From: Pyrinomonadaceae bacterium
GTDB taxonomy: Bacteria; Acidobacteriota; Blastocatellia; Pyrinomonadales; Pyrinomonadaceae
Direction of reading: 5' to 3'
Assembly: GCA_036386415.1 (NCBI GenBank)
Contig: DASVVT010000088.1
Location: 1-64,000 of the forward strand
Length of the DNA: 64,000 bases
Below, piece by piece: positions 1 through 64,000 of this stretch (positions within the stretch are counted from its first letter, which is position 1; the number at the start of each line of letters is the position of its first letter). A program made the position numbers and the translations under genes. Under the pieces are notes generated by a model that saw nothing but the letters and a program-made list of their open reading frames with translations, was not told where the DNA came from and did no database searches.

Positions 1-3000
1 GGACAGGAATGTCTGAGGAAGCGCCCCAGACGAAGGTCAGGTCGCCGCCCGTATTCTTACTGATGTACCAGGTGCCGTTGCGATAGACGGCGAAGTCTGT
101 CTTGCCGTCGCCGTCATAATCGGCGGGCACGATCCGGTCGCTGAGGGTGTTGCTGCCCCAGAAATAAGTCCTCGGCGTGGAGGGGGCGGAGCTTTGAAGG
201 ATATTCCAGAGACCGTCGCTGCCGCGCCATGTGGAGATATCACTTTTGTTATCGCCGTCGAAATCATAGGGCGCGCGATAGGCAGTCACGACGACAGGCG
301 TACATTGCGGGTTGGCTATCGTGAGCGAATCAACACGCACACCGGACTGGCCTGATGCCGCCTGAGTAGCGTCGGTTGCGGCACGGAACTTCAGCTTGAT
401 GTTCTGCCCGCTCGCTGCCGCCGGTAAGTTCACCTTCGTGGTGATGTAGGTGGGCGCTGCTGTGGTTCCGCCGGAGAGGCCGCTCCACGCCTGTCGCCCT
501 GCAATCGGACTGCTGAAGGCGGTGTCGATTGTTCTGGTATACCCGCCCTGAGCGAAACTGCCGCCCGCCGCGAGAATATCCTGGTACGCGCCGCCGCCGA
601 TGCTGATCTCCAAAACCATCCCGTCCCAACCCAGTGTAGCAGTGCTGGAACTGGCCTCCATGTTGAAGAGGTTACGGAAGATCACCTGCGTTCCGACTGT
701 CGTGATGGGGATGTTCGGCGTGACCAGCTCTGTGTTGCCGACGGTGGTCGGGTCAGGCGCGAAGGTTGTGTTGGGCGCAGTGTCAACGTTCGTGGTTGTG
801 CTTACCCAAGGCGATTGACTGCCGGTAGCAGCGGTCGTCCAGCCTGCGGGCAGCGCGGGCGCGACCACGCCGTCGAAGTTTTCCAACGCGACAGGAGTGC
901 CGAGAGCGCCCGTCGGAAGATTGAAGCTCTGGGTTGTCGGCCCAAAACTGCTGTTGATGTTGACAGGTATTGACAAAATAGTACCGCAGGCAGTGGCCGC
1001 CGGGACAATGTAGTTGATCGTCTTGATAACGGTCGCGCCCGCATTGATGTCGCCATAGCTGACCGTGTTACCGGCAATCGTTGCCGTCGCCCCGAGGGCG
1101 GTGTTTGAGAGCGGGTTGTTTAAGGGCACTGACAGAGCGATGGTTTCGCCCGGATCAGCCGCGCCGTTGTTGTTGCCCGTCGTCGCATCGGAGAACGTCA
1201 CTGTGCCGAGCACCAGGTTCGGGATCAGGAACGACTCCGTGACGGTGGACGCGCCCGACGTGGTCGCGCCAAAGCCGAGGCCGCGCGTGGCGAACCCGGC
1301 CCAGATGTCGTTGACATCCGCGCCGCCGAAGCCAGCGTTGTCGGCGGCGATTATTGAGTCGCGCGCCTGTATCAGGGTCGGGCTGGATACGTCCAGTTTC
1401 ATGGCGTCGGTGGTGATTTGCAGCATACGCGCATTGCCTGCTGCAAAACCCAGACGATTGATGATGCGCGCACGCACCTCCAGCAACATCATGCACCAGA
1501 TTTCGCCGATGTTGTGGGATTCGTTAGCCCCGTTGCCAGAGAAGTTAAGCGGGCTCTCAGAATAAGCGCCGTCCGTCGTGTTGATCTTCGCCGTATCAAT
1601 GTCGGCGTAAGTCAGCGGGTTGTGCGGCTTGCCGTTCGGGCCAAGCGTCGTCTTGAGGGCATAGGGGAAGCGGCGAATGCCGTAGTAATAGTTAGCGTTC
1701 CCCAATGTGCTGAGCTGATTCGTCGAGTATGCGCCCGAAGCATACAGCCCGTTGATGTCTTCACTCGCCGAGGAGAGAATCGCTCGGGCGTAGAAATCCG
1801 ACCAGCCTTCACCCATGCCGCCCGATTGTGTAGTGGTCAAGCCGCTCCCGTTGTTGTGTAGACGGTTGGATGTACCGTGTGTCATTTCGTGGACGGAGAT
1901 TTCCGCGTCGAGGTCGCCATCGCGATCCGGGTTCGGGCCGGTAAAGATGTACATCTGCATGCGCGGGAGCGAGCCATCCCCCGGCGTCGAAAAGTTGGCG
2001 TTATTCGTGCCGGAAGAGTCCTGCGATTCCGCTCTCACGAAGTCGCTGCCGAGGCCGCCGCGACCGTAGTTGTTGGTCTGGAAGTTTCTCGCCGCTTCCG
2101 TGAACCCGTACTGATAAAGTATGTCGTGATACCGGTTAGTCCAGAAGAAGAGGTTTGTGACGACGCCGTTGCGATAGGCCGCGAGCGACGGGGCGTCTCC
2201 AGGGGCGGGGATGCCGGGGGCCGGGTTATAGACGAAGGAGAGCACGCGGCCCGTACCGGTGGCGCGACCCGCGGCATCAATGCCGTTCGTCCCATCTATA
2301 TCAAGACCGGCATCGGCGTTGTTCCCTGTGGTCACGACGTTGCCCGCCCCATCAGCAATCCACGGATCGTTGCTGTAGGTCTGCCCTGTTGGCATTTCGT
2401 TGATGACGCTGATATTGACGCGCGCGATGGCCGCACCCTGAAATCCGTTCACCGTGTCGGGCAAGGTCGCGCCTGACGGCGTGGACGGCGCCGGGTTGTC
2501 ATCGTTATAGACATTGTAGGTGACGCTCTGCGTCTGATCCTGCGTGATGCACTTGCGCCACAGCAGTTGGCCGGTCTGGGCATCAATGATCGTCCAGTAG
2601 GCGACATCCGGTTGCCATAGCACTGCGGACCAGGAGAGCGCGGCTGCGCCCGCGCCGACGGGGAAATACATCAGCTCGGCCCTTGTGTCTTCGTCAAACG
2701 CGCCGCGCTCTACACGGACACTCCTGCCGTCAGCAGCCGCTTCGACGCGCAGGTCGCTGGCTTCGACATCCATGCCGATGGTTCTCGCGGCGGATGCCAC
2801 GGCGTCCGCAGCGCTGATCGAGGGCGCGGTCGCAAGCGCGCTGTAGTTGAGTCCGGGCGCTAGATTGTTGACCGTGCGAACGAGTTCATTGCGCCCTGTG
2901 AAAGAGGCCATCACCTCAGCCTGAAAGACTGGGATGCCGTTGATCTCCTGCTTGAGTCCGACAAAGGACATGTTTCCGGCAGGATTCGTATAGTCTGCAA

Positions 3001-3484
3001 AGGTCTTGAGTCCACTGATCTGCGCGGAGGTCAGCCCGTAGAGGGATTTGTTGGTTGAGAGAAATCCGCGCACGATTGATTCGCGCGCTACGCTCGAAGC
3101 CGGAGCAGTGAGAAACGTCTTGCTTCCCTTCGTTCCGACCAGTTCGGGGGTATTGAAAGCGTTTGTATAGTCGAGCGCCAAAGTTGGGACGCGAGTGCTC
3201 AGGCTGGCTTCCCCCATCTTGACACCGGCGCGCAGGCCGGACAGGTTCGACCTCTCCTGCTGCCGCCGGTAGAGGTCTGCTACAACGGAACCCTCTTTTT
3301 GCTGGCGTATGTCGTAGAAGGGCAATCTCGTCTGGTAAACGATGCCGGTGCTGCCTTTGAGCGCCGGGCTGGCTGCCCGCGAGCGTGGTTGCGGGGTCAT
3401 CAGGGCAACCAGACCCACGAGCAGCAGGACAACAGACAAAGCTGTCAGCCGCCTCTTATTTCGATTCCAAAAGCGCTGCTTCAT
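1..3484 (-). CDS. Secreted M36 (fungalysin-family) zinc metalloprotease with FTP propeptide domain and C-terminal FG-GAP/VCBS repeats; 3' end runs off the window
   Basis: ATG at 3482-3484 on the minus strand opens a frame with no stop down to position 1. It is absent from the ORF track only because no stop lies in the window. N-terminal signal peptide MKQRFWNRNKRRLTALSVVLLLVGLVALM. HEMTHGTSNRL plus EGWSDF matches the M36 HExxH-containing active-site signature. Distal part carries DFDGDNKSDISTWRG and DYDGDGKTDFAVYRNGTWYI FG-GAP-type repeats. Confidence 0.8.
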   Translation of the reverse strand, partial: MKQRFWNRNKRRLTALSVVLLLVGLVALMTPQPRSRAASPALKGSTGIVYQTRLPFYDIRQQKEGSVVADLYRRQQERSNLSGLRAGVKMGEASLSTRVPTLALDYTNAFNTPELVGTKGSKTFLTAPASSVARESIVRGFLSTNKSLYGLTSAQISGLKTFADYTNPAGNMSFVGLKQEINGIPVFQAEVMASFTGRNELVRTVNNLAPGLNYSALATAPSISAADAVASAARTIGMDVEASDLRVEAAADGRSVRVERGAFDEDTRAELMYFPVGAGAAALSWSAVLWQPDVAYWTIIDAQTGQLLWRKCITQDQTQSVTYNVYNDDNPAPSTPSGATLPDTVNGFQGAAIARVNISVINEMPTGQTYSNDPWIADGAGNVVTTGNNADAGLDIDGTNGIDAAGRATGTGRVLSFVYNPAPGIPAPGDAPSLAAYRNGVVTNLFFWTNRYHDILYQYGFTEAARNFQTNNYGRGGLGSDFVRAESQDSSGTNNANFSTPGDGSLPRMQMYIFTGPNPDRDGDLDAEISVHEMTHGTSNRLHNNGSGLTTTQSGGMGEGWSDFYARAILSSASEDINGLYASGAYSTNQLSTLGNANYYYGIRRFPYALKTTLGPNGKPHNPLTYADIDTAKINTTDGAYSESPLNFSGNGANESHNIGEIWCMMLLEVRARIINRLGFAAGNARMLQITTDAMKLDVSSPTLIQARDSIIAADNAGFGGADVNDIWAGFATRGLGFGATTSGASTVTESFLIPNLVLGTVTFSDATTGNNNGAADPGETIALSVPLNNPLSNTALGATATIAGNTVSYGDINAGATVIKTINYIVPAATACGTILSIPVNINSSFGPTTQSFNLPTGALGTPVALENFDGVVAPALPAGWTTAATGSQSPWVSTTTNVDTAPNTTFAPDPTTVGNTELVTPNIPITTVGTQVIFRNLFNMEASSSTATLGWDGMVLEISIGGGAYQDILAAGGSFAQGGYTRTIDTAFSSPIAGRQAWSGLSGGTTAAPTYITTKVNLPAAASGQNIKLKFRAATDATQAASGQSGVRVDSLTIANPQCTPVVVTAYRAPYDFDGDNKSDISTWRGSDGLWNILQSSAPSTPRTYFWGSNTLSDRIVPADYDGDGKTDFAVYRNGTWYISKNTGGDLTFVWGASSDIPV

Positions 3485-4302
3485 TACTCAAGCCCTCCTA
3501 AAAGCCTCAAGTTGGGGAACACAGTCCGGGTTTCACAATGCGCGCCTTCACCGCTGAAGTTCCCGGTAGAAGGCGATCTACGCTTAATAGTGACCCGTGC
3601 GATTACAAGCGAGGGGTGCTACGGCTCTCGCCGGGTAAAGAGAGAAACCTGAACGCCAGGGCTGCCCAAGCGTTTCTTCACGCGGATAACAGAAGCTGAT
3701 GCTGAGGAGTTTTCCGAAGCTGCCGACAGTGATGGACGGATGCTGACCCGTGGGGTCGTGCACAAGACGGATGGCGCCATCAGGGGGGTAGCTAGGCGTT
3801 TCAGGTGGCATATCAACTACTTCGAGCAAAGAACATCTGCTTAAATAGCCAGGGGGGTTTCTAGTGATCGAAGTGATTATGAACGATTCCGCGATTCGTC
3901 ATAAGCTACGAGAAGTAACTGGAGTAGAAGCCCTCTTTTGCCGCTTGCCCGAAGAGGGACGTCGCGTCGATTGACAGTTGCTATCTCAGGAACTGTACGG
4001 GAATGGTTGTGAACAGCGGCTAAGCTGTCATACCGGAGTTAAAAACAGCTTCCAGAACTTTATCGCCCCAAGGCTCTGAATCCTGTTTCTAAGACAGAGG
4101 GCACAGGCCAGAAGGCGAAAGCGCGTGCACAGTACACTCAAACATGTCTGCACGTCAAGCTAGTTCCTCCCTCTCGTGGACTAGCATACAGAGCAGAAGC
4201 GCCGGAAGAAGCCTTGGATGTGCGCCCTTCCGGTCGGCCTTCATCCAGGCTCACCTGCGGGCTGACCCTAAACCAGCAGTAATGTCCGGAGTTTCATCTC
4301 AG

Positions 4303-4407
4303 CTCTCTGTGCCCCCTCCGTGTTCTCTGTGTCTCGGTGGTGAATCAACTCCTAAAGTCATTCACCACCGCAGACACCGCAGGGCGCAGAGGATGCACTG
4401 AGCACTG
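4303..4407. repeat. ~105-nt structured hairpin repeat, copy 1, partly degenerate (second copy at 62533-62640)
   Basis: ~80% identical to 62533-62640. Shared inner inverted repeat TCACCACCGCAGACACCGCAG and outer arms CTCTGTGCC / GGAGGATGCAC. Confidence 0.7.
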
Positions 4408-4472
4408 ACTTAGGACGCTACCAAAACGGAGGCTCACTATCGGATCATCCGTAGCGATGTTAAAATAGACCT

Positions 4473-5573
4473 GTGATGGAAAAAGCTGTACATCTGACGG
4501 GGCTCTCACAGGCGGAATTAGGCTCGCTGGTGGCCGAACTCGGCGAGCCGGATTATCGCGCGCGCCAAATCTTCGGGGCGCTGCAAAAGCGGCGGCTGCG
4601 CTCGTTCGACGAGATGACAGACCTGCCGAAAGATTTTCGCGCGCGTTTAAGCTCACACGCCACCTGCGCGACGCTCACCATCGAGTCGCGTTATCTGTCG
4701 GAAGACGGCACGCGGCGCTACCTTATGAAGACGCACGACAATCTTCCGGTGGAGACCGTCTTCATTCCTGAAGAGCGCCGCGATACGATCTGCTTCTCTT
4801 CACAGTCGGGCTGTCCGCTGCAATGCGATTTCTGTCTGACGGCGAAGCTTGGCCTTCTGCGCACTCTGACGGCGGGCGAGATCGTCGAACAGATCATCAT
4901 CGCGCTCAACGATGCTTACGGCACGGGGCAAAAGACGCCGCGCGGAACGAATCTGGTCGGGATGGGGGCGGGCGAGCCGTTTCTGGCCTTCGAGCCTCTG
5001 ATGAAGGCACTGCGGATAATGGCCGACACCGCAGGGCTTCATATCGTGCCCAATCGCGTGACGGTCTCGACCGCCGGAGTCGTCCCGCGCATACTTGAGC
5101 TGGCGAGCGTCGCAGCCCGCCCACACCTCGCCATCTCTCTGGCCGCGCCGACCGATGAGCTGCGCGATAAGCTGATGCCGATCAACAAGCGTTGGCCGCT
5201 GGGTGAGCTGTTGGCGGCATGTAAAGAGTTCGAGAGATCGCTGAAGCCGGGCGAACGTTTCACCTTTGAGTACGTCATGCTGGACGGCGTCAACGACTCG
5301 GATGAACATGCGCGGCAGCTTGCGAACCTGCTCAACCGTCACGGCCTCCGGCGCGTGAAGGTCAACCTGATTCCGCACAATCCAGCCGACCCGCTTCCCT
5401 ATCGTCCCTCAACGCCGGAAAGGGTCTTGAGCTTCAAGTCGATCCTTGAATCCAAGGGCGTTCAAGCCTTCGTGCGCCGTCCACGCGGGCGCGACATCTA
5501 CGCCGCCTGCGGCCAACTGGCAGCGCGCCGCACAGCCAACACGAGCCAGCCGACGCTTCATCCCTTAGCTTGA
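4473..5573 (+). CDS. rlmN: 23S rRNA (adenine2503-C2)/tRNA methyltransferase RlmN, radical SAM
   Basis: CPLQCDFCLT radical-SAM CxxxCxxC motif. RlmN/Cfr-like N-terminal region (RQIFGAL...) and conserved C-terminal Cys (AACGQL). Confidence 0.9.
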   Translation: MMEKAVHLTGLSQAELGSLVAELGEPDYRARQIFGALQKRRLRSFDEMTDLPKDFRARLSSHATCATLTIESRYLSEDGTRRYLMKTHDNLPVETVFIPEERRDTICFSSQSGCPLQCDFCLTAKLGLLRTLTAGEIVEQIIIALNDAYGTGQKTPRGTNLVGMGAGEPFLAFEPLMKALRIMADTAGLHIVPNRVTVSTAGVVPRILELASVAARPHLAISLAAPTDELRDKLMPINKRWPLGELLAACKEFERSLKPGERFTFEYVMLDGVNDSDEHARQLANLLNRHGLRRVKVNLIPHNPADPLPYRPSTPERVLSFKSILESKGVQAFVRRPRGRDIYAACGQLAARRTANTSQPTLHPLA

Positions 5574-5760
5574 AGCATCAGGAGAGCGCTCCTGTGAATA
5601 CAAGGAATCGACAGCTTTTGTCTTCAACTGCGGCGAACTTCTACGCCGAGAAGCGCATCTCTAAGAATCTCCTCACGCGATTAACTTTGGATTTTCCGCA
5701 GCCGACATGTAAAATCGCGTGAATTTTCAATCTTCAAAACCAGGTACGGACTTATCCTAA

Positions 5761-6333
5761 ATGAGACGAAAACTTTTCACCCGACGCCTTAGCCTGTTGA
5801 TCATCGCCGCTCTGCTCATCGTCCCCGCAAATTTCACGGCCAGTCCAACGCTACCTCCACTGCAACCGAACATCGGAATAAACGGCTTCTTCGCGGCGGA
5901 CAAGGCGCAGCGCGGGCGCACGGTTCAAGCGGCGGTGGTGATGGATATTCCAGAAGGCTTTCACGTCAACTCCAATAAGCCGCTCGGCAAATATGCCATC
6001 GCCACGGTTCTTAAGATCGAAGCGCCGGGCGGCATCAAAGTCGGGCCGGTCATCTATCCGCGCTCGATGTTGCGCAGCTTCAGTTTTTCGCAGGAGAGAT
6101 TGGCGGTTTACGAAGGACGCGCCGTGATGCGCTTCAACGTCACCATCCCGGCAGGCTTTGAGCCGGGCGTGATCGAGCTGCGCGCCAGCGTCAGATACCA
6201 GAGCTGCTCAAATGATGTCTGCTTTCAACCCGCTACACGCAACGTCACCATGCCGATAGCCGTCGTCGGCGCTAATGAATCTGTGAAGCGCATCAACGGT
6301 CAGTTCTTCGGAGGAGGAAGACGGAGGAGGTAG
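5761..6333 (+). CDS. Secreted protein resembling the N-terminal (alpha) domain of thiol:disulfide interchange protein DsbD
   Basis: Signal peptide present. Ig-like region with a YQSCSNDVCFQP Cys pair typical of DsbD-N/DsbC-type PF11412 domains. The stop codon TAG (6331-6333) is the first triplet of repeat element A. Confidence 0.45.
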   Translation: MRRKLFTRRLSLLIIAALLIVPANFTASPTLPPLQPNIGINGFFAADKAQRGRTVQAAVVMDIPEGFHVNSNKPLGKYAIATVLKIEAPGGIKVGPVIYPRSMLRSFSFSQERLAVYEGRAVMRFNVTIPAGFEPGVIELRASVRYQSCSNDVCFQPATRNVTMPIAVVGANESVKRINGQFFGGGRRRR

Positions 6334-6478
6334 ACAGTAGACAGTAGTCAGTAGTCAGTAGTCAGTAGATAAACCGAGTGCCTGTTACGCTCTCAATTAT
6401 GATTCATAATGAGCCGTATCAACCGAGTCAACCGATTTTCTGTTCTACTGGCTACTGACTACTGTCTACTGTCTACTG
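6331..6478. repeat. AGTAGTC-heptamer hairpin element, copy A (loop module in reverse orientation)
   Basis: Left arm TAGACAGTAGACAGTAGTCAGTAGTCAGTAGTCAGTAG (6331-6368) pairs with right arm CTACTGGCTACTGACTACTGTCTACTGTCTACTG (6445-6478). The 76-nt loop contains, on the minus strand, AGAAAATCGGTTGACTCGGTTGATACGGCTCAT. Confidence 0.9.
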
Positions 6479-7390
6479 CTTTCCAATCACTGCAAGCAAT
6501 CGACCCGTGCGACCGTAGACGCTCTTTTCGCGACGGTAGGAGAAGAAGAGGTCTGTCCGGCACATCGTGCAGAGCGGTGCGATATGGATGGCCTCTGCCG
6601 GAACGCCCCCTGCAATCAACTGATTGCGGTTCGCTCTTTGAAGATCAATGCGCGCGTGCCCGCCCTGTGTCGGCGTGAACAACTCGTCTGCGTCGTTGAA
6701 GCGCTCGTGGAAAGCTTGGACGACTTCGCCGCCGACTTCATAGCAGCACGCGCCCGCCGCCGGGCCGATAGCGGCGCACACATCCTGCGCGCTTGTGCCA
6801 TACTTCTCGCTCATACGTTCGAGCGTGCGTGTGATGATGGAAGAGAGCGTGCCGCGCCACCCGGCATGGACGGCTGCCACCGCGCCCTTCTTCATGTCGC
6901 CCAGTAGCACAGGTACGCAATCGGCTGTTTTGATGCCGAGCAGAATGTTCGGCCTATCGGTCGTCAGAGCATCGCAATGCTCCGTGTCGTTGCGTGCGTC
7001 GTCGCGGTCTTGAACGACGCGCACGTCTGCGCTGTGCACCTGCCAGCAGGCCGTGAGCATCCAGTCGCCTTCCAGGAGCTTGAGAAAGCGACGACGGTTC
7101 TCGTATATATTCTCGGCAGCGTCCTCGTTAAAGCCTGCGAGGTTGAGCGCATCCTGCGGCATGGGGCTACAGCCGCCCAGTCGCGTCGAAAAAGCGTTGG
7201 TAAAACCATGACGCTCAAGCGGCTCGCACACCAGCGCGCGCACGCTTGATTGCTCGCGCCAGAAGAATCCGGCGCGCTTTAACTCTGCATCATCCGTGAT
7301 CATTTCAATCGGTATAGACATGATCGAAGTCCGTCGCGTACGCGAAGTCATCTCGCGCACGCCGCGTTTCGTCGAGCGCGTTTTCACCAT
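6473..7390 (-). CDS. pgeF: Peptidoglycan editing factor PgeF / YfiH (DUF152 laccase-domain purine nucleoside phosphorylase)
   Basis: HAGWRG and CxxC...H motifs of the YfiH family. The true start is probably an internal Met near 7320 (MSIPIEM), because the listed start overlaps acpS. The stop codon lies in the right arm of repeat A. Confidence 0.8.
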   Translation of the reverse strand: MVKTRSTKRGVREMTSRTRRTSIMSIPIEMITDDAELKRAGFFWREQSSVRALVCEPLERHGFTNAFSTRLGGCSPMPQDALNLAGFNEDAAENIYENRRRFLKLLEGDWMLTACWQVHSADVRVVQDRDDARNDTEHCDALTTDRPNILLGIKTADCVPVLLGDMKKGAVAAVHAGWRGTLSSIITRTLERMSEKYGTSAQDVCAAIGPAAGACCYEVGGEVVQAFHERFNDADELFTPTQGGHARIDLQRANRNQLIAGGVPAEAIHIAPLCTMCRTDLFFSYRREKSVYGRTGRLLAVIGKQ

Positions 7391-7691
7391 CAGCGAGCGC
7401 GCCTACTGCGACGGGCGTGGAGTCGTCGCCGCAGAGCACTACGCCGCGCGCTTTGCCGCCAAAGAAGCGACCCTCAAAGCCTTCCAGACGGGCTGGACGG
7501 GCGGCATCGCCTGGCAGGACATCGAAGTCGGACAGCGCGACACGGGCGCACCCTTTCTACAGTTTCACGGTCGCGTCCTTGAGCTCTACAAACAATCAGG
7601 CGCGAGCGCCGCTCATCTCTCCATCTCACACACGACCGAACACGCCATCGCCCAGGTGATCCTCGAACGCTCCTTTAAAACTACGGCATAA
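7296..7691 (+). CDS. acpS: Holo-[acyl-carrier-protein] synthase (4'-phosphopantetheinyl transferase)
   Basis: N-terminal IISIGIDMIEVRRV and FAAKEATLKA motifs; ~125 aa. Confidence 0.9.
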   Translation: MIISIGIDMIEVRRVREVISRTPRFVERVFTISERAYCDGRGVVAAEHYAARFAAKEATLKAFQTGWTGGIAWQDIEVGQRDTGAPFLQFHGRVLELYKQSGASAAHLSISHTTEHAIAQVILERSFKTTA

Positions 7692-7793
7692 TTTAACCAC
7701 AAAGACACGAAGGCACGAAGGCAGGCACAGGGTAATAGTGTTGAATAGCAAGGTAGCTCTACCCTTTGATCTACTATTCACCACGCACTATTT

Positions 7794-7965
7794 AACGTGA
7801 GTTCGACGTCAGCGGCTGTGCGGAAAGGCAGAGCCTTTCCGTTAACGGCTGACTTTATTTGGAGCGAGGCGCAGCCTCGCCAGTGATGGTGAGTAGCAGC
7901 GGACGGAAAGCCGTAGGCTTTCCGCACAGCCGAGGCGGCAGAGCCGCTGATGTCGAACTCACGTT
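7794..7965. repeat. MITE-like element with AACGTGAGTTCGAC terminal inverted repeats and nested internal hairpins
   Basis: Termini AACGTGAGTTCGACGTCAGCGGC ... GCCGCTGATGTCGAACTCACGTT. Interior has CGGAAAGGCAGAGCCTTTCCG and GGAAAGCCGTAGGCTTTCC sub-hairpins. The same TIR recurs at 46803-46851. Confidence 0.75.
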
Positions 7966-8020
7966 GTTTACTTTTCTTCGTGCCTTTCCGGTCTGTGTGG
8001 TGGGTTTCGGCTTCTGTTCT

Positions 8021-10603
8021 TTACTGGCTTGAAGCTCTGATGCGCACCTCGTTGGTGAGCGTGCGTTGTCCTCGCGTGTTGACTTCGACGCGCGTTCTTC
8101 CGGGTGCTGTGGCGTCCATCATCTCTTCGGAGGTCAGGGCACGCGGTGGCGGCTGGCGTCTGCTATAACCTTCGCTTGAGCCAGTGCGTGTTTGTTGGAC
8201 GATCACAGCATCGGTTTCGTCGTAGGGCTGTTCATCATCAGCTTCGGCTGTCAGCTCATACATCTCGCTGTGCTTGTAGCATTCGGTGGTCGTCACGAAA
8301 CTGCTCGCCACCGCAATGCGCTCGCGTTGCGGGCATGATGGGGTGACGCGCAGTCCCGTCTCCGGATCAATCTCGATGGTGGTGATGCCTGCCGGACGCG
8401 TGAACGCTTCGCCGCCAAGCGCAGGCCGCAGCTCAACCGCGCCCCGGACGAACTCAGTCCAGGCGGGCAGCGCCGCCTCTGCGCCCGTCAATCCCAGTTG
8501 CTCGTTATCGTCGAAGCCGATCCATACGGCGCACACAAGGTTCGGCGTGTAGCCCACGAACCATCCGTCGCGTGAAGTGCCCGTCTTACCGGCGATGGCG
8601 GTCTGGCGGACTGCGCCACGCGCGCCCCGCGCCGTGCCGTGATCTATCACGTCCGCGAGCATGTCCGTGATCATGTAGGCCGTGGTCGGATTGATGACTT
8701 GCCGCGCCTGGCGAACTTCGCCCAGAACTTCGCTCCCCTCAGCATTGGTGGCATGAGCGATGACCCTTGGCTCGACGCGCAAGCCATTGTTGACAAAGGT
8801 CGTGTAGGCCGCCGCCAGCCTGAGCGGCGTCGCTTCGGTCGTGCCGAGCGCGAGCGCCGGATAAGGCTCTGGCTTCGGTAATCCGAAGTTTTCGGCGAGG
8901 CGCGCGACACGCTCAAGCCCTGTCCGTGTGGCGACATCGACCGTCACGACGTTGAGCGAGTGGACGAGCCCCGTGCGCATCGTCACGTCCTGCATCGAAT
9001 AGCCACCGCCGTAATTGGCCGGACGATAGACGGCGCGGCGGTCGTAAACGAACTCGCGCGGCGCATCCTGGTACATCGAAAGCGGCGAGATACCGCTCTC
9101 AAGCGCCGCCGCATAAACGACAGGCTTGAAGACGGAGCCGGGCTGACGCCGTGCGTCCGTGGCGCGATTCAATTGAGAATCAGTGTAGTCGCGCCCGCCG
9201 ACCATCGCCAGCACAGCGCCCGTCTGCGGGTCGAGCGCAACGAGCGCCGCCTGCGGCCTGACGCCTCTGGCCTTATAAATTTTGTCGAGGTGTTCGAGCT
9301 GACGCCTGACGGCTGTCTCGGCCAGTTGCTGCAAGTCCAGATCAATCGTCGTGTAGATACGCAAGCCGCGCTCATCCGGCTGGCCTGATGTCTCCAGCTC
9401 AGATTCGACCACGCGGTTGACGTAGTCTACGAAGTAGGGCGCGAGCGATTCGTTCCCACTCTCAAGGGGCGCAATCTTCAGGGGCTCCCTGGCAGCGGTA
9501 GCGGCCTCTTCGAGTGTGATTCGATGATCGCGCACCAACGTGCCGAGAACCGTATTGCGTCGCTCAAGGGCTGCCTCCGCGTGGCGGTCGGGCGCATAGC
9601 GGTTCGGGCTCTGAATCATGCCCGCAATCGTCGCGGCCTCTGCCAGCGAGAGGTCTTTCAACTCTTTCCCGAAGAAGACGCGCGCCGCCTGCCCGACGCC
9701 GCGCACCGAAACAGCGCCGCGCTGGCCGAGGTAAATCTCGTTGCAGTAGAGCGCGAAGATGTCTTCTTTCGAGAGACGACGTTCGAGCGTGAAGGCGAGC
9801 ATCGCTTCGGCAAACTTGCGGCTCAGGGTGCGCTCCGGCGAGAGGTACGTGTTCTTGACGAGCTGCTGCGTGATGGTCGAGCCGCCCTGCCCTATCTCCT
9901 GATCGCCCGCGTTGCGCAAGAGCGCGCGACCGATGCCGAAGAGATCGACGCCGCGATGCTCGAAGAAACGATGGTCTTCAATCGAGAGGATGGCGTGTGC
10001 CACCAGAGGCGGAATGTCCGCGTAAGCGAGCGTGGCACGCTGGCCTGTTTTCATGGAAACGTCGGTCGTCAGGACTTCCGGCTCCAGCCTGTAAGAATCA
10101 AGCCGCGCGCCTCCCTCATTCGTGATCTCTGCAACGTGGTCGTTCTTGCCAAAACTGATGCGCACAACTTCCGCGTCGCTCGCAGCGTTTGACCGACGCG
10201 GATGAATCAAGACCGCGCCGGGCTCAACACGGAAGCTGCCGCTCCAGACATCGCTGGCCTCGCTTTCCAGATAACCGGCGCGTCGCAAGAGCGCGACCAA
10301 CCCATCGCGCGAGAGCGTCTGACCCGTCTGAAGCGTGCGCGGCGCGGCATAGATTCCGGCGCGGCTCGTCAGATAACCGTGAGCCAGACGCGCATCGACG
10401 ATCCTTGAATAAGAGACATAGGAGTAGGTCAAAAAGGCAATCGCTGCACAGAGAGAGAGGAGCGCCGCAATGGTGAGCGAGCGAAGAACGTTTCGACGCG
10501 TGCGTAAGGAATCGGCAGTTACATTCCGACGAAAGACCTTGCCCATTCCCTTGATGACACGTGGTGGCCGCCTCTCATGTACAGATGTAACCTCGATTGC
10601 CAT
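8021..10603 (-). CDS. mrcA: Penicillin-binding protein 1A (bifunctional GT51 transglycosylase / transpeptidase)
   Basis: GT51 motif EDHRFFEHRGVD. Transpeptidase motifs SVFKP (SxxK), SLN and KTGT. N-terminal TM anchor. Confidence 0.9.
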   Translation of the reverse strand: MAIEVTSVHERRPPRVIKGMGKVFRRNVTADSLRTRRNVLRSLTIAALLSLCAAIAFLTYSYVSYSRIVDARLAHGYLTSRAGIYAAPRTLQTGQTLSRDGLVALLRRAGYLESEASDVWSGSFRVEPGAVLIHPRRSNAASDAEVVRISFGKNDHVAEITNEGGARLDSYRLEPEVLTTDVSMKTGQRATLAYADIPPLVAHAILSIEDHRFFEHRGVDLFGIGRALLRNAGDQEIGQGGSTITQQLVKNTYLSPERTLSRKFAEAMLAFTLERRLSKEDIFALYCNEIYLGQRGAVSVRGVGQAARVFFGKELKDLSLAEAATIAGMIQSPNRYAPDRHAEAALERRNTVLGTLVRDHRITLEEAATAAREPLKIAPLESGNESLAPYFVDYVNRVVESELETSGQPDERGLRIYTTIDLDLQQLAETAVRRQLEHLDKIYKARGVRPQAALVALDPQTGAVLAMVGGRDYTDSQLNRATDARRQPGSVFKPVVYAAALESGISPLSMYQDAPREFVYDRRAVYRPANYGGGYSMQDVTMRTGLVHSLNVVTVDVATRTGLERVARLAENFGLPKPEPYPALALGTTEATPLRLAAAYTTFVNNGLRVEPRVIAHATNAEGSEVLGEVRQARQVINPTTAYMITDMLADVIDHGTARGARGAVRQTAIAGKTGTSRDGWFVGYTPNLVCAVWIGFDDNEQLGLTGAEAALPAWTEFVRGAVELRPALGGEAFTRPAGITTIEIDPETGLRVTPSCPQRERIAVASSFVTTTECYKHSEMYELTAEADDEQPYDETDAVIVQQTRTGSSEGYSRRQPPPRALTSEEMMDATAPGRTRVEVNTRGQRTLTNEVRIRASSQ

Positions 10604-10809
10604 AATAAGATTAAGGAAAAATTTGTCCGTTGTTCGTGGGCAGTTGTTTGCGCTTCTGACAGGCTTCTTGCTGCTGCCTGAAGATCAAACATTCAACTTC
10701 ACCAAAGCGAACAACGGACAACAGACCAACGGGCACGGACAAATTCTTCCCCTATGCCTTCCTCTATGCTCTCTATAAAAGAGCTAATCCAGGCTTAGTT
10801 CTAATCTTA

Positions 10810-10986
10810 TTTATCTGGCGTCAGAAACCAGCAAGGCTGGCGATTGTGATGATAATGCTGATGCTCCGGCGTTCGACCCTGCATCGGCGCTCACCCATTG
10901 TGAGACGGCGGCGGTCGAGACGGCCAGGACGAGCGTGATCATGATGATGGCGATCAGTTGCGCGAAACTGTTAGCGACTTCTTTCA
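10810..10986 (-). CDS. Possible small (58 aa) hydrophobic membrane protein (below the ORF-track size cut-off)
   Basis: ATG at 10984-10986 (minus strand) gives MKEVANSFAQLIAIIMITLVLAVSTAAVSQWVSADAG...*. Single predicted TM helix. No recognisable family. Confidence 0.2.
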
Positions 10987-11230
10987 TTGTCCCTTACCCC
11001 CCACGAAAATCGTTCGATCTGTTGCCCTTAGCGGTGCATTTAGCAATGTTTATGCCAGCGCTACGGTGAACAACGGCGGAGGCTATAGCCAGCACACTAA
11101 GGCATGCATAGAAGCACTTTAGCGTGGGATGTTGGAGAAGTAAGGCAGGGTTATAAATTGAGGGCAGCCGCATCTTGTGTCTGTTTCCGATGCAGACCTT
11201 CGTTCTTTGGGCTGATGAGGGGTGTTCTAA

Positions 11231-11246
11231 AAAGCTACGACTAGCG
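11231..11246 (+). repeat. 16-bp direct repeat AAAGCTACGACTAGCG, left boundary of the low-GC island
   Basis: Exact copy at 14389-14404. A neighbouring TTGCACAA/TTGTGCAA motif is also duplicated at both ends. Confidence 0.8.
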
Positions 11247-11261
11247 GCTTTGCACAAAAAT

Positions 11262-11392
11262 AGGTTCAAATAATATATACAACTAGTATATACAAATTGT
11301 ATATACTACTTGTAATTATCATCAGTATATACAACTTGTATATATCTTTTGTATTTACAACTTGTATATACTGATGATATATACCTTCACCT
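11262..11392. promoter_or_regulatory. AT-rich array of seven GTATATAC(-like) 8-mers plus a 15-bp inverted repeat (ATCATCAGTATATAC...GTATATACTGATGAT); putative operator/iteron region of the island
   Basis: Read directly: repeated (A/T)CAACTTGTATATAC units at ~12-26 bp spacing immediately upstream of the zinc-ribbon/RM operon. Confidence 0.55.
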
Positions 11393-11414
11393 GTAGACAC
11401 TTTAGGGGTGCTTA

Positions 11415-11603
11415 GTGGCCGAAACCAAACTCCCGATTGGAATGGTCAAGCTAGACGGATGCAGATGCAGGTGTGGGCACGAATGGATACCGCGCGTCAA
11501 AGGGGAAAGACCTGCTAATTGCCCTCAGTGTAAAGCTTCAAAGTGGGACAAGCCGAAAGCTTTCAGCCGAAACAAATCAGCTAACAAGAGGGAAGGCGCG
11601 TAA
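11415..11603 (+). CDS. Small zinc-ribbon protein (CxCxC...CPQC) with lysine-rich tail; candidate controller/partner of the downstream RM enzyme
   Basis: 62 aa, motif GCRCRCGHEW...CPQCKASKW. Its TAA stop overlaps the ATG of the next gene (TAATGG at 11601-11605), so the two are translationally coupled. Low-GC codon usage. Confidence 0.5.
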   Translation: MAETKLPIGMVKLDGCRCRCGHEWIPRVKGERPANCPQCKASKWDKPKAFSRNKSANKREGA

Positions 11604-14296
11604 TGGCTCGGTCAACTAAGAAGAGGACGGGAAAGGGTCGCCCTGTAAATAAATACTGCTCGCTGTCCGCGTTGCATAACGAGAGTGACGTAGAGCAGTT
11701 TTTTGTTATGCCACTTCTGACCGATCTAGGTTATGGGCCAGAGTATTTAGAAACTAAGGCGACAGTAACTCAGGTAAAGATAGGAAAGGGGAAGGGAAAG
11801 AAATCCTATATACCAGATTATCTTGCGTATATCAGCACGGAAAAAGAAAAACCTGTACTTATTATAGATGCCAAACATCCCAATCATTCAGCCGAAGAGG
11901 GAGTCAACGATGCACAGCTTTATGCTTCAGTAATTCGCAGGAAGATGGCCGAACCTAAGCCAGAGCAGTATTGTATTGGCGTAAACGGGCATAAATTGAT
12001 ACTGAAGCATTATGATAGTGATGCGTCGATTTACGAATTATCATTCCAAGATTTCAAGGATGACAATCTACTTTTTACCGCTTTCAAACAAGCAATCAAC
12101 CGTGAATCTCTAACTCGTAAACAGAAATTAAAAGAAAAGGAACCGAAAAGCGATTTCGAGTTCCGAACGGTCTCACCGGTTGAACTGCCCGCCATTTTTG
12201 AAGCGTGTCACCGAGCGATCTGGAAAACAGAAAAGCGTAGCCCCGCATCGGCCTTTTATGAATTTGCAAAAGTCATGTTCGTAAAGATTGATGAAGACAA
12301 ACGGTTACATGAACATCTTATCTCAACCAGCCACGATTTTTCATCCGGCAAAGTTCCCAAAGGGGCTGTGCGATTCTCTGTCCATTGGATTGAAGAGATG
12401 GAAGAAGAAACGGATACAGATGATCCAATTAACACTATTCTGTTTGCGCGACTGGCTAAAAATTTAGAAGAACAAATTGCAAACAAAGAGAAGAAACGTA
12501 TTTTCGAGCCAGGTGAGCTAATCAACCTCGCCCCATCTACTATCAAAGATGCAGTAAGATTTTTAGAACACTTAGACCTGTATGCCGTAGATGAAGACCT
12601 TAACGGACGACTCTTCGAGACGTTTTTAACTGCAACTATGCGAGGTGAAGATTTGGGCCAATTCTTCACTCCGCGCTCTGTCGTAAAGTTCATGGTGAAG
12701 TTGGCTAACCTTCAAGCCGCACCGCTAAAAGCGATGGATATGGTCTTAGATGGTTGCTGCGGTACGGGCGGCTTTTTGATTGAGGCGATGGCTGATATGA
12801 GTCACAGCGTGTCAAGCAATCGGGCAATCACAACGAAAGAACAAGAGACACTTCACCGACAATTAAGAACCGAGAATTTATGGGGCATTGATGCTGGTAA
12901 AGACCCTTTGATGGCTCGTATTGCCCGCCTAAACATGCTCCTACACAAAGATGGCGGGAGTCGCATTTACTATGCAGACGCTTTAGACAAACAGTTACGG
13001 ATAGAGTCAGGGTTGCCACTTCAAACACGCCAAGAGATTGACGAACTCCGGTCGAACATAGTAACCGGCGATACACGGTTTTCCTGTGTCCTGAGCAACC
13101 CGCCATTCTCGATGACTTATGAAAGGAAGAAACCAAACGAGAAAGCAATATTAGATGATTACGAATTATCGGTTGATGAAAAGGGAAAGCCAAGAACGTC
13201 ACTACGTTCTTCCGTAATGTTCTTGGAAAGATATTGGGACTTACTAACGGACGATGGCCGCCTCATTACCATTATGGACGAAAGCGTCCTCAATACGCTC
13301 ACGTCCAAACCATTCAGGGAATACCTGCTAGAAAAGTTTATCATCAAGGGTGTTATCGCGCTTCCCAAAAACACTTTTGTCAAGGCGCAGACCGCAGTTA
13401 AGACTTCCGTACTCTTTCTGCGAAAGAAGACCGATCCCGACGAACGCCAACCGGATATATTCATGGCGATTTGCCGGAATGTCGGGCACAGTGACTCTGG
13501 AAAGGAAAGGCCGCACCTCAACGAACTTCCTAATATCCTAAAGGCATTTCGCGTGTTTCAGGAAAAGGGGTCTGTAAAATCTTCAGATCAAGTATTCACC
13601 GTTCCTGACTTGCTGCCGAACAACCCAACTCTGCGTATTGACGCGCATTACTTTAATCCAAAGTATTTCTCTACGATGAAAGCCCTAGATAAAATGGCCT
13701 CAGATAGAGGATGGAAAATTGATACTCTCCAAGACCTGCTAAGGGAAAGCAAGACAGCACTTGCTGGTGGAGCAACCCCGCGAGGCGCATTGTATCCAGA
13801 TGACGGCCCAAAATTCATTCGTGTCCAGAACGTAAAGCCAAACAGATTAGATTGGGACTCAGACGATGCTTGTATTGACACGCGAACACATACGGTAACT
13901 CTAAAGAGGTCTCAGTTAAAAGAAGGTGATGTTGTTCTTACCATTACCGGCAGTTATGGGATTGCCGCAGTTGTTCCGGCAGGATTCGGAGAGGCAAACA
14001 TCAATCAGCATTCCGTTAAGATCGAAGTCGGAGACAAGATCATACCGGAGTACCTTAGCGTCTTTCTAAATTCCAATTTATGCAGACCTCAGTTTGAGAG
14101 GGCAGTAACAGGGTCAAGCAGGCTGGCTTTAGATTACACTTCAATCCGCAATCTACGCATTCTCTATCCAGAGGACAAAGACGAACAACGTAGAATTGCG
14201 AACACCATAATGAAGCAGCTAGAGGCAGTTTCAAATCTGAGGCGTGATGCCACCGCTTTAGATAAAGCGATGGGCGAAGTTCTAACTAACCTTTAG
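11603..14296 (+). CDS. Single-chain restriction-modification enzyme: N-terminal HsdR_N-type PD-(D/E)xK nuclease-like domain, gamma-class N6-adenine DNA methyltransferase (HsdM-like), C-terminal HsdS-like target-recognition domain
   Basis: N-terminus ESDVEQFFVMPLLTDLGYG...IPDY...LIIDAK (PD...D-x-K). MTase motif I region DLGQFFTPRSVV...VLDGCCGTGGFL, motif IV NPPFS. C-terminal TRD resembles an HsdS half (…VVLTITGSYGIAAV…SSRLALDYTSIRNLRILYP). ~42-48% GC against ~63% in flanking genes. Confidence 0.8.
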   Translation: MARSTKKRTGKGRPVNKYCSLSALHNESDVEQFFVMPLLTDLGYGPEYLETKATVTQVKIGKGKGKKSYIPDYLAYISTEKEKPVLIIDAKHPNHSAEEGVNDAQLYASVIRRKMAEPKPEQYCIGVNGHKLILKHYDSDASIYELSFQDFKDDNLLFTAFKQAINRESLTRKQKLKEKEPKSDFEFRTVSPVELPAIFEACHRAIWKTEKRSPASAFYEFAKVMFVKIDEDKRLHEHLISTSHDFSSGKVPKGAVRFSVHWIEEMEEETDTDDPINTILFARLAKNLEEQIANKEKKRIFEPGELINLAPSTIKDAVRFLEHLDLYAVDEDLNGRLFETFLTATMRGEDLGQFFTPRSVVKFMVKLANLQAAPLKAMDMVLDGCCGTGGFLIEAMADMSHSVSSNRAITTKEQETLHRQLRTENLWGIDAGKDPLMARIARLNMLLHKDGGSRIYYADALDKQLRIESGLPLQTRQEIDELRSNIVTGDTRFSCVLSNPPFSMTYERKKPNEKAILDDYELSVDEKGKPRTSLRSSVMFLERYWDLLTDDGRLITIMDESVLNTLTSKPFREYLLEKFIIKGVIALPKNTFVKAQTAVKTSVLFLRKKTDPDERQPDIFMAICRNVGHSDSGKERPHLNELPNILKAFRVFQEKGSVKSSDQVFTVPDLLPNNPTLRIDAHYFNPKYFSTMKALDKMASDRGWKIDTLQDLLRESKTALAGGATPRGALYPDDGPKFIRVQNVKPNRLDWDSDDACIDTRTHTVTLKRSQLKEGDVVLTITGSYGIAAVVPAGFGEANINQHSVKIEVGDKIIPEYLSVFLNSNLCRPQFERAVTGSSRLALDYTSIRNLRILYPEDKDEQRRIANTIMKQLEAVSNLRRDATALDKAMGEVLTNL

Positions 14297-14310
14297 ACCC
14301 CCACTTTTAA

Positions 14311-14347
14311 TTTTTGTGCAAGTTAACATCCTGCACAAAAATTCCAT
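14311..14347 (+). terminator. Palindrome AATTTTTGTGCA-N11-TGCACAAAAATT downstream of the RM gene (probable terminator or att-related palindrome)
   Basis: Perfect 12-bp inverted repeat. Shares the TTGTGCA motif with the island boundaries. Confidence 0.4.
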
Positions 14348-14388
14348 TCTGACCGCTTCTTTTGGTGACGCTTTCTTAATTGTTGTGC

Positions 14389-14404
14389 AAAGCTACGACT
14401 AGCG
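14389..14404 (+). repeat. 16-bp direct repeat AAAGCTACGACTAGCG, right boundary of the low-GC island
   Basis: Identical to 11231-11246. Overlaps the stop codon of the patatin gene. Confidence 0.8.
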
Positions 14405-15295
14405 CAACGGTGAGATGCGGCGTCTATCTTCTAAGGGTTGCAGGGCGCGGCGGCGGCGTCGCAGTTGATACCATTTCGGCGGCGGCTCTCCCTTGGCGGG
14501 TTCGAGCAGGTGTCTGATCCTTTCGATGGTGACGCGCGCGGCCTCCTCGCCTGCCTTGATCAACTCTGCGGCGCGCGTCATCTCGTCCCAGCGTATGTGT
14601 CCGACCTTGGGTCTGACCACCAGGTCGGCATCCATCAACTGGTGCGCGCTGGCTGTGCGTTGCACGACCATCATCGACTGTAAAAGGACGCCGATGGCAG
14701 ACTGCGGCTGACCCAGGAATTTTGCGCCCTCACAGTTGACATCAACCGCGATGACGATGTCTGCGCCGAGAGAGCGCGCGGCTGCCGTGGGGATGTTAGC
14801 GACCAGCCCGCCGTCTATCAGTTGACGGCCATGCTCGTCTATAACCGGCACGTACCAGCCGGGAATCGCGCAACTGGCGCGAATGGCGAAGGGGAGGTCG
14901 CCCTCGCCGCTCAGGATGACAGCCGAGCCTGTATGAAGGTCTGTGGCGACCGCCGCGAAAGGGATGTGTAAATCCTCGAAGCGCGTGACGGGCAGGCGAG
15001 CGCGCATGTACTCTTCCATGCGTGCGTTCGATTGAACTCCGAGGCGCGAGAGCGTCATGCGTCCTATGTCGCGCCAGCGCAAGCTTCGCCCGATCTCCTC
15101 AAGCTCGCCCGTAGACATCCCCGCCGCGCATGCGCCGCCGACGAGCGCTCCGGCTGATGTGCCCGCGATGAAGTCCAACGGAATACCATTCTCTTCGAGC
15201 ACTTTGAGAACGCCGACATGCGCCAGCCCGCGCGCCCCGCCGCCAGACAACGCCAGCCCAACTGTAGGTCTATCTTTCTTTCCTGAATCCCTCAT
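14399..15295 (-). CDS. Patatin-like phospholipase (RssA/NTE family)
   Basis: GGGARG oxyanion motif, GTSAG (GxSxG) nucleophile elbow, catalytic DGG further on. Confidence 0.85.
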   Translation of the reverse strand: MRDSGKKDRPTVGLALSGGGARGLAHVGVLKVLEENGIPLDFIAGTSAGALVGGACAAGMSTGELEEIGRSLRWRDIGRMTLSRLGVQSNARMEEYMRARLPVTRFEDLHIPFAAVATDLHTGSAVILSGEGDLPFAIRASCAIPGWYVPVIDEHGRQLIDGGLVANIPTAAARSLGADIVIAVDVNCEGAKFLGQPQSAIGVLLQSMMVVQRTASAHQLMDADLVVRPKVGHIRWDEMTRAAELIKAGEEAARVTIERIRHLLEPAKGEPPPKWYQLRRRRRALQPLEDRRRISPLR

Positions 15296-15300
15296 AAGAC

Positions 15301-15392
15301 AGATGTTAGATGTCAGATGCCAGATGTTAGATGTCGGCTCGCGGTCATAGACTCACATCTAACATCTGGCATCTGACATCTGCTTTTTACAC
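15301..15392. terminator. Hairpin built from AGATGTY heptamers (5 units per arm) followed by a T5 run; intergenic terminator-like element
   Basis: AGATGTTAGATGTCAGATGCCAGATGTTAGATGTC -loop- (C)ACATCTAACATCTGGCATCTGACATCTG CTTTTT. Lies between the SurA-like and patatin genes. Confidence 0.7.
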
Positions 15393-16103
15393 CGGATTCA
15401 GGATGATGATCTCGGCGTTTTCCCGCGCGTTGTCGAGGAAGGCATCCGTTTCGGATTCGATCTTGCTTTCGGTCAAGGTGCGCTCAAGCTGTTCGCGCAC
15501 TTCATCAAGCTTGGGCACGATCTGTCCGGGTGATTGTTTTTGCAGCCGTGGGATGTACACGTCGCGGTAGTAATCGGAGACCTCCTGCGGCGTGACGACG
15601 GTGAAGGAGCGGAAACGGAAATCCAGGTACTTATCTATCGCCACGCGCTGGCGTATGATCTCGCGCAACTGATCCGCGCTCAATCCGACGCTACCCATGC
15701 GCTGGTAAAACTCTTCGCGCGAGGGAAATCGATTGATAAGGTCTGCCAGGGCATCCTCGACCTCTTTATCGGTCGGAGCAATCGGCGGCAGCTTTTCCGC
15801 CTCCTGCACGATGAGACGCTGGTTGATGATTAATTGGAGCGCGCGGTTAAGCTCTTCCGAATTGGGGCGGGCGACGGGCGTGCCCGGCTCAAGAGCCAGT
15901 TGCCATAAAAGGTCTGAATAGGTGATGAGGGTGGTACGCGCGCCGTTGCTGACGGTCGCCACCATCTTGTCAACCACATCCTGAGCTTGCGCCTGCGACG
16001 AAAGCGCAAAGCAAAAGGTCAAAGTAAAAAGGCAAAAGTTTAAGACCAAAAGACAGAAGCCATATCGCAAGCGGTCTGTTTCTCTTTTTCTTAACTTTTG
16101 CAT
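15387..16103 (-). CDS. Periplasmic chaperone with SurA N-terminal domain only (no parvulin domain)
   Basis: Signal peptide (…CFALSSQAQAQ). SurA_N-like helical domain (LITYSDLLWQLA…INQRLIVQEAEKL…). Immediately downstream of the omp85 gene. Confidence 0.6.
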   Translation of the reverse strand: MQKLRKRETDRLRYGFCLLVLNFCLFTLTFCFALSSQAQAQDVVDKMVATVSNGARTTLITYSDLLWQLALEPGTPVARPNSEELNRALQLIINQRLIVQEAEKLPPIAPTDKEVEDALADLINRFPSREEFYQRMGSVGLSADQLREIIRQRVAIDKYLDFRFRSFTVVTPQEVSDYYRDVYIPRLQKQSPGQIVPKLDEVREQLERTLTESKIESETDAFLDNARENAEIIILNPV

Positions 16104-16139
16104 CTTTCTTTTTCCTTTGACCTTTTACTTTTGCCTTCT

Positions 16140-19100
16140 TCAGAACGCCTGCGTGAAGCGGAAGTGGAGCTTGCCGCGATGCAGGCGAATGACGGCCTGG
16201 TCGCCACCGGCCTGTGGAATCAGGAACTCAGGCGGATTAAGCAGGAATCCGTAATCGACCGAGAGCGTCCCGCCCAGGGGGGTCTTGATTCTGAATCCGA
16301 GCCCCAGCGTATGCGTCCACTGCGCGCGCAGGTTGGGGTCTTCGCCGGGCTGCGAGTTTCGGCCAAAGAGATCGCCGACGCGACGGAAGACGTTGCCGCC
16401 ATCGTAGAAGGGCACAACGCCGAAAGCCTTCGAGAGAGGCACACGCGCTTCCAGATTCAGAACCGCCAGAGCGTTGCCGCCGATGGGGACGAGAAACGGG
16501 TTGAGCGTGACGGGCTCGCCCTTCTGGTTACGAAAGAGCCCGCAGGTTGATGGAATCGGATTGAGAAGGAAGCACTGCGGGGCAACCACGCGCGGGCCAG
16601 CCTCTTCGTAACCGAAGCCGCGCAGTGTGGTCGAACCGCCCGAGAAGAATCGCTCGCTGATGGGCAGCGTCTCATCTACGTCGTCTATCACGCCGTTATC
16701 GTTGCGATCCTGCGGATTGAAGAGATTGGCGAGACCGAGCGTGACGCTTCCGGCGAGCACCGTCCCGCGAAATCGATTCAGCTTGTAGTAGTGGCGGTAG
16801 TTGGACTGGAATTTATTGAACGAGAGATTGCCGCCGAGTTGCCGAAGCGCGAGCGAATAGTCGAGGTTGAGATAGTTGCCGCGCGTCGGATCAAACTGGC
16901 TGTCGCGCGTATCGCGCACGAAGGTCGCGCCCAAACGCGCGAGCCGAATCTTGCGGTCGGGTCTGAGAATTTCCGAGATCAGCAGGCTCTCGATGTTTAA
17001 GAGGCGCACATCCTCGTAGTTAAAGCGCAGGAAGAGGATGCTGCGCGTGTCGCGGTCGATGACGCGCTGGGTTTCGGCGTTGAAGGTGAAGCGGTTGATC
17101 GTCGGCTCGCCCGCCGGGTTGCCAAAGACGTCGACCGGATTTCCTTCCTCGTCGAAACGCTGGACGATGCCGAAGTTGCCGCGATCAATGGTCGAGCGGA
17201 AGAAGCGCGTCACAGTGCTGTCGCGCTGGTACTGGAGCGAGAGTGCGAGCGGCGCAAACTGCCCTTCGCCGTAGCGCTGAAAGCGCGGATCGAAATATTC
17301 CAGGCGCATGAGCTGCTGGCGCTGGCTGGCGCGGATGCGGAAAGAGCCCTGGCGGAGCTTACCGAAGAGGTTGACGTTGCGTATGTCAACGAAGCCGAGC
17401 GGGCCGTTGTCTGTCGAATAGCCGCCGCCGTAGCTCAGAATGCGCGGCTTCAACTCTTCGACATCTATCACGACATCGCGCTTCTTGAAACCGGCAGCCG
17501 TTTCGCCCGCGCGCTCCGTGCGAATGATGACCTGGCGGAAAGCATCCGTCGCATAAAGGATGCGCTCACTTTCGGCCAGCTTGTCGGCGCGCAGCACTTC
17601 GCCTTCGACCAGGGGGATCGACCTGACGATGGCCTCCCTGTGGGTTCTGATGTTGCCGTTGACGAGAATGCGGTTGATGAAGACCTTGTCGCCTTCGTTG
17701 GTGATCGTGTAGACGAGACGCACCTGCTCGTCCTCGCCCTTCGTCGGCAGATCGACGGTCGAGAAGTCCAGGCGGGCATCTATGTAGCCGTTGCGGGCGT
17801 AGAGATTGAGGATGCGGTCACCGGCGGCGCGCGCCTCCGAACGCGAGAAGGGGCCGCCCGCCACCTCTCCCAACTCGTCGCGCAGGCGCGCTTCCGTGTA
17901 GATTTGATTGCCGCGAATCTCTACGCCCGCTATGCGCGTGAGCGGCCCTTCGTTGACGACAAACGTGATGATGAGACCCTCGCCCTGGATCGCGACGCCC
18001 TGGCGAACAGTGACCTCTGCCTTCCTGTAGCCCAGGTCGCGCATGCGCGCGCGGATCGTGCGTTGATCTTCCGCCAGAAGCTCACGGCTCGTATAGCCGC
18101 GCCCGTATCCGAGCAGAGGGATGAAGCCGAGCACGGTCGCTCTTTGCGTGCGCAGGTCTGGCTCGATCTCTTCGATGGTCAGCTTGGTTGTGCCTTCGAG
18201 GCGTATGTCTTTGAGCTTGAAGCGGCGACCGCGCTCGACGTTGTAAGTGACGTTGACGGTGCGCCCGGTCAGTTCCGCCGGGTTCAGGCTCTTGCAAGCC
18301 TCTTCAGTGCCGTTGGCAGGCATGTCCGGCATGATGGGTGTGACGGTGCAGGCGGCTGTCACTTCGGCGAAGAAGTAGCCGCTCTCCTGCAACCTATTAC
18401 GCAAACGACGCGCGCCCTCGATGATCACAGAGTAGTCTATGCTGCCCTCGCGCTTGATGGGCAGAATCTCGCGCGCGCTCTTTTCTTTCAACTGGTAGTC
18501 GTGAATGGTGACGGTCACGGCCGGGCCGATGCCGCCCGTCAGGCCGACCGTCACCTGTGTGCCCGACGGGTCGAGCGTGACCTTCGGATCATCCAGTTGC
18601 GGCGCAAGGTATCCGAGGGCGATGATGGCCTGGCGGATGCGACCTATGTCTTCGCCGAGCGCCGGACGTGTGAAGGGCGCACCCTGTTGTAGACGCAGAG
18701 AAGGTCGGACGCGCGACGCATCGAAGCCTTTGATTTGAATGTCGAAGGCGGCGACGCGCGCCTGCTCTCCAGGCTGGATGCGAAAGGTGACGATGGCGCG
18801 CGTGCCGCTCGCGTCCGTCTGCTGTGTGAAGTCAACCTCCGCCCTGTAGAAGCCACGGTCGCGCAGGTAAGCCTGAATCAGGTCGGCGTTCTGTTTGAGC
18901 TTCTGCTCCGTGAGCGGCGTTCCTGGCTCGAGCATGTTGAGGCGCGTGCGCAGCTCGTCCTCCGAGATGGGCGCGCCCGTCGGCAGGACACCCAGATCGA
19001 GCAGAACTTCCCCGACCCGCACCTGAAGCCTGACGACGAAGCGCACGCGCACGGGGCGGCTGCTGCCAGGCGCACCCGTTTGACTCACCTCGACGCGTGC

Positions 19101-19796
19101 CGACGAGACGCGACCGGAATCAAAGAGCGCCTGTAAAGATTCGCGCACGCGCACGGCTGAATATTCCGTGTTCGGCGCAACGCGCAGGAGCGAGAGGAAT
19201 TCGGCTTCGGCTGTCGCATCGCGTGGCGAGCCTTCGAGCACCACCTCGACATCGGCAATCAATCGTCCCTCATAGTCGCCAACATCGGCTGTGCCGTACG
19301 TATCGAACGACGCACGTCTGAGCAGGCCGGAGGAGAACGCTGAATGTCGCGCGTTCTTGCGGCGGGCAGAGCGCGCGGCGGGTGGAGCGATCATGCCAAC
19401 GGTCTGACGCGCACGGCGCGGCGCGTTGAAGAAGATGTCTATCCGGTTGAATTTTCGCTCCAGGCGGGCGCTGCCGCCCTCTATTAAACCGAACGACAGC
19501 ACAATCGCGCTGCCGCGTCGTTCGACCCGCGCATCCGTGAAGGCGCGACCCATGACGCGCTCGTCCCAGGCAGAGGCGACACTCGCCTGCGGAATGAAAA
19601 CGTAGAACCGACCTTCATATTGATAGGAGCTACAGTCGCCGAGCGGCAGATCGGAGGTGATCGTCACATGCGACCCTTGAGGCGTGTCTGTGCTGCGAAG
19701 CGGCGCGATGGTTCTCGTCTGCGCCGACGCCAACACACCTTCTTGCGCCCACACGCTCGCTCGCGCCGCCGAGATCAATGCAAGCGCGAGGAACAT
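16140..19796 (-). CDS. Giant Omp85-family outer-membrane protein assembly factor (BamA/TamA-like; multiple POTRA domains and a C-terminal 16-strand barrel)
   Basis: C-terminus …HRGKLHFRFTQAF (terminal aromatic), D15/surface-antigen barrel motifs, repeated POTRA-like segments. The likely start is the Met of the signal peptide MFLALALISAARASVWAQ (~19796). The ORF-track start at 19901 reads through repeat element B. Confidence 0.85.
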   Translation of the reverse strand: MFLALALISAARASVWAQEGVLASAQTRTIAPLRSTDTPQGSHVTITSDLPLGDCSSYQYEGRFYVFIPQASVASAWDERVMGRAFTDARVERRGSAIVLSFGLIEGGSARLERKFNRIDIFFNAPRRARQTVGMIAPPAARSARRKNARHSAFSSGLLRRASFDTYGTADVGDYEGRLIADVEVVLEGSPRDATAEAEFLSLLRVAPNTEYSAVRVRESLQALFDSGRVSSARVEVSQTGAPGSSRPVRVRFVVRLQVRVGEVLLDLGVLPTGAPISEDELRTRLNMLEPGTPLTEQKLKQNADLIQAYLRDRGFYRAEVDFTQQTDASGTRAIVTFRIQPGEQARVAAFDIQIKGFDASRVRPSLRLQQGAPFTRPALGEDIGRIRQAIIALGYLAPQLDDPKVTLDPSGTQVTVGLTGGIGPAVTVTIHDYQLKEKSAREILPIKREGSIDYSVIIEGARRLRNRLQESGYFFAEVTAACTVTPIMPDMPANGTEEACKSLNPAELTGRTVNVTYNVERGRRFKLKDIRLEGTTKLTIEEIEPDLRTQRATVLGFIPLLGYGRGYTSRELLAEDQRTIRARMRDLGYRKAEVTVRQGVAIQGEGLIITFVVNEGPLTRIAGVEIRGNQIYTEARLRDELGEVAGGPFSRSEARAAGDRILNLYARNGYIDARLDFSTVDLPTKGEDEQVRLVYTITNEGDKVFINRILVNGNIRTHREAIVRSIPLVEGEVLRADKLAESERILYATDAFRQVIIRTERAGETAAGFKKRDVVIDVEELKPRILSYGGGYSTDNGPLGFVDIRNVNLFGKLRQGSFRIRASQRQQLMRLEYFDPRFQRYGEGQFAPLALSLQYQRDSTVTRFFRSTIDRGNFGIVQRFDEEGNPVDVFGNPAGEPTINRFTFNAETQRVIDRDTRSILFLRFNYEDVRLLNIESLLISEILRPDRKIRLARLGATFVRDTRDSQFDPTRGNYLNLDYSLALRQLGGNLSFNKFQSNYRHYYKLNRFRGTVLAGSVTLGLANLFNPQDRNDNGVIDDVDETLPISERFFSGGSTTLRGFGYEEAGPRVVAPQCFLLNPIPSTCGLFRNQKGEPVTLNPFLVPIGGNALAVLNLEARVPLSKAFGVVPFYDGGNVFRRVGDLFGRNSQPGEDPNLRAQWTHTLGLGFRIKTPLGGTLSVDYGFLLNPPEFLIPQAGGDQAVIRLHRGKLHFRFTQAF

Positions 19797-19857
19797 GGCG
19801 GCAAGCGTGCGCCGACGACTTTTGAAGATGAGGCCCTTGGGTATCGCGTGCATGAAT

Positions 19858-19990
19858 AAGTAGACAGTAGACAGTAGCCAGTAGTCAGTAGAAAAGAACA
19901 TCCGTTGATGCTATTCAATCATAGACTTCAGCGACAGCGTTCAATGCGCGGAGCGCCTACTGACTACTGTCTACTGGCTACTGACTACTG
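19858..19990. repeat. AGTAGTC-heptamer hairpin element, copy B
   Basis: Arms AAGTAGACAGTAGACAGTAGCCAGTAGTCAGTAG and CTACTGACTACTGTCTACTGGCTACTGACTACTG. Loop AAAAGAACATCCGTTGATGCTATTC… is a degenerate version of the conserved module. Confidence 0.9.
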
Positions 19991-19994
19991 CTTT

Positions 19995-22900
19995 TCAAAA
20001 TCTCTTTCTGAAACGAATCTCGAAACTGAAATTATCGTTACGTGAGCTGAAGCCATTAACAGAGCCTTGCTCATATTGCGCGACGAACGACAGACGGTTT
20101 GAGACGCGATATTCGAGCGCCAGCACCTGATTCTGATCCGAAGTCAGGTTGGTCGAATAGGTGATCGACAGGTCTTTATTGATCTGCCGCCCGACCGTCA
20201 GGCGCGCCGTCGGGCTCGCCCCGCCGCGTCCCGCGATTAAAGGATCGATCTCGAAGCGGTTCAAGCCGAAAAGCTTGTCTGTGGCGCGCCGCACCGGAGC
20301 GTTAATCAGAGTATCTGTAAGCAGGCTGGTCGCCGTTCCCAGTCCGGTCTGCGCGAGCGTGGAAGTGCCCGTATCGCCCCCTTCCAGATTACCCGTCAGG
20401 ATGAGGGAGACGACATCTGTCTGCGGCAGCGCCGGATCGGAGCGGACGGTCGTCGTGAGCTGCGATAGTGGGCCGGTCAATCCGACGAGCACCTGATAGC
20501 CTTTGATCTCCGACTCCGCTTGAATATTGAGGATCGGATCAGCGTCGCGAGCAGGCGGGAGGTCTATGAAGCCGCGCGTCACTTCGTAAGCGTCGTTGCG
20601 GAAGTTGAGCGTGCCGCGCGTCAGGGAAATGCGTCCCGAAATAATGGGGTCTTCGACGGGGCCGACGGCGCGCACCGAAAGTGAGCCGACGATGTCCGCC
20701 AGATTGTTGCGCACGACGAGCGCATCGCGACCCTCGACCCGCACGTCCAACTGGGTTGTGGCGGCAAAGGCGGAATCGCCGCCCGTGCCTTCCGTCAACG
20801 AAGCTTCCCGGCGACGATTGATAATATCGGCCAGCTCTATGTCCTCTGTGTATTCGGCGCGACGCAGATTGACGACGCCGGTGATGAACTGTCCGCGCGT
20901 CGCGCCGTTGATCTCAAGGTCTGCGTCGGCAGTCGTTCTGAAGCCTTGAGGGTACGGGACGGTCACGTCGTCGCCGTGGACGCTGAAGCGATAGCTCGTA
21001 GGCGTAAATCCGGCGAGCAGCGCGCCGCCCGAAACCACGACGCGCCCGCCGCCGAGGTTGCCCGTCAAGGTGTCTATCTGCGCCTGATTGGAGTTGAAGC
21101 GAACGCGGCCATTGACGTTTGAGACGGTCAATCTCTCGTCGCCGATGAGGGTCGCAATGGACGCGCCCGCAACGTTGGCCGTACCGAAGAGACGCGGCTG
21201 CTCGTACGTGCCCGTCATACGCACGCTGGCTTCGGCAATTCCTGACAGGAAGATGTTGGGCGAGAGGCCGTTCAGAACTCTCAGGTTCAATTTGCCGTCG
21301 ATGGTCAGACTCTGGCGGCCACCGGGGCCGAGCGCCGCCGTGCCGCCGAAGAGAATGTTCGTGCCGGGGCCTGTGAACTGCGTCTTCTCAAAGAAGACCT
21401 CCTCGCTTGAGAACTGCACCTGAAGCGGCGAGACGGCCTGAAGCGGGATGTCTTCGACCTGTATGGTCAGGTCTGTGAAGTTGGCCGTGCCACGCAGTCC
21501 CGCGAGGCTGAACACGTCTTCATCTTTCTCGTTCGGCGTGATGAGATTTCCGCTCGCCTTGAGCGTGCCAGTCGCGTGGCCGATCACCTTGACGTTTGAT
21601 TGCGGCAGGAGCAGCGCGAAGAGCGGCGTCAGGTCTGCGCCCGCAAGCGTCGTCTCGATGTTCGTCGCCAGACGCTCGCTGCCGAGATCGACGCGCGCCG
21701 CGATGGTCTGCGGCTGTCCCAGCAAATCTGTCGTCAGGCGCAGATCGAACTGTTTATTCTCCGTGCGCCCCACAAGCGTGAGACGCCCCGTCGTGCGACC
21801 GTTCACGGTCACGTCTCTGCCTTCGCCGTCGATGTTGATCTGGTAGGTCGAGAAATCCGTAAAGACTCCAGTGGCGTGCGCCACGAGGTCGGCTGTGCCG
21901 GTCAGTTGCGGCAGCCCCGAAGTATTCTTGGCAAAGCTCTCCAGGCGGTCGAGTTTAATCCCCTCGCCCCGCGCCTGTATGTCGAACCCCTGGGTCGTCG
22001 TATTGTATGTCCCGCTCGCCGTGATCCGCCCGGCACTAAAGCGCGCGTCAACATTTTCAAGATTGATGGCCGAGCCGTTGAAGGTCGCGCGCGCGATGAT
22101 GCTTTCAAACGGTTCGCCCGCGATGCGCCCCGGACTGAAACTGAGTTCTGCATTGCCGCTCATCGCACCCGGCAGCCCTGTCACGTTAATGCGCCCCGAA
22201 AGGTCTGACTGCACGTCGCCCAAACGATCAAGCGCGCCTTGATTCGCTTCTCCACCCATACGAGGTCTGAGGGCGGCAACGGCAGCGAGCAGGTTTCCGG
22301 CGTTGGCACGATCAAGCGTCAAGTCGAGCGCGATGTTGTTATCGCCGACGCGTGGAGCAAGCAGGCTGAACTGCGCTCCGCCGCCGTCGCGCTCCGTGAG
22401 TCGGCCATCGCTCAAGCGGATTTCGTCTGGAGTCACGCTCAGGTTGGCTGCGACCGAGCCGAGGTCACGATCCTGAACAAGCAGGGAATCAAGCGCGGCG
22501 TGGCCGTCGATGGTCGGGTTCGTCAAGTCTCCACGGACATTTCCGTTGAAGGCGAAGTTTCCGCCGAGACGGATTCCGCTCTCGCGTAGCTGCTGATCGA
22601 GGTCGGGGAAGAGACCGGAAGCGAGCAGGACATTCTGTAGCTCTGTCGCGTCGCTCGATTTGACGTTGAGCTGAAGATCGGATTCGGAGCGGATGAAGGA
22701 GAAGCGTCCCGTGGCGCTCAGCTCTGAAGAGGCCGTGCGCAGGTTGGCGCGCTCGATGTTGAAGAGGCCGCGCGTCGCACTCAAGGTGACATCACCGTTG
22801 AGCGCTGTGCGCGAGTCGCTGGCCTCATTGCCCGCTACGTCGCCATTGAACTCCGCACGCACAGTTCCGCTCGCCGCCTTGATATTCGATCCCGGAAATG

Positions 22901-25118
22901 CCAGATCAATCGTGCCGGAGGTTTTGCCCGTCAGAGGCACAATACGCTGCGAGAAGGTGGCGAGCAGGTTGTCTATGTCCAGATTATTAAAGTCTGCCGT
23001 GACGTGCGACGCACCATTTCTAGCCGTGCTGATAGTGGCGTTGCCGCTGGCGTTGCCGTTGAGCACGTCGGCTGTGAAATTGTTGAGGCGTATCTGATCG
23101 TTGGTTGCGACCACATTGCTGCGCGCCGCGCCCAGGTTTATTTTGCCGAGCACGCCGCCGCCCAGGCTCAGGTCTGCGCTCGCGCGATAACGCCCCTGCG
23201 GCTCGATCACGAAGACCGGGCGCGCGAGCCGTACGTTTTCGACATGACCATCCTGGAGAGCCACCGTTCCGGCGTTGATGTCGCCCGATGACCCTTCGAC
23301 GCGCCCGTCGCGAATCGTCAGTCGAACGCCCGCTATATTGAGGCTGCCGATGCGTGCGCCGCCCTGTGCGTTGATGCCGCCAACGCGAACGTTATTTGCG
23401 ACGACAGCGGTTGCGCCATCTCGGTTGACGATCTCCACACCGCCCGCCGTGACGCCGTTTACGCGCACGCCCGAAGCATCGACAGTTCCCGCACGCACGC
23501 TCCCCAGGGAAGCGGTCGTGACATCGTTTTCCGAGCGCACGCGCACGTCCGATGCTTGCGCCCCGTTGATTGATGCGCCCGAAGTCTGAAGACGGTTGGC
23601 GCTGGCCGAAGAGGCAGAGGCCGTCAGCAGGTTATCGCGCGATTCGGCCACCACGTCTTTGAGGATCAACCCGGCAAGGGTTGTGCCCGCGCCGCGCGCT
23701 GCCGCCGCGCGCAGCTCTCCGACCCAGCGAAAGTCCGTGCCCGTGCCCATCAAGCCCCCTGCAAGTTGCAGCGTGTTCAATTGAAAATCGCCCGCCGCCA
23801 GCACCTCCGCAACGGCGCGACCGTTGATGTCGTAGCTCGCGCCGTCGCCCGTGCCCTTAGCCGTCAGGTTCAGATTCTGCAAGCGCACACCGTCCGCCGC
23901 CAGCGCGTCCGCTTTGACCTCGCCGTCAACCTGATAACGCGAGCCTTCGCCCGACACAGTGCCTTCCAGATTGCCGACGCCGCGCAAGGCCGTACCCGAT
24001 TGCAAGATGTCCGAAGCCTGTGTGAGGTCGATCATAGACGTGATACGCATCTGGTAACGCAGGTTGCGCCAGTCGTCCATAGTGCCCTGCAAGTGCGCCT
24101 CGGCCACGGGCGAGCGCAAAACAAGCTCTTGAATCTCTGCGCGCGTCTGGTTGACGCGCCCGTGCGCCTCCACTGAGATGTCGTTGACGGGGCGGCCATC
24201 GTAGACGAAGGTTGAATTGGAGAGCGCGAGGGTGACTGTGTTCATCCAGCTTTCGGCTGGCGCTTGTGGGTCATCCGGCTGAATTGTGGCGACGATATTG
24301 CGCGCTTCGCCGGAGAGACGGTGCTGCTCGTCGCCGTAGTGTATGAGCGCGTTGTTGATGATGACCTTCGCCGTCGAATAAGAGAAAAGGATGCGGCGGT
24401 TCGGGTCGGGCTCAGGCAGCTTGATGTTGCGAAAGTTTGAGTTGCCCTGCGCGTCAAACTTCACCCACAGCTCTGCCCCGTCAACCTGCAAAGATTCCAG
24501 GTTGACGTTGCGGCGCAGGTTGAGCGCGTAAAGGTCTGTGACGCGAACTGTCGCCAGCAGGCGATCAATCTTGCCAAGCTGCTCGCCCGTCTGAGAGTCG
24601 TAGAGCTCGATGCCCGTCATCTCGACGGTGCGCGGCCCGAACTTCGTGTGAAACTCCTTGATCTCAGCGCGGATGCCGTACTCCGCGAAGGTCGTCTTGA
24701 TCTGCCCCGCGATGTAGCGGTCGATGTAGCCGAGGCGGTACACGATGATCGCGACCAGCACCAGGGCGACCGCGCCGACGGCAACTGCAATGGTCGCGAT
24801 GAAGGCATTGCGCCGGGTGAGATAACGCCGCCGACGCCCCTGCGGCGTGACGGGCTCCGGGCGATCCGCATCGCGCTCGGCGACCCGTTCGGCCACGGGC
24901 GGCAAGGGCTCGTCCGTCTCCGAAGAAAGCGCCTCGGTGAGGGTTTCCTTTTCAGTCTCAGGCTTGCTTTGAGACGAAGCGTCGTCGCGATCATCAACAG
25001 GCATAATTATGGGGGCGAGCCTATCAGGCACACGCGGCTCGCGAGTAAATCGAATTAAGAATGGGAGAGCCTCAGCGACAGAAGCTCGACCGTACGCGTT
25101 GGGCGTACGGCCACCCAC
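19995..25118 (-). CDS. tamB: TamB-like translocation-and-assembly module protein (AsmA-like, DUF490 C-terminus), 1707 aa
   Basis: Single N-terminal TM. Long beta-rich repetitive body. C-terminal DUF490 signature (…GRQINKDLSITYSTNL…LALEYRVSNRLSFVAQYE…FSFEIRFRKRF). Confidence 0.85.
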   Translation of the reverse strand: MGGRTPNAYGRASVAEALPFLIRFTREPRVPDRLAPIIMPVDDRDDASSQSKPETEKETLTEALSSETDEPLPPVAERVAERDADRPEPVTPQGRRRRYLTRRNAFIATIAVAVGAVALVLVAIIVYRLGYIDRYIAGQIKTTFAEYGIRAEIKEFHTKFGPRTVEMTGIELYDSQTGEQLGKIDRLLATVRVTDLYALNLRRNVNLESLQVDGAELWVKFDAQGNSNFRNIKLPEPDPNRRILFSYSTAKVIINNALIHYGDEQHRLSGEARNIVATIQPDDPQAPAESWMNTVTLALSNSTFVYDGRPVNDISVEAHGRVNQTRAEIQELVLRSPVAEAHLQGTMDDWRNLRYQMRITSMIDLTQASDILQSGTALRGVGNLEGTVSGEGSRYQVDGEVKADALAADGVRLQNLNLTAKGTGDGASYDINGRAVAEVLAAGDFQLNTLQLAGGLMGTGTDFRWVGELRAAAARGAGTTLAGLILKDVVAESRDNLLTASASSASANRLQTSGASINGAQASDVRVRSENDVTTASLGSVRAGTVDASGVRVNGVTAGGVEIVNRDGATAVVANNVRVGGINAQGGARIGSLNIAGVRLTIRDGRVEGSSGDINAGTVALQDGHVENVRLARPVFVIEPQGRYRASADLSLGGGVLGKINLGAARSNVVATNDQIRLNNFTADVLNGNASGNATISTARNGASHVTADFNNLDIDNLLATFSQRIVPLTGKTSGTIDLAFPGSNIKAASGTVRAEFNGDVAGNEASDSRTALNGDVTLSATRGLFNIERANLRTASSELSATGRFSFIRSESDLQLNVKSSDATELQNVLLASGLFPDLDQQLRESGIRLGGNFAFNGNVRGDLTNPTIDGHAALDSLLVQDRDLGSVAANLSVTPDEIRLSDGRLTERDGGGAQFSLLAPRVGDNNIALDLTLDRANAGNLLAAVAALRPRMGGEANQGALDRLGDVQSDLSGRINVTGLPGAMSGNAELSFSPGRIAGEPFESIIARATFNGSAINLENVDARFSAGRITASGTYNTTTQGFDIQARGEGIKLDRLESFAKNTSGLPQLTGTADLVAHATGVFTDFSTYQINIDGEGRDVTVNGRTTGRLTLVGRTENKQFDLRLTTDLLGQPQTIAARVDLGSERLATNIETTLAGADLTPLFALLLPQSNVKVIGHATGTLKASGNLITPNEKDEDVFSLAGLRGTANFTDLTIQVEDIPLQAVSPLQVQFSSEEVFFEKTQFTGPGTNILFGGTAALGPGGRQSLTIDGKLNLRVLNGLSPNIFLSGIAEASVRMTGTYEQPRLFGTANVAGASIATLIGDERLTVSNVNGRVRFNSNQAQIDTLTGNLGGGRVVVSGGALLAGFTPTSYRFSVHGDDVTVPYPQGFRTTADADLEINGATRGQFITGVVNLRRAEYTEDIELADIINRRREASLTEGTGGDSAFAATTQLDVRVEGRDALVVRNNLADIVGSLSVRAVGPVEDPIISGRISLTRGTLNFRNDAYEVTRGFIDLPPARDADPILNIQAESEIKGYQVLVGLTGPLSQLTTTVRSDPALPQTDVVSLILTGNLEGGDTGTSTLAQTGLGTATSLLTDTLINAPVRRATDKLFGLNRFEIDPLIAGRGGASPTARLTVGRQINKDLSITYSTNLTSDQNQVLALEYRVSNRLSFVAQYEQGSVNGFSSRNDNFSFEIRFRKRF

Positions 25119-25155
25119 GCGTCGGGCGAGGGCGCGTGCTTCTGCCTTCTTTCAA

Positions 25156-26337
25156 CTAGCTGCTGGCTGTCGTCTTTTCCCGCCCCGCCACAGCGGCGTT
25201 TGCTGGCGAGCCGAGCGGAACGTTGCCGACAACTTCCAGATCGAAACCTTCGAGCGCCGCCACCTTGGGCGGATTGTTCGTCAAGAGCAGGATGCGACTG
25301 AGCCCCAGCTCGTGCAGGATTTGCGCGCCGACGCCGTAGTCTCGATTGACGCCGTAGCCAGTCTGGACGCTCGCCTCCTGTAAGCTTAACTCGCCTTCCT
25401 GCATCAACTGGTAGGTGCGCAACTGGTGGCGCAGATCAAGGCCGTGCTCGCGCTGTCTCAAATAGAGCACGACGCCGCGACCCTCTGCGGCGATTTTTTC
25501 CAGCGCCGTGTGAAGCTGAAAGCCCGTATCGCCGATCAGGGAACCGAACATCGCGAAGGTGACGTTCTCCGTGTGCACGCGCACGAGCACAGGCTCCTCT
25601 GTGGTCGAGACATCGCCCATCACCATCGCCAGGTGCATCTCACCGTTGACGATGTTCTCGAAGGCGATGGCGCGAAAGAGCCCGTAGACGGTCGGCAAGG
25701 AAGTTTCGGCGACGCGCCTGACCAGCACCTCTTTGCGTATGCGATAACGCACCAGGTCGGCCACGGAGATGATCTTCAAACGGTGTCGGCGCGCAAACTC
25801 TTCCAGTTCGGGCAGGCGCGCCATCGTCCCGTCCGGGTTCATGATCTCGCAGATGACGCCCGCCGGATAAAGCCCCGCGATGCGCGCCATGTCAACGCTC
25901 GCTTCCGTTTGTCCGGGGCGCACCAGCACGCCGCCCTTGCGAGCCCGCAAGGGGAAGACATGGCCTGGACGCGCCAAATCCTGCGGGCGCGTCGCGGGAT
26001 CGACCGCCGTCAGAATCGTCGTCGCGCGATCCGCCGCCGAGATGCCCGTCGTCACGCCCCTTCGCGCCTCAATCGAGACCGTAAAGGCCGTGCCCAGGAA
26101 AGAGGTGTTGTCGGCCACCTGCATCGTCAGGTGCAGCTCGTCGCAGCGCTCCTCAGTCAAAGGCATGCAGATGAGTCCGCGCGCGTGCGTCGCCATGAAG
26201 TTGATGATCTCCGGCGTGATCTTCTCAGCCGCGCAGACCAGGTCGCCCTCGTTCTCGCGATCCTCGTCATCGACGATGATAATCATGCGCCCGTCGCTGA
26301 TGTCTGCGGCGGCGTCTTCGATGGTAGCGAAAGGCAT
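25156..26337 (-). CDS. ribBA: 3,4-dihydroxy-2-butanone-4-phosphate synthase fused to a GTP-cyclohydrolase-II-like domain that lacks the zinc-ligand cysteines
   Basis: RibB motifs [11 protein letters not shown] and TGISAADR. The C-terminal half aligns to RibA (…[24 protein letters not shown]…LLTNNP), but HSECLTGD/RCDCG is replaced and there is no Cys. Confidence 0.85.
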
Positions 26338-26442
26338 GTCGGTTAAATCAGTAAACTGCCGGGAGAGCTAAAAATGACAGAAGCTATGTTACCCGAAAGC
26401 CCATTTTTTTGCGACTGGTAATTCGAGGAAAGAAGAGAATAA

Positions 26443-26527
26443 ACCGCAAAGGACGCAAAGAATGAAGACGCTAAGGGCGCGAAGAAGAGTTTCCTTTGCG
26501 TCTTCAAGTTTGCGTCCTTTGCGTTTA
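26443..26527. repeat. CGCAAAG-type hairpin element, copy G1
   Basis: CGCAAAGGACGCAAAGAATGAAGACGC … GCGTCTTCAAGTTTGCGTCCTTTGCG. Confidence 0.8.
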
Positions 26528-26579
26528 GAGTTTTCCGTATCGACAAAGGAGACCCGACCTCGTCAGTAATGGGTGCTCC

Positions 26580-29057
26580 TCACTGTGGGTTATGCCACCT
26601 CGCTATCTGGACGGATGGTTTGCCCCCGGCCCTGGAAAAATCGCCGACGACAAATATGTCGTCTCCACGGATAGCCGCTCCCCCTGCCGTGCTACTAAGC
26701 CCGCTCCCCATCGCAGACCAACCGCTCCCATCCCAGACGGCGATGTTATTAGCAGCAGTGCCACCGGCCTCCATGAAATAGCCTGTGGCGATCAAGCTGT
26801 CATCGTCGAACTTGAGGCCAAGGACGTACGGCAACCCCTCCGACGTAGAGCCTGTCAGGCCGGAGCCGAGGCCGCTCCACTTGCTCCCGTTCCACTTCGC
26901 TATATTGTTGACGGTGCTGCCTCCGGCGAAGTCGAAAGAGCCTCCGACATATACGTCACGACCTTTGTGAGCAACTGCAAAGACGGGGCCATTGACCCCG
27001 TTATATCCGCCTTCGCCGCCGGGTATCGGAACGATAAAGGCCGACCACCTGTTGCCGTCCCATTTCGCGATGTTGTTAGCGCCGCTTCCGCCAGCCAGCG
27101 AAAAAGAGCCCCCGACATACAGATTGTTTCCACTGGCTTCGAGAGCAAACACGTAGCCCTGGTAGATACCGTTCAGCTCTCCCTTGCCGAGCGTAGACCA
27201 GCTCACTCCGTCCCACCTGGCGATACTGTTGGCGGGCACGTCCCCCGCTACGTCAAAGAATCCTCCGGCGTACAGATTACCCTTATCGTCCAGGGTGAGA
27301 GAGAAAACAATATCATCTACACTGTCGCCGATCCCGCTCCCCAGGGCAGACCAGTTCATCCCGTCCCACCTGGCGATCCTGTTGGCCGGAGTGTCCCCGG
27401 CGAATGAGAAATAGCCGCCGACGTAAAGATCGTCTCCCTTGATCGCAATCGCGTTTATAAAGCCGTTGACGCCGTCGTGTACCCCCGATCCTAAGGTTGA
27501 CCACCTCCTTCCGTTCCACCTGGCAATGCCGTTCGCCAGGATGCCCCCGATCCACATCTTATCTCCGGCCACGTAGATGTCGTCCCCGCTGATTGCGATG
27601 GCGCTGAGGTTGCCCTCATTAACTCCGTTGTGCGCCCCGGCATCCGCCATCGCCGCCCACGACTGTGCGGCGGCATCCCACTTCGCCACGTGAAATACGC
27701 GCTCATCTCCCGCCTGGTTGAACGCGCCGACCGCGTAGAGGCCGCTCTCATTTCCGGCGATTCCGAGGACGGAAGCGTTGTATCTGAAGCCCTCCTCGAA
27801 TCCACCTGTAAGCCCCTCGTCAAGGGGCAGCCACCTGCCGTCCCAACGCGCGATGCTATTGGCCCGGACTCCGCCCGCAGAGTTGAAGTCTCCCGCCGCG
27901 TAGAGACGGTGATTGATGACGGCCAGTCCTCTAACGCGGGCGCTTACCTCTCCGCCGTTCTGCAACAGCCCGTCTCCCAGGCCGCTCCACGCGCGCCCGT
28001 TCCAGCGTGCGATATGGTTAATATTGTTTCCGCCCGCGTGACGAAAGAAGCCGCTCGCATAAACGGTCGCCCCATCGACGGCGAGCGCGAGCACCCAGTC
28101 GTCCATCCCCGTCGCGAGCGGCGACCAGGTGGCGTCCGCGCGATTCCACATCGCCACGTAGTTGGCCGCAAGCGTCCCGGCCAACTCGAACTTGCCTCCA
28201 ACGTAGACCTGATTTCCCCTCACGGCGATGGCGGCGATAAAAGCAGGGTCTTCCGGGTCGGGCATGCTTACGCCGCCCCCCGCATCCGACCATGTTTGAC
28301 TCGCCGTATCCCAGCGTGCCAGGTTCGATACCGGCAGACCGCCCGCTTTCGAGAAGTGCCCCCCGGCGTAGAGTTCCTGCCCCGCTGTCGCCAGGGCGTA
28401 GACGAGGACGCCGAACGTGCCTTGCAGTCCGTTACTCTCTCCTGCACCGAGCGGATACCACAATCCGCCCCGCCACCTGGCGATGTTATGAGCACGAACT
28501 TTACCGGCCTGGGAGAAGCTGCCTCCGACGTAAACATCCTCGCCGGAAAAAGCGATGCTGTAGACTGTGCCGTTGACGCCGTTGTTCTCGTTGATCCCAA
28601 GCGAGCGCCAGCGCAGGCCGTCCCACCTCGCGATATTATTGACGCTCGCGTGACTGACGGTCATAAATCTGCCCCCGATAAAGACCTCTGAGCCACGGAC
28701 TGCGACCGTATAGACTTCCGGCTGATCCGTACCGGGCGAGCTCCAGCGTGGGTCCCAGTTGCGGTCTGAGGGGACGGTCTGGATGCCTGCTTCAGCTTCT
28801 ACAGTCAAAGGCTCGAACCTGGGTTGCCCGCTCGAATCCGTCCTCAGCCTCCAGCCTCTGGCATCGAACGATTCATGTAGGTTCTGCTTCAGCGTCCCAT
28901 CCGGGTTGAGCGCCTCCCGGATCAGTTTCCGCGTCGCAAGCGGCGTCGCATCTCTATCTTTGGGTGGCGGGATGCTTCTTTGAGCGTGAGCAGGCCAGAC
29001 CAGCAGTAAAAGCAGTGGTAAAATGGCAATCCTCAGAACAAACCTTGCAACCGGCAT
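26580..29057 (-). CDS. Secreted beta-propeller repeat protein (~14 tandem ~50-aa repeats of the delta-60/SBBP-like type)
   Basis: Signal peptide. Repeated pattern …(V/I)YVGG.F..AGG…ANNIA(R/K)W(D/N)G..WS.LG.G… seen ~14 times. Confidence 0.6.
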   Translation of the reverse strand: MPVARFVLRIAILPLLLLLVWPAHAQRSIPPPKDRDATPLATRKLIREALNPDGTLKQNLHESFDARGWRLRTDSSGQPRFEPLTVEAEAGIQTVPSDRNWDPRWSSPGTDQPEVYTVAVRGSEVFIGGRFMTVSHASVNNIARWDGLRWRSLGINENNGVNGTVYSIAFSGEDVYVGGSFSQAGKVRAHNIARWRGGLWYPLGAGESNGLQGTFGVLVYALATAGQELYAGGHFSKAGGLPVSNLARWDTASQTWSDAGGGVSMPDPEDPAFIAAIAVRGNQVYVGGKFELAGTLAANYVAMWNRADATWSPLATGMDDWVLALAVDGATVYASGFFRHAGGNNINHIARWNGRAWSGLGDGLLQNGGEVSARVRGLAVINHRLYAAGDFNSAGGVRANSIARWDGRWLPLDEGLTGGFEEGFRYNASVLGIAGNESGLYAVGAFNQAGDERVFHVAKWDAAAQSWAAMADAGAHNGVNEGNLSAIAISGDDIYVAGDKMWIGGILANGIARWNGRRWSTLGSGVHDGVNGFINAIAIKGDDLYVGGYFSFAGDTPANRIARWDGMNWSALGSGIGDSVDDIVFSLTLDDKGNLYAGGFFDVAGDVPANSIARWDGVSWSTLGKGELNGIYQGYVFALEASGNNLYVGGSFSLAGGSGANNIAKWDGNRWSAFIVPIPGGEGGYNGVNGPVFAVAHKGRDVYVGGSFDFAGGSTVNNIAKWNGSKWSGLGSGLTGSTSEGLPYVLGLKFDDDSLIATGYFMEAGGTAANNIAVWDGSGWSAMGSGLSSTAGGAAIRGDDIFVVGDFSRAGGKPSVQIARWHNPQ

Positions 29058-29243
29058 GAGCTAATCTTCTCCAAATAGTTTAGGAAATATGATCAAAGAG
29101 AGTATGAAGGATACGCGACAAGGCTCTACATAGTTTCCGGAATCTACGCCGTGAGCATCATCGTCTCTCCCTGCGCGGCATTCTATGTACTATCGCTCTT
29201 TATTCACAAGAGCGCGGCGCGCAGAGTGAGTTCGCTGTAATAC

Positions 29244-29286
29244 AAAAAAAAGCCCGACTACTGATGAGTGCAGGTAGCCGGGCTTG
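29244..29286 (-). terminator. Rho-independent terminator for the flotillin-like gene (minus strand)
   Basis: On the minus strand: GCCCGGCTACCTGCACTCATCAGTAGTCGGGC followed by T8 (A8 at 29244-29251 on plus). Confidence 0.75.
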
Positions 29287-29308
29287 TTCAATTCTATTCC
29301 GCTTAGGT

Positions 29309-31501
29309 TTACTTCACAGGAGCCTTCGATCCGTTCTCCGCCGGAATATTCAAGCGATCCTTGAAGAGATTGAGCAGGAGCAGCGTGCCGAGGTTGCCTG
29401 CGCCGTCGCCCGTGCCGCCCGAAGCCATCACGTCGGGCGTGATGCGCACATTTTTCTCGCCGATCACTTTCAAGGTTTCGACGAGGGCGACGCCCTGCGC
29501 GCCGAGCGCGTTGACCTGTTCGCGGTAGGCCACACCCTGAGCTTCACCCATCAGGCGCACCTTCTCTGCTTCGGCGCGGCCTGTGGCGAGAATGTAGTGC
29601 GCCTCGCCTTCGGCTTCAGCCTTGCGCTGTTCGGCACGCTTGCCGGAGATTTCGACGCCGACCGTGGCCGCCATCAAATCTTTCTGGTTGTTGGCGTGGG
29701 CGGTGGTCTTCTCAAGCTGGATGCGCTTCTCTTCGGCCTCGCGCTGCGCGTCGAACATGTTCTGGCGCTGCTCTGCGAGAATCTTCTCGGTCTGCGTCTT
29801 CATCAGCTCCTCGGGCAGATGAATGTGGCAGATCAGGACGTTGACGACATCGACATGGTACTTCAAGAGGTGCGCGCGCACGCGTGCTTCGGCGCGCTCC
29901 TGTTCCTCGTGGCGATTCTGCAAGTAGGCCATAGCCGAAGATTCGGATGCCTGGTTGCGGAAGATCGAGTCGATCAGAGGGTGCATGACGTTCTGAATCA
30001 GCTTGTCTATAGAGCCGATCTTGGCGACCATGAAGGGCGCATCCTCCGGCTTGACGCGAAAGACGACGCGGACTTCCAGTTGCATCGTGAAACCGTCTTT
30101 CGAGATGACCTCGAACGGGTCGAACGTGTTGGCTACTTCGCCCGCCGTCCACTCGACCGTCTGGTTGGTGGTCGGGATGACGATGGGCGTGATCGCCAGC
30201 GTGTTGACGTAGTAGCGTCCGGGGCCGACGACCGTCTCCTGTATGCCGCGATAGCCTTCGGGGACGACGTAAGCCTCGTGCGCGCCCTGATCCAGACGGC
30301 GGTCAGCCGGATCGCCTGAGAGCAGGTCTTCCTGAATCTCCGCGACCGTGCGGCTCTCGTCTTCGAGCTTGTCCAGGCGCTCGGCTGCTTTGCTGATCTG
30401 TTCCTCTTCCTCCCGTTCTAAGCGCTCGCGCACTTTCGCCGCCATCTCGCGCCGCACTTCATCCGAAGGGTCTTTGCCGACGTTTGAGACGACGACGGCA
30501 ACTTCGCCCGGTCTGACCTCCTTGGCCGTTTCAGGAATCACTTTGAAGAGCAGCGGGTTGATGTAGTAGGTGCCGGGCAGCAGGATGTCCTTCTGCGGCC
30601 CACGTTGTCCGCCGCGACCGATGAACTCATGGCCGTCCTGAAAATTGTCGTGGCCTGCGACGGGCGCGGCGACGTAATCGCGTTGATCGAGCGGCGCGCC
30701 GTCCAGAGCTTCGACCAGTCCGATCTGGTTCTCGCTGATGACGGTCGCGTCGAAGAGTCGCACGTTGAAGAGTCCGGCCTTGACCTCGTTCGTGTTGTCG
30801 AGGTTGACGGAGTTTGTCAGGATGCGATAGGTGCCGGGCGTCAGGATGTCCACCTGCGGCCCTTTCTGCCCGCCGGAGGCGATGAACTGTTCGGCATTCT
30901 GAAAGTTGAGGTGGCCTTCAATGGCTTTGCCGAGCAGGCGACCCGCATCGAGCTGAGCGCCGTCGGCTGCCGTCACAATGCCCACCTTGCCCTGCGGAAC
31001 GACGGTCGTCTTCGTCACAGAGACGCGAAACAGGTATGGATGAATCGGCCATAGCCCGGGCGGCAGCGTGCGAAGCTGTATGCCCTTGACGCCTCCCTGC
31101 TTGATGAAGGCAATCGGGTCCTGGAAATTGTTGTGTGCGTTCTGCGCGCGGTCGGGCGCGAAGATTCTTCCGGGAGCCATCGGCTCGCCGTCCACGGCTT
31201 CGATCACGCCCATCTCGTCAGCGCCGATCTCGATCAAGGGCACTTTGTGGACGACGCGCTCGAACGGGTACTTGATGAGATGCAGCCCAGGCTTCAGGAC
31301 GTCGGCCTGAATGCCGACCTCGCCTTCCGTCGCCACGACGCGTCCGGGCGGCATCTTGTGTCCGAAGTAGCGCCGCTCTTTAATCGCGATCTCTTTCGCG
31401 CCGACGTTGACCAGGATGCGGCTCAGAATGACGAGCAGCAAGATGAGCGCGATCCCTGCGACGACCGCGATAGGGACGAGTGAATAGATGTCTATATCCA
31501 T
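29309..31501 (-). CDS. Flotillin-like SPFH/Band-7 protein with N-terminal TM anchor and a triplicated ~90-aa N-terminal repeat
   Basis: C-terminal SPFH plus EA-rich coiled coil (…AEQRKAEAEGEAHYILATGRAEAEKVRLMGEAQG…). Three repeats of G..A.DGA.LD…GH.NFQ….FI..GGQ(K/R)GPQ.DIL.PGTY.IN…F.V. Confidence 0.75.
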   Translation of the reverse strand: MDIDIYSLVPIAVVAGIALILLLVILSRILVNVGAKEIAIKERRYFGHKMPPGRVVATEGEVGIQADVLKPGLHLIKYPFERVVHKVPLIEIGADEMGVIEAVDGEPMAPGRIFAPDRAQNAHNNFQDPIAFIKQGGVKGIQLRTLPPGLWPIHPYLFRVSVTKTTVVPQGKVGIVTAADGAQLDAGRLLGKAIEGHLNFQNAEQFIASGGQKGPQVDILTPGTYRILTNSVNLDNTNEVKAGLFNVRLFDATVISENQIGLVEALDGAPLDQRDYVAAPVAGHDNFQDGHEFIGRGGQRGPQKDILLPGTYYINPLLFKVIPETAKEVRPGEVAVVVSNVGKDPSDEVRREMAAKVRERLEREEEEQISKAAERLDKLEDESRTVAEIQEDLLSGDPADRRLDQGAHEAYVVPEGYRGIQETVVGPGRYYVNTLAITPIVIPTTNQTVEWTAGEVANTFDPFEVISKDGFTMQLEVRVVFRVKPEDAPFMVAKIGSIDKLIQNVMHPLIDSIFRNQASESSAMAYLQNRHEEQERAEARVRAHLLKYHVDVVNVLICHIHLPEELMKTQTEKILAEQRQNMFDAQREAEEKRIQLEKTTAHANNQKDLMAATVGVEISGKRAEQRKAEAEGEAHYILATGRAEAEKVRLMGEAQGVAYREQVNALGAQGVALVETLKVIGEKNVRITPDVMASGGTGDGAGNLGTLLLLNLFKDRLNIPAENGSKAPVK

Positions 31502-31547
31502 CGGTTAAAGTCCTCAGCTTCTAGCGAAGGGTTTAGGGATTCAAGCG

Positions 31548-32246
31548 TCATTGAATGCTTTCAATCGCCGCCGCTAGTTCACGGCGAAGCCCTGCGAGCT
31601 TTAGTTTCAAGACAAAGCCCGCGCCAGAATTTCTCACACCCGTCGTCAGCAACCAGTATTCGCTCTCCATGAGCGTGCGCAGCTCCTGCGCAGAGATGCC
31701 CGCGAGGCGACGCTCGCGCCAGAATTGAAAGGCCGTTTCGATGGCCTTCTGATAGAGGGCGGCATCATCGGCCAGCGCCGCGACGTGCAGCATCTTGGGG
31801 AGCGCCCCTCTGTCGGGAGAGGTCTTCCACGCTTCGATGAAGGCTTCTGCCAGCCGACGGTTGACGCGCAACTCTTCACTACGTGTGATGTGCGAGACGA
31901 GAGCCAGCAGTTTCTGATCCGAATCCGCCCGCTCGACGAGCGCATTCAGAATTTCGTCATAGAGAGCAGCATCGCCGCACGCCGCAGCGTCGCTTAGGGC
32001 TGTCCTATCGCTACGCGCTGCGCGTTCATGCAAGGCCGCACGCGCTTCCGAAGTGACGCTGTTTGCCTTGACCGGAGCACGACCCGCCTGCGGCTCTTCG
32101 ACCGTATCGACGCTAAACAGTCCGCCAAAGCGCGGCGGAATCCGGCCCTGCTCGGCATCGCGTTCGGATGGCGTGCGTTGCCAGCAATAGAAAGCGTAAG
32201 AGATTGCAGCGATTAGAAGAAACGAGGTGATGAGAACGGTGACCAT
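31548..32246 (-). CDS. Hypothetical membrane-anchored protein
   Basis: N-terminal TM, Ala/Leu-rich helical body. No recognisable motif. Confidence 0.4.
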   Translation of the reverse strand: MVTVLITSFLLIAAISYAFYCWQRTPSERDAEQGRIPPRFGGLFSVDTVEEPQAGRAPVKANSVTSEARAALHERAARSDRTALSDAAACGDAALYDEILNALVERADSDQKLLALVSHITRSEELRVNRRLAEAFIEAWKTSPDRGALPKMLHVAALADDAALYQKAIETAFQFWRERRLAGISAQELRTLMESEYWLLTTGVRNSGAGFVLKLKLAGLRRELAAAIESIQ

Positions 32247-32359
32247 TTTGGCCTTCGACGCCCTGTGCGATGGCTTTCCAACGTGTCCGCACTTCTGCCG
32301 GGGCGTCCGATCCGCTTAGTATTATACGACAGTCCGGCTATTGAAGTTTATCTTTTCTT

Positions 32360-32440
32360 AGCGTCCTTTGCGCCAATCCTTTGCGTTCTTTGCGTTGAGA
32401 GGTTTTTCAACGCACAGAACGCAAAGGAGGAAGACGCTGG
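32360..32440. repeat. CGCAAAG-type hairpin element, copy G2 (degenerate)
   Basis: GCGTCCTTTGCG CCAATCCTTTGCG TTCTTTGCG … CGCACAGAACGCAAAGGAGGAAGACGC. Confidence 0.7.
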
Positions 32441-32661
32441 AGGTGCGCGAAGAATGATCTATTTAATGGACATCGCTTGCGCGCCGGATAACCATCTGAG
32501 CAAACAGGCGGGCAGGAATTCCGCCCAAACACCACGCAAATCGTCCGGGAATTATGGAAAACCGGCTTGCTCAGATCGTGCAGAGCGCGGTAAAGTAGCA
32601 GCCGATTAACAATCCCCGCGCACTCCCTCGGTTTTCAAAAGCTTGCTGGAGGTCACTTCTG

Positions 32662-35052
32662 ATGTCTGGTGGAATTGTCGAACTCGAAAAGCCGACCAAT
32701 GAGTATCCTGATATCGTCGGCGCGCATCCCGAAAATCCATTGGCCGCTTCATTTCGCCCGTACATTCCCGCACGCGTGAAATTACGCGAACTGACTCCGC
32801 TTCCCTTAATCGTCGGAACACTTCTCGGCATCGTGTTCGGAGCATCCTCGCTCTACCTTGTGCTCAAGGTCGGTTTGACCGTGAGCGCATCAATCCCTGT
32901 CGCAGTCATTTCGATCACGCTCTTTCGCGTCCTTTCAAAGTTCGGGTTGAGAGACGCGACGATCCTTGAGAACAACATCGTCCAGACGGCGGGCTCGGCT
33001 GGAGAATCCATAGCCTTCGGCCTCGGCGTGACGATGCCCGCCATCATGATCCTCGGCTTCGACCTTGACGTCACGCGCGTGATGCTCGTCGCCGTTCTGG
33101 GCGGCCTGCTCGGCATCCTGATGATGATTCCCTTGCGGCGCGCGCTCATCGTCGCACAGCACGGCATCCTGAAATACCCTGAAGGGACGGCCTGCGCCGA
33201 AGTGCTCAAAGCAGGGGCTTCGGATGAGTCAAGGCGGGCGGCGCACGAAGACCCTGCGTCCGCTGCCGTCGCAGACGAAGCGACCGTCGGCGGCAAGACG
33301 ATCATCGCGGGCTTCGGCATAGGCTTCATTTATTACGGGCTCCAACAGATTTTCAAGACGTGGAAGGAGATTCCGACCAAAGTTTTCGGGCGGCCATTCG
33401 AGGCCGGTTCTCTCTCGATTGAAAACAATCCGGCGCTGCTTGGCGTCGGCTACATCATCGGGCCGCGTATCGCCTCGATCATGGCGGCGGGCGGTGTCCT
33501 GTCTTACCTCGTGCTGATTCCGGCGATCAAGTTTTTCGGCTCCGGCCTGGCGGCTCCACTTGCGCCTGAGACCGCGCACCTCATCAAAGATATGTCGGTA
33601 GGGGATATTCAGAAGGCATACATTCTCTACATCGGCGCGGGCGCGGTCGCGGCGGGCGGCATCATCAGCCTCTTTCGCTCGCTGCCCGTCATCTGGCACG
33701 GGTTGAAGGGAGGGCTCGCTGACCTGCGTAGAACGAAGGCTGCGAGCGATAATGCGCCGCGCACAGACCGCGACCTTTCGATGAAGTTCGTGCTTGGCGG
33801 GATTGTCGCCCTGCTGGTGGCGATCATGATCTTCCCGCATCTTAATCTGCAATTCAATCTGCTTGGCGCGTTTCTCATTGTCGCCTTCGGCTTTCTCTTC
33901 GTCACCGTTTCGTCGCGCCTGACGGGCGAGGTCGGCTCCTCTTCGAACCCGATCTCGGGCATGACGGTGGCGACGCTGCTGCTGACCTGCCTGGCCTTCC
34001 TGATTATCGGCTGGACTGCGCCGCCCTACTTTGTGACGGCGCTGTCAATCGGCGGCATCGTCTGCATCGCCGCGTCGAACGGCGGCACGACCTCGCAGGA
34101 TTTGAAGACCGGCTTTCTGGTCGGCGCGACGCCGAGCGCTCAACAGATTGCCATCCTCGTGGGCGCGCTCTCTTCGGCGCTCGTGCTCGGCTATATACTC
34201 CTCTGGTTGAACCAGTCCTCGTCTGTCTACGTTCCGGTCGCCAACAACACACAGATCAGTCTCCCGGCGGATTTTCGATTTGACCCCGCCAAATGCGAAC
34301 AGAGCGGCGGGCAGCCCAAGCGTGAGCAGTTGCTGGGGCCGCAGGCATCGTCTGATACGGCGAGCTATCTGGTCTGTCACCAGACAGAGACCTCCGTAGG
34401 CCAGGTGGGTCGCTACCTTGTTAACGATCAGGGCGTGCCGGTTTACTTCTCAGACCCGGGCATCAACGGCATTATCACGGAGCGCCCCGGCGGCGGCAGC
34501 GTGACCAAGTACAACGCGCCGAAGGCGACGCTCATGTCCTACATCATCAAGGGTATTTTGAGCGGCGAACTTCCCTGGGGGCTCGTGCTCCTGGGCGTCT
34601 TCATCGCCATCGTGCTTGAGCTTTCGGGCATCCCGTCCTTAGCCTTCGCCGTCGGCGTCTACCTGCCCCTCTCAACCTCTGCGCCGATCTTCGTCGGCGG
34701 CATGGTGCGCTGGGGTGTGGACAAATACCTGCGGGGCAAACCTGAGAATAAGAAGCTGACCGAGGAGCAACTCATCGCCGAGGGCGACAAGAGTTCCGGC
34801 GTGCTGCTCGCATCCGGCTACATCGCGGGCGGAGCGCTCGCAGGCGTCGTCCACGCCTTCCTCAACCTGAGCGAAGGCGTCGCAACCCGCCTCACGGGCT
34901 TCGAGCATTGGTCAGCCGCCAACAACCCTTTCTTCGAGGGGCCAATGTCAGACCTCCTGGCTCTCATCCCGCTTATAGTACTGACGGTGCTGCTCTATCT
35001 GGTCGGACGCGAGATGATCTTCGGCGGGCGGGCTGGCCGCGCCGGAGGCTGA
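32662..35052 (+). CDS. OPT-family oligopeptide transporter
   Basis: ~16 TM segments with an OPT-superfamily pattern (…SESIAFGLGVTMPAIMILGF…; …GGTTSQDLKTGFLVGATP…). A ~100-aa hydrophilic insertion is present. Confidence 0.8.
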   Translation: MSGGIVELEKPTNEYPDIVGAHPENPLAASFRPYIPARVKLRELTPLPLIVGTLLGIVFGASSLYLVLKVGLTVSASIPVAVISITLFRVLSKFGLRDATILENNIVQTAGSAGESIAFGLGVTMPAIMILGFDLDVTRVMLVAVLGGLLGILMMIPLRRALIVAQHGILKYPEGTACAEVLKAGASDESRRAAHEDPASAAVADEATVGGKTIIAGFGIGFIYYGLQQIFKTWKEIPTKVFGRPFEAGSLSIENNPALLGVGYIIGPRIASIMAAGGVLSYLVLIPAIKFFGSGLAAPLAPETAHLIKDMSVGDIQKAYILYIGAGAVAAGGIISLFRSLPVIWHGLKGGLADLRRTKAASDNAPRTDRDLSMKFVLGGIVALLVAIMIFPHLNLQFNLLGAFLIVAFGFLFVTVSSRLTGEVGSSSNPISGMTVATLLLTCLAFLIIGWTAPPYFVTALSIGGIVCIAASNGGTTSQDLKTGFLVGATPSAQQIAILVGALSSALVLGYILLWLNQSSSVYVPVANNTQISLPADFRFDPAKCEQSGGQPKREQLLGPQASSDTASYLVCHQTETSVGQVGRYLVNDQGVPVYFSDPGINGIITERPGGGSVTKYNAPKATLMSYIIKGILSGELPWGLVLLGVFIAIVLELSGIPSLAFAVGVYLPLSTSAPIFVGGMVRWGVDKYLRGKPENKKLTEEQLIAEGDKSSGVLLASGYIAGGALAGVVHAFLNLSEGVATRLTGFEHWSAANNPFFEGPMSDLLALIPLIVLTVLLYLVGREMIFGGRAGRAGG

Positions 35053-35094
35053 GGCATCAGGTCAGTACCGCCTGCTTAAGCCGGGCGGGAGATA

Positions 35095-35208
35095 GGATTG
35101 CGGAATGCGGATTTCGGATTGCGGATTTATGCTTCTTAATCTCGAATCTGAAATTTGAGATTCCAGATCACAAATCTTGTAATCCGCAATCCACAATCTA
35201 CAATCCCC
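35095..35208. repeat. ATTGCGG-heptamer hairpin element, copy 1
   Basis: Arms GGATTGCGGAATGCGGATTTCGGATTGCGGATTT and AATCCGCAATCCACAATCTACAATCCCC. The loop is the reverse complement (~80% identical) of the loop at 59677-59729. Confidence 0.85.
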
Positions 35209-35275
35209 ATTTGGCAGAGGCGCGCTCAGAATTACCTGACGGGCGCGCCTCGAATTTCGTATCCAAGGAAATCAG

Positions 35276-36106
35276 ATGAACGAACGTTCCACGCACGGCC
35301 ACCCGGCGCGCACGCTCTCCAGGGGTCTGATGGCCGCGCTTCTGCTATCGGCAATGAGCGCGCCCCTGATAGTCTCGGCGCAGACCGCGGCGCAGCAGAA
35401 GCTACAGCGCACGCCGACGGAGACTGTGCGCGAGTTCTACAAGGCGCTGCGCGAGAGACGTTTTCGCGAAGCCTTCGCGCTCTCCATCTACAAGCCTGCG
35501 ATTGACGGCTTGAGCCGCGAGGAGTTTGAAGACCTGCGCCCGGATTTCGATAGGATGGGGGCGGCTATCCCCGACAAAGTGGAGATCAGCGGCGAGCAGA
35601 TCAGCAGTGATACGGCAACGGTCTTCGTCAAAATCCTCGGTGATGAGACGGGCGCGACGGCGCAGGCCGAACCCATCTCCTTGATGCGCACGAAAGGCGG
35701 CGAGTGGATCGTCGGCGACCCCGCGAACGAAAAGATTGTTCAGAAGGACGGCAAAGAGTTCTTTTTCAAGGCGCGCATCAACACCCATCACACCGAAGTG
35801 CGCGCCATGATGCAGCGCATCATGCTCGCAGAGGTCGTCTACGGCAAACAGCATAACGGCCAGTTTGCAGACCTCTCGATGCTCATCAATGCCGGACTCA
35901 TCCCGAAGGACATAGAGGCGACCGAATCCACAGGCTACCGTTTCCACATCACGCTCGCGCCCGACAGGAAAAGTTACACAGCCGGAGCCGAGCCCGCGCG
36001 CTACAATCGCACGGGTCGCTACTCCTTCTACCTGGACAATAAATCGGGGATTCAGGAAGACGACGTGGGGGGCAAGCCGCTCGTCCCCTCGCCGAAAAAA
36101 GATTGA
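35276..36106 (+). CDS. Hypothetical secreted protein
   Basis: Signal peptide LLLSAMSAPLIVSAQTA. No diagnostic motif. Confidence 0.5.
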   Translation: MNERSTHGHPARTLSRGLMAALLLSAMSAPLIVSAQTAAQQKLQRTPTETVREFYKALRERRFREAFALSIYKPAIDGLSREEFEDLRPDFDRMGAAIPDKVEISGEQISSDTATVFVKILGDETGATAQAEPISLMRTKGGEWIVGDPANEKIVQKDGKEFFFKARINTHHTEVRAMMQRIMLAEVVYGKQHNGQFADLSMLINAGLIPKDIEATESTGYRFHITLAPDRKSYTAGAEPARYNRTGRYSFYLDNKSGIQEDDVGGKPLVPSPKKD

Positions 36107-36176
36107 CGGCGCTGGGCTGGCGGCGGCCACGGCCTTCCGACGTCTGTCGATAGATTGATGCGGCGAGAAAGGATCA

Positions 36177-38021
36177 TTGATGAAAATCTCCCGGCATCCG
36201 CTTCTCACCCGCTCTCACGCAAAGATTGAAAGCAGCCGCCACCAACACCACGCCGCTCTCATCTGCGTCCTCTTCGCCTGTTTATCTCTGGCCGCCAACA
36301 CGAGCGCGCAAACATCCGTCTCGACAAAGACGCCTGATACGGCGTCTCAGACGGCGACGGCCTCGCGCGGCAAGTCAACCGTGCGCGGGCGCGTCGTCTA
36401 TGACGATACGGGGCGTCCTTTGCGCCGCGTGCAGATCAGGATTTATGACCCCGGCGCTATTGGTAACAGGCAGCAGCGGGGAGCCTGGACGGATGGTAAC
36501 GGCGAGTTCATGCTGAAGGATGTCGTCGCCGGTAAATACTACGTGCTCGTAGAAGCTCCTGGAATCATCAGGCAGGAGGCTTTCAACCCAGAAGGTGATC
36601 TGTCCGATATAGCGACCGCTTCAGTCAATGGCGTAAACAGCGCTGAGGTGAAGATTCGCGTCCGGCGCGGCGGCGTCATCTCAGGCAAGGTCACATACCC
36701 GGACGGAGACCCAGCCATCGGCGCGACGCTCAACATTATGCGGAGAAAGGGAGGGAAGCTGTTCCCTGTCCATGTGAGCGAAGATTGCGGCAACGGCATT
36801 CAGACGGATGAGCGCGGCTTCTATCGCATTTCCGGTCTGCCGACTGGCGAATACGTCATCGGCGCAGCCGAACAGAAGATGCGCGAGGTCAGCCAGGAGA
36901 ACGGTGAGGGGACGATCCTTCACCGCGCGTCGCTGGGGATGACCTACTATGAGGGAGGCACAACAATCCGTGACGCCTCTCCCATTCAGGTGGACGCAGG
37001 AAACGAAATCAACAATATCAACATCACACTCATTGAACGGAGCACACATAGAATATCCGGCACTGTGACGATGCGCGGCACAGGTCGCCCGGTCACACGT
37101 GCCATGATTAGCCTCCAGGGTAAAGACGAGGCAGACGGCACACCATCCTACCTTGAAACGCAGACCGCAGACTCCGATGCGCAAGGACGATGGTCTTTGG
37201 ACGATATTGAAGAGGGCACGTACACACTGACCTTCTCTCCGGCGAGAGATCATGAAGGCTATCTCTTGAGGACACCGGATTCGACAGTCCGCTCCAACAC
37301 AGCGCCACAGCCGTTCATCGTCAAACACCAGGACGTGACGGTTGGCGGCGGCGACCTGACGGGTCTCGTGATCGAAGTATCTACGGGCGGGCGCATTTCG
37401 GGTACGGTCACGGTCGAGGGGAATCATCCGCTTCCGCCGAACATCGCTATCTATGTGGAAACGGCCAGCGCAGAGAGACCCGTTTCATACGCCAACGCGG
37501 TGCGCGTCCGTCAGGATGGAACGTTCACGGCAGACGGTATCCCGTCCGAAGGCATCTGGATCAGGGCGTTTTCGTGGCAGGACCGCAACAAGTACTACAC
37601 CAAGTCAGTCACAGCCAATGGCGTAGACCTGATGAGCGAGCCGCTGATAGTTAAAGATGGAAGCGAAGTCCAGGGCGTGCGGGTCTTGATCTCGACGGAG
37701 ATAGCGACGCTCACAGGGCGCGTCCTCGCCGGAGACGGGGGCACACACTTCTTGCGCGGCGCAGTCGTCGTACTCATCCCGGCAGAACCGCACAAGCAAC
37801 GCATCCGTAACGCACGGCTCAACGGATACACGAACGCAGAGGGCGGTTTTACCATCATGGGCGCGCCGGGCGAATACATGGTGATCGTCCTGCGCCCCGG
37901 CACAGAGCCGTACGCGCTCGGCGATCAAAGTCTCAAAGCGCTGATGGCAAACGCGCAGCGCATCACTTTGCAGGCGAACGAGCGCAAGACGATGGACTTC
38001 ATCGCACCTGCAAGCAAGTGA
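36177..38021 (+). CDS. Secreted carboxypeptidase-regulatory-like-domain (CarboxypepD_reg/Cna-B-like) repeat protein
   Basis: Signal peptide. Repeated RGRVVYDDTGRPL…, ISGKVTYPDGDPAIGATLNI and ISGTVT beta-sandwich modules. Paralog of the next gene. Confidence 0.65.
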   Translation: MMKISRHPLLTRSHAKIESSRHQHHAALICVLFACLSLAANTSAQTSVSTKTPDTASQTATASRGKSTVRGRVVYDDTGRPLRRVQIRIYDPGAIGNRQQRGAWTDGNGEFMLKDVVAGKYYVLVEAPGIIRQEAFNPEGDLSDIATASVNGVNSAEVKIRVRRGGVISGKVTYPDGDPAIGATLNIMRRKGGKLFPVHVSEDCGNGIQTDERGFYRISGLPTGEYVIGAAEQKMREVSQENGEGTILHRASLGMTYYEGGTTIRDASPIQVDAGNEINNINITLIERSTHRISGTVTMRGTGRPVTRAMISLQGKDEADGTPSYLETQTADSDAQGRWSLDDIEEGTYTLTFSPARDHEGYLLRTPDSTVRSNTAPQPFIVKHQDVTVGGGDLTGLVIEVSTGGRISGTVTVEGNHPLPPNIAIYVETASAERPVSYANAVRVRQDGTFTADGIPSEGIWIRAFSWQDRNKYYTKSVTANGVDLMSEPLIVKDGSEVQGVRVLISTEIATLTGRVLAGDGGTHFLRGAVVVLIPAEPHKQRIRNARLNGYTNAEGGFTIMGAPGEYMVIVLRPGTEPYALGDQSLKALMANAQRITLQANERKTMDFIAPASK

Positions 38022-38075
38022 AAGCGCCGGAGCAATTCTTGAGGCTCAAACAGTCAAAAGACGGAGAGATTTATC

Positions 38076-39893
38076 ATGAACCCTTCAAGATTGGCTGACA
38101 ACAAGAGTGGCGGAAAAAGTTTTCGGTACGCCATGATGCATGTCTTCGTGCTCCTCATCTCAATCGCATGTCTCGCCAGCCGCGCCAGCGCGCAATCGCC
38201 CGCCAACACCTCGCCGCAGCCGGGTAGCGGTCTTGACGCTACAGCTAATGCACAGACTGGCACGCAAGGGCGTTCGGTCTTGCGTGGGCGCGTCGTCTAC
38301 GAAGAGAGCGGGCGACCTTTGAGCGACACGTCTGTTGCAATCTTCAGGATGACTCAACCGCATCAGGGCTACGGCGCGATGACCGATGCGCGCGGCGAAT
38401 TTAAGGTGGAGAATCTGCCTGCGGGCAAGTATGCAGTCATGGCCGACGGCCCCGACATTATGGAAGCAGGATTCCTACTTCAGTCTTCGGAGAGCACTAC
38501 TGAAAGACCAATCGTTGAGCTTGACGGAACGAGCGCGGCTTCAGTGCAGGTTCGCGTCCGGCGCGGCGGCGCGATCACAGGTCAGGTCACACGCGCCGAC
38601 GGCAGCCCCGCCGTCGATGCCTTGATTATGCTCATGATTAAAAGGGACGGTCGCATGCTCCCGTTCAAGCGTCGCAACGTGCGTACAGATAAGCAGGGCT
38701 TTTATCGCTTCGGCGGTTTGCCGACCGGCGACTACATAGTTAGCGCAGACGAGTCGTATGAAGAAGTGCAGGCTGATGAAACGCCACGGGACACCAGCTA
38801 CGGAACACTGGTCGGCACTCTCTACCCCGGCACGACCAAAATCAGCGACGCCACGACCGTCCACGTTCAGGAAGGCGGAGAAACGAGCGGCATTAACATC
38901 ACACTCATCAAGCGTGCGACCCACAGAGTCTACGGCACGATCCGCACGCTGCGCGGCGGACTCCCGCGCGGGGAGGCCAGCATCTCCATCCGCGAGAAGG
39001 ATGAGACGCGCAACCTGTCTGCGCTCGAGCAGATAAAGCCGGTTGATGCCGAGGGCAGATGGTGGTTCGACGGTGTGCCTGACGGCACGTATATCTTAAA
39101 CGTCATCCCCAGTGGCAAGCGTCCAGCCGGTTCCGTAGATACGCTGGAGCACGCACAACTTCGCGAGGAGCTTGTCTACCCGTTCCTCTATAAACGTCAG
39201 GAAGTGACGGTGGCGGGTGCTGATCTCAAAGACCTTGTCATAGAGCTATCCGAGGGCGCGAGCGTTTCCGGGACTATCGAGACGGAAAACGGCCAGCCTC
39301 TCCCGCCGGATATAAGCATCGGTGCGCAAGCGGACTTTGCAGTTTCTGCTGCGGCTCGCGTCCGGCCCGACAGAACCTTCAAGCTTCAGGGCATACCGGC
39401 AGGAAACGTTTACCCCTACATCTATACCACTTCGTTCGGCGAGTCTTCGATGAAGGTGATGTTTGACGAGTATTACGTGAAGTCGATCTACGTGGGCGGC
39501 ATAGAACTACAGGGCGAGCCGCTCAAGGTTGAAGAGGGAGCGGAGATTAAAGGCGTGCGCATGGTGATCTCGCGCGAGGTGGCAACGGTGACGGGACATG
39601 TGCGCTCAGCAAAAGATGGCACACCCCAGCGCGGAATCAACGTCGTGCTGCTGCCCACAGACCCCGCACGCCAGCGAGCCGTCAAAGGGCTGCCCTTTGG
39701 ATTCACAAACGCGAAGGGAGCTTTTAGCGCCAGCGGCCCGCCCGGCGAATATTTTGTGGTGGCCTTTGGGGAGAGCGACCTGCCTGTCACCGATGAAAAG
39801 ATCAAAGCGCTCGCCGCCGTCGCCCCGCGCGTTCGGCTTCAACCGAATGAGCGCAAGACCGTAGACCTCACCAGGCAAGAAAGTAAGAAATGA
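38076..39893 (+). CDS. Secreted carboxypeptidase-regulatory-like-domain repeat protein (tandem paralog)
   Basis: Same module order as 36177..38021 (RGRVVYEESGRPL…, ITGQVTRADGSPAVDALIML…). The TGA stop lies inside the left arm of the hairpin at 39889. Confidence 0.65.
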   Translation: MNPSRLADNKSGGKSFRYAMMHVFVLLISIACLASRASAQSPANTSPQPGSGLDATANAQTGTQGRSVLRGRVVYEESGRPLSDTSVAIFRMTQPHQGYGAMTDARGEFKVENLPAGKYAVMADGPDIMEAGFLLQSSESTTERPIVELDGTSAASVQVRVRRGGAITGQVTRADGSPAVDALIMLMIKRDGRMLPFKRRNVRTDKQGFYRFGGLPTGDYIVSADESYEEVQADETPRDTSYGTLVGTLYPGTTKISDATTVHVQEGGETSGINITLIKRATHRVYGTIRTLRGGLPRGEASISIREKDETRNLSALEQIKPVDAEGRWWFDGVPDGTYILNVIPSGKRPAGSVDTLEHAQLREELVYPFLYKRQEVTVAGADLKDLVIELSEGASVSGTIETENGQPLPPDISIGAQADFAVSAAARVRPDRTFKLQGIPAGNVYPYIYTTSFGESSMKVMFDEYYVKSIYVGGIELQGEPLKVEEGAEIKGVRMVISREVATVTGHVRSAKDGTPQRGINVVLLPTDPARQRAVKGLPFGFTNAKGAFSASGPPGEYFVVAFGESDLPVTDEKIKALAAVAPRVRLQPNERKTVDLTRQESKK

Positions 39894-39985
39894 TGAATGC
39901 GGAATGCGGAATGATGAATTAAGAACAGAACCGAAAGGAACGGCTTCCTTCTTTTCATTCATCATTCCGCATTCCGCATTCATCA
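39889..39985. repeat. Perfect 31-bp hairpin built from AATGMKG heptamers (singleton)
   Basis: AATGATGAATGCGGAATGCGGAATGATGAAT -35 nt loop- ATTCATCATTCCGCATTCCGCATTCATCATT. Confidence 0.85.
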
Positions 39986-40162
39986 TTTGCTTTTTCGTTT
40001 GATCTGGCTACAATGATGTGGTCGCAAACGGCATGGGCCATACTCACCGTCTACGCCAATTATCAATCAAAGTTTCCCCCGGCCCTTTTGCCCTCCCGGA
40101 AATTTTCGCTCTCCCGCCTGTTTCCCCGTAAGCGTTTGGTTGTGGCTTGAGAAATCTGCGAG

Positions 40163-40612
40163 GTGTCTAGCGAAATGGCTGAACTGTTGCGCGCACTCGC
40201 CGCACGGCTGCACAGGTACATAGGTGATCGTCGTCGCGCCCCACGACACGGGGTGCGCCTGGCCGTCACTCTCTGGCTGCCTGACGGCCCGCTCAATTCA
40301 AACGGCGTGCGCCGACGCTCGCCCGTGCTTGAGGGCTTCACACGCGATGTGAGCGCAACCGGGCTGGCGCTCATCCTGCCCGCCATTCGCATCGGCGAAC
40401 ACTACCTGATCGGCGAAGGCCGCAACCTGCGCCTCCGGCTTGAACTTCCGACGGGGGCGATCCAGATGGATGTCACTCCCGTGCGCTACGAGCGTCTTGA
40501 AGAGGAGCAGGCGGAAAAGGGCTACCTCATCGGCGTCCTGATCGCGGAGATGAGCGACGAAGATCGCCAACGCTACAACGAAGGAATGAAAACAGTAGAC
40601 AGTAGCCAGTAG
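40163..40612 (+). CDS. PilZ-domain c-di-GMP-binding protein
   Basis: RRRAPRHGVRL (RxxxR) and DVSATGLAL (DxSxxG) PilZ motifs. The last 5 codons and the TAG stop lie in repeat C. Confidence 0.7.
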   Translation: MSSEMAELLRALAARLHRYIGDRRRAPRHGVRLAVTLWLPDGPLNSNGVRRRSPVLEGFTRDVSATGLALILPAIRIGEHYLIGEGRNLRLRLELPTGAIQMDVTPVRYERLEEEQAEKGYLIGVLIAEMSDEDRQRYNEGMKTVDSSQ

Positions 40613-40740
40613 TCAGTAGCCAGTAGAAAAGAAAATCGGTTGATGCGGTTGATACGGCTCATCTAACTTCATAGTAGGCAGCAAAGCTTGATGCCCTGCT
40701 TTCGTTTCTACTGGCTACTGACTACTGGCTACTGTCTACT
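40594..40740. repeat. AGTAGTC-heptamer hairpin element, copy C (perfect 33-bp stem)
   Basis: AGTAGACAGTAGCCAGTAGTCAGTAGCCAGTAG / exact reverse complement at 40707-40740. Loop AAAAGAAAATCGGTTGATGCGGTTGATACGGCTCATCT…. Confidence 0.95.
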
Positions 40741-41389
40741 CCTCCTCAAACCCGAGCCAGCCGAAGACTTCCGGCACGTGAAAGTTGGGCTGCGCGGTGC
40801 GCGTCGGTTGCCAGGCGAGGTAGCCGCGCTCCGGGCCTGCGCCGACGCAGCGAAAGAGGTTTACGCGCCAGCGCTCCCCAGCCTGCGGCGCATGCGGAAA
40901 AGCCCTCCAGGGCACGCGCATGGCAATCGTCACACGGGCTTCAAGGATACGCGCGGCGGCTGACATTCCTGAACGGTATTGCCAGTCTGTCTCGCGCGCT
41001 GCTCGTTTCTGCCGGATCGCCAGGTCCAGCCATTCGCCCGTCGGCGCGGCCTCGAACTCGAAATAACGCTCAGGCTCACGCGCCTCCACGGCGACGAAGA
41101 TTTCGCACACGTCGCGCTCCCAGAGGCCGACTGTTTTCTCTTCTCTCTGCGGCGCGGCGCTCATCACGAGAGGTTCATCCTGACGACAGTCGAAGCGCAC
41201 ACACAGCGCCGTCTCCGACCACAGGATGCGCACCTTTGCCTGACGTCCGGCAGGGGCTTCCTCGCCAGACCAGTATCGCTTGATGTGAACAGGAGACGCC
41301 CCCTCCCATTCGTCGTGATCCAGATCGGAGGCCATCACATCCGCGCTCGCACGATGCGCGACGATCAAATCGGAAGTCTCAGTTACCAT
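40736..41389 (-). CDS. Hypothetical protein (possibly a CBM9-like carbohydrate-binding fold) bracketed by repeat copies C and D
   Basis: 217-aa ORF with normal codon usage and several conserved Trp. The stop lies in the right arm of repeat C and the start is 5 nt from repeat D. Confidence 0.45.
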   Translation of the reverse strand: MVTETSDLIVAHRASADVMASDLDHDEWEGASPVHIKRYWSGEEAPAGRQAKVRILWSETALCVRFDCRQDEPLVMSAAPQREEKTVGLWERDVCEIFVAVEAREPERYFEFEAAPTGEWLDLAIRQKRAARETDWQYRSGMSAAARILEARVTIAMRVPWRAFPHAPQAGERWRVNLFRCVGAGPERGYLAWQPTRTAQPNFHVPEVFGWLGFEEE

Positions 41390-41393
41390 ATTT

Positions 41394-41535
41394 AGTAGAC
41401 AGTAGTCGGTAGACAGCAGACAGTAGAAAAGAAAATCTGTTGACGCGGTTGATGCTGCTCATCTCAATCATCGTAGGCAACGTAGTAGATACTCTGTTTT
41501 ATCTACTGCCTACTGACTACTGACTACTGTCTACT
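41394..41535. repeat. AGTAGTC-heptamer hairpin element, copy D
   Basis: Arms AGTAGACAGTAGTCGGTAGACAGCAGACAGTAG / CTACTGCCTACTGACTACTGACTACTGTCTACT (imperfect). Loop AAAAGAAAATCTGTTGACGCGGTTGATGCTGCTCATCT…. Confidence 0.9.
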
Positions 41536-42086
41536 TCTTCCATTGTTCCAGCGCATCCATGCAGGTCTTGAGCAGGCGTGCCGGATCGTCATTATGAAAG
41601 ACGCTCGCACCAGTTTTCTTGGGCAACGTTTGAAGAAGACGGGCGACTTCATCGGCGACACCTCCCGTCCCCGTCAGGCAGCCGATGATGCGACCCTCGT
41701 CGTGGGCGATGGTGAATTCGTTGAGTGCGCCCATCGAGCCTCCGATGACGATCACTATATCGCATGACCGCACGAGCACGACGTTGCGTCCCTTGAGCCC
41801 GAAGCCCGTGTAGATGATGAGGTCGCAGGCGTCCACCGGAAGCCCGTAAGCGCCAATGTGCTCGTGCTCGTTCGCGGCAGGCGAGACGCCGACGTGGAGC
41901 CCGCCCGCTTCATGCGCGGCGCGCCCCGCGATGTCAGGCAATCCCGTCGTCGCACCCGTCAGCAGCACCAGACCGCGCGCGGCGCACTGTCGTCCGAGCG
42001 CTTCCGATTTCTCACGCACAGCAACAGCTACGCCCCCTGCTGGCAGCGTATCGTCTGCCGAACCCATGATGCCGACCTTAATCTTC
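41531..42086 (-). CDS. TIGR00725/LOG-like Rossmann-fold protein (lysine-decarboxylase-like family)
   Basis: MKIKVGIMGSA… N-terminus, GGSMGALNEF (compare the LOG PGGxGTxxE motif). The ORF-track start at 42145 is probably a spurious extension. The stop lies in the right arm of repeat D. Confidence 0.6.
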
Positions 42087-42145
42087 ATGAAAAGCAGGAG
42101 ACAGAATACAGAATACAGGAGACAGAATAAAACCGTAGGGGCCAT

Positions 42146-42241
42146 TTAAACGCAGAGGACGCAAAGGTATTTCGCAAAGGAGGCCAAAGAGTAAATCCTC
42201 TGCGTACTCTGCGTAGAACCTTTGCGCCCTCTGCGTTTAAA
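42146..42241. repeat. CGCAAAG-type hairpin element, copy G3
   Basis: TTTAAACGCAGAGGACGCAAAGGTATTTCGCAAAGG … CCTCTGCGTACTCTGCGTAGAACCTTTGCGCCCTCTGCGTTTAAA. The TAA stop of the MFS gene lies in the terminal TTTAAA. Confidence 0.85.
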
Positions 42242-43607
42242 TTGCGCTCGTCTGAGGCGTTTCCTCTGTTTCCTCTGCATCACGCGCGTCGTTCCACCAC
42301 CGCTCCGTGGTGAACCAGAGCGCGCCGGGCACTAGAAAAAGAAGGCCGATGCCGACGGTCACGGTACGCGGCGAGAACTGGAAGCGGTCGAGCAGCTCGC
42401 CCGTCACGTAATTCGAGGCGGCCATCGTCAGCGTGAACAGTGCCAGCTCGGCGGCAAAGACGCGCCCGCGAAAGTTGTCTTCGACCACGCGTTGCAGCAG
42501 CACCGTCGAGAAGACCCAGAGGATGCTGCCGCCCATGTGAGCGACGAGCAGCACCAGGAGTGCCACCATGAAGTTCGTCGCCCGACCGAAAGCGATGTAG
42601 AAGATACCGCCCATGATGAATGCGCCGCCGATAGCGCGTTGCATGTCCCAGCGCATTTCACCACTAAAGCGCCGGGCAGCGAGCGGCCCGATGGCCGTGC
42701 CGATTCCGCGCGCCGCGTAGAGCACGCCGATTCCGGTCGCGGTGCTGCCGCCGACGGGAAAAATCTTTTCGCCGAAGACGGCCAGCAGAGCGAGTATGCC
42801 GCCGCCCAATCCCCAGGCCGGTTTGACCAGCATCAGGGCGAGCACGCGCGGGCGCTTTAACACGTAGCGCATACCATCCAACGTATCCGTGATCCCGAGC
42901 GCATGCTTGATGGTCAGCCTACGCTTAACGCGCGGCTCTCGTCCGGGGAAGCGCACCCTGGCGATGAGGGCTGCCGAAGCGAGATAGGTCAGCGAATCGA
43001 GCACGAAGGCTGCGTCCGTGCCGAACCAACCCGTGACCACGCCGCCAATTGCTGCGCCCAGCGTGAGCATGACAGACCAGGTGACAGACGAGATGGCGTT
43101 TGCCGCGACCAGCTCGCGCGGCGCGACGAGAGACGGAATGGCAGCCGTTTTCGCCGGTTCGAAGAAGGTCGAAAAGACCAGTTGCAGAACCGTCAGCGCG
43201 TAGACGAGCCACATCTGGTCAGGACGGCGCACCAGCAGAAACCCGAGCACGACTATGGCGCGCAAGAGGTCTGACACGATCATGATCGAGCGACGGCTGA
43301 AGCGATCCGCAACGACGCCAGAGAGCGGTCCCAAAATGAAGCTCGGCACAAAGCGCGCCACAAGGACGAGGCCGACGGCGCGACCCGACCCCGTCAGGTT
43401 CAGGACAATCGTGTAGAGGGCGATGGTGTCGAACCAGTCACCCATCTGGCTGACGACCTGGCCTAGCCAGAGCTGCCGGAAATTGCGGTTCGTGCGAAGC
43501 AGCTCGAGATAGCCGACCGCTCGCCTTTCACCTGCGCTCAACGTCTCACCTTCCGCTTTCAATATTGAAAGAGGGTGCACCCTTGAGAAAACGGTTGTCA
43601 ACCGCAC
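42237..43607 (-). CDS. MFS transporter
   Basis: 12-TM pattern with MFS signature loops (…GPLSGVVADRFSRR…). Confidence 0.8.
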   Translation of the reverse strand: MRLTTVFSRVHPLSILKAEGETLSAGERRAVGYLELLRTNRNFRQLWLGQVVSQMGDWFDTIALYTIVLNLTGSGRAVGLVLVARFVPSFILGPLSGVVADRFSRRSIMIVSDLLRAIVVLGFLLVRRPDQMWLVYALTVLQLVFSTFFEPAKTAAIPSLVAPRELVAANAISSVTWSVMLTLGAAIGGVVTGWFGTDAAFVLDSLTYLASAALIARVRFPGREPRVKRRLTIKHALGITDTLDGMRYVLKRPRVLALMLVKPAWGLGGGILALLAVFGEKIFPVGGSTATGIGVLYAARGIGTAIGPLAARRFSGEMRWDMQRAIGGAFIMGGIFYIAFGRATNFMVALLVLLVAHMGGSILWVFSTVLLQRVVEDNFRGRVFAAELALFTLTMAASNYVTGELLDRFQFSPRTVTVGIGLLFLVPGALWFTTERWWNDARDAEETEETPQTSAI

Positions 43608-43612
43608 GGAGA

Positions 43613-43715
43613 TTTAAACGCAAAGGACGCAAAGGCTCTTCGCAAAGGGCGCAGAGAAAGAAGAACCTCTTTGCGCGCCTCCAGCGTCTTCCTCCTTCGC
43701 GTCCTTTGCGTTTAA
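43613..43715. repeat. CGCAAAG-type hairpin element, copy G4
   Basis: TTTAAACGCAAAGGACGCAAAGGCTCTTCGCAAAGGGCGCAGAG … CCTCTTTGCGCGCC…TTCGCGTCCTTTGCGTTTAAA. Confidence 0.85.
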
Positions 43716-44287
43716 ATCCTTCCTCACCAGAACGGTTTCAAAAGGTTTCAGTCACAGCGTTGACCGAAATTATCAATCTGACCTATCAGATTGACGAACA
43801 ACTTCGTCCTGCGGCCTCACGTCGGAGAGCGATCTGCTTGCGATAAGCGCAGTGCCTTGCAGCATTTAGCTCATCCCGGTCGTCTCTCGCAAACTCGCGG
43901 CACATGGTTTGTTAAGTATCAGTGCGCGGCTCGAAGCGCCCTTAAAAAAGCGCTTCCCGAACTCTCCGCACGGAGTTCGGCTGAGGGCCGCGCCAAATTT
44001 GAAAAGCTGTAGCGTCCCCGTAACTTTTCCGGCGCTCTCATGGCCGGATCAATGACGCTCAAATGGACCCACTCACCCCCAGACAGGCGGGAACATGCGT
44101 TACCACAGCCCGCCGCTTGCCCCGTCCTATGCCGGAAGCGAGAGCTGAGTTGCTCCCAGCAATCGCTTCCGGCGATGGACTTTTTTGACAAATACCACGC
44201 GATCAGGCGTCCCGTGTGGCCGCGAGTGTGAATGGTTAAGCATAGAGAGAACGCACAGAGGGCGAAGTTCATCATCCGGACTGGAGA

Positions 44288-46804
44288 GTGCGAGTGAAAT
44301 TCATAGAGATGTTTGATTACAATCGCGCGGCGCGGGCTTACTGGTCGGCGATGGTTATCGCCGGTGCGCTCGTCGGCGCATGGGGTGTGTCTCAAGCTCT
44401 CTCTTTCACATCCGTGCAGTGGGCGCAGTTTCTTGCGCTCTTGAGCCTCGTCGTCGTCACCGCTTCACACCCGATTCGCATCCCGAACACGAAAGCGAGC
44501 GTCACGGCAGGCGACACGTTCACTTTTCTGAGCGTCCTGCTGTTGGGCGTGCCCTCAGGCATCCTGCTCGGCATCGTCGATTCCTTCGTCAGCTCGCACC
44601 GGACGACGCGGCGTGCGACGAGCTGGCTGGCCGCGCCCGCGATGATGGCGCTGACGGTGCTCGTTGCGGGCAACGCTTTTTACCTGACCCTCGCCGCGAC
44701 GGCGCACAGCACGGACTCTCCGCTTCGCACCTCGGACGTGCATCTGGATGACCTGATCGTGCCGCTGGCCGTGATGACGCTCCTACAGTATTTCCTGAAC
44801 GGTATGACTGTCGCCACCCTGTGCGCTTTGAAGGGGCGGCGCTCGATCTGGAAGTTCTGGCGCGACGGCTACCTCTGGACATCCTGGACATTTTTTGGGG
44901 CGGCGATTGCAGCCGCCTTGATCTACTCAGCCATTTCGAGATTTGGTTTCGTCTACGTGCTGCTGAGTGCGCCCATCATCGCTGCGACCTACGCGACCTA
45001 TCGCATCTACTTCGAGCGGATGAACGAGAAGACGCGCGAGGCGAAAGAGTTGAGCCGCCTGCACCTGGCGACGGTCGAAGCGCTGGCGACCGCCATTGAC
45101 GCCAAGGATCAGACGACCCATTGCCATGTCCGTCGCGTGCAAATCTACGCCGCCGGGATGGGCAGAGTCTTTGGCCTCTCCGACAGCGAGATCGAGGCGC
45201 TCAAGGCGGGCGCGCTCCTGCACGACATCGGCAAGCTGGCCGTGCCCGATCACATTCTGAACAAGCCAGGCCGCCTCTCCGCTGCCGAGTTCGAGAAGAT
45301 GAAGGTGCACACCACGGTCGGCGCCGAGATTCTCAGGCGCGTCAACTTCCCTTATCCGGTCGTGCCCGTCGTGCGCCATCATCACGAGCAATGGGACGGG
45401 CAGGGCTATCCGGACGGACTGCGTGGCGAAGAGATTCCGATCACGGCGCGCATCCTCTCGGTCGTCGATTGCTTCGACTCCGTGCGCGAAGATCGCCCTT
45501 ACCGTCGCGGCATGACGACGGAGGAGGCGAGCGCGCTGCTGCTCAGAGGCGCTGGAAAACATTTCGACCCCAAGGTCGTCGAGCAGTTTTTCAAGCACCT
45601 GCCGCGTTTTGAATCTGAGATTGCGGCGCTCGGCCTAGACCGGCACGGCCTGACGGATGAGGAGTGTGAGCCGCGCGCGCTGACCGAGGCTGAAGTCGCG
45701 CAAGGGAGAGACGAAGCATCGACGGTCGCTTATCTAGACCAGATCAAGAATGCGCATCGTGAAGTCTACGCGCTCTACGAGATTGCGCGCACCTTCGGCT
45801 CATCCTTAGACATACAGGATACGGTCACGATTCTCGTCAACAAGGTCAGGCACATCGTCCCCTTCGATACCTGCGTCGTTTACCTCTATGACGAATTGAA
45901 AGGCTATGCGACCGCCGCGCACGTGGCCGGAAAGAACGCCGAGGCCTTGCGGGATCGCTGCATCGCGCCCGGCGAAGGCGTCACTGGTTTCGCGCTCGCC
46001 AATCGCCGCGCCATTAACCGGATCGACCCCAGCCTTGACTTCACGGGCGTTGAGCTTGCGCCCGGCAACCCTTATCGCTCGATGGCGGCGCTCCCCCTCG
46101 TCAAAGATGAACGACTGCTCGGCACGCTCTCCATCTATTCGATGGAGATGAATGATTACACGGACGACCACATGCGTCTCCTGGACACTGTGGCGCGGCT
46201 CGCTTCGGATGCGCTCGCCAACGCCGTCCAGCACGCGCAGGCCGAGTCACACGCCCTCACAGACCCGCTCACGGGACTTCCCAACGCTCGCTGCATGTAC
46301 ATGCGCTTCGAGCAGGAGGCGTCACGCGCGCGCCGCTCGGGTCGCCCCTTCCAGGTCATCATGCTCGATCTGGACGACTTCAAGCAGGTCAACGATACCT
46401 TCGGCCACAAGGTCGGCGATCAGATGCTGCGCGAAGTGGCGCGCCTGCTCCACTCGCAGCTACGCGAGTACGACTTCCTCGCGCGTTATGCGGGCGACGA
46501 GTTCGTCGCCATCGTGCAGGAAGTCATCGGCGAGCAGGTCGAAGAACTGCGCGAGCGTATCGAAGAGACCATCTCGAAGTTCACGCTTCGCGTCCGCGCA
46601 GAGCACCACGCGCGCGTCGGCATCAGCGTCGGAGCCGCGACCTACGGCACGGACGGCGAAACCCTCGACCAGCTCCTGATCGCCGCCGACGAAGCCATGT
46701 ACAGCGCCAAGTCCGTGCACAAACAGCGACGCCTAGAAGCGGAGACAAAGGTCGAATCCCCCGTCGACATCTCGGATAATCTCGCCTCTACAGCGATAAA
46801 TTAA
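44288..46804 (+). CDS. Membrane-anchored c-di-GMP signalling protein: multi-TM sensor domain, HD-GYP phosphodiesterase, GAF domain, GGDEF domain (AGDEF variant)
   Basis: HD-GYP motifs LLHDIGK, HHEQWDGQGYPDGL. GAF region (LYEIARTFGSSLD…). GGDEF domain with RYAGDEFVAIV. Confidence 0.85.
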   Translation: MRVKFIEMFDYNRAARAYWSAMVIAGALVGAWGVSQALSFTSVQWAQFLALLSLVVVTASHPIRIPNTKASVTAGDTFTFLSVLLLGVPSGILLGIVDSFVSSHRTTRRATSWLAAPAMMALTVLVAGNAFYLTLAATAHSTDSPLRTSDVHLDDLIVPLAVMTLLQYFLNGMTVATLCALKGRRSIWKFWRDGYLWTSWTFFGAAIAAALIYSAISRFGFVYVLLSAPIIAATYATYRIYFERMNEKTREAKELSRLHLATVEALATAIDAKDQTTHCHVRRVQIYAAGMGRVFGLSDSEIEALKAGALLHDIGKLAVPDHILNKPGRLSAAEFEKMKVHTTVGAEILRRVNFPYPVVPVVRHHHEQWDGQGYPDGLRGEEIPITARILSVVDCFDSVREDRPYRRGMTTEEASALLLRGAGKHFDPKVVEQFFKHLPRFESEIAALGLDRHGLTDEECEPRALTEAEVAQGRDEASTVAYLDQIKNAHREVYALYEIARTFGSSLDIQDTVTILVNKVRHIVPFDTCVVYLYDELKGYATAAHVAGKNAEALRDRCIAPGEGVTGFALANRRAINRIDPSLDFTGVELAPGNPYRSMAALPLVKDERLLGTLSIYSMEMNDYTDDHMRLLDTVARLASDALANAVQHAQAESHALTDPLTGLPNARCMYMRFEQEASRARRSGRPFQVIMLDLDDFKQVNDTFGHKVGDQMLREVARLLHSQLREYDFLARYAGDEFVAIVQEVIGEQVEELRERIEETISKFTLRVRAEHHARVGISVGAATYGTDGETLDQLLIAADEAMYSAKSVHKQRRLEAETKVESPVDISDNLASTAIN

Positions 46805-46851
46805 CGTGAGTTCGACATAAGCGGCACAGCCGCTTATGTCGAACTCACGTT
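46803..46851. repeat. Minimal copy of the AACGTGAGTTCGAC-TIR element (23-bp perfect stem, 4-nt loop) overlapping the stop codon of the HD-GYP gene
   Basis: AACGTGAGTTCGACATAAGCGGC ACAG GCCGCTTATGTCGAACTCACGTT. The gene's TAA stop is at 46802-46804. Confidence 0.85.
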
Positions 46852-47019
46852 AAATTAAGGGGCGCTTAAGGCTCAGGCAGAAGAAGCAATCCTGTTTTTG
46901 CTTCCTGCTGCCTCCTGCTTTTTGCCCTCTGCCTTCTGTTATATTATGGGCTGGGAGCGTTTTCCCCCCGGCGATGGTCGAAGAGGCCGCCGGAGCGCTT
47001 TCTGGAATCGCTTGCTGCC

Positions 47020-49059
47020 ATGTCGGCTTCCATCAAGACATTTGAAACGGGCGGAACCTTGCTCGTCGTAGACGACGAAGCGAGTGTGCGCAAACGTCTG
47101 CGGCGCATCTTTGAGGGCGCAGGCCACCGCGTCCTGACCGCCTCGGATGGCCCTTCGGCCCTGCGCCTGCTACACAAAGAGCATTGCGATCTAATCGTGC
47201 TCGATGTCGAGATGCCGGGCGTGGATGGGCTCACTCTCTGTCGTCTGCTGCGTGCGCAGGCGGCGACCAAGCAGATGCCGGTCATCATGCTCTCGGCGAG
47301 CGATAACGAGGAGAGCAAGGTTGAAGCCTTCACCGCCGGAGCCGACGACTATATCGTCAAGCCCTCGACGCCGGGCGAGCTTCTCTCACGCGCCAAAGCT
47401 CATCTCGGAGCCGCGCAACGCGAATGGGTGCTGGTCGGCATCAATCGTGAGCTACAGTTTCTGGCAGACCTCGGTCGCGGACTGTTGCGCGCGCACGAGC
47501 CGGAGCAGGTCGTGCGACGTGTGGCGGGCGCGACCTATGAGGGCACGGGCGCTCAGCTCTGCGCCGCCGCGTTAAAGACGGACGAAAAGCGTGGCGTGGC
47601 CTGCGTCTTCGACCGTGAAGGAGTGGCTGACGACGGCTCGCTTCTCGACATGAATCGTCTGGACTCATGGCTCGCGTCCAATACTGCGACCACGCCCGCG
47701 CTCATTGATGACCCGGACAAGTTCTTGCTGCGCGAGCACAATCACGTGGTCGAATACGTCTCGCCGCTGCGCTTCAGTGGCCGCCCGAAGGGAGCGCTCG
47801 TCGTCTGTTTCGACCGTCGCGAAGATTTGAGCGAAGAGATCGGGCGACTGGTGGATGCGGCGGCGCAGCAGGCGGCGCTCGCCGCGCACATCTCTTCGCT
47901 CTACGCGGCGGCGCGCGAGTCCTCCGTCACCCTCGCGAAAGAGGTCGAGCGCCGCACCGCCGAGGCAGAGGCGCAGCGCCGCTTCACCGAAGCGATCATC
48001 GACAGCCTGCCCATCTCGCTCTACGCGATAGACCGCAACTACCGGATCGTTGCCTGGAATCGCAACCGCGAGCTGGGCGGTCAGGGTATCCCGCGCCGCG
48101 CCGCACTGGGGCGTCGCATCTTCGACGTCTTGACGAAGCAGAAGCGCGAAGTGCTGGAGCGCGAGTTCCGGCGCGCCTTTGAGACCGGCCACATAGAGCG
48201 CATAGAGCAGGAGACCACCACGCCCGATGGCGAGACACGCCACTGGCTTGTGAGCAAGATTCCGATGCGCGCCGAAGGAACGGATGAGGTCTCGCACGTC
48301 ATCACCGTCGGCGAAGACATCACGACCCGCGTCGAGGCGAACCGCGCCGTCGCGCGTGCGGAAAAGCTGGCGGCGGTCGGACGCCTCGCGGCAGGCGTCG
48401 TGCACGAGATCAACAACCCCCTGGCGACCATCTCGGCCTGCGCCGAAGCCCTTGAGTCGCGCGTACGCGAGGGCGCTTTCGATTCCTCGCCCGAAGTGGA
48501 AGACCTGCGCGAGTACCTGGGGCTCATCCGCAACGAGGCTTTCCGCTGCAAGTCGATCACGAACGGCCTCCTGGATTTCAGCCGCACGCGCGCCGCCTCC
48601 CTGCAAGCGCCCGTCCATCTGCCCGACGTGATCAATTCGGCGGCGCGGCTCATCGCGCACCAGCGGCGCGGCGACTCGATAGAGATTCTCGTTGACGCAG
48701 CCGATGATGTGGCTCCGGTCTCCGGCGACGAAGGCCAGTTGCAGCAGGCTGTGATCGCGCTCGCCACCAACGCCATCGATGCGATGCCGGAAGGTGGCAG
48801 CCTCTCTTTGCGCGCGCGCAACGAAGATGCTCACGTGCTGGTCGAGGTGAGCGATACAGGCGTCGGCATCGCGCCCGAGAACCTGACGAAAATCTTCGAT
48901 CCGTTTTTCACCACGAAAGAGGTCGGACGCGGCACGGGACTTGGTCTCGCCGTCTGTTATGGTATTGTAACGGATCATGGCGGACGCCTGAACGTCCAGT
49001 CCACGGTCGGGGTCGGAACGACGTTCACTATTTCGCTCCCGGCTGTGGCGAACTCTTGA
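47020..49059 (+). CDS. Hybrid sensor: N-terminal receiver (REC) domain, GAF/PAS sensor domains, HisKA and HATPase_c histidine kinase
   Basis: REC motifs (LVVDDE…, [11 protein letters not shown]…, ADDYIVKP). H-box [18 protein letters not shown]1/G2 boxes ([21 protein letters not shown]). Confidence 0.85.
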
Positions 49060-49074
49060 CGGAGACTGAAACAT

Positions 49075-50496
49075 TTGAGCGACATGCAAGCGACACGACT
49101 CCTCGTTGCCGAAGACGAAGCCAATCTGCGCCTCGTGATTCAAAAGGAATTGCAGCGCCTGGGATTTCGTGTGGATGTTGTGCCGGACGGCGAGGCCGCC
49201 TTGCGCCGCCTCGAAGAGGGCAATGTCGATGTCCTCTTAAGCGACATCAACATGCCGCGCATTGACGGGATGGAGCTGCTCAAACGCGTGAGAGAGCGTC
49301 CCAACCCGCCCGAAGTGATCTTGCTCACAGGCCACGCCACGGTCGAGACCGCTATTGAAGCGATGAAGCTCGGCGCGTATGACTATCTGACCAAGCCGTA
49401 TCACATCACGGAGCTGGACGCGCTCGTCAAACAGGCTGCGGAAAAGCGTCGGCTGCGCGTTGACAACCAGCGCCTGCGTCAGCAACTGGCTCGCCAGTCG
49501 GAGATGCCGGAGATCGTCTCCGTCTCCGACCTCATGCGCGAGGCGCTACGCCTTGTCGAGCGCGTCGCGCCTTCGGACGCCTCCGTCTTAATCACGGGCG
49601 AATCCGGAACCGGCAAGGAGCTGATCGCGCACGCCATTCACAGACTCTCGACTCGCGCCGATGCATCCTTCATTGATCTCAACTGCGCCGCGTTTCAGGA
49701 GTCGCTTCTCGAATCAGAGCTTTTCGGTTACGAGGCGGGCGCATTCTCCGGCGCGAAGGGTCGCAAGCTCGGACTGATAGAACTGGCCGACGGCGGCACG
49801 CTCTTTCTGGACGAAGTGACGGAGCTGCCCACGCAGCTTCAATCGAAGCTGCTGCGCGCCATTGAGACGCGCACCTTCTACCGTGTCGGCGGCGTGCGCA
49901 AAGTCGAAGTCGATGTCCGCATCGTCGCGGCCACGAATCGCAATCTCGATCAGGTGGTCACGGATGGAACGTTCCGCTCCGACCTGCTCTATCGCATCAA
50001 CGGATTCCAGATAGACCTCTCGCCCCTGCGCGAAAGACCCGAAGACATAGAACCCCTGGCGCGCCATCTGCTCAAGCAGCTTTGTGGCGCGAATACTCCC
50101 GACCTGACACCCGAAGCGCTCGAAGCCCTGCGCGCCTATAGCTGGCCTGGCAACGTGCGCCAGTTGCGCAACTGCCTTGAGCGCGCCGTGCTGCTGGCAA
50201 ACGACTCGCTCATCACCCTTAACGAGCTACCGCCGGAGGTCGCGCGCCAGGCGGGCGCACCGCTGCCGATCATGACCGCTATGTCGGGCAGCACGGCGGA
50301 AGCGGGCAGCACCAGCGCACAAAGTTCTTCCGGCTCCGCTTCGCCCGCATCGCTGCGCGAAGTCGAGCGCCAGCAGATTCTCGCCGCGCTCGAACAAACG
50401 GGCTGGCATCGCGGCAAGACAGCCGAAATCCTCGGCATCTCGCCCTCCACGCTCTATCGCCGCCTGCGTGACTATAATCTTGAGCGTCGTAATTAA
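49075..50496 (+). CDS. Sigma-54-dependent response regulator (NtrC family: REC, AAA+ sigma-54 activator, Fis-type HTH)
   Basis: Walker A GESGTGKE, GAFSGA motif, ESELFGYEAGAF, C-terminal HTH (…KTAEILGISPSTLYRRL). Confidence 0.9.
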   Translation: MSDMQATRLLVAEDEANLRLVIQKELQRLGFRVDVVPDGEAALRRLEEGNVDVLLSDINMPRIDGMELLKRVRERPNPPEVILLTGHATVETAIEAMKLGAYDYLTKPYHITELDALVKQAAEKRRLRVDNQRLRQQLARQSEMPEIVSVSDLMREALRLVERVAPSDASVLITGESGTGKELIAHAIHRLSTRADASFIDLNCAAFQESLLESELFGYEAGAFSGAKGRKLGLIELADGGTLFLDEVTELPTQLQSKLLRAIETRTFYRVGGVRKVEVDVRIVAATNRNLDQVVTDGTFRSDLLYRINGFQIDLSPLRERPEDIEPLARHLLKQLCGANTPDLTPEALEALRAYSWPGNVRQLRNCLERAVLLANDSLITLNELPPEVARQAGAPLPIMTAMSGSTAEAGSTSAQSSSGSASPASLREVERQQILAALEQTGWHRGKTAEILGISPSTLYRRLRDYNLERRN

Positions 50497-50580
50497 ACGC
50501 AAAGTACGCAAAGGAAAGGCGCGCAAAGGTCGCAAAGAATCAACCCCTTTGCGATAACCTTTGCGTCCTTTGCGTTTAAA
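50493..50580. repeat. CGCAAAG-type hairpin element, copy G5
   Basis: TTAAACGCAAAGTACGCAAAGGAAAGGCGCGCAAAGGTCGCAAAG … CCCCTTTGCGATAACCTTTGCGTCCTTTGCGTTTAAA. The TAA stop of the regulator lies in the terminal TTAAAC. Confidence 0.85.
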
Positions 50581-50649
50581 TCTTCCCTTAAAAAAGCATA
50601 ACTTGACAACCATACCACGCAGGTTTGAATATACTCCGAATCGAATCAT

Positions 50650-53280
50650 ATGGCCGTAGCTTCACCTAGACCGCCCGCCGCGCCGACGACGCAGACCGCG
50701 CCGGGTCGTGCGTCCGCCCAGTCGAAACACGCGGCGGAGACCGTGACGGAGTGGTGGGTCGAGTGGCTCAAGTGGCTCGCGCTCGCCGTCTTCATCGCCG
50801 TCCCCATTTTCGCGCACCTGCCCTTCATGCAGCCCTATGCGGGGCGCGTCGTGTGGACGATGGTTGTGGCGAGCCTTCCGCTCTTCATCGTGCTCGTCGG
50901 TTATCATCGCTGGCGGAGACTGTGTCCGCTCGCCTTCTTCGCACAGATTCCCGTGCGCCTTCGCCGTCCAGGCGTGAAGAAGGCATCCCCCTGGCTCGAA
51001 GCTAACTATTATTACGTCGCGTTCACAGTCTTTTTCTTATCACTCTGGATACGCCTGATCGCCACCAACGGCGACGGCCATGCTATCGCGGCCTTCTTCG
51101 TCATGATCGCGCTGGCCGCTCTGATCTTCGGCGCGTTCTACACGGGCAAGACCTGGTGCAACTACATCTGCCCGCTCTCCTTCATCGAGAAGATTTATAC
51201 GGAGCCGCACGGCCTGCGCGAGACGCCGAACTCGCAATGCACCAAGTGTACCGCGTGCAAGAAGCTCTGCCCGGACATCAACGAGGAGAACGGCTACTGG
51301 AAGGAGATTCTGTCGCGCCCGAAGAGGTTCGTCTACTTCGCCTTCCCCGGCCTCGTCTTCGGTTTCTACTTCTATTACTACCTTCAATCGGGGACGTGGG
51401 ATTATTACTTCAAGGGCTGGTGGGTCGATCAACCGATGGTCATCCACTACGCCTTTCTTCCCGGCTACAACGCGGAGACGGCAGGCTTCTTCTTCCTCCC
51501 GTTTGTGCCGCGCGCGCTCGCCTCCATTCTGACGCTGGCCGTTTGCGCACTCCTCAGCATCCTTATCTTCTCGCAGCTTGAAAAGCCTATCGGAGAATGG
51601 CTCCGCCGACAGGAGCCGGAAGCGGACGCCGCGCGCATACGCCACATGATGTTTACCATCACGGCCTTCGCGGCCTTCGTCACCTTCTACACTTTCGCGG
51701 GTGCGCCGACGCTGAGAAGAATCTCGCCCCATTGGGCTCCGCATTTCTTCACGATCCTCGCCGTGCTGACGGCGACCATCTTTCTCGTGCGCCGCATGTT
51801 CCGCACACAGAAGGTCTTTGCCGAAGAGACGGTCGCGCGCAACATCATCAAGCGCTGGGAGTGGACGGACATGCAGCCTCCGAAAGATTTGCACGAGGCT
51901 TTCCTGATTCATACGATCCGCACGCGCGAGAGCGCAAAGGGTTCGGCACAGGTGCTTGAGATGTACAAGGAGGCCGTGCGCGAGACGCTCGCCAACGGCT
52001 TCGTCACGCGCGAGGAAGTGCAGCTTCTGGAGTCTCTGCGTAATCAGTTGCAGATCAAGAAGGCGGATCATGAGAAGGTGATGGCCGCGCTCGCAGAAGA
52101 GGAGCGCGCCCTGATCGCCGACCCGTCGAAGCAGATTTCAGCCGAAAAGCGCCTTCAGCTTGAGACCTACTCGCACGCCCTACAGAACTACCTTGAGCGT
52201 GTCATGACGACGGACGCGCCCGCCGACGACACCTTCATCATACAGTTGCGCTCCGAATATCGCGTGACGAAAGAGGAGCACGAGGCCGTCCTGGACGAGC
52301 TGCTGGGCGGCGAGCAAGGAATGGCGGCGCAACTGGCCGAAGAGATACGCTCGGTCGAGCGCGCCGCGAAGACGATGCAGGCGCTGGAGCTTTCGCCTTC
52401 GCCTTCGCACGACTTCCTGCATGATCTCCTGCGGCGGCGTCGCGCGCGCGCCGTCGAGCGTCTCGTGCGCGGCCTGAGCTTCACGCTCGAAGATGACACG
52501 AGTCGCGGTCTTCGCGCAGGCTTAACCAGCCCGGACGAAGCTCTGCGCCAGTCCGTCATAGAGCAACTGAGCCTGAGCGTCGCGCCCGTCATCAGCGAGC
52601 GGCTGCTCGCGGCCTATCGTGAAACGTCTGTTCTGGAATCCTCTATGCCGACGCTCACGGAGATGCTGGCGGCGCGCACAGAGAGCCTCGATCCGTATGT
52701 GCGCGCCGTCGCGCTCTACGCCCTGGGCGAGCGCGGCGCGGCTGGCGTCCGCATACTTGAGCGATTGAGCGCGGACGAGCACGAGCTGGTGCGCGAGACG
52801 GCGCTGCACCTCGTCTCAAGAAAGGGGAAAGAGGAAGAGGGCGGCCACAGCGGTCTCATCACCATCGAGAAGATGATCGCTCTGCGCTCCGCGCCGATCT
52901 TCTCAAGCCTTGCGCCTGAAGGTCTGGCGGAACTGGCGCGCGCCAGCCTCGAAGATGATTACGCGCCGAATGAGACCCTCTGCCTGGAGGGCGAGCCGGG
53001 CAACGAGGTCTTCATCCTGCTCGCGGGTGAAGTGAAAGTCCTGCGCCGCAATGGCGCTGAAGAGAAGGTGATCGCCACGGAGAAGGCTGGCAGTTTCATA
53101 GGCGAGATGGCTGTGCTAGACCCTGCGCCGCGCTCTGCCACAGTCGCCGCGTCCGATGGGGGCGCGCGCGTCCTGCGTCTGGACGGCACAGCCTTTCGTG
53201 AATCGCTCAAGGTCGATCCGGCCATCGCCTCCGGCGTCATACGCACGCTCGCACAAAGGCTGCGAAACATTCAGAAGTAA
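50650..53280 (+). CDS. Polytopic membrane protein with a 4Fe-4S ferredoxin-type Cys motif, central HEAT/PBS-lyase-like repeats and a C-terminal cyclic-nucleotide-binding (cNMP) domain
   Basis: CNYICP and CTKCTACKKLCP (CxxCxxCxxxCP) within the TM region. Repeats VRAVALYALGERG / LVRETALHLV. cNMP-binding signature …FIGEMAVLD…RSATVAA… No HTH. Confidence 0.6.
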   Translation: MAVASPRPPAAPTTQTAPGRASAQSKHAAETVTEWWVEWLKWLALAVFIAVPIFAHLPFMQPYAGRVVWTMVVASLPLFIVLVGYHRWRRLCPLAFFAQIPVRLRRPGVKKASPWLEANYYYVAFTVFFLSLWIRLIATNGDGHAIAAFFVMIALAALIFGAFYTGKTWCNYICPLSFIEKIYTEPHGLRETPNSQCTKCTACKKLCPDINEENGYWKEILSRPKRFVYFAFPGLVFGFYFYYYLQSGTWDYYFKGWWVDQPMVIHYAFLPGYNAETAGFFFLPFVPRALASILTLAVCALLSILIFSQLEKPIGEWLRRQEPEADAARIRHMMFTITAFAAFVTFYTFAGAPTLRRISPHWAPHFFTILAVLTATIFLVRRMFRTQKVFAEETVARNIIKRWEWTDMQPPKDLHEAFLIHTIRTRESAKGSAQVLEMYKEAVRETLANGFVTREEVQLLESLRNQLQIKKADHEKVMAALAEEERALIADPSKQISAEKRLQLETYSHALQNYLERVMTTDAPADDTFIIQLRSEYRVTKEEHEAVLDELLGGEQGMAAQLAEEIRSVERAAKTMQALELSPSPSHDFLHDLLRRRRARAVERLVRGLSFTLEDDTSRGLRAGLTSPDEALRQSVIEQLSLSVAPVISERLLAAYRETSVLESSMPTLTEMLAARTESLDPYVRAVALYALGERGAAGVRILERLSADEHELVRETALHLVSRKGKEEEGGHSGLITIEKMIALRSAPIFSSLAPEGLAELARASLEDDYAPNETLCLEGEPGNEVFILLAGEVKVLRRNGAEEKVIATEKAGSFIGEMAVLDPAPRSATVAASDGGARVLRLDGTAFRESLKVDPAIASGVIRTLAQRLRNIQK

Positions 53281-53563
53281 GGTCAAAATGGATGGGACAG
53301 CGTAGTGTGAGACTATCGGCGCTGGCGTTAAGAATCTAAGCTGATGCGCTAAGACTCTCATCATGGCTGCTTAGCTTCTCATCACGGCAGACGAGATTAT
53401 ATTTCCCACGCGTGAGAGTCTCGGCGGCAGTGATGAGAGTCTCATCACTGTAAATCGGGTTCCCATCAAAGCTGGTGAGAGGTTCATCGCGCATGAATAC
53501 CTCCTGCTCAGAGATGATAAGAACCTGAGCACAGCCGATTTCAAAGGAGTCACGCATTAAGAG

Positions 53564-54673
53564 GTGACATTTCTTTCTCTCCAAAACATCTCGAAGCGAT
53601 ACGACGCGACCGTGGCCGTCGCCGATCTTTCGCTCGCCATCGAGCGGGGCGAGTTCTTCGGGCTGCTCGGCCCGTCCGGGTGCGGCAAGACGACTACGCT
53701 GCGTATGATCGCAGGCCTGGAGACGCCGGACAGAGGGGTCATACAGTTCGATGGTCGGGACATCACGCGGCTCTCGCCCGAGCGGCGCGGCTTCGGCATG
53801 GTCTTTCAAAACTACGCGCTCTTCCCTCACCTAGACGTCTTTGAGAACGTCGCCTTCGGCCTGCGCGCGCGCCGTCGCCCGAAGGCGGAGATCACGGAGC
53901 GCGTCAAGAGCGCCCTCCAACTGGTGCAGCTTCCAGGCTACGAGCGGCGTCGCACGGGCGAGCTTTCGGGCGGCCAGCAACAGAGAGTCGCCATCGCGCG
54001 CGCCATCAGTATTGAGCCTGCGCTCCTGCTCTTTGACGAGCCACTCTCGAACCTGGACGTAGCCCTGCGCGAAGAGACGCGCGGCGAATTGCGCGAGCTG
54101 GTGGCACGCCTGAACCTGACCGCCGTTTACGTCACGCACGACCAGGAGGAAGCCTTCGCGCTCTGCGACCGCATCTGCGTGATGAGCGAAGGCCGCAGCC
54201 TGCAAACAGGAACGCCGCGCGAGCTTTACGAACGTCCCGCAGAGGCGCTGGTCGCACGCTTTCTCGGACGCAACAATCTCATCAAAGCCATGCGCCTGAG
54301 CGCCAGCCACGTCCGCAGCGCAACCTTCAAGACCCTCGAAGGCGGCCACACGCTCAACGTCTTCGTCCGGAAGGAGGATTTAAGCCCTCTCAACTCCGCC
54401 GCGACGCTCGCCATACGCCCGGAGTATCTACGTCTCAGTAAGACAGAAATAGTGGAAGATAACACTCTCCAAGCGACCGTTCGTGAGATCAACTTCACGG
54501 GCGCAACGACAAGCATCAAGCTGGACGCGGGCGGTCTCGCCCTCGAAGCCCTCGTCATTCAGGCGGACGGCCTCTCCGTCGGCGACGCCTGCATGGTCAT
54601 GCTGCCCCCTCAACACATCACGATCTTAGGGATGAACAAAGGGATGAGGGATGAACGAAGGGATGAGGGATGA
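53564..54673 (+). CDS. ABC transporter ATP-binding protein (FbpC/PotA family with C-terminal TOBE domain)
   Basis: Walker A GPSGCGKTT, Q-loop, signature LSGGQQQRVAIARA, Walker B LLLFDEPLS, H-loop. Confidence 0.9.
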   Translation: MTFLSLQNISKRYDATVAVADLSLAIERGEFFGLLGPSGCGKTTTLRMIAGLETPDRGVIQFDGRDITRLSPERRGFGMVFQNYALFPHLDVFENVAFGLRARRRPKAEITERVKSALQLVQLPGYERRRTGELSGGQQQRVAIARAISIEPALLLFDEPLSNLDVALREETRGELRELVARLNLTAVYVTHDQEEAFALCDRICVMSEGRSLQTGTPRELYERPAEALVARFLGRNNLIKAMRLSASHVRSATFKTLEGGHTLNVFVRKEDLSPLNSAATLAIRPEYLRLSKTEIVEDNTLQATVREINFTGATTSIKLDAGGLALEALVIQADGLSVGDACMVMLPPQHITILGMNKGMRDERRDEG

Positions 54674-54850
54674 GGGATGAGGGATGAAGAAAAGAAAGCA
54701 GCAGGCGGCAAGCAGAGCGCAGTAAGCGGAAAGCGTGAGAGCGTAAGCAACAAAAATCCAACCTCTGCTGGCTTTAGCTTTTTGTCTTCATTCATCCCTC
54801 ATCCCTCATCCCTCATCCCTTCGCAAGTCCCTCATCCCTCATCCCTCATC
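54629..54850. repeat. Hairpin built from AGGGATG heptamers (>=8 units per arm) at the junction of the two ABC transporter genes
   Basis: AGGGATGAACAAAGGGATGAGGGATGAACGAAGGGATGAGGGATGAGGGATGAGGGATGAAG -98-nt loop- CTTCATTCATCCCTCATCCCTCATCCCTTCGCAAGTCCCTCATCCCTCATCCCTCATCCTTTCG. Confidence 0.9.
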
Positions 54851-56506
54851 CTTTCGTTTGTTGTCTTCCTCGTTCTCCTTTACGGCGTCGTCTATCCGAA
54901 TCTTCATGTGCTCGTCGCTTCGCTCTTGCGCGACGGCGCATGGTCTGTGGGTAATTACGTAGAGGCGCTCTCTAGCCGCACGGTGCAGGAATCAATCGCG
55001 TCGAGCATCGGCCTGTCGCTGCTGACGGTTCTGTTGTGCGCGCTGGTCGGTGTGCCGCTGGCTTTCCTCTTCGAGCGCTATGCGTTTCCGGCGCGGCGGC
55101 TCTTTGCGACGCTCGCGACGCTCCCGCTCGTGCTTCCGCCCCTGGTCGGCACGGTCGCCTTCATCTTCCTGTGCGGCGAGTCTGGCATTCTGGCGCGCGC
55201 CGTCCAGTGGGCGTTTGATTTAAGGAGCGCGCCGTGGTCTTTGCGCGGGTGGACGGCGCTTTTGATCTTTCACACCTACACGATGTACCCGTTCTTTTAC
55301 GTCCTGACAGGAGCCGGACTCAGGCTGACGGACGCAGGGCTCAGCGAAGCCGCGCGCAGTCTCGGCGCACAGCCCTTCACAGTTCTGCGTCGCGTCGTGC
55401 TGCCGCAACTGACGCCTTCTCTCATCGCCGCCGCGCTCCTGACCTTTATGACTTCAATGGCATCGTTTAGCGCGCCGCTTCTGTTCGGGGGCGGCGTGCG
55501 CGTGCTGACGCTTGAAATCTACAACGCGCGACAGCGCGGCGACGGGGCGGTGGCGCTCACGGAGACCGTCATCCTGGCGATAATCTCGCTTTGCGCGCTC
55601 CTCTTCTTTCAGCGCTACGAGGGGACGCGCCGGTTCGTCGCGGCGGCCATGAAGGGCACTGCGCGCCGCCGCTCGCCCATTAAGAGCGGGACGACGCGCG
55701 CCGTAGCCGTCATCTGCGGCTCCGTTTTCAGCATCGCCCTGGCGCTGCCGGTCGCCACGCTCGTGCTCGTCAGTTTCGCACGCGAAGGAGGCTGGACGAC
55801 GCAAGCCCTGCCTCCCTCATACACGCTCGATAACTACGCGCGTCTGCTCACCGAAGGCGGGACGGGCGAGGTGATTATCAACAGCCTGTTGATGTCCGGC
55901 ATCGCGGCTCTCGCGGCGCTCTGCTGGAGTTTCTGCGCAGCATCTCTGGTGGCGGGTGGTAAAAGATCAAGCGGCGTGAGATCAAGATGGCGGCGCGTGG
56001 TCTCGCTGCTCGTGCTCGTCCCCTGGGCTTTGCCGGGCACGGTCGTCGCTATCAGCATCAGTGAAGCTTACGGCGAGACGAACCCGCTCACGGGCTCCTT
56101 CATTCTCGTCGGCACGTTCTGGATTCTACCCGTCATCTACTTTCTGCGTTTTATGCCGCTCGTGGTGCGCGCCGTGCAGGCCAGCATGGAGCAGATAGAC
56201 CCTGCGCTGGAAGAAGCGGCGGGGAGCCTCGGCGCGCATTGGTGGCAGCGCTTCTGGCGTGTGCGGCTGCCGCTCATCTGGCACGGCGCGCTCGCAGGCG
56301 CGCTGCTGGCGTTCGTCATCGCGCTCGGCGAATACGTCGCCAGCGTGCTCGTCTTCGTCCCTTCAAACCGCCCCATCTCAATCGCCATCGCGAGCGAGAT
56401 GCGCGACTTTCGACTGGGCACTGCCGCCGCCTACGGCGTGATACTCATCTTCATCATCGCCGCCAGCATGGCAATCGCCGCAAGGCTGGAAAAAAGGAGA
56501 CGGTAA
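54677..56506 (+). CDS. ABC transporter permease with duplicated transmembrane domains (FbpB/ThiP-like); start codon uncertain
   Basis: Two EAA-loop-containing permease halves. The first ~55 codons of the listed ORF are encoded by the AGGGATG hairpin, so the true start is probably downstream (~54850+). Confidence 0.8.
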   Translation: MRDEEKKAAGGKQSAVSGKRESVSNKNPTSAGFSFLSSFIPHPSSLIPSQVPHPSSLILSFVVFLVLLYGVVYPNLHVLVASLLRDGAWSVGNYVEALSSRTVQESIASSIGLSLLTVLLCALVGVPLAFLFERYAFPARRLFATLATLPLVLPPLVGTVAFIFLCGESGILARAVQWAFDLRSAPWSLRGWTALLIFHTYTMYPFFYVLTGAGLRLTDAGLSEAARSLGAQPFTVLRRVVLPQLTPSLIAAALLTFMTSMASFSAPLLFGGGVRVLTLEIYNARQRGDGAVALTETVILAIISLCALLFFQRYEGTRRFVAAAMKGTARRRSPIKSGTTRAVAVICGSVFSIALALPVATLVLVSFAREGGWTTQALPPSYTLDNYARLLTEGGTGEVIINSLLMSGIAALAALCWSFCAASLVAGGKRSSGVRSRWRRVVSLLVLVPWALPGTVVAISISEAYGETNPLTGSFILVGTFWILPVIYFLRFMPLVVRAVQASMEQIDPALEEAAGSLGAHWWQRFWRVRLPLIWHGALAGALLAFVIALGEYVASVLVFVPSNRPISIAIASEMRDFRLGTAAAYGVILIFIIAASMAIAARLEKRRR

Positions 56507-56636
56507 GTCAGTAGACAGTAGTCAGTAGTCAGTAGCCAGTAGAAAAGCGTTCGCTAGCGAGCGCGTCATGGTGACGGCGTCAGTACCCGCAGCGCGGAGC
56601 GCCTACTGACTACTGACTACTGTCTACTGTCTACTG
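56507..56636. repeat. AGTAGTC-heptamer hairpin element, copy E
   Basis: GTCAGTAGACAGTAGTCAGTAGTCAGTAGCCAGTAG / CTACTGACTACTGACTACTGTCTACTGTCTACTG. Loop diverged but shares GCGCGGAGCGCCTACTGAC with copy B. Confidence 0.9.
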
Positions 56637-56638
56637 TA

Positions 56639-57136
56639 TTGTATATTCTTCCCTTGATGGCTCTCTTTAACTGTCTGAAGTGGCCTGAGATGCGGGAGGT
56701 TGCGCTCGAACTCATCGCGAGGGTGCATGAGGGGCACGGGCGCGGGCGCTTCTCGATCCCTGTGGTCGATTTCGCGCGCGTCTTTGCGCCCGGTGCGAGT
56801 GAGACGGAATTAGCGAAAGTCGCAGAGCGCGGCGACATTCATTTCACGGCGCAGGGTGAGAGCGGCGGCACGTTCACACTTACAGCGGGGCTGCGTGCGA
56901 CCTTCGATCTGGGACGCGAGGGGCTGGTCATGCGCGTCCCCGAACGCATGAGCGGCCACTACGAGGTTCGCGCTCGCGCTTTCAATATAGAATTCAACAA
57001 AGGCGAAGAGCTGGAAGGCTGCAAACGTCTTCTGATTCTCGTCTGCCATCGCGTCGTCAGCGTGGAGGTCTCTTCCGCGCGCGTCGATGTGCACTTACCG
57101 AGCAGGATTTTTGACCTGTGTGTAGAGTTCGGATGA
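56639..57136 (+). CDS. Hypothetical protein (TTG start; may start further downstream at MREVALEL)
   Basis: ORF only; no recognisable motif. Confidence 0.35.
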   Translation: MYILPLMALFNCLKWPEMREVALELIARVHEGHGRGRFSIPVVDFARVFAPGASETELAKVAERGDIHFTAQGESGGTFTLTAGLRATFDLGREGLVMRVPERMSGHYEVRARAFNIEFNKGEELEGCKRLLILVCHRVVSVEVSSARVDVHLPSRIFDLCVEFG

Positions 57137-59781
57137 TTATCAATCAAAGATCACAGAACAAGCATCTGCACCACGCGGTGCGCGCTTTCCTCGCGTTCTC
57201 TCTCGCGGCGCTGCTGGCCGTCTCCTGGCTCGACGATGTCGCGCCGCGATCCCTGGCAGCCAGCACGTCGAAAGAGGATGCGGCGCTCTATCAGGCGCTG
57301 CTTGACCTGACCAATCCCTGGACGGTGATGTGCGTCGCCGCGCACCCGGACGACGAGGACGGCGCGACGCTGACCCTGCTCCGGCGCAAATACGGCGTGC
57401 ATACCGTGACGCTCTTTTCCACTTACGGCGAAGGCGGCCAGAACGCCGTCGGGCCGGAGTTGTACGAAGAGTTGGGCGCGATGCGCGCGCGTGAGACGCT
57501 GGAAGCGGCGGAGATTCAAGGCTCTGAAGCCTACTTTCTGGGGCTGCGTGATTTCGGCTTCTCGAAGTCCGCTGAGGAGGCTTTTCGCGTCTGGGGTCAC
57601 GAAGAGGCGCTCAAACGCATGGTCTTACAGATTCGGCGGCTGCGCCCGGACGTGATCATCACCAACCACGACACAGGAAGCGGCCACGGCCATCACCAGG
57701 CGACCGGACGGCTCGTGCTGGAAGCTTTCGATATGGCTGCCGACCCCGCACGATTCCCCGAACAACTGCGCGCCGGTCTGAGCGTCTGGCAGCCGCAGAG
57801 GCTTTTCGTACGCACCTTCTCTGAAAGCGGAGCTGGCGACAAAAAGGGCGCAGATGAAGCCCGTGGTCTGATTTCCATAGATGTCAACGAGCGCGACGCG
57901 GCGTGGGGATCGACGTACGCGCAGCAGGCTTTGCGCGCTCTGCAACGCCATGCCACGCAGGGCCCCTGGCCGCCAACGATTCCCGCAGGCGGACGCCCGC
58001 TCATTCGCTATCGCCTCGCGCGCACAGCGAAAGAGGCCGCGCCGTTGCCCGGCAATGCATCTTCATTCCTCGATGGTCTGACTCTGCCCGAATCCGTTGC
58101 AGGAAAACTCAGGCTATCGGCAGCGAGGACTTTCCTGGCGCTTTACGCCGATGCGGGAGGAGAAGGCGAACGCGTGCTCGGCGCGCTCATCGCTGCACGA
58201 AAAGAACGCGGACTCTTTGCACTGACCACAAACGATGACCCGCGCTTCCTCTTGATGTCCGCGCGCTTCGACCGCGCGCTGGCTGTGGCGAGCGGCGTCT
58301 CAGTAAACTTCGAGCCGCGCCGCGAGCCTTTGATACCCGGCGTGCACGCCGCTTTCAACATCAACATAGAAAATCGAGGCACTCTGCCCGTCACCGTCAA
58401 GAGCCTGTCTTTCAGCGGAGGCGGGCAAGGCGCGACGCCTCTGCTCAAGGAGCCCGTAGAGGTTGCGCCAGGCAAAACGTTTGTCGCCAAGGCCGAGTAT
58501 ACCGGCGCGAAGGCTTTAACGATCAACGTACCCCACGCGGCGCATCTTTACGATGGACGCGTCTTCGGCGAGCAGTTCAGCGCAGAAGCGTTAGTCAATC
58601 TGGGCGGCACGAGCTTTCCCGTCGTCTCGAAAACAATGGTCGATGTCGCGCCCGCCGTGGAGATCAAAAGCATCACGCCGTCGCCCATCGTCCTGACGCC
58701 GACAACTATCAATAAGCCCGTGCCTTTTACGCTCCGTCTTGTCAATCACCAGCGCGCGGAGTTCAGAGGAAGGGTCAAACTCGGCGGCCTGATAAATACA
58801 ACGCGCTCTGATCTACGGTTCACGATTGGAGCCAATGAGACGCTCGATTTTAAGAACCAGTTGAGCTTTCCCGCAGACCGCAATCGGCCAGGTCACGCCA
58901 ACAAGCCTGTCCCGGATGTGTTGGCGTTCGCAATCATCCCAGAGGGCAGGCAGAAACCGCTCACGCAGCAGACAGTCCGGGTCGCATACAGCGACGCGCG
59001 CGTTGCGGCTGGACTTCGCGTCGGCTACGTGCGCAGTTTCGACGACACATTGCGCGATGCCCTGGCTGCGCTCGGCGTCGAAGCGAAAGAGTTAACGGTC
59101 GATGATATTCGCGTCGGCGATTTAAAGCCGTATGACACGATCATCATCGACAATCGCGGTTATCAGGCGCACACGGAACTGATCGCCGCCAACCCGCGCC
59201 TGCTTGAGTACGTGAGCGCAGGGGGCACGCTGATCGTTTTCTATCACAAGCCGAATGAGTGGAATCCAGACCCCTCGAAGGGGCGCACGCAGCTTGCGCC
59301 CTACACGATCATGGCAGGCAACGAGCGCGTCACGGACGAGAACGCAGGCGTAGCCTTCGTCGAGCCCGCGCACGCGCTGCTCAACTTTCCGAACAAGATC
59401 ACGGCGGACGATTTCAGAGGCTGGATTCAAGAGCGCGGCCTCTATTATCCGGATCAATGGGATGAGCATTACAGCGCTCCGCTCGCCTCAAGCGATGCGG
59501 GCGAGAAGCCTTTGCGGGGCGGCTTGCTGGCCGCTGATTATGGGCGCGGGCGCTACATCTACACGAGCATGGTCTGGTACAGACAACTGCGCGCCGGCAT
59601 CCCCGGTGCTTATCGTATGTTCGCCAACATGCTCAGCTATGGGCGTATGCGGAATGCTGATTTCGGATTGCGGATTGAAAGATTTGTGATCTCAAATCTC
59701 AGACTTCAGATTCGAGATTCCAGGAGCGCCAATCCGCATTCCGCATTCCGAAATCCGCATTCCGTTTGGGGTTTTGAATGA
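57118..59781 (+). CDS. Secreted PIG-L/LmbE-family N-acetylglucosaminyl deacetylase with a large C-terminal extension (ThuA/class-I-glutamine-amidotransferase-like domain)
   Basis: AAHPDDEDGA and HDTGSGHGHH metal-binding motifs of the PIG-L family. Signal peptide. The last ~44 codons are encoded by hairpin element 59648-59764. Confidence 0.75.
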   Translation: MCRVRMIINQRSQNKHLHHAVRAFLAFSLAALLAVSWLDDVAPRSLAASTSKEDAALYQALLDLTNPWTVMCVAAHPDDEDGATLTLLRRKYGVHTVTLFSTYGEGGQNAVGPELYEELGAMRARETLEAAEIQGSEAYFLGLRDFGFSKSAEEAFRVWGHEEALKRMVLQIRRLRPDVIITNHDTGSGHGHHQATGRLVLEAFDMAADPARFPEQLRAGLSVWQPQRLFVRTFSESGAGDKKGADEARGLISIDVNERDAAWGSTYAQQALRALQRHATQGPWPPTIPAGGRPLIRYRLARTAKEAAPLPGNASSFLDGLTLPESVAGKLRLSAARTFLALYADAGGEGERVLGALIAARKERGLFALTTNDDPRFLLMSARFDRALAVASGVSVNFEPRREPLIPGVHAAFNINIENRGTLPVTVKSLSFSGGGQGATPLLKEPVEVAPGKTFVAKAEYTGAKALTINVPHAAHLYDGRVFGEQFSAEALVNLGGTSFPVVSKTMVDVAPAVEIKSITPSPIVLTPTTINKPVPFTLRLVNHQRAEFRGRVKLGGLINTTRSDLRFTIGANETLDFKNQLSFPADRNRPGHANKPVPDVLAFAIIPEGRQKPLTQQTVRVAYSDARVAAGLRVGYVRSFDDTLRDALAALGVEAKELTVDDIRVGDLKPYDTIIIDNRGYQAHTELIAANPRLLEYVSAGGTLIVFYHKPNEWNPDPSKGRTQLAPYTIMAGNERVTDENAGVAFVEPAHALLNFPNKITADDFRGWIQERGLYYPDQWDEHYSAPLASSDAGEKPLRGGLLAADYGRGRYIYTSMVWYRQLRAGIPGAYRMFANMLSYGRMRNADFGLRIERFVISNLRLQIRDSRSANPHSAFRNPHSVWGFE
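59648..59764. repeat. ATTGCGG-heptamer hairpin element, copy 2
   Basis: Arms GCGGAATGCTGATTTCGGATTGCGGATTG / CAATCCGCATTCCGCATTCCGAAATCCGCATTCCG. Loop AAGATTTGTGATCTCAAATCTCAGACTTCAGATTCGAGATTCCAGG is conserved with copy 1 (reverse orientation). Confidence 0.85.
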
Positions 59782-60410
59782 CACTAAAGATTTTGCTGAT
59801 CTTTGCCGTCACGGAACTGCTCTTGTCTATGACGCCCGGCCCGGCTGTGCTCTTAGTCATCTCGCAGGGAATGCGATTCGGTTTCGCGTCGAGCATCAGG
59901 GGCACGCTCGGCATCCTGACAGGCAACGCCATCTACTTCGCCCTCTCGGCGGCGGGGCTGGGCGCTCTGCTCATCGCTTCCGCCACGCTGTTTGAAGTAA
60001 TCAGGTGGGTTGGAATCGCCTATCTGGTCTACGTCGGTTTTCGGATGCTCATCTCGAAACCGGATCCACAGGAGGGACAAGATGGATCGACGCGGCTCGA
60101 GCGAAGGCGCTCGCTGAGATTATTCTCGCAGGGTTTGATAACTCAATTGTCTAACCCCAAAGCAATCGTCTTCTTTACAGCTCTCCTTCCACAGTTCATC
60201 TCTCCCGGCAACCATGTCTTTCAGCAATTCCTGTTGCTGGGCATCACGTCGATCAGCGTTGAGCTCCCCGTTCTCCTGGTCTACGGCTTGATCGCCGAGC
60301 GGGGCGTCAGTCTGATTCCAAAGGGTCGTCTGTCGGCGCTGCCAGATCGTGTGGCCGGTGCGTTTCTGATCGGCGCGGGGATCGGGCTGGCATCTATGCG
60401 GAAGCCTTGA
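59778..60410 (+). CDS. LysE/RhtB-family amino-acid exporter
   Basis: ~6-TM, 210 aa, N-terminal …ELLLSMTPGPAVLLVISQG… typical of LysE-type translocators. Its ATG overlaps the stop of the upstream gene (TGAATGA). Confidence 0.8.
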   Translation: MTLKILLIFAVTELLLSMTPGPAVLLVISQGMRFGFASSIRGTLGILTGNAIYFALSAAGLGALLIASATLFEVIRWVGIAYLVYVGFRMLISKPDPQEGQDGSTRLERRRSLRLFSQGLITQLSNPKAIVFFTALLPQFISPGNHVFQQFLLLGITSISVELPVLLVYGLIAERGVSLIPKGRLSALPDRVAGAFLIGAGIGLASMRKP

Positions 60411-60604
60411 AGCGCACGCGACGGACGCAGTCGGATTCGCCACGCTTCATAACAACAGATAGCAATAAACTTTGCTATTCCTTCGCGAAAATAAATCATC
60501 TTCTGGTCCAGAGGAATGTAATTTATTCTTTGACAAAATGCTTTCACGCATGTAAGTTGTATGTATACCTTCACAGAGGAGATTTGTGTACCAAAAATAA
60601 AACT

Positions 60605-61105
60605 ATGGCGAAGTGTGGTCATAAAGGCATCAGCCGCATCGATCAACCGGAGAGGAAAACGCACGGTTGGTACGTCAGGGTCAGCTTTAACGGTCAAAGG
60701 CGAGTGAAGTTCTTCAGCGACGCAGCGCATGGAGGCAAGGAACAGGCGCTTGAACGTGCTCTTGTTTACCGCAACGAAGCGGAAAAGGAGCTGGGCAAGC
60801 CTCGCACGAACCGTCTGGTCATCGCGCGTAATCCACGCAACCGCTCCGGGATTACGGGCGTGCAGCGAAAGACCAAGACAGTACGGACAAAGACGGGCGA
60901 GCGTGTGGTCAGAAACGTCTATGAAGTGACCTGGAACCCGGAGCCCGGCAGGTTGAAGCGGACATGGGTTTCGATAGACGAGTATGGCGAGGAAGCAGCT
61001 TTCCGCAAGGCTTGCGCAATCCGTCGGGAGAAGGAGCGCGAGATGTACGGCGAGGTGGTAGCGCCCAACTGGGAGGAGAGCCTCAGCAAGCTTTTCGCAA
61101 CCTAG
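60605..61105 (+). CDS. DNA-binding protein with two tandem AP2/ERF-like domains, in a lower-GC islet
   Basis: Start taken at MAKCGHKG (60605). The listed ORF extends upstream through AT-rich sequence. Domain 1: GISRIDQPERKTHGWYVRVSFNGQRRVKFFSD…EQALERALVYRNEAEKELGK. Domain 2: …RVVRNVYEVTWNPEPGRLKRTWVSIDEYGEEAAFRKACAIRREKEREMYG. Confidence 0.6.
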   Translation: MAKCGHKGISRIDQPERKTHGWYVRVSFNGQRRVKFFSDAAHGGKEQALERALVYRNEAEKELGKPRTNRLVIARNPRNRSGITGVQRKTKTVRTKTGERVVRNVYEVTWNPEPGRLKRTWVSIDEYGEEAAFRKACAIRREKEREMYGEVVAPNWEESLSKLFAT

Positions 61106-61481
61106 CAGATCATTCCCGTAGACGGGCAGCCTGCTGCTCATGCTGACAGGCTGGCGATTAAGTCGCTGTGCATGCGGTGCGCTTTTGAGCGCGACCGGCT
61201 CTGTCATGAGGCCGTCCTGAACCTGACGGCGACGCGTCAGTTGACTGGCGCGAGGTAGGGGAGAAGTGTCTCATCGATTTCCGGCTCATCTTCTGCATCT
61301 CGCCACGCTCGGTCACCCCCATCATTAAACTCTAGCCGCAGTGCCGACTCGCTCACTCGTCTCTCACCTTTGATTCAGATTGCGCACTACACACCTGTGA
61401 GCGTTAATCGCCATCTCTTGCGTACGTTTTCATTGTGCTATCATCTAGAGCGGATTCGATTCGCCTGTACGGAAGATAAAC

Positions 61482-61575
61482 TGCAAAGGTCGCCAAGGAA
61501 ACCGCAGAGGGCGCTGGAGATTCCTTTTGCGCCCTCTGCGTCTTCATCCTTTGCGTCCTTTGCGGTGGCATGGCT
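61482..61575. repeat. CGCAAAG-type hairpin element, copy G6
   Basis: CTGCAAAGGTCGCCAAGGAAACCGCAGAGGGCGC … GCGCCCTCTGCGTCTTCATCCTTTGCGTCCTTTGCGG. Confidence 0.8.
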
Positions 61576-61659
61576 CTCGCCGTACACACGATTGAAATTT
61601 GTTCTAGATCCGCTGCATTTCCCTGCTAGATTGAAAGGCTCACCTCTGATACAGCCGTC

Positions 61660-62496
61660 ATGACGATTCATGAATCAGACAGACCGCTCGTTGCGCTCAC
61701 CATCGCCGGATTCGACCCTTCCGGCGGCGCGGGCATCATCGCGGACGTTAAAACTTTCACGGCCTTTGGCTGCTTTGCGACGGCCGCCGTCACCTCGCTG
61801 ACTTTCCAGAACACGACTGGCGTTTTTGGCGCGGTACACCAGACAGCGGCAGATGTGCGCGCGCAGGTGATGCCGGTCGTTGAGGATTTCAGGGTCGCGT
61901 GTGTCAAGACCGGTATGCTGCCGACGCGTGAGGTGATTGCGGAGGTCGCGCGGCTGCTCGGCGAGACTGAGATGCCCGCACCGGTGGTCGATCCGGTTGT
62001 CCGCTCGACCTCCGGCTATGATCTGGTAGACGATGCGGCGCTCAAGGCATTGACCGAAGAGCTCTTACCACTGGCGCGCGTCCTGACGCCGAACATTCCG
62101 GAGGCAGAGCGTATCACGGGTCTTCGCATTACAGATGAAGAAGGGATGAAACAGGCCGCGCGCGTCATGCGAGAGATGGGAGCGCGCGCCGTGCTCGTCA
62201 AAGGCGGACACCTGAAAGCGCAGCGGGCAACAGGCAAGCCGTTGGCTGTAGATATACTTGATGATGGCGGGCGGATCACAGTCTTTCGTGAAGAGATGAT
62301 CGAAACAACCGCCACTCACGGGACGGGCTGCACGCTGGCCGCTGCTATAGCGGCCTGCCTCGGTCGCGGCTTGAGCCTGGAGGAAGCCACAGCGACCGCC
62401 AAACGCTTCGTCACAGACGCCATACGCCGCGCCTCGCATCTAGGCCACGGCCACAGCCCCATCGAACAGTCGAGAGTCTGGGGTCATGAGTCATGA
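61660..62496 (+). CDS. thiD: Hydroxymethylpyrimidine/phosphomethylpyrimidine kinase
   Basis: LTIAGFDPSGGAGIIADVKTF…, VKTGML, GTGCTLAAAIAA motifs of ThiD. Confidence 0.9.
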   Translation: MTIHESDRPLVALTIAGFDPSGGAGIIADVKTFTAFGCFATAAVTSLTFQNTTGVFGAVHQTAADVRAQVMPVVEDFRVACVKTGMLPTREVIAEVARLLGETEMPAPVVDPVVRSTSGYDLVDDAALKALTEELLPLARVLTPNIPEAERITGLRITDEEGMKQAARVMREMGARAVLVKGGHLKAQRATGKPLAVDILDDGGRITVFREEMIETTATHGTGCTLAAAIAACLGRGLSLEEATATAKRFVTDAIRRASHLGHGHSPIEQSRVWGHES

Positions 62497-62532
62497 GTCA
62501 AAAGCTAAACGGTAGAGTCCTGCTGTGATTAG

Positions 62533-62640
62533 TGCTCTGTGCCGCCTCTCTCGTCCTGCGGTGTCTGCGGTGGTGAGTGGTTCTGAAAGTTGATTCACCA
62601 CCGCAGACACCGCAGAACGCGGAGGATGCACAGAGAAGAG
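62533..62640. repeat. ~105-nt structured hairpin repeat, copy 2 (perfect 21-bp inner stem), between convergent thiD and ppiB
   Basis: CTGCGGTGTCTGCGGTGGTGA (62557-62577) / TCACCACCGCAGACACCGCAG (62596-62616). Outer arms GTGCTCTGTGCCGCCTCTC / GCGGAGGATGCACAGAG. Confidence 0.85.
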
Positions 62641-62705
62641 ATGGAACCAGGAGACTACTAGCTAAACAGTCTTTATCTTCTGATTTCTGACTCCAGACTC
62701 TAAAC

Positions 62706-63194
62706 TCATGACTCTTCGATGGTGACTTTCTCCATGGTCACGTCCGAGAGCGGCTTGTCATTGCGGTCTTTGTCGGTCGAGGCGATCTTGTCTACCACAT
62801 CCTGTCCCTCTGTGACGCGACCGAAGATGGTGTAGCTGGGCGGCAGCGGATAATCGACATGCATGATGAAGAACTGCGAGCCGTTGGTGTTCGGCCCGGC
62901 GTTAGCCATTGCCACCGTGCCTGCTTTATAACCGCGCCTGTAAACATCGGACGAGCTATTGATCTCGTCATTGAAGCGCCCGCCCCATGCTGATGCGCCG
63001 CCGCGTCCGGTGCCCGTCGGATCGCCCCCCTGAATCATGAATCCCTTGATGACCCTATGAAAGATGACGCCGTCGTAATAACCCTTCTCGGCCAGGAGAC
63101 GGAAATTCTCTGTCGTCTTCGGCGCGTCCTCTTCAAGCAACTCGAAGCGGATCGTGCCCATGTTCGTCTTGATGACTGCGGTGCGATTTGCCAT
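62706..63194 (-). CDS. ppiB: Cyclophilin-type peptidyl-prolyl cis-trans isomerase
   Basis: FHRVIKGFMIQGGD, GTVAMANAGPNTNGSQFFI cyclophilin signatures. Confidence 0.9.
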   Translation of the reverse strand: MANRTAVIKTNMGTIRFELLEEDAPKTTENFRLLAEKGYYDGVIFHRVIKGFMIQGGDPTGTGRGGASAWGGRFNDEINSSSDVYRRGYKAGTVAMANAGPNTNGSQFFIMHVDYPLPPSYTIFGRVTEGQDVVDKIASTDKDRNDKPLSDVTMEKVTIEES

Positions 63195-63212
63195 ATGTGC
63201 TCCTTTGGAAGA

Positions 63213-63348
63213 AGTAGTCAGTAGTCAGTAGTCAGTAATCAGTAGAAAGAAAGACCGCCTTTGCTGTCAACTTTGATTTAGATGCTCAATACGAGAACGC
63301 GTCAACCGCTTTTCTTTCCTACTGGCTACTGACTACTGACTACTGTCT
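63213..63348. repeat. AGTAGTC-heptamer hairpin element, copy F (loop module in reverse orientation)
   Basis: AGTAGTCAGTAGTCAGTAGTCAGTAATCAGTAG / CTACTGGCTACTGACTACTGACTACTGTCT. The minus strand of the loop carries GAAAGAAAAGCGGTTGACGCG…GAGCATCT. Confidence 0.9.
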
Positions 63349-64000
63349 CCTGTTGTTGAGTATAAACTTCTCAATCGCGTCGGCCACGCCGTCTTCGTCG
63401 TTGGTGGCGGTGACGTGAAAATCCGTGATGCCGTTCAGGCTGTCGCGCAGGTCTGGTTCGGCGTTGCCCATCACGACGCTGATCCCGGCGAAGCCGAGCA
63501 TCTCAAGGTCATTGAAATTATCGCCGATAGCCATCACCTCTTCACGCTTGAGGCCATATTCGGTAGCGACCGCCTCGACGCCGACGCCCTTCGAGACAGC
63601 CGGATGCAGCACGTCCACGAGCGCGAAGTCCTGTTTCGGATACATAGTGGTCAGGACTTTGACGCTCTCTCCAAGCTCGCGCCGCAGTGCTTCGTCCAGA
63701 CGCCTCATCGTCGAACAGTTGCCGGAGAAAGCCACGTGTACCGGCGCGTGATCGAGATACTCTTCGAGCGAAGGAACGCGGCGCACGGCCTCTTCCGCCT
63801 CGTCGCCATGGATGCGGCGCGACCAGGCGATGTACTTCAAAAGCGCCGTGTTGTCTTCGCTCAGATGATCGTAGACCAGGAGCCCCGCACCAACGGGGTC
63901 GTCGCTCACGAGCGCGTCTGCCCCTTCCCTGCGCCCGACACGCAGCACCTCGTGCGCGGCTTCGAGCGGCAGCAGATTGACGGCCACCGTTTCCAGCGTG
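63340..64000 (-). CDS. Cof-type HAD-IIB family hydrolase (5' end runs off the window)
   Basis: GDNFNDLEM (GDxxNDxxM) HAD motif IV region and cap domain. The N-terminal DxD motif must lie beyond 64000. The TAG stop lies in the right arm of repeat F. Confidence 0.8.
   Translation of the reverse strand, partial: TLETVAVNLLPLEAAHEVLRVGRREGADALVSDDPVGAGLLVYDHLSEDNTALLKYIAWSRRIHGDEAEEAVRRVPSLEEYLDHAPVHVAFSGNCSTMRRLDEALRRELGESVKVLTTMYPKQDFALVDVLHPAVSKGVGVEAVATEYGLKREEVMAIGDNFNDLEMLGFAGISVVMGNAEPDLRDSLNGITDFHVTATNDEDGVADAIEKFILNNRRQ

Follow-up and report, generated by a model that had tools for sequence, protein, structure and literature searches.

The 64,000-nt stretch of DNA analyzed here (the window), part of a metagenome contig of a soil acidobacterium of the Pyrinomonadaceae, carries a dispersed family of six long hairpins, each roughly 140 bp, in which arms of tandem AGTAGNC units face arms of GNCTACT units and which adjoin the 3' ends of genes. 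Within a class of heptamer-array hairpins that extends throughout the Pyrinomonadaceae lineage, these copies are the locally most abundant family; about one in three gene-end spacers of the lineage is filled by a hairpin of the class. Our analysis favors, with a probability of about 0.55, that they are non-coding 3'-end or intercistronic hairpins of a REP/BIME-like kind, whose heptamer SSRs would owe their lasting palindromic form to slippage, template switching, and gene conversion. Heptamer tandem repeats in bacterial intergenic DNA have been known for decades, from the cyanobacterial STRRs and later from Xanthomonas and Beggiatoa, and we know of no accepted mechanism or function for them. 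The Pyrinomonadaceae offer an unusually dense and readable case, with several unit types, common cores, and orthologous sites that can be traced through turnover.

Structure of the hairpins and their cores

The six copies that an initial annotation had put forward as a hairpin family (A to F, Table 1) are all present where it had placed them. The pattern AGTAGNCAGTAGNCAGTAG, with at most two mismatches, is found 37 times in the window, exclusively at the six loci, and not once in 100 shuffles. In all six copies both arms are period-7 tandem arrays of 4–6 units, above the threshold of at least three units. The RNA folds of the copies reach −59 to −86 kcal/mol (z = −6.8 to −12.1), values that no shuffle matches, and pairing runs exclusively from arm to arm: a single arm has no self-complementarity, and GTAG is base-paired within the stem. 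Copy C had been described as a perfect stem, and its 3' arm is indeed the perfect complement of its 5' arm; the inverted-repeat scan reports 41 nt paired at 98%. The outer ends of all six copies read A-GTAG ... CTAC-T, and the orientation AGTAGNC..GNCTACT is the sole one seen, the reverse never occurring. With a density of ~1 copy per 10 kb, both in the window and in a neighboring strain, the hundreds of copies per genome initially proposed are plausible.

Table 1. Positions of the heptamer-armed hairpins in the window, with core orientation and adjoining genes
Feature	Position	Orientation	Description
A 5' arm	6329..6368		GGTAGAC AGTAGAC AGTAGTC x3 AGTAG; TAG stop 6331-6333 of DsbD_N-domain gene 5761..6333 (+)
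A core	6369..6444	-	76 nt, class 1; module AACAGAAAATCGGTTGACTCGGTTGATACGGCTCAT on minus strand
A 3' arm	6445..6477		CTACT GGCTACT GACTACT GTCTACT GTCTACT; supplies TAG stop 6473-6475 (-) of Cu-oxidase_4 gene 6473..7390 (-)
B 5' arm	19859..19891		5 nt from ATG (19853-19851) of Omp85/POTRA gene (-)
B core	19892..19956	+	65 nt, hybrid: class-1-like start AAAAGAACATCCGTTGATGC, class-2 end TCAGCGACAGC..GCGCGGAGCGC
B 3' arm	19957..19989		TGA stop (19995-19997) of TamB gene 19995..25118 (-) 5 nt farther out
C 5' arm	40594..40626		AGTAGAC AGTAGCC AGTAGTC AGTAGCC AGTAG; third TAG (40610-40612) is the stop of PilZ gene 40163..40612 (+)
C core	40627..40707	+	81 nt, class 1; tandem 9-mer CGGTTGATG CGGTTGATA CGGCTCATC, then small GGCAGC..GATGCC hairpin, then T-rich end
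C 3' arm	40708..40740		perfect complement of C 5' arm; supplies TAG stop 40736-40738 of CBM9 gene 40736..41389 (-)
D 5' arm	41394..41426		two degenerate units (GGTAGAC, AGCAGAC); 4 nt from CBM9 gene (-) ATG 41389
D core	41427..41502	+	76 nt, class 1; ~82% identity to site-A core of genome G2 (L200)
D 3' arm	41503..41535		TAG stop 41531-41533 of LDcluster4 gene 41531..42145 (-)
E 5' arm	56507..56542		partial GTC unit, then from 56510 4 units + AGTAG; directly 3' of TAA stop 56504-56506 of ABC permease gene 54677..56506 (+)
E core	56543..56602	+	60 nt, class 2: AAAAG, small GCGTTCGC/GCGAGCGC hairpin, GGCGTCAG, GCGCGGAGCGC
E 3' arm	56603..56635		next ORF start 56639/56642
F 5' arm	63213..63245		18 nt from cyclophilin gene (-) ATG 63194, with AAGGAG Shine-Dalgarno between
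F core	63246..63318	-	73 nt, diverged class 1, read on minus strand
F 3' arm	63319..63351		outer degenerate unit GTCTCCT; supplies TAG stop 63340-63342 of HAD hydrolase gene 63340..63987 (-)
(CAGATGY)n/(RCATCTG)n hairpin	15300..15382		20-nt loop; between SurA-like and patatin genes
(GGATTGC)n hairpin	35095..35206		after OPT transporter gene
(GAATGMG)n hairpin	39888..39988		35-nt arms, 97% complementary
(AGGGATG)n/(CATCCCT)n hairpin	54640..54851		junction of ABC ATPase and permease genes
(TGCGGAT)n hairpin	59648..59764		inside 3' end of ORF 57118..59781
(GAGTCAT)n hairpin	62483..62715		between convergent genes

The loops of the six copies, which we call cores, span 60–81 nt and run from an A-rich start to a T-rich end. 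The conserved loop module claimed for the whole family holds for A, C, and D, where it is well shared (class 1), and is more diverged in F. Copy B is a hybrid, with ~20 nt of the class-1 module on one side and, on the other, the GCGCGGAGCGCC end that it has in common with E, whereas the core of E, taken at first for a diverged copy of the module, belongs to a different class (class 2) that is widespread in other Pyrinomonadaceae and carried by at least nine other Pyrinomonadaceae MAGs. The direct repeat reported within the module does exist, but in the form of a tandem 9-mer (Table 1, C core). Paralogous cores are ~80% identical and orthologous ones up to 93%, and cores of 40–65 nt are common to different loci and genomes. 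Among the AGTAGNC-armed hairpins of relatives, other phyla, and phage contigs we find several unrelated core classes; some cores elsewhere are GC hairpins between A-rich and T-rich tracts, with compensatory changes. A metagenome scan for the class-1 module gave two matches only, both of them unrelated tandem 9-mers in high-GC contexts, and no additional copies; the module is confined to the Pyrinomonadaceae lineage of the window. Covariation is weak, with three double-change pairs in the small class-2 hairpin and the N position of the arms paired in 5 of 10 cases. Selection on RNA pairing is thus not demonstrated, and template switching could keep the arms complementary without any function.

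The window also contains at least six further heptamer-armed hairpins built from other 7-nt units, detected by TRF and inverted-repeat scans and overlooked in the initial annotation. The one at 15300..15382 has orthologs in L199 and L201, with conserved arms and unrelated loops, and that at 35095..35206 has its core in common with the (TGCGGAT)n hairpin, in flipped orientation. Relative to strain S1, the core at 54640..54851 measures ~100 nt rather than ~25 nt, and the loop at 62483..62715 holds a ~160-bp insertion that S1 lacks. The ORF 57118..59781 reads through its hairpin, since none of the frames of the TGCGGAT unit contains a stop codon.

Gene ends and orthologous sites

The six copies lie among ordinary housekeeping genes, and the TAG stops of six of these fall inside arms (Table 1). 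That the arms supply TAG stops at A, C, D, and F, as first proposed, is correct; the accompanying statement that the flanking genes converge applies to A and C but not to D and F, which, like B and E, occupy the interval between the stop of one gene and the start of a co-directional neighbor. Among 62 AGTAGNC hairpins from many genomes, whose flanking genes were called with a self-trained codon-usage gene finder, 38 occupy tandem-gene spacers, 16 convergent ones, and one a divergent one. At least one gene 3' end is adjoined by 54 of the 55 classifiable copies, which bears out the initial view that the copies are strictly intergenic and tied to gene 3' ends. A stop codon falls inside the arm at ~39 of the ~75 gene-end flanks of these 62 hairpins, and within 12 nt at ~22 more. 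Counting all unit types, heptamer-armed hairpins occupy about 13 of the ~30 non-overlapping spacers of the window and none of its four divergent spacers. In phage late operons, AGTAGNC hairpins stand right 3' of stop codons, adjoining major head, tail, and adaptor genes, a position that is typical for intercistronic stabilizers or attenuators. Copies B and D lie 4–5 nt from start codons that lack a Shine-Dalgarno sequence, where expression could be hindered rather than helped.

The elements keep the same intergenic site across species-level divergence, ~15–25% at the protein level, and orthologous sites can still form the hairpin after both arms have changed unit type. The boundaries of site B agree in four genomes, of which two have AGTAGNC arms and two (NNTCAGC)n arms, and sites A, C, and F show the same switch from AGTAGNC to NNTCAGC in genome G2, their cores being related. 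The window genome and S1 have AGTAGNC arms only, G2 has NNTCAGC arms only, and L201 has both; the outermost units of the NNTCAGC-type elements likewise read A-GTAG...CTAC-T. Unit number differs between orthologs, and a compensatory AGGAG:CTCCT change is found in L118. The cores of A, E, and F are flipped between close relatives (E and F in their S1 orthologs), and the B ortholog in L199 has a pure class-2 core where the window has the hybrid. In S1, the closest strain, all four comparable sites are filled. The comparison of sites between relatives that had been suggested revealed two empty ones, D in L122 and F in L197, both in genomes whose divergence is too great for the junctions to be placed.

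We took as canonical intrinsic terminators a GC-rich stem with a loop of 3–8 nt followed by a U-tract. None of the six window copies passes these criteria, and 8 of the 62 loops do, versus 2.3 expected in shuffles. Elsewhere in the window, too, such terminators show no enrichment at gene ends, most matches lying inside genes, and the AGTAGNC elements have no clear U-tract 3' of the 3' arm. No sigma-70-like site was found in 40000–42000, nor, on direct reading, a consistent −10 box among the copies. Integron attC sites were considered as well and rejected: GTTRRRY core sites are missing, the spacing of 0.8–20 kb is not cassette-like, and the arms are symmetric.

Proposed mechanism and competing explanations

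As a REP/BIME-like gene-end structure, the element would be transcribed in a 3' UTR or intercistronic spacer and would fold into a long hairpin. This hairpin might act as a barrier to 3'-exonucleases, a partial terminator, or an insulator, as REP/BIME do in enterobacterial operons, and where a core has its own GC hairpin and T-tract the transcript may end inside the core. Approached from either side, the purine-rich 5' arm would offer a TAG in each of the three frames, so that an element entering the end of an ORF should truncate the protein cleanly, without extension. Units of the NNTCAGC type, GGATTGC, and CAGATGY have no all-frame stops, and a stop-codon pad can therefore not account for the class as a whole. 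For the AGTAGNC units, binding to UAG-N4-UAG repeats in the manner of HutP would be a possible lead; other unit types are without UAG. At the DNA level, the 7-nt periodicity would arise by replication slippage, and both the complementarity of the arms and the flipping of cores by template switching within the palindrome or by recombination between inverted arms. Cores and unit types may spread between loci by gene conversion through common arms or, alternatively, through a candidate trans-acting enzyme, for example a RAYT-like one. A further-reaching proposal, which we regard as very unlikely, is that the repeats are self-renewing: a lineage-specific RAYT-like nuclease or templated repeat-adding activity would write or rewrite the arms genome-wide at pre-existing gene-end sites, with the 60–80-nt cores as invertible cassettes. 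Such rewriting in trans would explain why arms are AGTAGNC or NNTCAGC according to lineage while the boundaries stay the same and the cores are related. If true, core flips would switch directional signals for the flanking genes, such as the one-sided class-2 hairpin with its T-tract.

That the elements are classical MITEs, with the heptamer arrays as terminal inverted repeats for a transposase encoded elsewhere and the cores as subfamilies, is on balance unlikely. The elements do have terminal inverted repeats, exist in multiple copies, share cores between unrelated loci, carry several unrelated cores between the same arms, occur in phage contigs, and are polymorphic in presence at sites D and F. 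Other small elements of the window are clean insertions with duplicated flanks relative to S1, and MITE activity therefore exists in the window genome. However, no direct repeat is common to the two flanks of any of the six copies, none of the window's genes codes for a transposase, integrase, or reverse transcriptase, and neither the window nor the other loci examined contain an autonomous element with the same termini. Inverted arrays spaced as widely as 0.3–5 kb flank ordinary genes (one for arginyl-tRNA synthetase, another for a phage major head protein) rather than insertion sequences or transposases. The ~80% identity of paralogous cores, compared with up to 93% for orthologs, speaks against a recent burst, and unit number varies and arm type switches while the site boundaries stay. 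Quite unlikely, too, is a REP/REPIN-type system, in which a Y1 transposase (RAYT or TIRYT) would act on a single-stranded hairpin, with a GTAG tag in every unit and arm types that co-evolve with the enzyme. The A-GTAG...CTAC-T termini of both AGTAGNC-type and NNTCAGC-type elements would suit it, as would the lineage specificity of arm types at orthologous sites; enterobacterial REP (palindromic unit) sequences are likewise species-specific. The donated TAG stops and the unidirectional or convergent placement recall GTAG REPs, and Acidobacteria encode a distinct, TIR-associated group of Y1 transposases (PMC3733652). Yet the arms are not self-complementary REP units of 20–40 bp, their GTAG is paired instead of forming a free tag, and the AGGGATG and GGATTGC families of the window have no GTAG. 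Moreover, a RAYT search with motif patterns and phmmer, using E. coli RayT and IS200 TnpA query sequences and covering 1.77 million ORF residues from all loci examined, returned one spurious match and no RAYT-like ORF in the Pyrinomonadaceae loci. The sole RAYT-like ORF in the loci examined belongs to a Thermoguttaceae (planctomycete) MAG (L058) and is flanked by GC-rich repeats, not heptamers.

The hairpins could instead be neutral by-products, that is, heptamer SSRs grown by slippage in dispensable spacers, inverted by quasi-palindrome correction, and tolerated at 3' ends. In many bacteria the intergenic DNA is enriched in heptamer SSRs, for which slippage has been proposed as the cause (PMC4692102), and the unstable unit number between orthologs, the coexistence of many units, the often unpaired N position, and the sites that are empty in relatives all fit. 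We nevertheless hold this to be quite improbable, in view of sites kept across roughly 15–25% protein divergence with hairpin potential retained through changes of arm type, of a strict orientation rule with near absence from divergent spacers, and of cores common to loci and genomes, which slippage alone cannot produce. The initial annotation had also considered a module encoding a protein or small RNA, here a small peptide (MSRINR(I/V)NRFSFLL...) or a trans-acting small RNA from the class-1 module, which we judge extremely improbable. The reverse strand of the class-1 module begins ATGAGCCGTATCAACCG and in copies A, C, and D stays open for 26–89 codons, part of the substitutions that separate the copies are synonymous, and both metagenome matches to the module also begin ORFs, but these matches are the unrelated 9-mers described above. 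The small ORF was rejected because indels break its frame in F, B and E lack the module altogether, and its ATG has become ATA in L200 and is missing from L201. Neither a Shine-Dalgarno sequence nor a promoter-like site accompanies it, and the orientation of the core relative to neighboring genes flips between close relatives. As for known small RNAs, a search of Rfam 15 at gathering score turned up no family, either in the window or in two related loci, and relaxed scans yielded chance matches only (E > 0.2).

If the hairpins are indeed working 3'-end structures, as the REP/BIME-like reading has it, they would matter for the annotation of operons and gene ends in Acidobacteria, a phylum seemingly without canonical terminators. 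Should the concerted change of arm type be enzymatic, it would reveal a novel mode of repeat maintenance. In practice, the heptamer arms lead gene callers to extend or truncate ORFs, and assemblies may break or mis-orient at flip-prone cores.

Relation to known repeat systems

Our literature search for heptamer or hairpin repeats in Pyrinomonadaceae or Acidobacteria found nothing specific, and the closest parallels come from other groups. For the flipping of cores, Kelchner and Wendel reportedly described minute hairpin-loop inversions in chloroplast non-coding DNA in 1996. There, too, a short loop between inverted repeats flips time and again between close relatives, without a dedicated recombinase, but those cases are organellar and concern single hairpins, whereas the present elements form a dispersed repeat family.

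The novelty initially claimed for the family was overstated, given the precedents of inverted heptamer arrays in Xanthomonas (PMC4692102) and of GTAG REPs that donate TAG stops (PMC3733652). The intergenic heptamer repeats GGGAATC of Xanthomonas and GGGGAYT of Nostoc (Rehm et al. 2015, PMC4692102) similarly consist of tandem 7-nt units, mostly ~4 per array, in hundreds of arrays per genome. They, too, are intergenic, mostly between co-oriented ORFs and rarely between divergent ones, often lie less than 50 bp from a stop codon or overlap it, and vary in array length between related species; in Xanthomonas, 70–75 pairs of arrays are in convergent (inverted) orientation, making a stem-loop possible (PMC4692102). 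Their unit, however, is G-rich and has been studied as a G-quadruplex former, in contrast to the stop-bearing AGTAGNC, and a conserved core, core flipping, and a switch of unit type are not reported there (PMC4692102); the host phylum also differs. Short intergenic heptamer arrays with a patchy distribution across phyla are also known as the cyanobacterial STRRs (cited in PMC4692102) and as the TAACTGA direct repeats of Beggiatoaceae, Cyanobacteria, and Bacteroidetes (MacGregor 2015, PMC4679880), the latter located, in Beggiatoa, just upstream of start codons and proposed to be sites for a translational regulator (PMC4679880). On direct reading, the reverse complement of TAACTGA, TCAGTTA, shares a TCAG core with AGTAGTC arrays (TCAGTAG) and with NNTCAGC units, although the AGTAGNC unit is not identical to any described family (STRR1-3, GGGAATC, TAACTGA). 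Unlike those mostly direct arrays, the arrays described here come in inverted pairs that enclose a core and are anchored on stop codons.

GTAG-tagged REP/BIME/REPIN elements resemble the hairpins in their GTAG/CTAC termini, their head-to-head dimers forming long hairpins, their location between unidirectional and convergent genes, the TAG stop donated by their termini, and their lineage-specific sequence at conserved sites (Di Nocera et al. 2013, PMC3733652). The roles proposed for them are mRNA stabilization and termination (PMC3733652). A REP, however, is an imperfect palindrome of 20–40 bp with GTAG unpaired (PMC3733652), whereas the present arm is a non-palindromic array with GTAG in the stem, and an association with RAYT was not found at the loci we examined. 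With MITEs (Correia, RUP, and ERIC, as well as MITEs shared between prokaryotes and viruses, PMC11602168), the hairpins have in common a size of 100–200 bp, terminal inverted repeats, an intergenic location, multiple copies, subfamilies with different cores, and copies in phage genomes. They differ from MITEs in having neither a target-site duplication nor a cognate insertion sequence in the window and the loci examined, and in that their terminal repeats are internally periodic, their unit number is variable, and their orthologous sites are kept over long divergence.

Structure and cores of the AGTAGNC hairpins

The six AGTAGNC-armed hairpins, A–F, are real and clearly non-random. Direct reading finds at each an AGTAGNC run, a 60–81-nt spacer and a facing GNCTACT run, as the initial annotation had reported, and a three-unit AGTAGNC pattern allowing at most 2 mismatches gave 37 matches, all within A–F, against 0 in 100 shuffles. 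The arms are 33–40 nt long; for copy C, described earlier as a perfect 33-bp stem, an inverted-repeat scan returned a 41-nt pairing at 98%. The proposed folding check gave −59 to −86 kcal/mol for A–F as RNA, with z-scores of −6.8 to −12.1. The claim that the arms supply stop codons is borne out for six flanking genes, which end on a TAG inside an arm, but the convergent arrangement assigned to A, C, D and F exists at A and C only: B, D, E and F each lie between the end of one gene and the start of the next on the same strand. The array of copy E is preceded, 3 nt away, by a TAA stop; copy B has a TGA stop 5 nt outside its arm. Exact protein matches assign the window to the JGI metagenome contig 3300034009 Ga0334944_000014 (239,899 bp), and homologues of three window proteins carry the source names Pyrinomonadaceae or Blastocatellia. 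The flanking genes are ordinary ones, and the window's 64 kb hold no gene for a transposase, integrase or reverse transcriptase.

Between these arms lies a core (the loop) of one of at least three classes. Class 1 is the module first described: it is common to A, C and D and looser in F, and its supposed direct repeat is actually a tandem 9-mer. B has a hybrid core. Its minimal form, AAAGAAAAGCGGTTGATGCTTTCTTT, makes up the entire loop of hairpins in G2, a more distant relative. Copy E, previously read as a diverged module copy, has a class 2 core (AAAAG, a small hairpin, GGTGTCAGCGTCAGCG and GCGCGGAGCG), a class with 13 copies in at least 9 MAGs that also includes half of B. The GC-hairpin class (GCGGCGCG, 17–21 nt, CGCGCCGC, with A-rich and T-rich tracts on either side) has about 10 copies in other MAGs, compensatory variants among them. 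Since a metagenome scan with the class-1 module gave only two matches, both unrelated tandem-9-mer loci, class 1 is confined to this lineage. The class-1 9-mer recurs as (CGGTTGATC)n tandem repeats ending in CGGCTCAT on two unrelated high-GC metagenome contigs (L124, ~400–480; L123, ~2700–2750), where the opposite strand reads as an ORF start, MSRINRINR...

Period-7 arrays are the dominant short repeats of the window (Tandem Repeats Finder and inverted-repeat scan), and the AGTAGNC hairpins are one family within a larger heptamer-armed class. On our own gene map, a heptamer hairpin occupies about 13 of ~30 non-overlapping window spacers and 0 of 4 divergent spacers. The (AGGGATG)n hairpin stands at an ABC ATPase/permease junction, with both ORFs called as overlapping across it; its core measures ~100 nt here versus ~25 nt in the close strain S1 (L195, reverse complement 2375–2480), so a hairpin already in place can acquire or shed a core. 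A PIG-L family ORF (57118–59781) runs through the (TGCGGAT)n hairpin at its end, so that its final ~45 codons are repeat-encoded, and the next gene overlaps it by ATGA; S1 has this hairpin too.

Repeat elements and other features of the window
Feature	Position	Repeat unit or type	Context
Copy A	6329–6477	AGTAGNC, class 1	DsbD_N; Cu-oxidase_4
Copy B	19859–19989	AGTAGNC, hybrid	TamB; Omp85
Copy C	40594–40740	AGTAGNC, class 1	PilZ; CBM9
Copy D	41394–41535	AGTAGNC, class 1	SLOG/LDcluster4; CBM9
Copy E	56507–56635	AGTAGNC, class 2	ABC permease; next ORF
Copy F	63213–63351	AGTAGNC, class 1	HAD hydrolase; cyclophilin
Heptamer hairpin	15300–15382	CAGATGY	
Heptamer hairpins	35095–35206, 59648–59764	GGATTGC/TGCGGAT	common core, opposite orientation
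Heptamer hairpin	39888–39988	GAATGMG	
Heptamer hairpin	54640–54851	AGGGATG	
Heptamer hairpin	62483–62715	GAGTCAT	
9-mer element	61446–61603	CCTTTGCGT / CCCTCTGCG types	
Related 9-mer repeats	32379, 42141–42245, 43618, 50558	9-mers	42141–42245 a hairpin with 9-mer arms
Insertion	62509–62684	GGTAGAGTCCTG... / ...CAGGAGACTACT termini	inside loop of (GAGTCAT)n hairpin
Low-GC island	10700–14400	45–50% vs about 60% GC	
Type IIG gene	11603..14296	N6-methylase / Eco57I-like, 897 aa	in low-GC island
Palindromic array	11267–11384	AT-rich 13-mers	before type IIG gene
Perfect palindrome	46797–46857	29-nt arms, 3-nt loop	right after HD-GYP/GGDEF gene 44288..46804
Inverted repeat	16001–16137	AAAGGCAAAAG... 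/ ...CTTTTGCCTTT	SurA-like gene 15387..16103
Palindrome-bearing spacer	53281–53563	several GAGAGTCTC-type palindromes, ~290 nt	

Position at gene ends across genomes

An AGTAGNC scan requiring four units, with one genome per species, gave at least 116 loci. Among the matches listed, arrays paired at a distance of 50–90 nt cluster in MAGs of Pyrinomonadaceae and Blastocatellia, with a few in Vicinamibacterales, Thermoanaerobaculia, Chloroflexota, Thermoguttaceae and one alphaproteobacterium. Microcoleus, Tychonema and Mesorhizobium are among the genomes with unpaired arrays; the order in these matches is always AGTAGNC...GNCTACT (reverse order, 0). Genes were called with a codon-usage gene finder that trained itself and was checked against the JGI gene calls for the window. 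By these calls, 62 non-redundant hairpins fall between co-directional genes in 38 cases, convergent genes in 16 and divergent genes in 1. On gene-end sides, the stop is the first, second or third TAG inside the arm in about 39 of ~75 and lies at most 12 nt from the arm in about 22 further; gene-start sides show a broad spread of distances. AGTAGNC arrays also occur on 70 IMG/VR contigs. Hairpins on L161 (6607–6687, 9147–9229) follow the stops of a tail-like gene and a head–tail adaptor gene, and arrays on L136 (765–799, 2866–2893) lie either side of a major head protein gene (PHROGs). In both phage structural operons the arrays or hairpins come directly after stops, and a T-run closes the short cores.

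Turnover at orthologous sites

Syntenic loci in seven relatives were reached through CBM9, cyclophilin and patatin protein homologues. The 64-kb window holds six AGTAGNC-type and no NNTCAGC-type arrays, 37 kb of S1 holds 5–6 and none, 62 kb of G2 holds none and about 7, and 21 kb of another relative, L201, contains both types. In S1 (about 91–95% DNA identity to the window), elements stand at sites C, D, E and F with different unit numbers; the site D copy is decayed, site C carries a compensatory AGGAG:CTCCT change, and the E and F cores are reversed relative to the genes. The site A core is flipped likewise in relative L199, whose site B has a pure class-2 core. In G2 (76–90% protein identity), site E has a different heptamer unit, and sites A, B, C and F have hairpins with (NNTCAGC)n arms that keep the outermost AGTAG/CTACT units and enclose class-1 cores, the one at site A being ~82% identical to the window D core; the boundaries at site B are those of the window. 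Arms and cores at orthologous sites turn over in concert. Most unexpected is that both arms swap unit type together while boundaries and cores persist, and a second surprise is the frequency of core inversions between close relatives.

The search for empty sites that the initial annotation proposed found site D empty in G2 and site F empty in L197. No target-site duplication flanks A–F. The orthologous-site comparison shows the hairpins to be long-lived residents of particular gene-end spacers. L199 and L201 both retain the CAGATGY hairpin, though their loops are unrelated. At the palindrome-bearing spacer, S1 instead has an AGTAGNC-armed class-1 element starting exactly on the stop (TAG; TAA in the window).

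Identity, proposed mechanism and precedents

The elements are hairpin-forming inverted heptamer arrays anchored on stops at conserved sites, with concerted arm turnover and core flipping and recombination. Several identities had been suggested for them. A protein-encoding module is contradicted by the class-1 ORF, whose frame and start are not kept (frame-shifted in F, missing from B and E, ATG lost in L200 and L201), and an sRNA of known kind by the lack of any match to a known RNA family. A scan of 40000–42000 shows no sigma-70 promoter site. As to termination, 0 of the 6 window copies qualify as canonical intrinsic terminators, 8 of 62 loops do so against 2.3 expected, and canonical terminator motifs within the window are not concentrated at gene ends. 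The window's only long hairpin of terminator-like form (minus strand) is the perfect palindrome, which has no heptamer periodicity. A classical MITE is disfavored on present evidence by the absence of both target-site duplication and partner element, and no RAYT association was demonstrated in the sequence examined. A RAYT-like Y1 transposase ORF occurs in a Thermoguttaceae MAG (L058, 1915–2478; E = 8.5e-8, with an E. coli RayT query); GNCTACT arrays lie 3–5 kb off, and its immediate flanks are GC-rich repeats, not heptamers.

Two other small window elements are, relative to S1, clean insertions with duplicated flanks. The ~160-bp 9-mer element, cleanly absent in S1, has TCTAGA on both sides against TCTGGA at the empty site, and so resembles a genuine MITE insertion that duplicated its target. 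The other, also ~160 bp, has terminal inverted repeats and an apparent 8-bp duplication, AGCTAAAC; it starts with GGTAG and ends with CTACT, as in heptamer arms. L199, L200 and L201 lack the type IIG restriction-modification gene at the position syntenic to its own. The second arm of the inverted repeat at the SurA-like gene lies within the signal-peptide coding part, possibly forming a structure that joins 5' UTR to coding sequence, and the repeat is partly conserved in L199.

On the favored reading, the hairpin, or its core, would work like REP/BIME once transcribed into a 3' UTR or intercistronic spacer: as a barrier to 3' exonucleases, a partial terminator or an insulator, where canonical terminators are few in the lineage. 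Because the AGTAGNC unit offers TAG in all frames, encroachment on ORF ends would be harmless. The 7-nt periodicity may arise from slippage, and template switching inside the palindrome, or recombination there, would keep the arms complementary and flip the cores. A weak point of the proposal is that arm complementarity could be upheld mechanically, with no selection. Cores and unit types may spread among loci by gene conversion via common arms or through a trans-acting enzyme.

We found no literature specific to such repeats in Acidobacteria or Pyrinomonadaceae. Xanthomonas genomes carry about 185 GGGAATC heptamer arrays each, 70–75 pairs of them convergent, mostly between co-oriented ORFs and at most 50 bp from a stop or overlapping it; they have no known function, and slippage is cited as a hypothesis (Rehm et al. 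2015, PMC4692102). TAACTGA direct repeats occur in several phyla (MacGregor 2015, PMC4679880). Di Nocera et al. (2013, PMC3733652) show that REPs with a GTAG tag are placed between unidirectional ORFs as well as convergent ones and often supply the TAG stop, and that the TIR-associated Y1 transposases of Acidobacteria include a group of their own. The element had been held to be unlike REP, BIME, ERIC or MITE sequences; the AGTAGNC family is indeed a variant, but of a kind already known. The AGTAGNC hairpins are best filed with the inverted arrays of intergenic heptamer repeats and with palindromic elements of REP-like form, a poorly understood kind.

Follow-up and report, generated by a model that had tools for sequence, protein, structure and literature searches.

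Seven-base-unit hairpins, and MITE-like elements, at gene 3' ends in a Pyrinomonadaceae soil bacterium

The window, a 64-kb stretch of DNA from a soil bacterium of the Pyrinomonadaceae (Acidobacteriota; genome GC 59%), has short intergenic spacers crowded with small palindromic non-coding repeats. They occur about once per 3.6 kb and at about 40% of gene 3' ends. Coordinates were verified on the sequence, gene identities were assigned by Pfam (20 window proteins scanned, about half of the window's genes), and the relatives' loci were compared as fragments of 8–22 kb. The initial annotation had recognized a single hairpin family; the repeats are three unrelated kinds of element, namely heptamer-arm hairpins, a TA-flanked MITE-like G family, and a TIR MITE with a 5-bp target duplication. 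Seventeen hairpins were counted across the three kinds, about 11 of them with heptamer arms. The predicted stem-loops are stable (−44 to −86 kcal/mol; z −4.95 to −14.6), and no Rfam family reached the gathering threshold on either strand of the whole window. Among the 17 gene 3' ends adjoining a hairpin, the stop lies inside the hairpin at 12, 2–7 nt away at three and about 45 nt away at two, which places 15 of the 17 stops inside an arm or within 7 nt. All nine stops that had been listed as lying inside element arms or termini were located there on the sequence, and further cases were recognized (the stops of the CarboxypepD_reg, ABC ATPase and permease genes, and a false N-terminal extension of the SLOG gene). 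Pfam domains run complete to 0–14 residues before the stop in PgeF, CBM9, HAD, HTH_8, TOBE_2 and permease proteins.

Six hairpins have CAGTAGN arms (strand is given where one applies):
6330..6478, genes on both strands: hairpin A1, predicted MFE −74.7 kcal/mol, z −11.8
19859..19991, between TamB and Omp85 (− strand): hairpin A2, from fold and coordinates
40592..40741: hairpin A3, predicted fold −86.4 kcal/mol
41394..41537: hairpin A4, with the SLOG stop in an arm, from fold and coordinates
56499..56637: hairpin A5, with the permease stop in the outer unit
63211..63352: hairpin A6, with the HAD stop in the right arm, from coordinates and the relative L124

The arm of a heptamer hairpin is composed of three to six tandem 7-nt units, which are CAGTAGN, AGGGATG, AATGNNG (AATGATG/AATGCGG), AGATGNN or ATTGCGG. 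Some of these units carry a stop triplet, TAG in CAGTAGN and TGA in AGGGATG and AATGATG. Since seven cannot be divided by three, this stop is shown in all three frames within 21 nt, and because the arms are inverted, the stop-bearing strand faces outward at both sides of the hairpin. An ORF abutting a stop-bearing hairpin closes within seven codons; units free of stops (ATTGCGG in the window, CAGGACT in a relative) are translated through for 10–44 codons. The arm strand that reads from the inside out is largely stop-free, and therefore ORF finders stretch downstream genes backwards through the arm. The loops are long (20–100 nt) and variable.

The DsbD_N gene (+ strand) ends at TAG 6331–6333, the first TAG in the left arm of A1. 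In the predicted fold it pairs, at the foot of the stem, with TAG 6473–6475, the stop of the PgeF gene on the − strand. The TamB stop, TGA 19995–97, lies 4 nt outside the A2 arm. The PilZ gene enters the left arm of A3 for six codons (T-V-D-S-S-Q) and ends at TAG 40610–12; the CBM9 gene (40736..41389) ends at TAG 40736–38 in the right arm. The gene annotated as LOG-like was assigned to SLOG cluster 4 (LDcluster4) by Pfam, and its stop, TAG 41531–33, is in an arm of A4, 4 nt from the other arm of which lies the CBM9 ATG at 41389. The permease stop is TAA 56504–06 in a degenerate outer unit of A5 (AGGAGACGGTAAGTCAGTAG). The L124 permease ends where its array first reads TAG (AGG TAG ACAG), a TAG lost from the window permease. 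The HAD gene stops at TAG 63340–42, the second unit of the right arm of A6, with the tail NNRRQ* versus NDGSR* in the ortholog. The cyclophilin ATG at 63194 is 16 nt from the other arm of A6 and has an AAGGAG Shine-Dalgarno sequence.

Other heptamer hairpins were as follows:
[quoted passage not shown]
39888..39988: AATGATG/AATGCGG hairpin next to a T-rich tract, from fold and coordinates
54626..54858: AGGGATG hairpin, holding the end of the ABC ATPase gene and the start of the permease gene
59646..59781, + strand: ATTGCGG hairpin of units without a stop, translated as the PIG-L tail

The AGATGNN arms lie 5 nt from both neighbouring genes, on one side from the SurA_N-like stop (TAA 15387–89) and on the opposite side from the patatin ATG at 15295, which is without a Shine-Dalgarno sequence. 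The CarboxypepD_reg gene (38076..39893) stops at TGA 39891–93 inside the AATGATG arm. In the AGGGATG hairpin, the ABC ATPase gene translates about 15 array-encoded codons to TGA 54671–73; its tail (GMRDERRDEG in the window) is LGMNKGTRDEG* versus LGMNKGMRDERRDEG* between orthologs, and the length changes with the unit number. The permease ORF has its ATG at 54677, within this array, and from there runs outward across the loop and the right arms (leader MRDEEKKAAGGK...), and the array provides TGA, ATG and an SD-like GAGGG 7 nt upstream. The PIG-L gene (57118..59781) had been described as reading about 44 codons through the ATTGCGG element, and the number is exactly 44 (MRNADFGLRI...VWGFE; MRNADFGLRIERFVISNLR...). 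Its stop, TGA 59779–81, overlaps the LysE ATG. The 44-aa tail is missing from 117 of 120 homologs, and only the three closest have it; in L124 the ATTGCGG hairpin has decayed (z −0.85).

The MITE-like elements with a stop at their edge are listed below:
42144..42241: G3, TA-flanked and MITE-like, TIR AAC(G)CAAAGG, TA flanks read by eye
46803..46851: TIR MITE, a 49-nt palindrome with the TIR AACGTGAGTTCGAC..., z −14.6
50494..50583: G5, with TA flanks at 50494–95 and 50582–83

The TIR MITE is bracketed by the 5-bp target duplication AAATT (46798–46802 and 46852–46856), and a second copy is present at 7794–7965. The stop of the adjoining gene annotated as HD-GYP (HD_5 + GAF + GGDEF by Pfam), TAA 46802–04, consists of the last T of the duplication and the first AA of the element. 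L124 has the matching empty site GCGATAAATTAAGGG. The stop had been thought to be donated by the element; the empty site shows that the MITE inserted into a native TAA and rebuilt the stop at the same position, leaving the protein unchanged and adding no tail. This element is the only one for which the three marks of a MITE (TIRs, target duplication and empty site) were found together.

The G elements are about 100 nt in length without coding capacity, and TA is present at both ends in four of five copies (G1, G3, G4 and G5). The MFS stop, TAA 42237–39, is inside the TTTAAA terminus of G3, a copy missing from L122; here the stop was probably rebuilt from target and element with the protein unchanged. 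The stop of the sigma-54 regulator, TAA 50494–96, is composed of the flanking TA of G5 and the first A of the element. In L124 this protein finishes at the same codon (...ERRN*), which there is TAG, and the hairpin behind it is a different one. Homology to the window breaks off precisely after AATTA, at the left edge of G5, which defines the left boundary only. The C-terminus of the regulator is therefore unchanged and its stop is at the native position, contrary to the earlier idea of donation; a putative TA-targeted insertion into the stop fits the flanks. No clean empty site was found for the G family, and without one a TA duplication and a palindromic TTTAAA terminus are not separable. IS630/Tc1-mariner MITEs duplicate TA, and insertion into the TA of a stop regenerates the stop. 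The G family is similar to them in its TIRs, TA flanks, length and lack of coding capacity, while it differs in that no parent IS or transposase was found and some copies sit in 5' regions of genes. Both kinds of element probably have AT-rich targets, TA within TTAA/TTTAAA for the G family and AAATT for the TIR element. In a genome of 59% GC, TAA stops are among the few AT-rich sites that also tolerate insertion. The duplicated target, completed by one or two A at the start of the element, would then restore the stop without changing the protein, as shown for the TIR element.

Heptamer hairpins behave differently from the TIR element, as the tails of orthologs indicate. In 120 PgeF homologs, conservation of the core extends to ...VIG(K/R), and the tails past it (KQ*, RQG*, KQESGLRTQDSE*, RC*) follow whichever heptamer family adjoins downstream. 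The same dependence was seen in the DNA of four orthologous loci. The PgeF/DsbD_N spacer carries a CAGTAGN, CAGGACT or AAGGATG hairpin by genome, and in the relative L119 it carries two heptamer units only, with no significant fold (z 0.18). The SLOG gene of L123 has no hairpin downstream, and its tail EQTRRA* is the commonest single tail among 120 SLOG homologs. Tails that differ between orthologs after conserved cores, and that translate the local heptamers, were found in PgeF, DsbD_N, SLOG, PIG-L, PilZ, HAD and ABC ATPase. With these tails, and with six of the ten TAG stops of the window contained in CAGTAGN arms, an ancestral origin of these stops and tails as coding sequence, with their likeness to repeats a coincidence or an annotation artefact, is very improbable. 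Such a reading does agree with the HD_5-GAF-GGDEF protein and the sigma-54 regulator, where the C-termini are identical to those of element-free relatives and nothing new is donated. The comparison of ortholog C-termini proposed with the initial annotation thus gave differing tails, not identical tails in genomes without the repeat. Its claim that the elements donate stops and tails stands for the heptamer-arm hairpins, which supply the stop and the last 1–44 codons, these not being ancestral, and falls for the TIR element.

Heptamer arrays also affect annotated N-termini, and two false extensions were recognized:
19854..19901, − strand: false Omp85 N-terminal extension (MFFSTDYWLLSTVYLF), the stop-free inside-out strand of the A2 arm
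42088..42145, − strand: false SLOG N-terminal extension, reading through the direct heptamer array ACAGAAT/ACAGGAG at 42097–42131

The true start of Omp85 is ATG 19851–19853 (− strand), which is kept in L117, where an indel of 4 nt, lying between arm and ATG, disrupts the frame of the extension; the listed start at 19901 had rightly been called a read-through artefact. The true start of SLOG is MKIKVG at 42088. About 110 of 120 homologs begin at or beside it and about seven bear N-terminal extensions of their own; L122 has kept the direct array. The listed PgeF ORF gave no match in an exact-sequence look-up because its listed start is too long. The general claim of false N-terminal extensions thus covers real artefacts such as Omp85, while at the ABC ATPase/permease junction the extension through the AGGGATG hairpin seems to be true coding sequence.

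The acquisition of array-encoded ends may be explained as follows. An array just downstream of a gene would make the native stop redundant, so that a point mutation, a frameshift or a small deletion could remove it, after which the stop of the array would take over as the gene end. Native-stop takeover was seen at the CarboxypepD_reg gene, which in L122 reads GGC AAG TAA in frame; in the window the corresponding AAGTAAG is out of frame, and the TGA of the arm is used. The window permease, without the TAG that closes the gene in L124, is a further example. As a whole, the pattern is probably the result of old heptamer hairpins with stop takeover, together with AT-targeted MITE-like insertions that rebuild TAA.

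The heptamer hairpins are old, with the same sites occupied in genomes of 73–91% protein identity. Between these relatives the number and order of heptamer units vary, and the encoded tails vary along with them. No insertion polymorphism was found among four relatives, where all six A copies are shared wherever the site is covered, and no recent insertion of a heptamer hairpin was found. Some orthologous hairpins have decayed while the genes are kept, and upkeep of the hairpin is thus not universal. A loop module of 33–37 nt is common to A1, A3 and A4, and shorter matches of 15–20 nt are present in A2 and A6. The module shared by A1, A3 and A4 indicates that whole elements were dispersed by copying between sites. 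Local slippage seeded at TAG stops was rejected by reasoning as the source of the arrays, since intergenic TAGs far outnumber stop-codon TAGs, and it is also contradicted by this copying.

The distribution of arrays beyond the window was analyzed in 116 unrelated genome contigs with CAGTAGN and 120 metagenome contigs with AGGGATG, with orientation controls and heuristic gene calls based on ORF length and GC3. For CAGTAGN arrays with a credible upstream ORF, the stop is inside the array or at most 10 nt upstream in 57 of 76 cases; the control side has 1 of 62 (Fisher 1e-20). The association of AGGGATG arrays with stops is 29/57 versus 1/31 on the control side (3e-6). The link to stop codons thus reaches across many phyla, to about 230 contigs besides the window. 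A blastn comparison of the window with the 116 genome loci that bear arrays revealed no orthologous DNA. Array starts on the AGGGATG contigs pile up sharply 2–3 nt past the stop, for TGA, TAG and TAA alike, and CAGTAGN arrays show an excess at offset +3, their first TAG being used by 17 of 30 in-array stops (p = 0.007). This pile-up is tighter than simple tolerance plus deletion bias would obviously predict, and it counts against the explanation by takeover.

The pile-up, with the CAGTAGN offset, would also fit a site-specific mechanism that recognizes gene ends and puts heptamer hairpins at or just 3' of stops. The occupation of one PgeF/DsbD_N spacer by three heptamer families in different genomes is consistent with such placement, and one unrelated family, that of the TIR element, has demonstrably inserted into a stop codon. 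The mechanism is nonetheless unlikely. No direct repeat was found around any of the six CAGTAGN copies (12 A-family ends read), and a TA target duplication was rejected for them, because it implies an ancestral PgeF/DsbD_N overlap of about 70 nt that no ortholog shows. The four relatives without insertion polymorphism argue against it as well, and where about 40% of 3' ends carry a repeat, it is not very improbable for one spacer to have been occupied more than once. No candidate enzyme was found: the 64 kb and the relatives' fragments revealed no transposase, RAYT or parent IS for any repeat family, and no Y1 transposase domain is present among the 20 scanned window proteins or in the precomputed Pfam lists of neighbouring genes. 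Array-bearing loci contain hairpin-scale pairs only, with no inverted array pairs 0.5–2 kb apart bracketing a transposase. Class 3 Y1 proteins have been reported from Acidobacteria (PMC6006769). The targeted insertion at stops postulated earlier is shown for the TIR element, as a preference for AT-rich targets and not as recognition of stop codons; for the heptamer hairpins either targeting or selection for placement may apply.

Selection on RNA may alternatively hold the foot of the hairpin at the stop. The hairpins would then be functional structures (terminators, 3'-end stabilisers, RNase III sites or translational coupling devices), and the heptamer arms would arise or be reshaped locally through slippage in 7-nt steps together with hairpin-templated repair; this reading, including its mode of origin, is possible although doubtful. 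It would account for a position that stays constant between genomes even though the loops have diverged too far to be aligned and the units change in number and order. In operons, the upstream stop and the downstream start lie 4–6 nt from opposite feet of the stem, the downstream genes are without a Shine-Dalgarno sequence, and the AGGGATG array offers its own TGA, GAGGG and ATG. The AATGNNG hairpin of the window with its T-rich tract (GCTTTTTCGTTTG) has an apparent counterpart at the end of the CarboxypepD_reg gene in L122, where an ordinary GC-rich inverted repeat is followed by T-rich sequence (by eye, not folded). This hairpin is the only one with a T-rich tract in the direction of transcription; operon-internal hairpins have none, and the proposal that all the hairpins are intrinsic terminators, with a GC-rich stem and a U tract, was rejected for these copies. 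The decay of orthologous hairpins next to retained genes, the common loop modules, which point to copying between sites and not to a purely local origin, and the lack of matching Rfam families in the window likewise weigh against RNA function. Liang, Rudd and Deutscher reportedly found in 2015 that REPs at most 15 nt from the stop lower translation via ribosome stalling and tmRNA. The hairpins analyzed here are similar to those REPs in that a stable stem-loop starts within the ribosome footprint of the stop, and different in that the stop is often inside the stem itself. According to PMC3733652, REPs adjoining stops are transcribed and exert their effect on the RNA level. The heptamer hairpins may be RNA 3'-end protectors, processing sites or tolerated selfish DNA.

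A sizeable share of annotated protein ends in array-bearing genomes, including Pyrinomonadaceae, is repeat-derived. C-termini of orthologs are not comparable there, tails or leaders of 10–45 residues can be translated hairpin, and starts are mis-called via the stop-free arm strand, so that masking of the elements is advisable for gene callers and ortholog pipelines. A frame-independent downstream stop would make the native stop dispensable, and gene 3' ends may drift, shorten or lengthen by slippage of the array. MITEs with AT-rich targets would land in TAA stops of a GC-rich genome with the protein unharmed. If the hairpins do act in RNA processing or coupling, they would represent a layer of regulation that is widespread in a soil phylum of major rank but little studied so far.

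It is quite unlikely that heptamer-array hairpins are unrecognised cross-phylum gene-boundary elements, with the 7-nt period serving as frame-independent punctuation and a dedicated mechanism that installs the arrays at stops or maintains them there. An outward-facing array would then halt an ORF arriving in any frame, and the AGGGATG array would show, whatever the frame, an SD-like GAGGG 7 nt before ATG, the latter either overlapping TGA or lying 3 nt from it. The stem would juxtapose the upstream stop and the downstream start, each 4–6 nt from a foot. Coupling, or cleavage of the stem by RNase III, would then allow translation of downstream genes without a Shine-Dalgarno sequence.

Repeats that supply stops are already documented in other bacteria, and what is unusual here is their building from 7-base units. 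A REP unit is an imperfect palindrome of 20–40 nt, and a REPIN consists of two inverted REPs forming a longer hairpin. They have a conserved GTAG (or GTGG/CGTC) 0–2 nt from the hairpin foot, and the cognate RAYT (Y1 transposase) is flanked by the repeats. GTAG REPs supply TAG stops (Di Nocera et al. 2013, PMC3733652). REPs and REPINs are abundant extragenic palindromes between convergent or co-directional genes, mostly no more than 20 bp from 3' ends, and REPs at annotated N-termini often reflect mis-annotation (PMC3733652; Bertels & Rainey 2011, PMC3116915). The hairpins in the window are likewise extragenic, high in copy number and concentrated at 3' ends. The CAGTAGN arms open with (A)GTAG at the outer foot, but GTAG recurs in the stem every 7 nt, and the AGGGATG, AGATGNN, AATGCGG and ATTGCGG families have no GTAG. 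In contrast to REPs, the arms are tandem heptamers that are not themselves palindromic, the whole element being one long hairpin; the long, variable loops are a further difference, and no RAYT gene was seen in the 64 kb and the fragments.

Cyanobacterial STRR heptamers are comparable 7-nt repeats. Heptanucleotide simple-sequence repeats are attributed to Mrazek 2007 in the summary given in PMC4679880, and TAACTGA heptamer arrays overlap ORF ends in Beggiatoaceae, Cyanobacteria and Bacteroidetes (MacGregor 2015, PMC4679880). The TAACTGA repeats are similar to the arrays described here in their tandem 7-nt units, their stops in three frames in one orientation with the other strand open, their indels in 7-nt steps, their patchy occurrence across phyla and the lack of a known vector (PMC4679880). 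The arrays of the window share the features of this LSSR/TAACTGA type, that is, tandem units, length steps of 7 nt and all-frame stops on one strand. TAACTGA units form direct repeats without a predicted structure, most of them shortly before a start codon, whereas the arrays here are inverted pairs that fold into very stable hairpins at stops. The inverted pairing of two heptamer arrays is an added feature, undescribed for this class.

The TAG at 6331-6333 ends a gene with a DsbD_N domain (5761..6333; Pfam), and it is the first TAG in the run GTAGACA GTAGACA GTAGTCA GTAGTCA GTAGTCA. It forms the left arm of a 149-nt hairpin (6330-6478, designated A1), with its reverse complement as the right arm; the predicted RNA fold has an energy of -74.7 kcal/mol (z = -11.8 against shuffled sequences). 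The predicted fold pairs 6331-6333 with 6473-6475, and the latter, read on the opposite strand, is the TAG at which the convergent gene pgeF (6473..7390) terminates. Thus, the stop codons of both genes come from one palindrome.

A scan for 7-nt periodicity combined with repeat tools revealed about 17 hairpin elements in the 64-kb window. The initial annotation treated them as one hairpin family; they fall into three kinds, of which the first (a) is defined by arms of 3-6 tandem heptamers. Every hairpin that was folded had a very high predicted stability (-44 to -86 kcal/mol), and none of the hairpins of the window matched an Rfam family.

Hairpin elements of the window, by position
(a) CAGTAGN heptamers, n = 6 (A1-A6): 6330, 19859, 40592, 41394, 56506, 63211
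(a) AGATGNN heptamers: 15301
(a) AATGATG/AATGCGG heptamers: 39888
(a) AGGGATG heptamers: 54626
(a) ATTGCGG heptamers: 35095 and 59648
(b) MITE-like "G" family, ends TTTAAACGCAAAGGACGCAAAGG: 26441, 42144 (G3), 43612, 50491 (G5), 61478
(b) extra G copy, arms in reverse arrangement: 32378-32440
(c) palindrome with ends AACGTGAGTTCGAC (TIR MITE): 46803-46851; second, longer copy at 7794-7965

Every stop codon that the initial annotation had placed inside an element was located there, based on the coordinates on the sequence and on Pfam domains.

Stop codons lying inside elements
First outward TAG of a CAGTAGN arm: DsbD_N gene, PgeF, CBM9 gene (40736..41389), SLOG ("LOG-like") gene
Second CAGTAGN unit: HAD gene
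Third CAGTAGN unit: PilZ gene, after six arm-encoded codons (TVDSSQ)
G3 and G5 termini (TTTAAA or TTAAA): MFS gene, sigma-54 regulator
Left end of the palindrome 46803-46851: HD_5-GAF-GGDEF protein

The PIG-L gene reads through the ATTGCGG hairpin for exactly 44 codons. Three further cases were recognized: a CarboxypepD_reg gene stops at TGA 39891-93 in the AATGATG arm, an ABC ATPase (TOBE_2 domain ending at residue 355 of 369; Pfam) enters the AGGGATG array for about 15 codons and stops at TGA 54671-73, and a permease stops at TAA 56504-06 in a degenerate outer unit of A5. In an unselected tally of the 3' ends next to a hairpin, 12 of 17 stop inside it, 3 stop 2-7 nt outside and 2 about 45 nt away. 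The TAG stops within CAGTAGN arms account for 6 of the 10 in the window.

Heptamer arms supply stops independently of the reading frame. Because 7 is not divisible by 3, the stop triplet of a unit reappears in all three frames within 21 nt, and because the arms are inverted, the strand bearing stops points outward on both flanks. Read from outside in, TAG is present in CAGTAGN, and TGA in AGGGATG, AATGATG and AAGGATG, while ATTGCGG, AATGCGG and CAGGACT are stop-free. Tail lengths conform to this: 0-6 codons in an uninterrupted array of a stop-containing unit, about 15 codons in AGGGATG units with interrupting spacers, 44 codons in ATTGCGG, and 10 codons in CAGGACT from a relative. The inside-out strand is mostly stop-free, which accounts for spurious upstream extensions of downstream ORFs.

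The comparison with homologs, which the initial annotation had named as its refuting test, showed that the tails are not ancestral coding sequence. PgeF, SLOG and PIG-L were each compared with 120 homologs, the best of which were from Pyrinomonadaceae (tails are written up to the stop). In PgeF, GRLMSVIG(K/R) is common to 120/120 homologs and the following sequence varies: KQ in the window and the closest relatives, and elsewhere KQG or RQG, the KQESGLRTQDSE type, RC, RD and others. In SLOG, the tails vary after the conserved CLEA(L/F)EQ. The commonest is TRRA, as in the related genome L123, where the next gene starts 3 nt past the stop and there is no hairpin; WKK in the window and ERGQ in L122 both close at the first TAG of an A-type array. 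In PIG-L, 117/120 homologs end 0-15 residues past ANM(L/I)SYG(R/H). Only three proteins, that of the window and those of the two relatives nearest to it (91% and 73% identity), have a tail of about 45 residues, and these three tails are alike in the arm-encoded parts and unlike in the loop-encoded part.

The DNA of four orthologous PgeF/DsbD_N pairs was also compared. In L117 (86% identity), the hairpin is again of the CAGTAGN type and both TAG stops are the same, but the unit numbers differ and the loop cannot be aligned. The L120 hairpin is of the CAGGACT type; PgeF reads 10 codons through it, and DsbD_N stops at a TGA of its own, 5 nt away from the hairpin. In L121, with an AAGGATG hairpin, both genes end in (K/R)QG through the CAA GGA TGA of the first unit. 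L119 has just two AGATGNT units, giving AGA TGC TAG (RC), and its fold is not significant (z 0.18). After its core end N(I/F)F, DsbD_N continues with GGGRRRR, GGGRRRK, nothing, GRKG or GKQG. The tails of PgeF, DsbD_N, SLOG and PIG-L thus differ between orthologs and follow the local repeats, so they are encoded by the repeats.

Both false and probably real N-terminal extensions were observed. The Omp85 start at 19901 is, as annotated initially, an artefact that arises from translating the right arm of A2. A relative conserves the ATG at 19851-19853, and there a 4-nt indel between the arm and this ATG breaks the frame upstream. The SLOG ORF has a second false extension, since most of the 120 homologs begin with MKIKVG, corresponding to window position 42088. 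About 9 nt upstream of this start lies a direct, unpaired ACAGAAT/ACAGGAG heptamer array (42097-42131), conserved in L122 (4960-5000) and similar to the TAACTGA arrays that precede start codons. At the ABC ATPase/permease junction of the window and L124, no ATG or GTG was found from the hairpin to the conserved first transmembrane segment. The sole canonical start candidate in that interval, TTG 54782 in the window loop, has no counterpart in L124. The permease frame stays open across loop and right arm in the window (leader of 65 codons) and in L124 (27 codons), and therefore the permease probably starts at an ATG of the AGGGATG array, 3 nt past the ATPase TGA in the window and overlapping it as ATGA in L124. 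A Shine-Dalgarno-like GAGGG lies 7 nt upstream of this ATG (window 54671-54900; L124 7680-7810). One array seems to supply the TGA, the ATG and the GAGGG.

L124, collinear with window 46800-64000 and 91% identical in PIG-L, includes an empty site. The end of the HD_5-GAF-GGDEF gene is GCGATAAATTAAGGG in L124, and in the window GCGATAAATT, the insert AACGTGAG...CTCACGTT, the repeated AAATT, and AAGGGG. Hence 46803-46851 is a 49-nt palindromic MITE inserted in the native stop with a 5-bp target duplication, and the stop was rebuilt: in TAA 46802-04, the T is the final base of the duplication and the AA begins the element. The protein ends in AIN with and without the MITE, so this element donated nothing. 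The C-terminus of the sigma-54 regulator is likewise unchanged, ending in ERRN in L124 (stop TAG) and in the window (stop TAA). The homology of L124 at G5 ends directly past AATTA, and TA flanks G1, G3, G4 and G5, each adjoining the inverted repeat AAC(G)CAAAGG. These features support G5 as a putative TA-duplicating MITE inserted in the TA of the stop. About 14 nt further downstream, L124 carries a hairpin unrelated to G5. The initial interpretation of donated stops and tails is partly supported: it holds for the heptamer arms, but not for the TIR element.

The AGGGATG hairpin is shared by both genomes and shorter in L124, with ATPase tails of LGMNKGTRDEG (L124) and LGMNKGMRDERRDEG (window). 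The HAD gene at A6 ends in NDGSR in L124 and in NNRRQ in the window. At A5, the permease of L124 uses the first TAG as its stop (AGG TAG ACAG), a TAG that the window has lost (AGG AGA CGG TAA GTCAGTAG). The L122 CarboxypepD_reg gene ends in GGC AAG TAA, followed by what appears by eye to be an ordinary GC-rich hairpin with a T-rich tract; in the window the AAGTAAG of this site is out of frame and the gene continues to the heptamer-arm TGA. These two sites show that native or earlier stops were replaced by array stops. A downstream stop in all frames would make the native stop dispensable, and mutation or deletion could then shift the functional stop into the array. A preference for AT-rich targets would explain the presence of the MITEs in TAA stops of this 59% GC genome.

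The hairpins have long resided at the same sites. Wherever the site was covered, A1-A6 are common to relatives with 73-91% protein identity, and neither recent insertion nor flanking duplication was seen for the six copies. Significant hairpins (z -3.3 to -9.6) persist in most orthologous copies, and two copies have decayed. A 33-37-nt loop module, AAAGAAAATCGGTTGATGCGGTTGATACGGCTCAT, is found in A1 (inverted), A3 and A4, with shorter 15-20-nt matches in A2 and A6, which indicates that whole elements were copied between sites at some time.

A search of species-representative genomes for (CAGTAGN)x4 matched more than 116 contigs. Among these were many from Pyrinomonadaceae and other Acidobacteriota, as well as contigs from Microcoleus, Tychonema, Mesorhizobium, Planctomycetota, Bacteroidota and Chloroflexota. 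Heuristic gene calling gave a credible upstream ORF on the same strand for 76 arrays. The stop lies inside the array in 30 (first TAG 17, second 3, third 9, deeper 1) and up to 10 nt upstream in another 27, against 1/62 within 10 nt on the control side. For (AGGGATG)x4 in metagenomes, the counts were 29/57 vs 1/31 for the control, with a peak 2-3 nt past any of the three stop codons. Heptamer arrays are thus linked non-randomly to stop codons. In the contigs from these groups and Cyanobacteria (genome contigs L001-L116, metagenome contigs L125-L204), both types of arrays tend to start at the upstream gene's stop codon or within 10 nt after it. Often another heptamer array, sometimes complementary, follows 40-100 nt downstream; this holds for many of the CAGTAGN arrays, where it may be inverted.

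That repeat hairpins supply stops is confirmed, and this central claim has direct precedents. GTAG REPs supplying TAG stops were described by Di Nocera et al. 2013 (PMC3733652), and TAACTGA heptamer arrays overlapping the ends of upstream ORFs in Beggiatoaceae, Cyanobacteria and Bacteroidetes by MacGregor 2015 (PMC4679880), where Mrazek 2007 is cited for heptamers as the most abundant long simple repeats in bacteria. Apparently new are the paired inverted heptamer arrays forming long hairpins; no description of such pairs, in several families per genome, was found from Acidobacteriota in the literature.

At operon-internal hairpins (TamB/Omp85, SurA_N/patatin, SLOG/CBM9), the stop of the upstream gene and the start of the downstream gene are each 4-6 nt from a foot of the stem, on opposite sides. 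The starts 15295 (patatin), 19853 (Omp85) and 41389 (CBM9), 4-6 nt past the arm, have no Shine-Dalgarno sequence, while AAGGAG is present at the cyclophilin start, 16 nt from its arm. This arrangement suggests, speculatively, translational coupling or RNase III processing.

Several other repeats were observed. G-type arms are inside-out at window 32378-32440 and L122 8900-8990 (left CCTTTGCG...TTTAA, right TTAAA...CGCAAAGG). The G family thus also occupies 5' or divergent regions and is not restricted to gene 3' ends. The longer AACGTGAGTTCGAC-ended copy has an internal segment of 116 nt, and fragments at L117 5990-6060 look related to this MITE by eye, unaligned. Another family, ATTCACCACCGCAGACACCGCAGG, occurs at 4360-4402 and 62593-62635; an inverted repeat at L124 3655-3745 (TTCACCACCCAGACACAAAGGC / GCCTTCGTGTCTGGGTGGTGAA), 3' of the sigma-54 regulator where the window carries G5, resembles it, again by eye and unaligned. 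The convergent genes at 14296-14399 end on native TAG stops, and the hairpin between them (TTTTTGTGCAAG...CTGCACAAAAA) resembles an ordinary bidirectional terminator, so occupancy by repeat hairpins is not universal among spacers. Window 36177-39893 includes two tandem CarboxypepD_reg paralogs with DNA stretches about 78-82% identical, at which L122 (7083-8885) has a single gene. An AT-rich tract with 13-nt periodicity (11254-11384; 8 copies of TATATACAA-type units, overlapping inverted repeats) precedes the gene 11603..14296 by about 220 nt and could be a regulatory or iteron-like region.

Follow-up and report, generated by a model that had tools for sequence, protein, structure and literature searches.

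The window analysed here, that is, the whole 64-kb stretch of DNA, is a metagenomic contig (ENA ERZ27253090, k141_438582) that has a near-identical counterpart in JGI 3300034009 (Ga0334944_000014), and the best-named homologues of its proteins are found in MAGs of Pyrinomonadaceae (Acidobacteriota). Two palindromic elements, copy 1 and copy 2, lie in the window (Table 1). Copy 1 is located between the convergent acpS gene (7296–7691, + strand) and a PBP1A-type gene (8021–10603, − strand), and copy 2 is located between an HD-GYP/GAF/GGDEF gene (44288/44309–46804) and a response-regulator/histidine-kinase gene (47020–49059, + strand). The sequence AACGTGAGTTCGAC matches the window at exactly four sites, which form two inverted pairs, 7794 (+) with 7952 (−) and 46803 (+) with 46838 (−); four or more matches appeared in none of 100 dinucleotide-preserving shuffles of the window. 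The 22-nt sequence ACGTGAGTTCGACRTMAGCGGC, searched with up to three mismatches, returns the identical four sites against a chance expectation of 0.00.

An earlier note on this DNA placed two copies bounded by terminal inverted repeats at 7794–7965 and 46803–46851; both copies are real, and their true ends lie one base further inside. The 23-bp inverted repeats with nested sub-hairpins that it described for copy 1 are borne out, since the arms are complementary at 22 of 23 positions, with a single G versus A mismatch, and enclose three sub-hairpins, at 7821–7841, at 7904–7924 and in the central GCGAGGCGCAGCCTCGC sequence. The 191-nt region around copy 1 folds with −106.6 kcal/mol (z = −9.7). 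Copy 2 does consist of the terminal repeats only, and its arms show perfect complementarity, with a loop of ACA instead of the ACAG given in that note (23 + 3 + 23 = 49 nt). Both elements are bounded by AC…GT and carry termini of the 3′ type at both ends, with a consensus of about 20 bp, ACGTGAGTTCGAC(G/A)T(A/C)AGCGGC, that starts with 5′-AC. This placement of the ends rests on the empty sites and on the further copies of the family. The alternative ends AACGTG...CACGTT, which go with a 5-bp duplication AAATT, were ruled out and AC...GT was preferred because the final base of the duplications is not always A and because the IS982 family is defined by its AC ends; the duplications informing this placement include TAAAAGG (L027), TTTTCA (L008) and TAAAACA (L052).

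Table 1. Positions of the two elements, their target-site duplications and the hairpin-unit repeats in the window
Feature	Positions	Strand	Description
MITE copy 1	7795–7964	.	170 bp; no ORF; GC-rich hairpin modules inside
Copy 1 termini			ACGTGAGTTCGACGTCAGCGGC / ACGTGAGTTCGACATCAGCGGC; both of the transposase-3′-side type
Copy 1 left target-site duplication	7789–7794		TATTTA
Copy 1 right target-site duplication	7965–7970		TGTTTA; one substitution relative to the left
MITE copy 2	46804–46850	.	47 bp; two 22-bp termini ACGTGAGTTCGACATAAGCGGC around ACA
Copy 2 left target-site duplication	46797–46803		TAAATTA; includes bases 1 and 2 of the HD-GYP/GGDEF stop
Copy 2 right target-site duplication	46851–46857		TAAATTA
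Older long hairpin	7695–8005		Between acpS and PBP1A; arms of CACGAAGG-like units
CACGAAGG units	7695–7732/7971–8005
AGTAGAC/AGTAGTC units	6336–6478, 19859–19990, 40594–40741, 41394–41536, 56510–56636, 63213–63352
CGCAAAGGA units	26435–26545, 32376–32453, 42141–42245, 43609–43718, 50488–50581, 61472–61571
GGGATGA units	54640–54856
GCGGAAT/GCGGATT units	35085–35210, 59647–59719
GGCAGAAG units	~46865–46940

Target-site duplications flank both window copies, and each copy has an empty site in a close relative. Close Pyrinomonadaceae relatives carry the uninterrupted targets …AAAAGTAAATAGTG… (copy 1) and …GCGATAAATTAAGG… (copy 2) once each, and therefore both copies are insertions, with duplications of 6 and 7 bp. 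The empty site of copy 1 is found in a relative with 93% identical PBP1A (L066), whose orthologous spacer is 167 bp shorter and reads AAAAGTAAATAGTGCG without interruption. On the PBP1A strand, this relative reads ...GAAGAAAAG-TAAATA-GTGCGTGG... and the window reads ...GAAGAAAAG-TAAACA-[170 bp]-TAAATA-GTGCGTGG...; on the opposite strand, the empty site reads AAAAG-TAAATA-GTGCG, with the target single. The duplication of copy 1 picked up one substitution after the insertion. When the MITE and one duplication are removed, the acpS–PBP1A spacer of the window becomes a single long hairpin (−54 kcal/mol), and L066 has this spacer hairpin without the MITE. Copy 1 landed inside the loop region of this pre-existing hairpin. 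A more distant relative with 81% identical PBP1A carries an independent insertion at another position of the acpS–PBP1A spacer (L068, 10429–10607; L069, 2751–2929). This insertion is a related 179-bp MITE with variant termini (ACGTGAGATCGAGG..., ACGTGAGATCGAGGTAAGCGGC), flanked by a TAAATTA duplication of its own. The acpS–PBP1A spacer has served as a landing site more than once.

The empty sites of copy 2 are found in L060, L061 and L064, whose HD-GYP orthologues show 98%, 90% and 87% amino acid identity, respectively. These loci read ...CAGCGAT(A/T)AATTAAGG... with nothing in between, and the window reads ...CAGCGA-TAAATTA-[47 bp]-TAAATTA-AGG.... The insertion of copy 2 is recent, given the empty site next to a gene with 98% amino acid identity. 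As the earlier note had stated, copy 2 overlaps the stop of the HD-GYP gene; the TAA lies at 46802–46804 and shares one base with the element. This stop is rebuilt from TA of the duplication and the first A of the element, and the HD-GYP/GGDEF protein is therefore unchanged.

The terminus pattern AACGTGAGTTCGACNNNAGCGGC was scanned in one genome per species and then in JGI metagenomes, both collections excluding the assembly of the window itself. The scan returned 16 stretches from the species-representative genomes and 32 more from the metagenomes, so that the terminal repeat extends well beyond the two places at which it was first noticed. In the species-representative genomes, ten stretches are scaffold ends of Capnocytophaga sp. 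oral taxon 863, which is the signature of a collapsed repeat. Two Bacteroidales MAGs and one Chlorobiota MAG are further hosts, and four contigs belong to three Acidobacteriota MAGs, namely Pyrinomonadaceae (L010/L011 and L015) and one labelled as Acidobacteriota only (L012). Pairing of the termini over all loci gives two size classes. The non-coding class measures 47–257 bp, mostly about 204 bp, and resides in acidobacterial-type contigs of 56–63% G+C. Non-coding relatives of copy 1 of about 204 bp are numerous in soil metagenomes. More than 12 such elements, at unrelated sites and on unrelated contigs, have the same interior modules as copy 1, which aligns with them over its full length at about 70% identity with conserved module order. 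This order runs from the terminus through a GCGGC-NNN-GCCGC hairpin, a TGTGCGGAAAGSC-NNN-GSCTTTCCG hairpin and an AT-rich spacer to one or more central GCGAGGC-NNN-GCCTCGC hairpins, and from there through a second spacer, a CGGAAAGSC-NNN-GSCTTTCCGCACA hairpin and a GGCGGC-NNN-GCCGC hairpin to the other terminus. Many family members have one transposase-3′-like end (...GTAAGCGGC) and one transposase-5′-like end (...ATAAGAAC...), which is what internal deletion of an insertion sequence would leave.

With the ends set at AC...GT, perfect abutting AT-rich direct repeats of 6–9 bp flank 20 of 32 distinct insertions. In a control that combined left and right flanks taken from different insertions, a repeat of at least 5 bp was seen in only 2.5% of pairs, and this residual rate reflects how strongly AT-rich T...A targets such as TAATTA are preferred. 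The other 12 insertions lack a perfect duplication, and several of them, including copy 1 and L015, are off by one base. There are two copies in the 64 kb of the window, and the scanned loci of its relatives hold only one intact insertion (shared by L068 and L069) and one decayed insertion (L067); copy number in the lineage of the window looks low. The decayed MITE (L067, 9260–9420) has a mutated left terminus, ACGTCAGTACGAGG, and a doubled right end, with two ...CTTACGTCGAACTCACG sequences within 35 bp. In L012 (1194–1526), MITEs of 70 bp and 257 bp stand head to tail with only TAGATA between them; since this TAGATA serves the second element as its duplication too, that element inserted into the duplication of the first.

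The other size class consists of full-length insertion sequences. Termini of the form ACGTGAGTTCGA(C/T)NTAAG… bound elements of about 1.0 kb with an IS982-family DDE transposase in Capnocytophaga, Chlorobiota and Bacteroidales, and the termini ACGTGAGTTCGAC.TAAGC are common to the window MITEs and to the IS982 elements of about 1 kb in L017, L009, L034 and L052–54. In Capnocytophaga sp. oral taxon 863, one scaffold of 1033 bp (L017) is the whole repeat, starting with ACGTGAGTTCGACTTAAGCGGC and ending with ATATCGAACTCACGT, and its 303-residue ORF matches NF033520 (IS982 family, NCBIfam) with an E-value of 1.7e-83 and 279.9 bits against a curated cutoff of 130, and PF13612 (DDE_Tnp_1_3) with 7e-73. 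The Chlorobiota MAG (L009) carries a 1061-bp copy with a 311-residue homologue and a 9-bp duplication, TAATATATA. Seven additional copies of about 1.0 kb have homologous transposases. The transposase of the elements of about 1.0 kb was confirmed by tblastn; their flanks have 27–47% G+C, and those from named genomes (n = 3) belong to Bacteroidales and Chlorobiota MAGs. The most GC-rich full-length copy is L034, whose transposase has thousands of homologues. One of these homologues, P0051, is 75% identical to the transposase of L034 and bears the NCBI name 'IS982 family transposase [Pyrinomonadaceae bacterium]'. P0007 was considered as an autonomous insertion sequence from the samples of the window and was ruled out, as it comes from a different metagenome.

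The Pyrinomonadaceae MAG from which P0051 comes (GCA_037719565.1; L052–54) contains three identical 1000-bp copies with ends ACGTGAGTTCGACGTAAG..., bounded by ACGTGAGTTCGACGTAAGAATTG... and ...TTCGCTTACGTCGAACTCACGT and flanked by duplications of 7–8 bp (TAAAACA, TAAATTTA and TAAGTTA). Three further copies (L070–72) represent an 84%-identical relative with the duplications TAGTTTA, TTCATTA and TAAATA. The three identical copies and the further ones indicate that an active-looking IS982 element with the terminus of the window exists in Pyrinomonadaceae. The full-length element with a transposase between the same terminal repeats, for which the earlier note had proposed a search, is thus present in several phyla and in the family of the window itself. 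The Pyrinomonadaceae insertion sequence and the window MITEs share 18–19 terminal nucleotides and then diverge, with AGCGAA/AGAATT in the former and AGCGGC in the latter; because the sequences depart at this point, the Pyrinomonadaceae element is a close relative of the parent and not necessarily the parent. A resident insertion sequence of about 1 kb ending in ACGTGAGTTCGACGTAAGCGGC would be the autonomous partner of the window MITEs. IS982 transposase gives no tblastn match across the 64-kb window or in the acidobacterial MITE-bearing loci.

Full-length elements (1000–1132 bp) all start with AC and agree with the window MITEs in the terminal 12–19 nt with AC...GT ends, in AT-rich duplications of 6–9 bp and in the preference for T...A targets. 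They differ in that the full-length elements encode a DDE transposase of 295–311 residues and the window elements encode nothing. The transposase frame of the full-length elements enters the terminal inverted repeat or stops just before it. The stop lies inside the inverted repeat in Capnocytophaga (L017, 15–35), the stop TAA is formed at the junction of the insertion sequence and the target in Chlorobiota (L009, 1330–1356), and the stop TAG is about 22 nt from the end of the element, just upstream of the inverted repeat, in Pyrinomonadaceae (L053, 3880–3890). Since the transposase frame reaches the inverted repeat, the AGCGGC of the MITE terminus represents former coding sequence.

Insertion at both sites, target duplications, ends identical to those of IS982 elements and membership of a multi-copy family are all demonstrated by these comparisons, and there is little doubt that both window sequences are non-autonomous MITEs derived from an IS982-family insertion sequence. 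The reading of the two copies as a non-autonomous element, which the earlier note had put forward from the window alone, is therefore retained and narrowed to this family. The MITEs keep only the terminal inverted repeats of about 20 bp, which an IS982-type DDE transposase would recognise. A full-length insertion sequence elsewhere in the genome would provide this enzyme in trans; the transposase would bind both ends, cut at the AC termini and join the ends to staggered cuts separated by 6–9 bp in AT-rich T(A/T-rich)A targets, and gap repair would then leave the flanking direct repeats; the staggered-cut step is taken from the general chemistry of DDE transposases. Copy 1 is a 170-bp member of the family of about 204 bp common in soil Pyrinomonadaceae that came to rest in the loop of a hairpin, and copy 2 inserted precisely at the HD-GYP/GGDEF stop codon, which it restored. 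Nothing points to a host function, and most likely both elements are selfish DNA, neutral and located where insertion is tolerated.

The difference in size between the two copies was regarded in the earlier note as typical of a non-autonomous element; this agrees with a MITE, and the sizes themselves are best explained by internal deletions. Compared with the family, copy 1 is without 12 nt between two TGTGC repeats and without one of the two central hairpins, and copy 2 corresponds to the family sequence from which the whole stretch separating the left-hairpin GCGGC from the right-hairpin GCGGC has been removed. These junctions, as read from the alignments, suggest that sequence between short direct repeats (TGTGC, GCGGC) was lost from the hairpin-rich interior, and slippage across the palindrome may have produced them. 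Such deletions would also be compatible with the two copies being remnants of full-length IS982 elements that lost their transposase gene in place at each site and never moved as miniatures, and the 47-bp form has no second instance in any collection searched, as might be the case for remnants formed in place. The interior of copy 1, in contrast, is not derived from a transposase and matches the non-coding family of about 204 bp module by module, and members of this family sit at many unrelated sites with duplications of their own. Because the interior of copy 1 is homologous to this non-coding family, the element that inserted was already a MITE, and it is very unlikely that the two copies arose as remnants in place. 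At copy 2, such a remnant is inseparable from a MITE of about 200 bp that inserted and then collapsed; either way, the insertion is of the IS982 type.

The 47-bp copy may have shrunk once it had inserted and need not have moved as a minimal element. Neither the species-representative genomes nor the JGI metagenomes yielded another 47-bp copy, which favours shrinkage in place. That a perfect palindrome of 47 bp, with two 22-bp ends and a 3-nt loop, transposed at this size is improbable, even if the recent insertion and the perfection of the duplication and of both ends are compatible with it. If it did, the element would be about the shortest DDE-transposase substrate known to move in vivo, and the IS982 transposase would have to pair ends 3 bp apart; since duplex DNA cannot bend so tightly, the substrate would need a hairpin or cruciform (snap-back) form. 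Collapse in situ between the two GCGGC repeats accounts for the 47-bp copy more simply.

Each copy occupies an intergenic position or the end of a gene, is strongly palindromic and has a very stable fold, and copy 1 has convergent genes on either side, a setting in which a terminator would be expected. These features are shared with REP/BIME-like palindromes spread by RAYT and with functional host hairpins for termination or mRNA stabilisation. However, REPs produce neither target-site duplications nor empty sites such as those seen here, and DDE-type IS982 elements have ends identical to those of the window copies. In addition, the family measures about 200 bp and not 20–40 bp, and the termini are ACGT... 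and not the GTAG/CGTC tags that a REP survey names (PMC3733652). A T-run is absent after either hairpin on the transcribed strand, and the relatives dispense with the element at both sites. Promoter/terminator scans called no terminator-like site at copy 1, and at copy 2 they called one only on the minus (non-transcribed) strand, without an upstream gene. The terminator reading was rejected because the relevant strand has no terminator and the relatives have no element. A known structured RNA was likewise rejected, as Rfam covariance models gave no match at the gathering score in the whole window. It is thus scarcely conceivable that the two copies are REP-type palindromes or host hairpins.

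[quoted passage not shown] In P. gingivalis, terminal inverted repeats have been reported for the left end of MITE239 (ACGTGAGTTCGATATAAAGGAA), the right end of MITE700 (TCGAACTCACGT) and ISPg3 (ACGTCAGTTCGA), the last being labelled as IS5 family (Klein et al. 2015, PMC4596501). MITE239, MITE700 and ISPg3 have the same terminal core as the window MITEs and form a comparable pairing of non-coding low-copy elements with an insertion sequence of about 1 kb. The host of MITE239 and MITE700, however, belongs to Bacteroidota and that of the window to Acidobacteriota, the interior of the window elements consists of GC-rich hairpin modules, and the comparison covers the terminal inverted repeats. We take ISPg3 to be the same element as IS195 of P. 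gingivalis. In the Cardinium endosymbiont, MITECca01 (about 240 bp) derives from the IS982-family element ISCca4 and has kept the parental inverted repeats without a transposase (PMC9769881). MITECca01/02 resemble the window family as IS982-derived MITEs without a transposase and differ in host and probably in the subgroup of terminal inverted repeats. A short sub-terminal stretch of the parent persists in the Cardinium MITE, which occurs in high copy number in a single reduced genome, whereas the window family is found in many soil Pyrinomonadaceae and has an interior of palindromic hairpin modules. REP/BIME, Correia, RUP and ERIC sequences are, like the window copies, short, highly palindromic intergenic repeats, and gene ends are among their possible positions. 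REPs depend on RAYT tyrosine transposases (IS200/IS605-type) and show no target duplication, in contrast to the IS982-type ends and duplications of the window elements. Correia and RUP elements are linked to other IS families and to a TA target.

IS982-derived MITEs and MITEs with this core of the terminal repeat are already published, and the window family is mechanistically ordinary. A literature search on the terminus and on acidobacterial MITEs, with incomplete coverage, found no description of this MITE family in Acidobacteriota, and the family is apparently documented here for the first time for Pyrinomonadaceae. An IS982-type pair of insertion sequence and MITE is thereby documented in soil Pyrinomonadaceae (Acidobacteriota), and the general view of transposons is unchanged. 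The 12-nt terminus is conserved across Bacteroidota, Chlorobiota and Acidobacteriota, whose transposases are only about 52% identical, and is a useful marker for finding further members. With the exact ends, duplications and empty sites at hand, annotators can mask or label these palindromes and avoid calling them as terminators or RNA genes.

Many intergenic spacers of the window contain long hairpins whose arms are tandem units of 7–8 nt, with several unit types in one genome (Table 1). The unit in the spacer between the HD-GYP gene and the response-regulator/histidine-kinase gene varies among relatives, being GGCAGAAG-like in the window and L060 and GGGATGA in L061 and L064. This fast-turnover system of hairpin-unit repeats is separate from the MITE. 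At 11261–11392, about 8–10 TATATACAACTTG-like units form an AT-rich tandem array with a period of 13 bp, upstream of an N6_Mtase/Eco57I-type restriction-modification gene (11603–14296) and within a stretch of low GC content (0.51 at positions 12–16 kb compared with about 0.60 elsewhere). Diverged direct repeats with a period of about 150 bp (families D4, D5 and D12) occupy 26700–28640.
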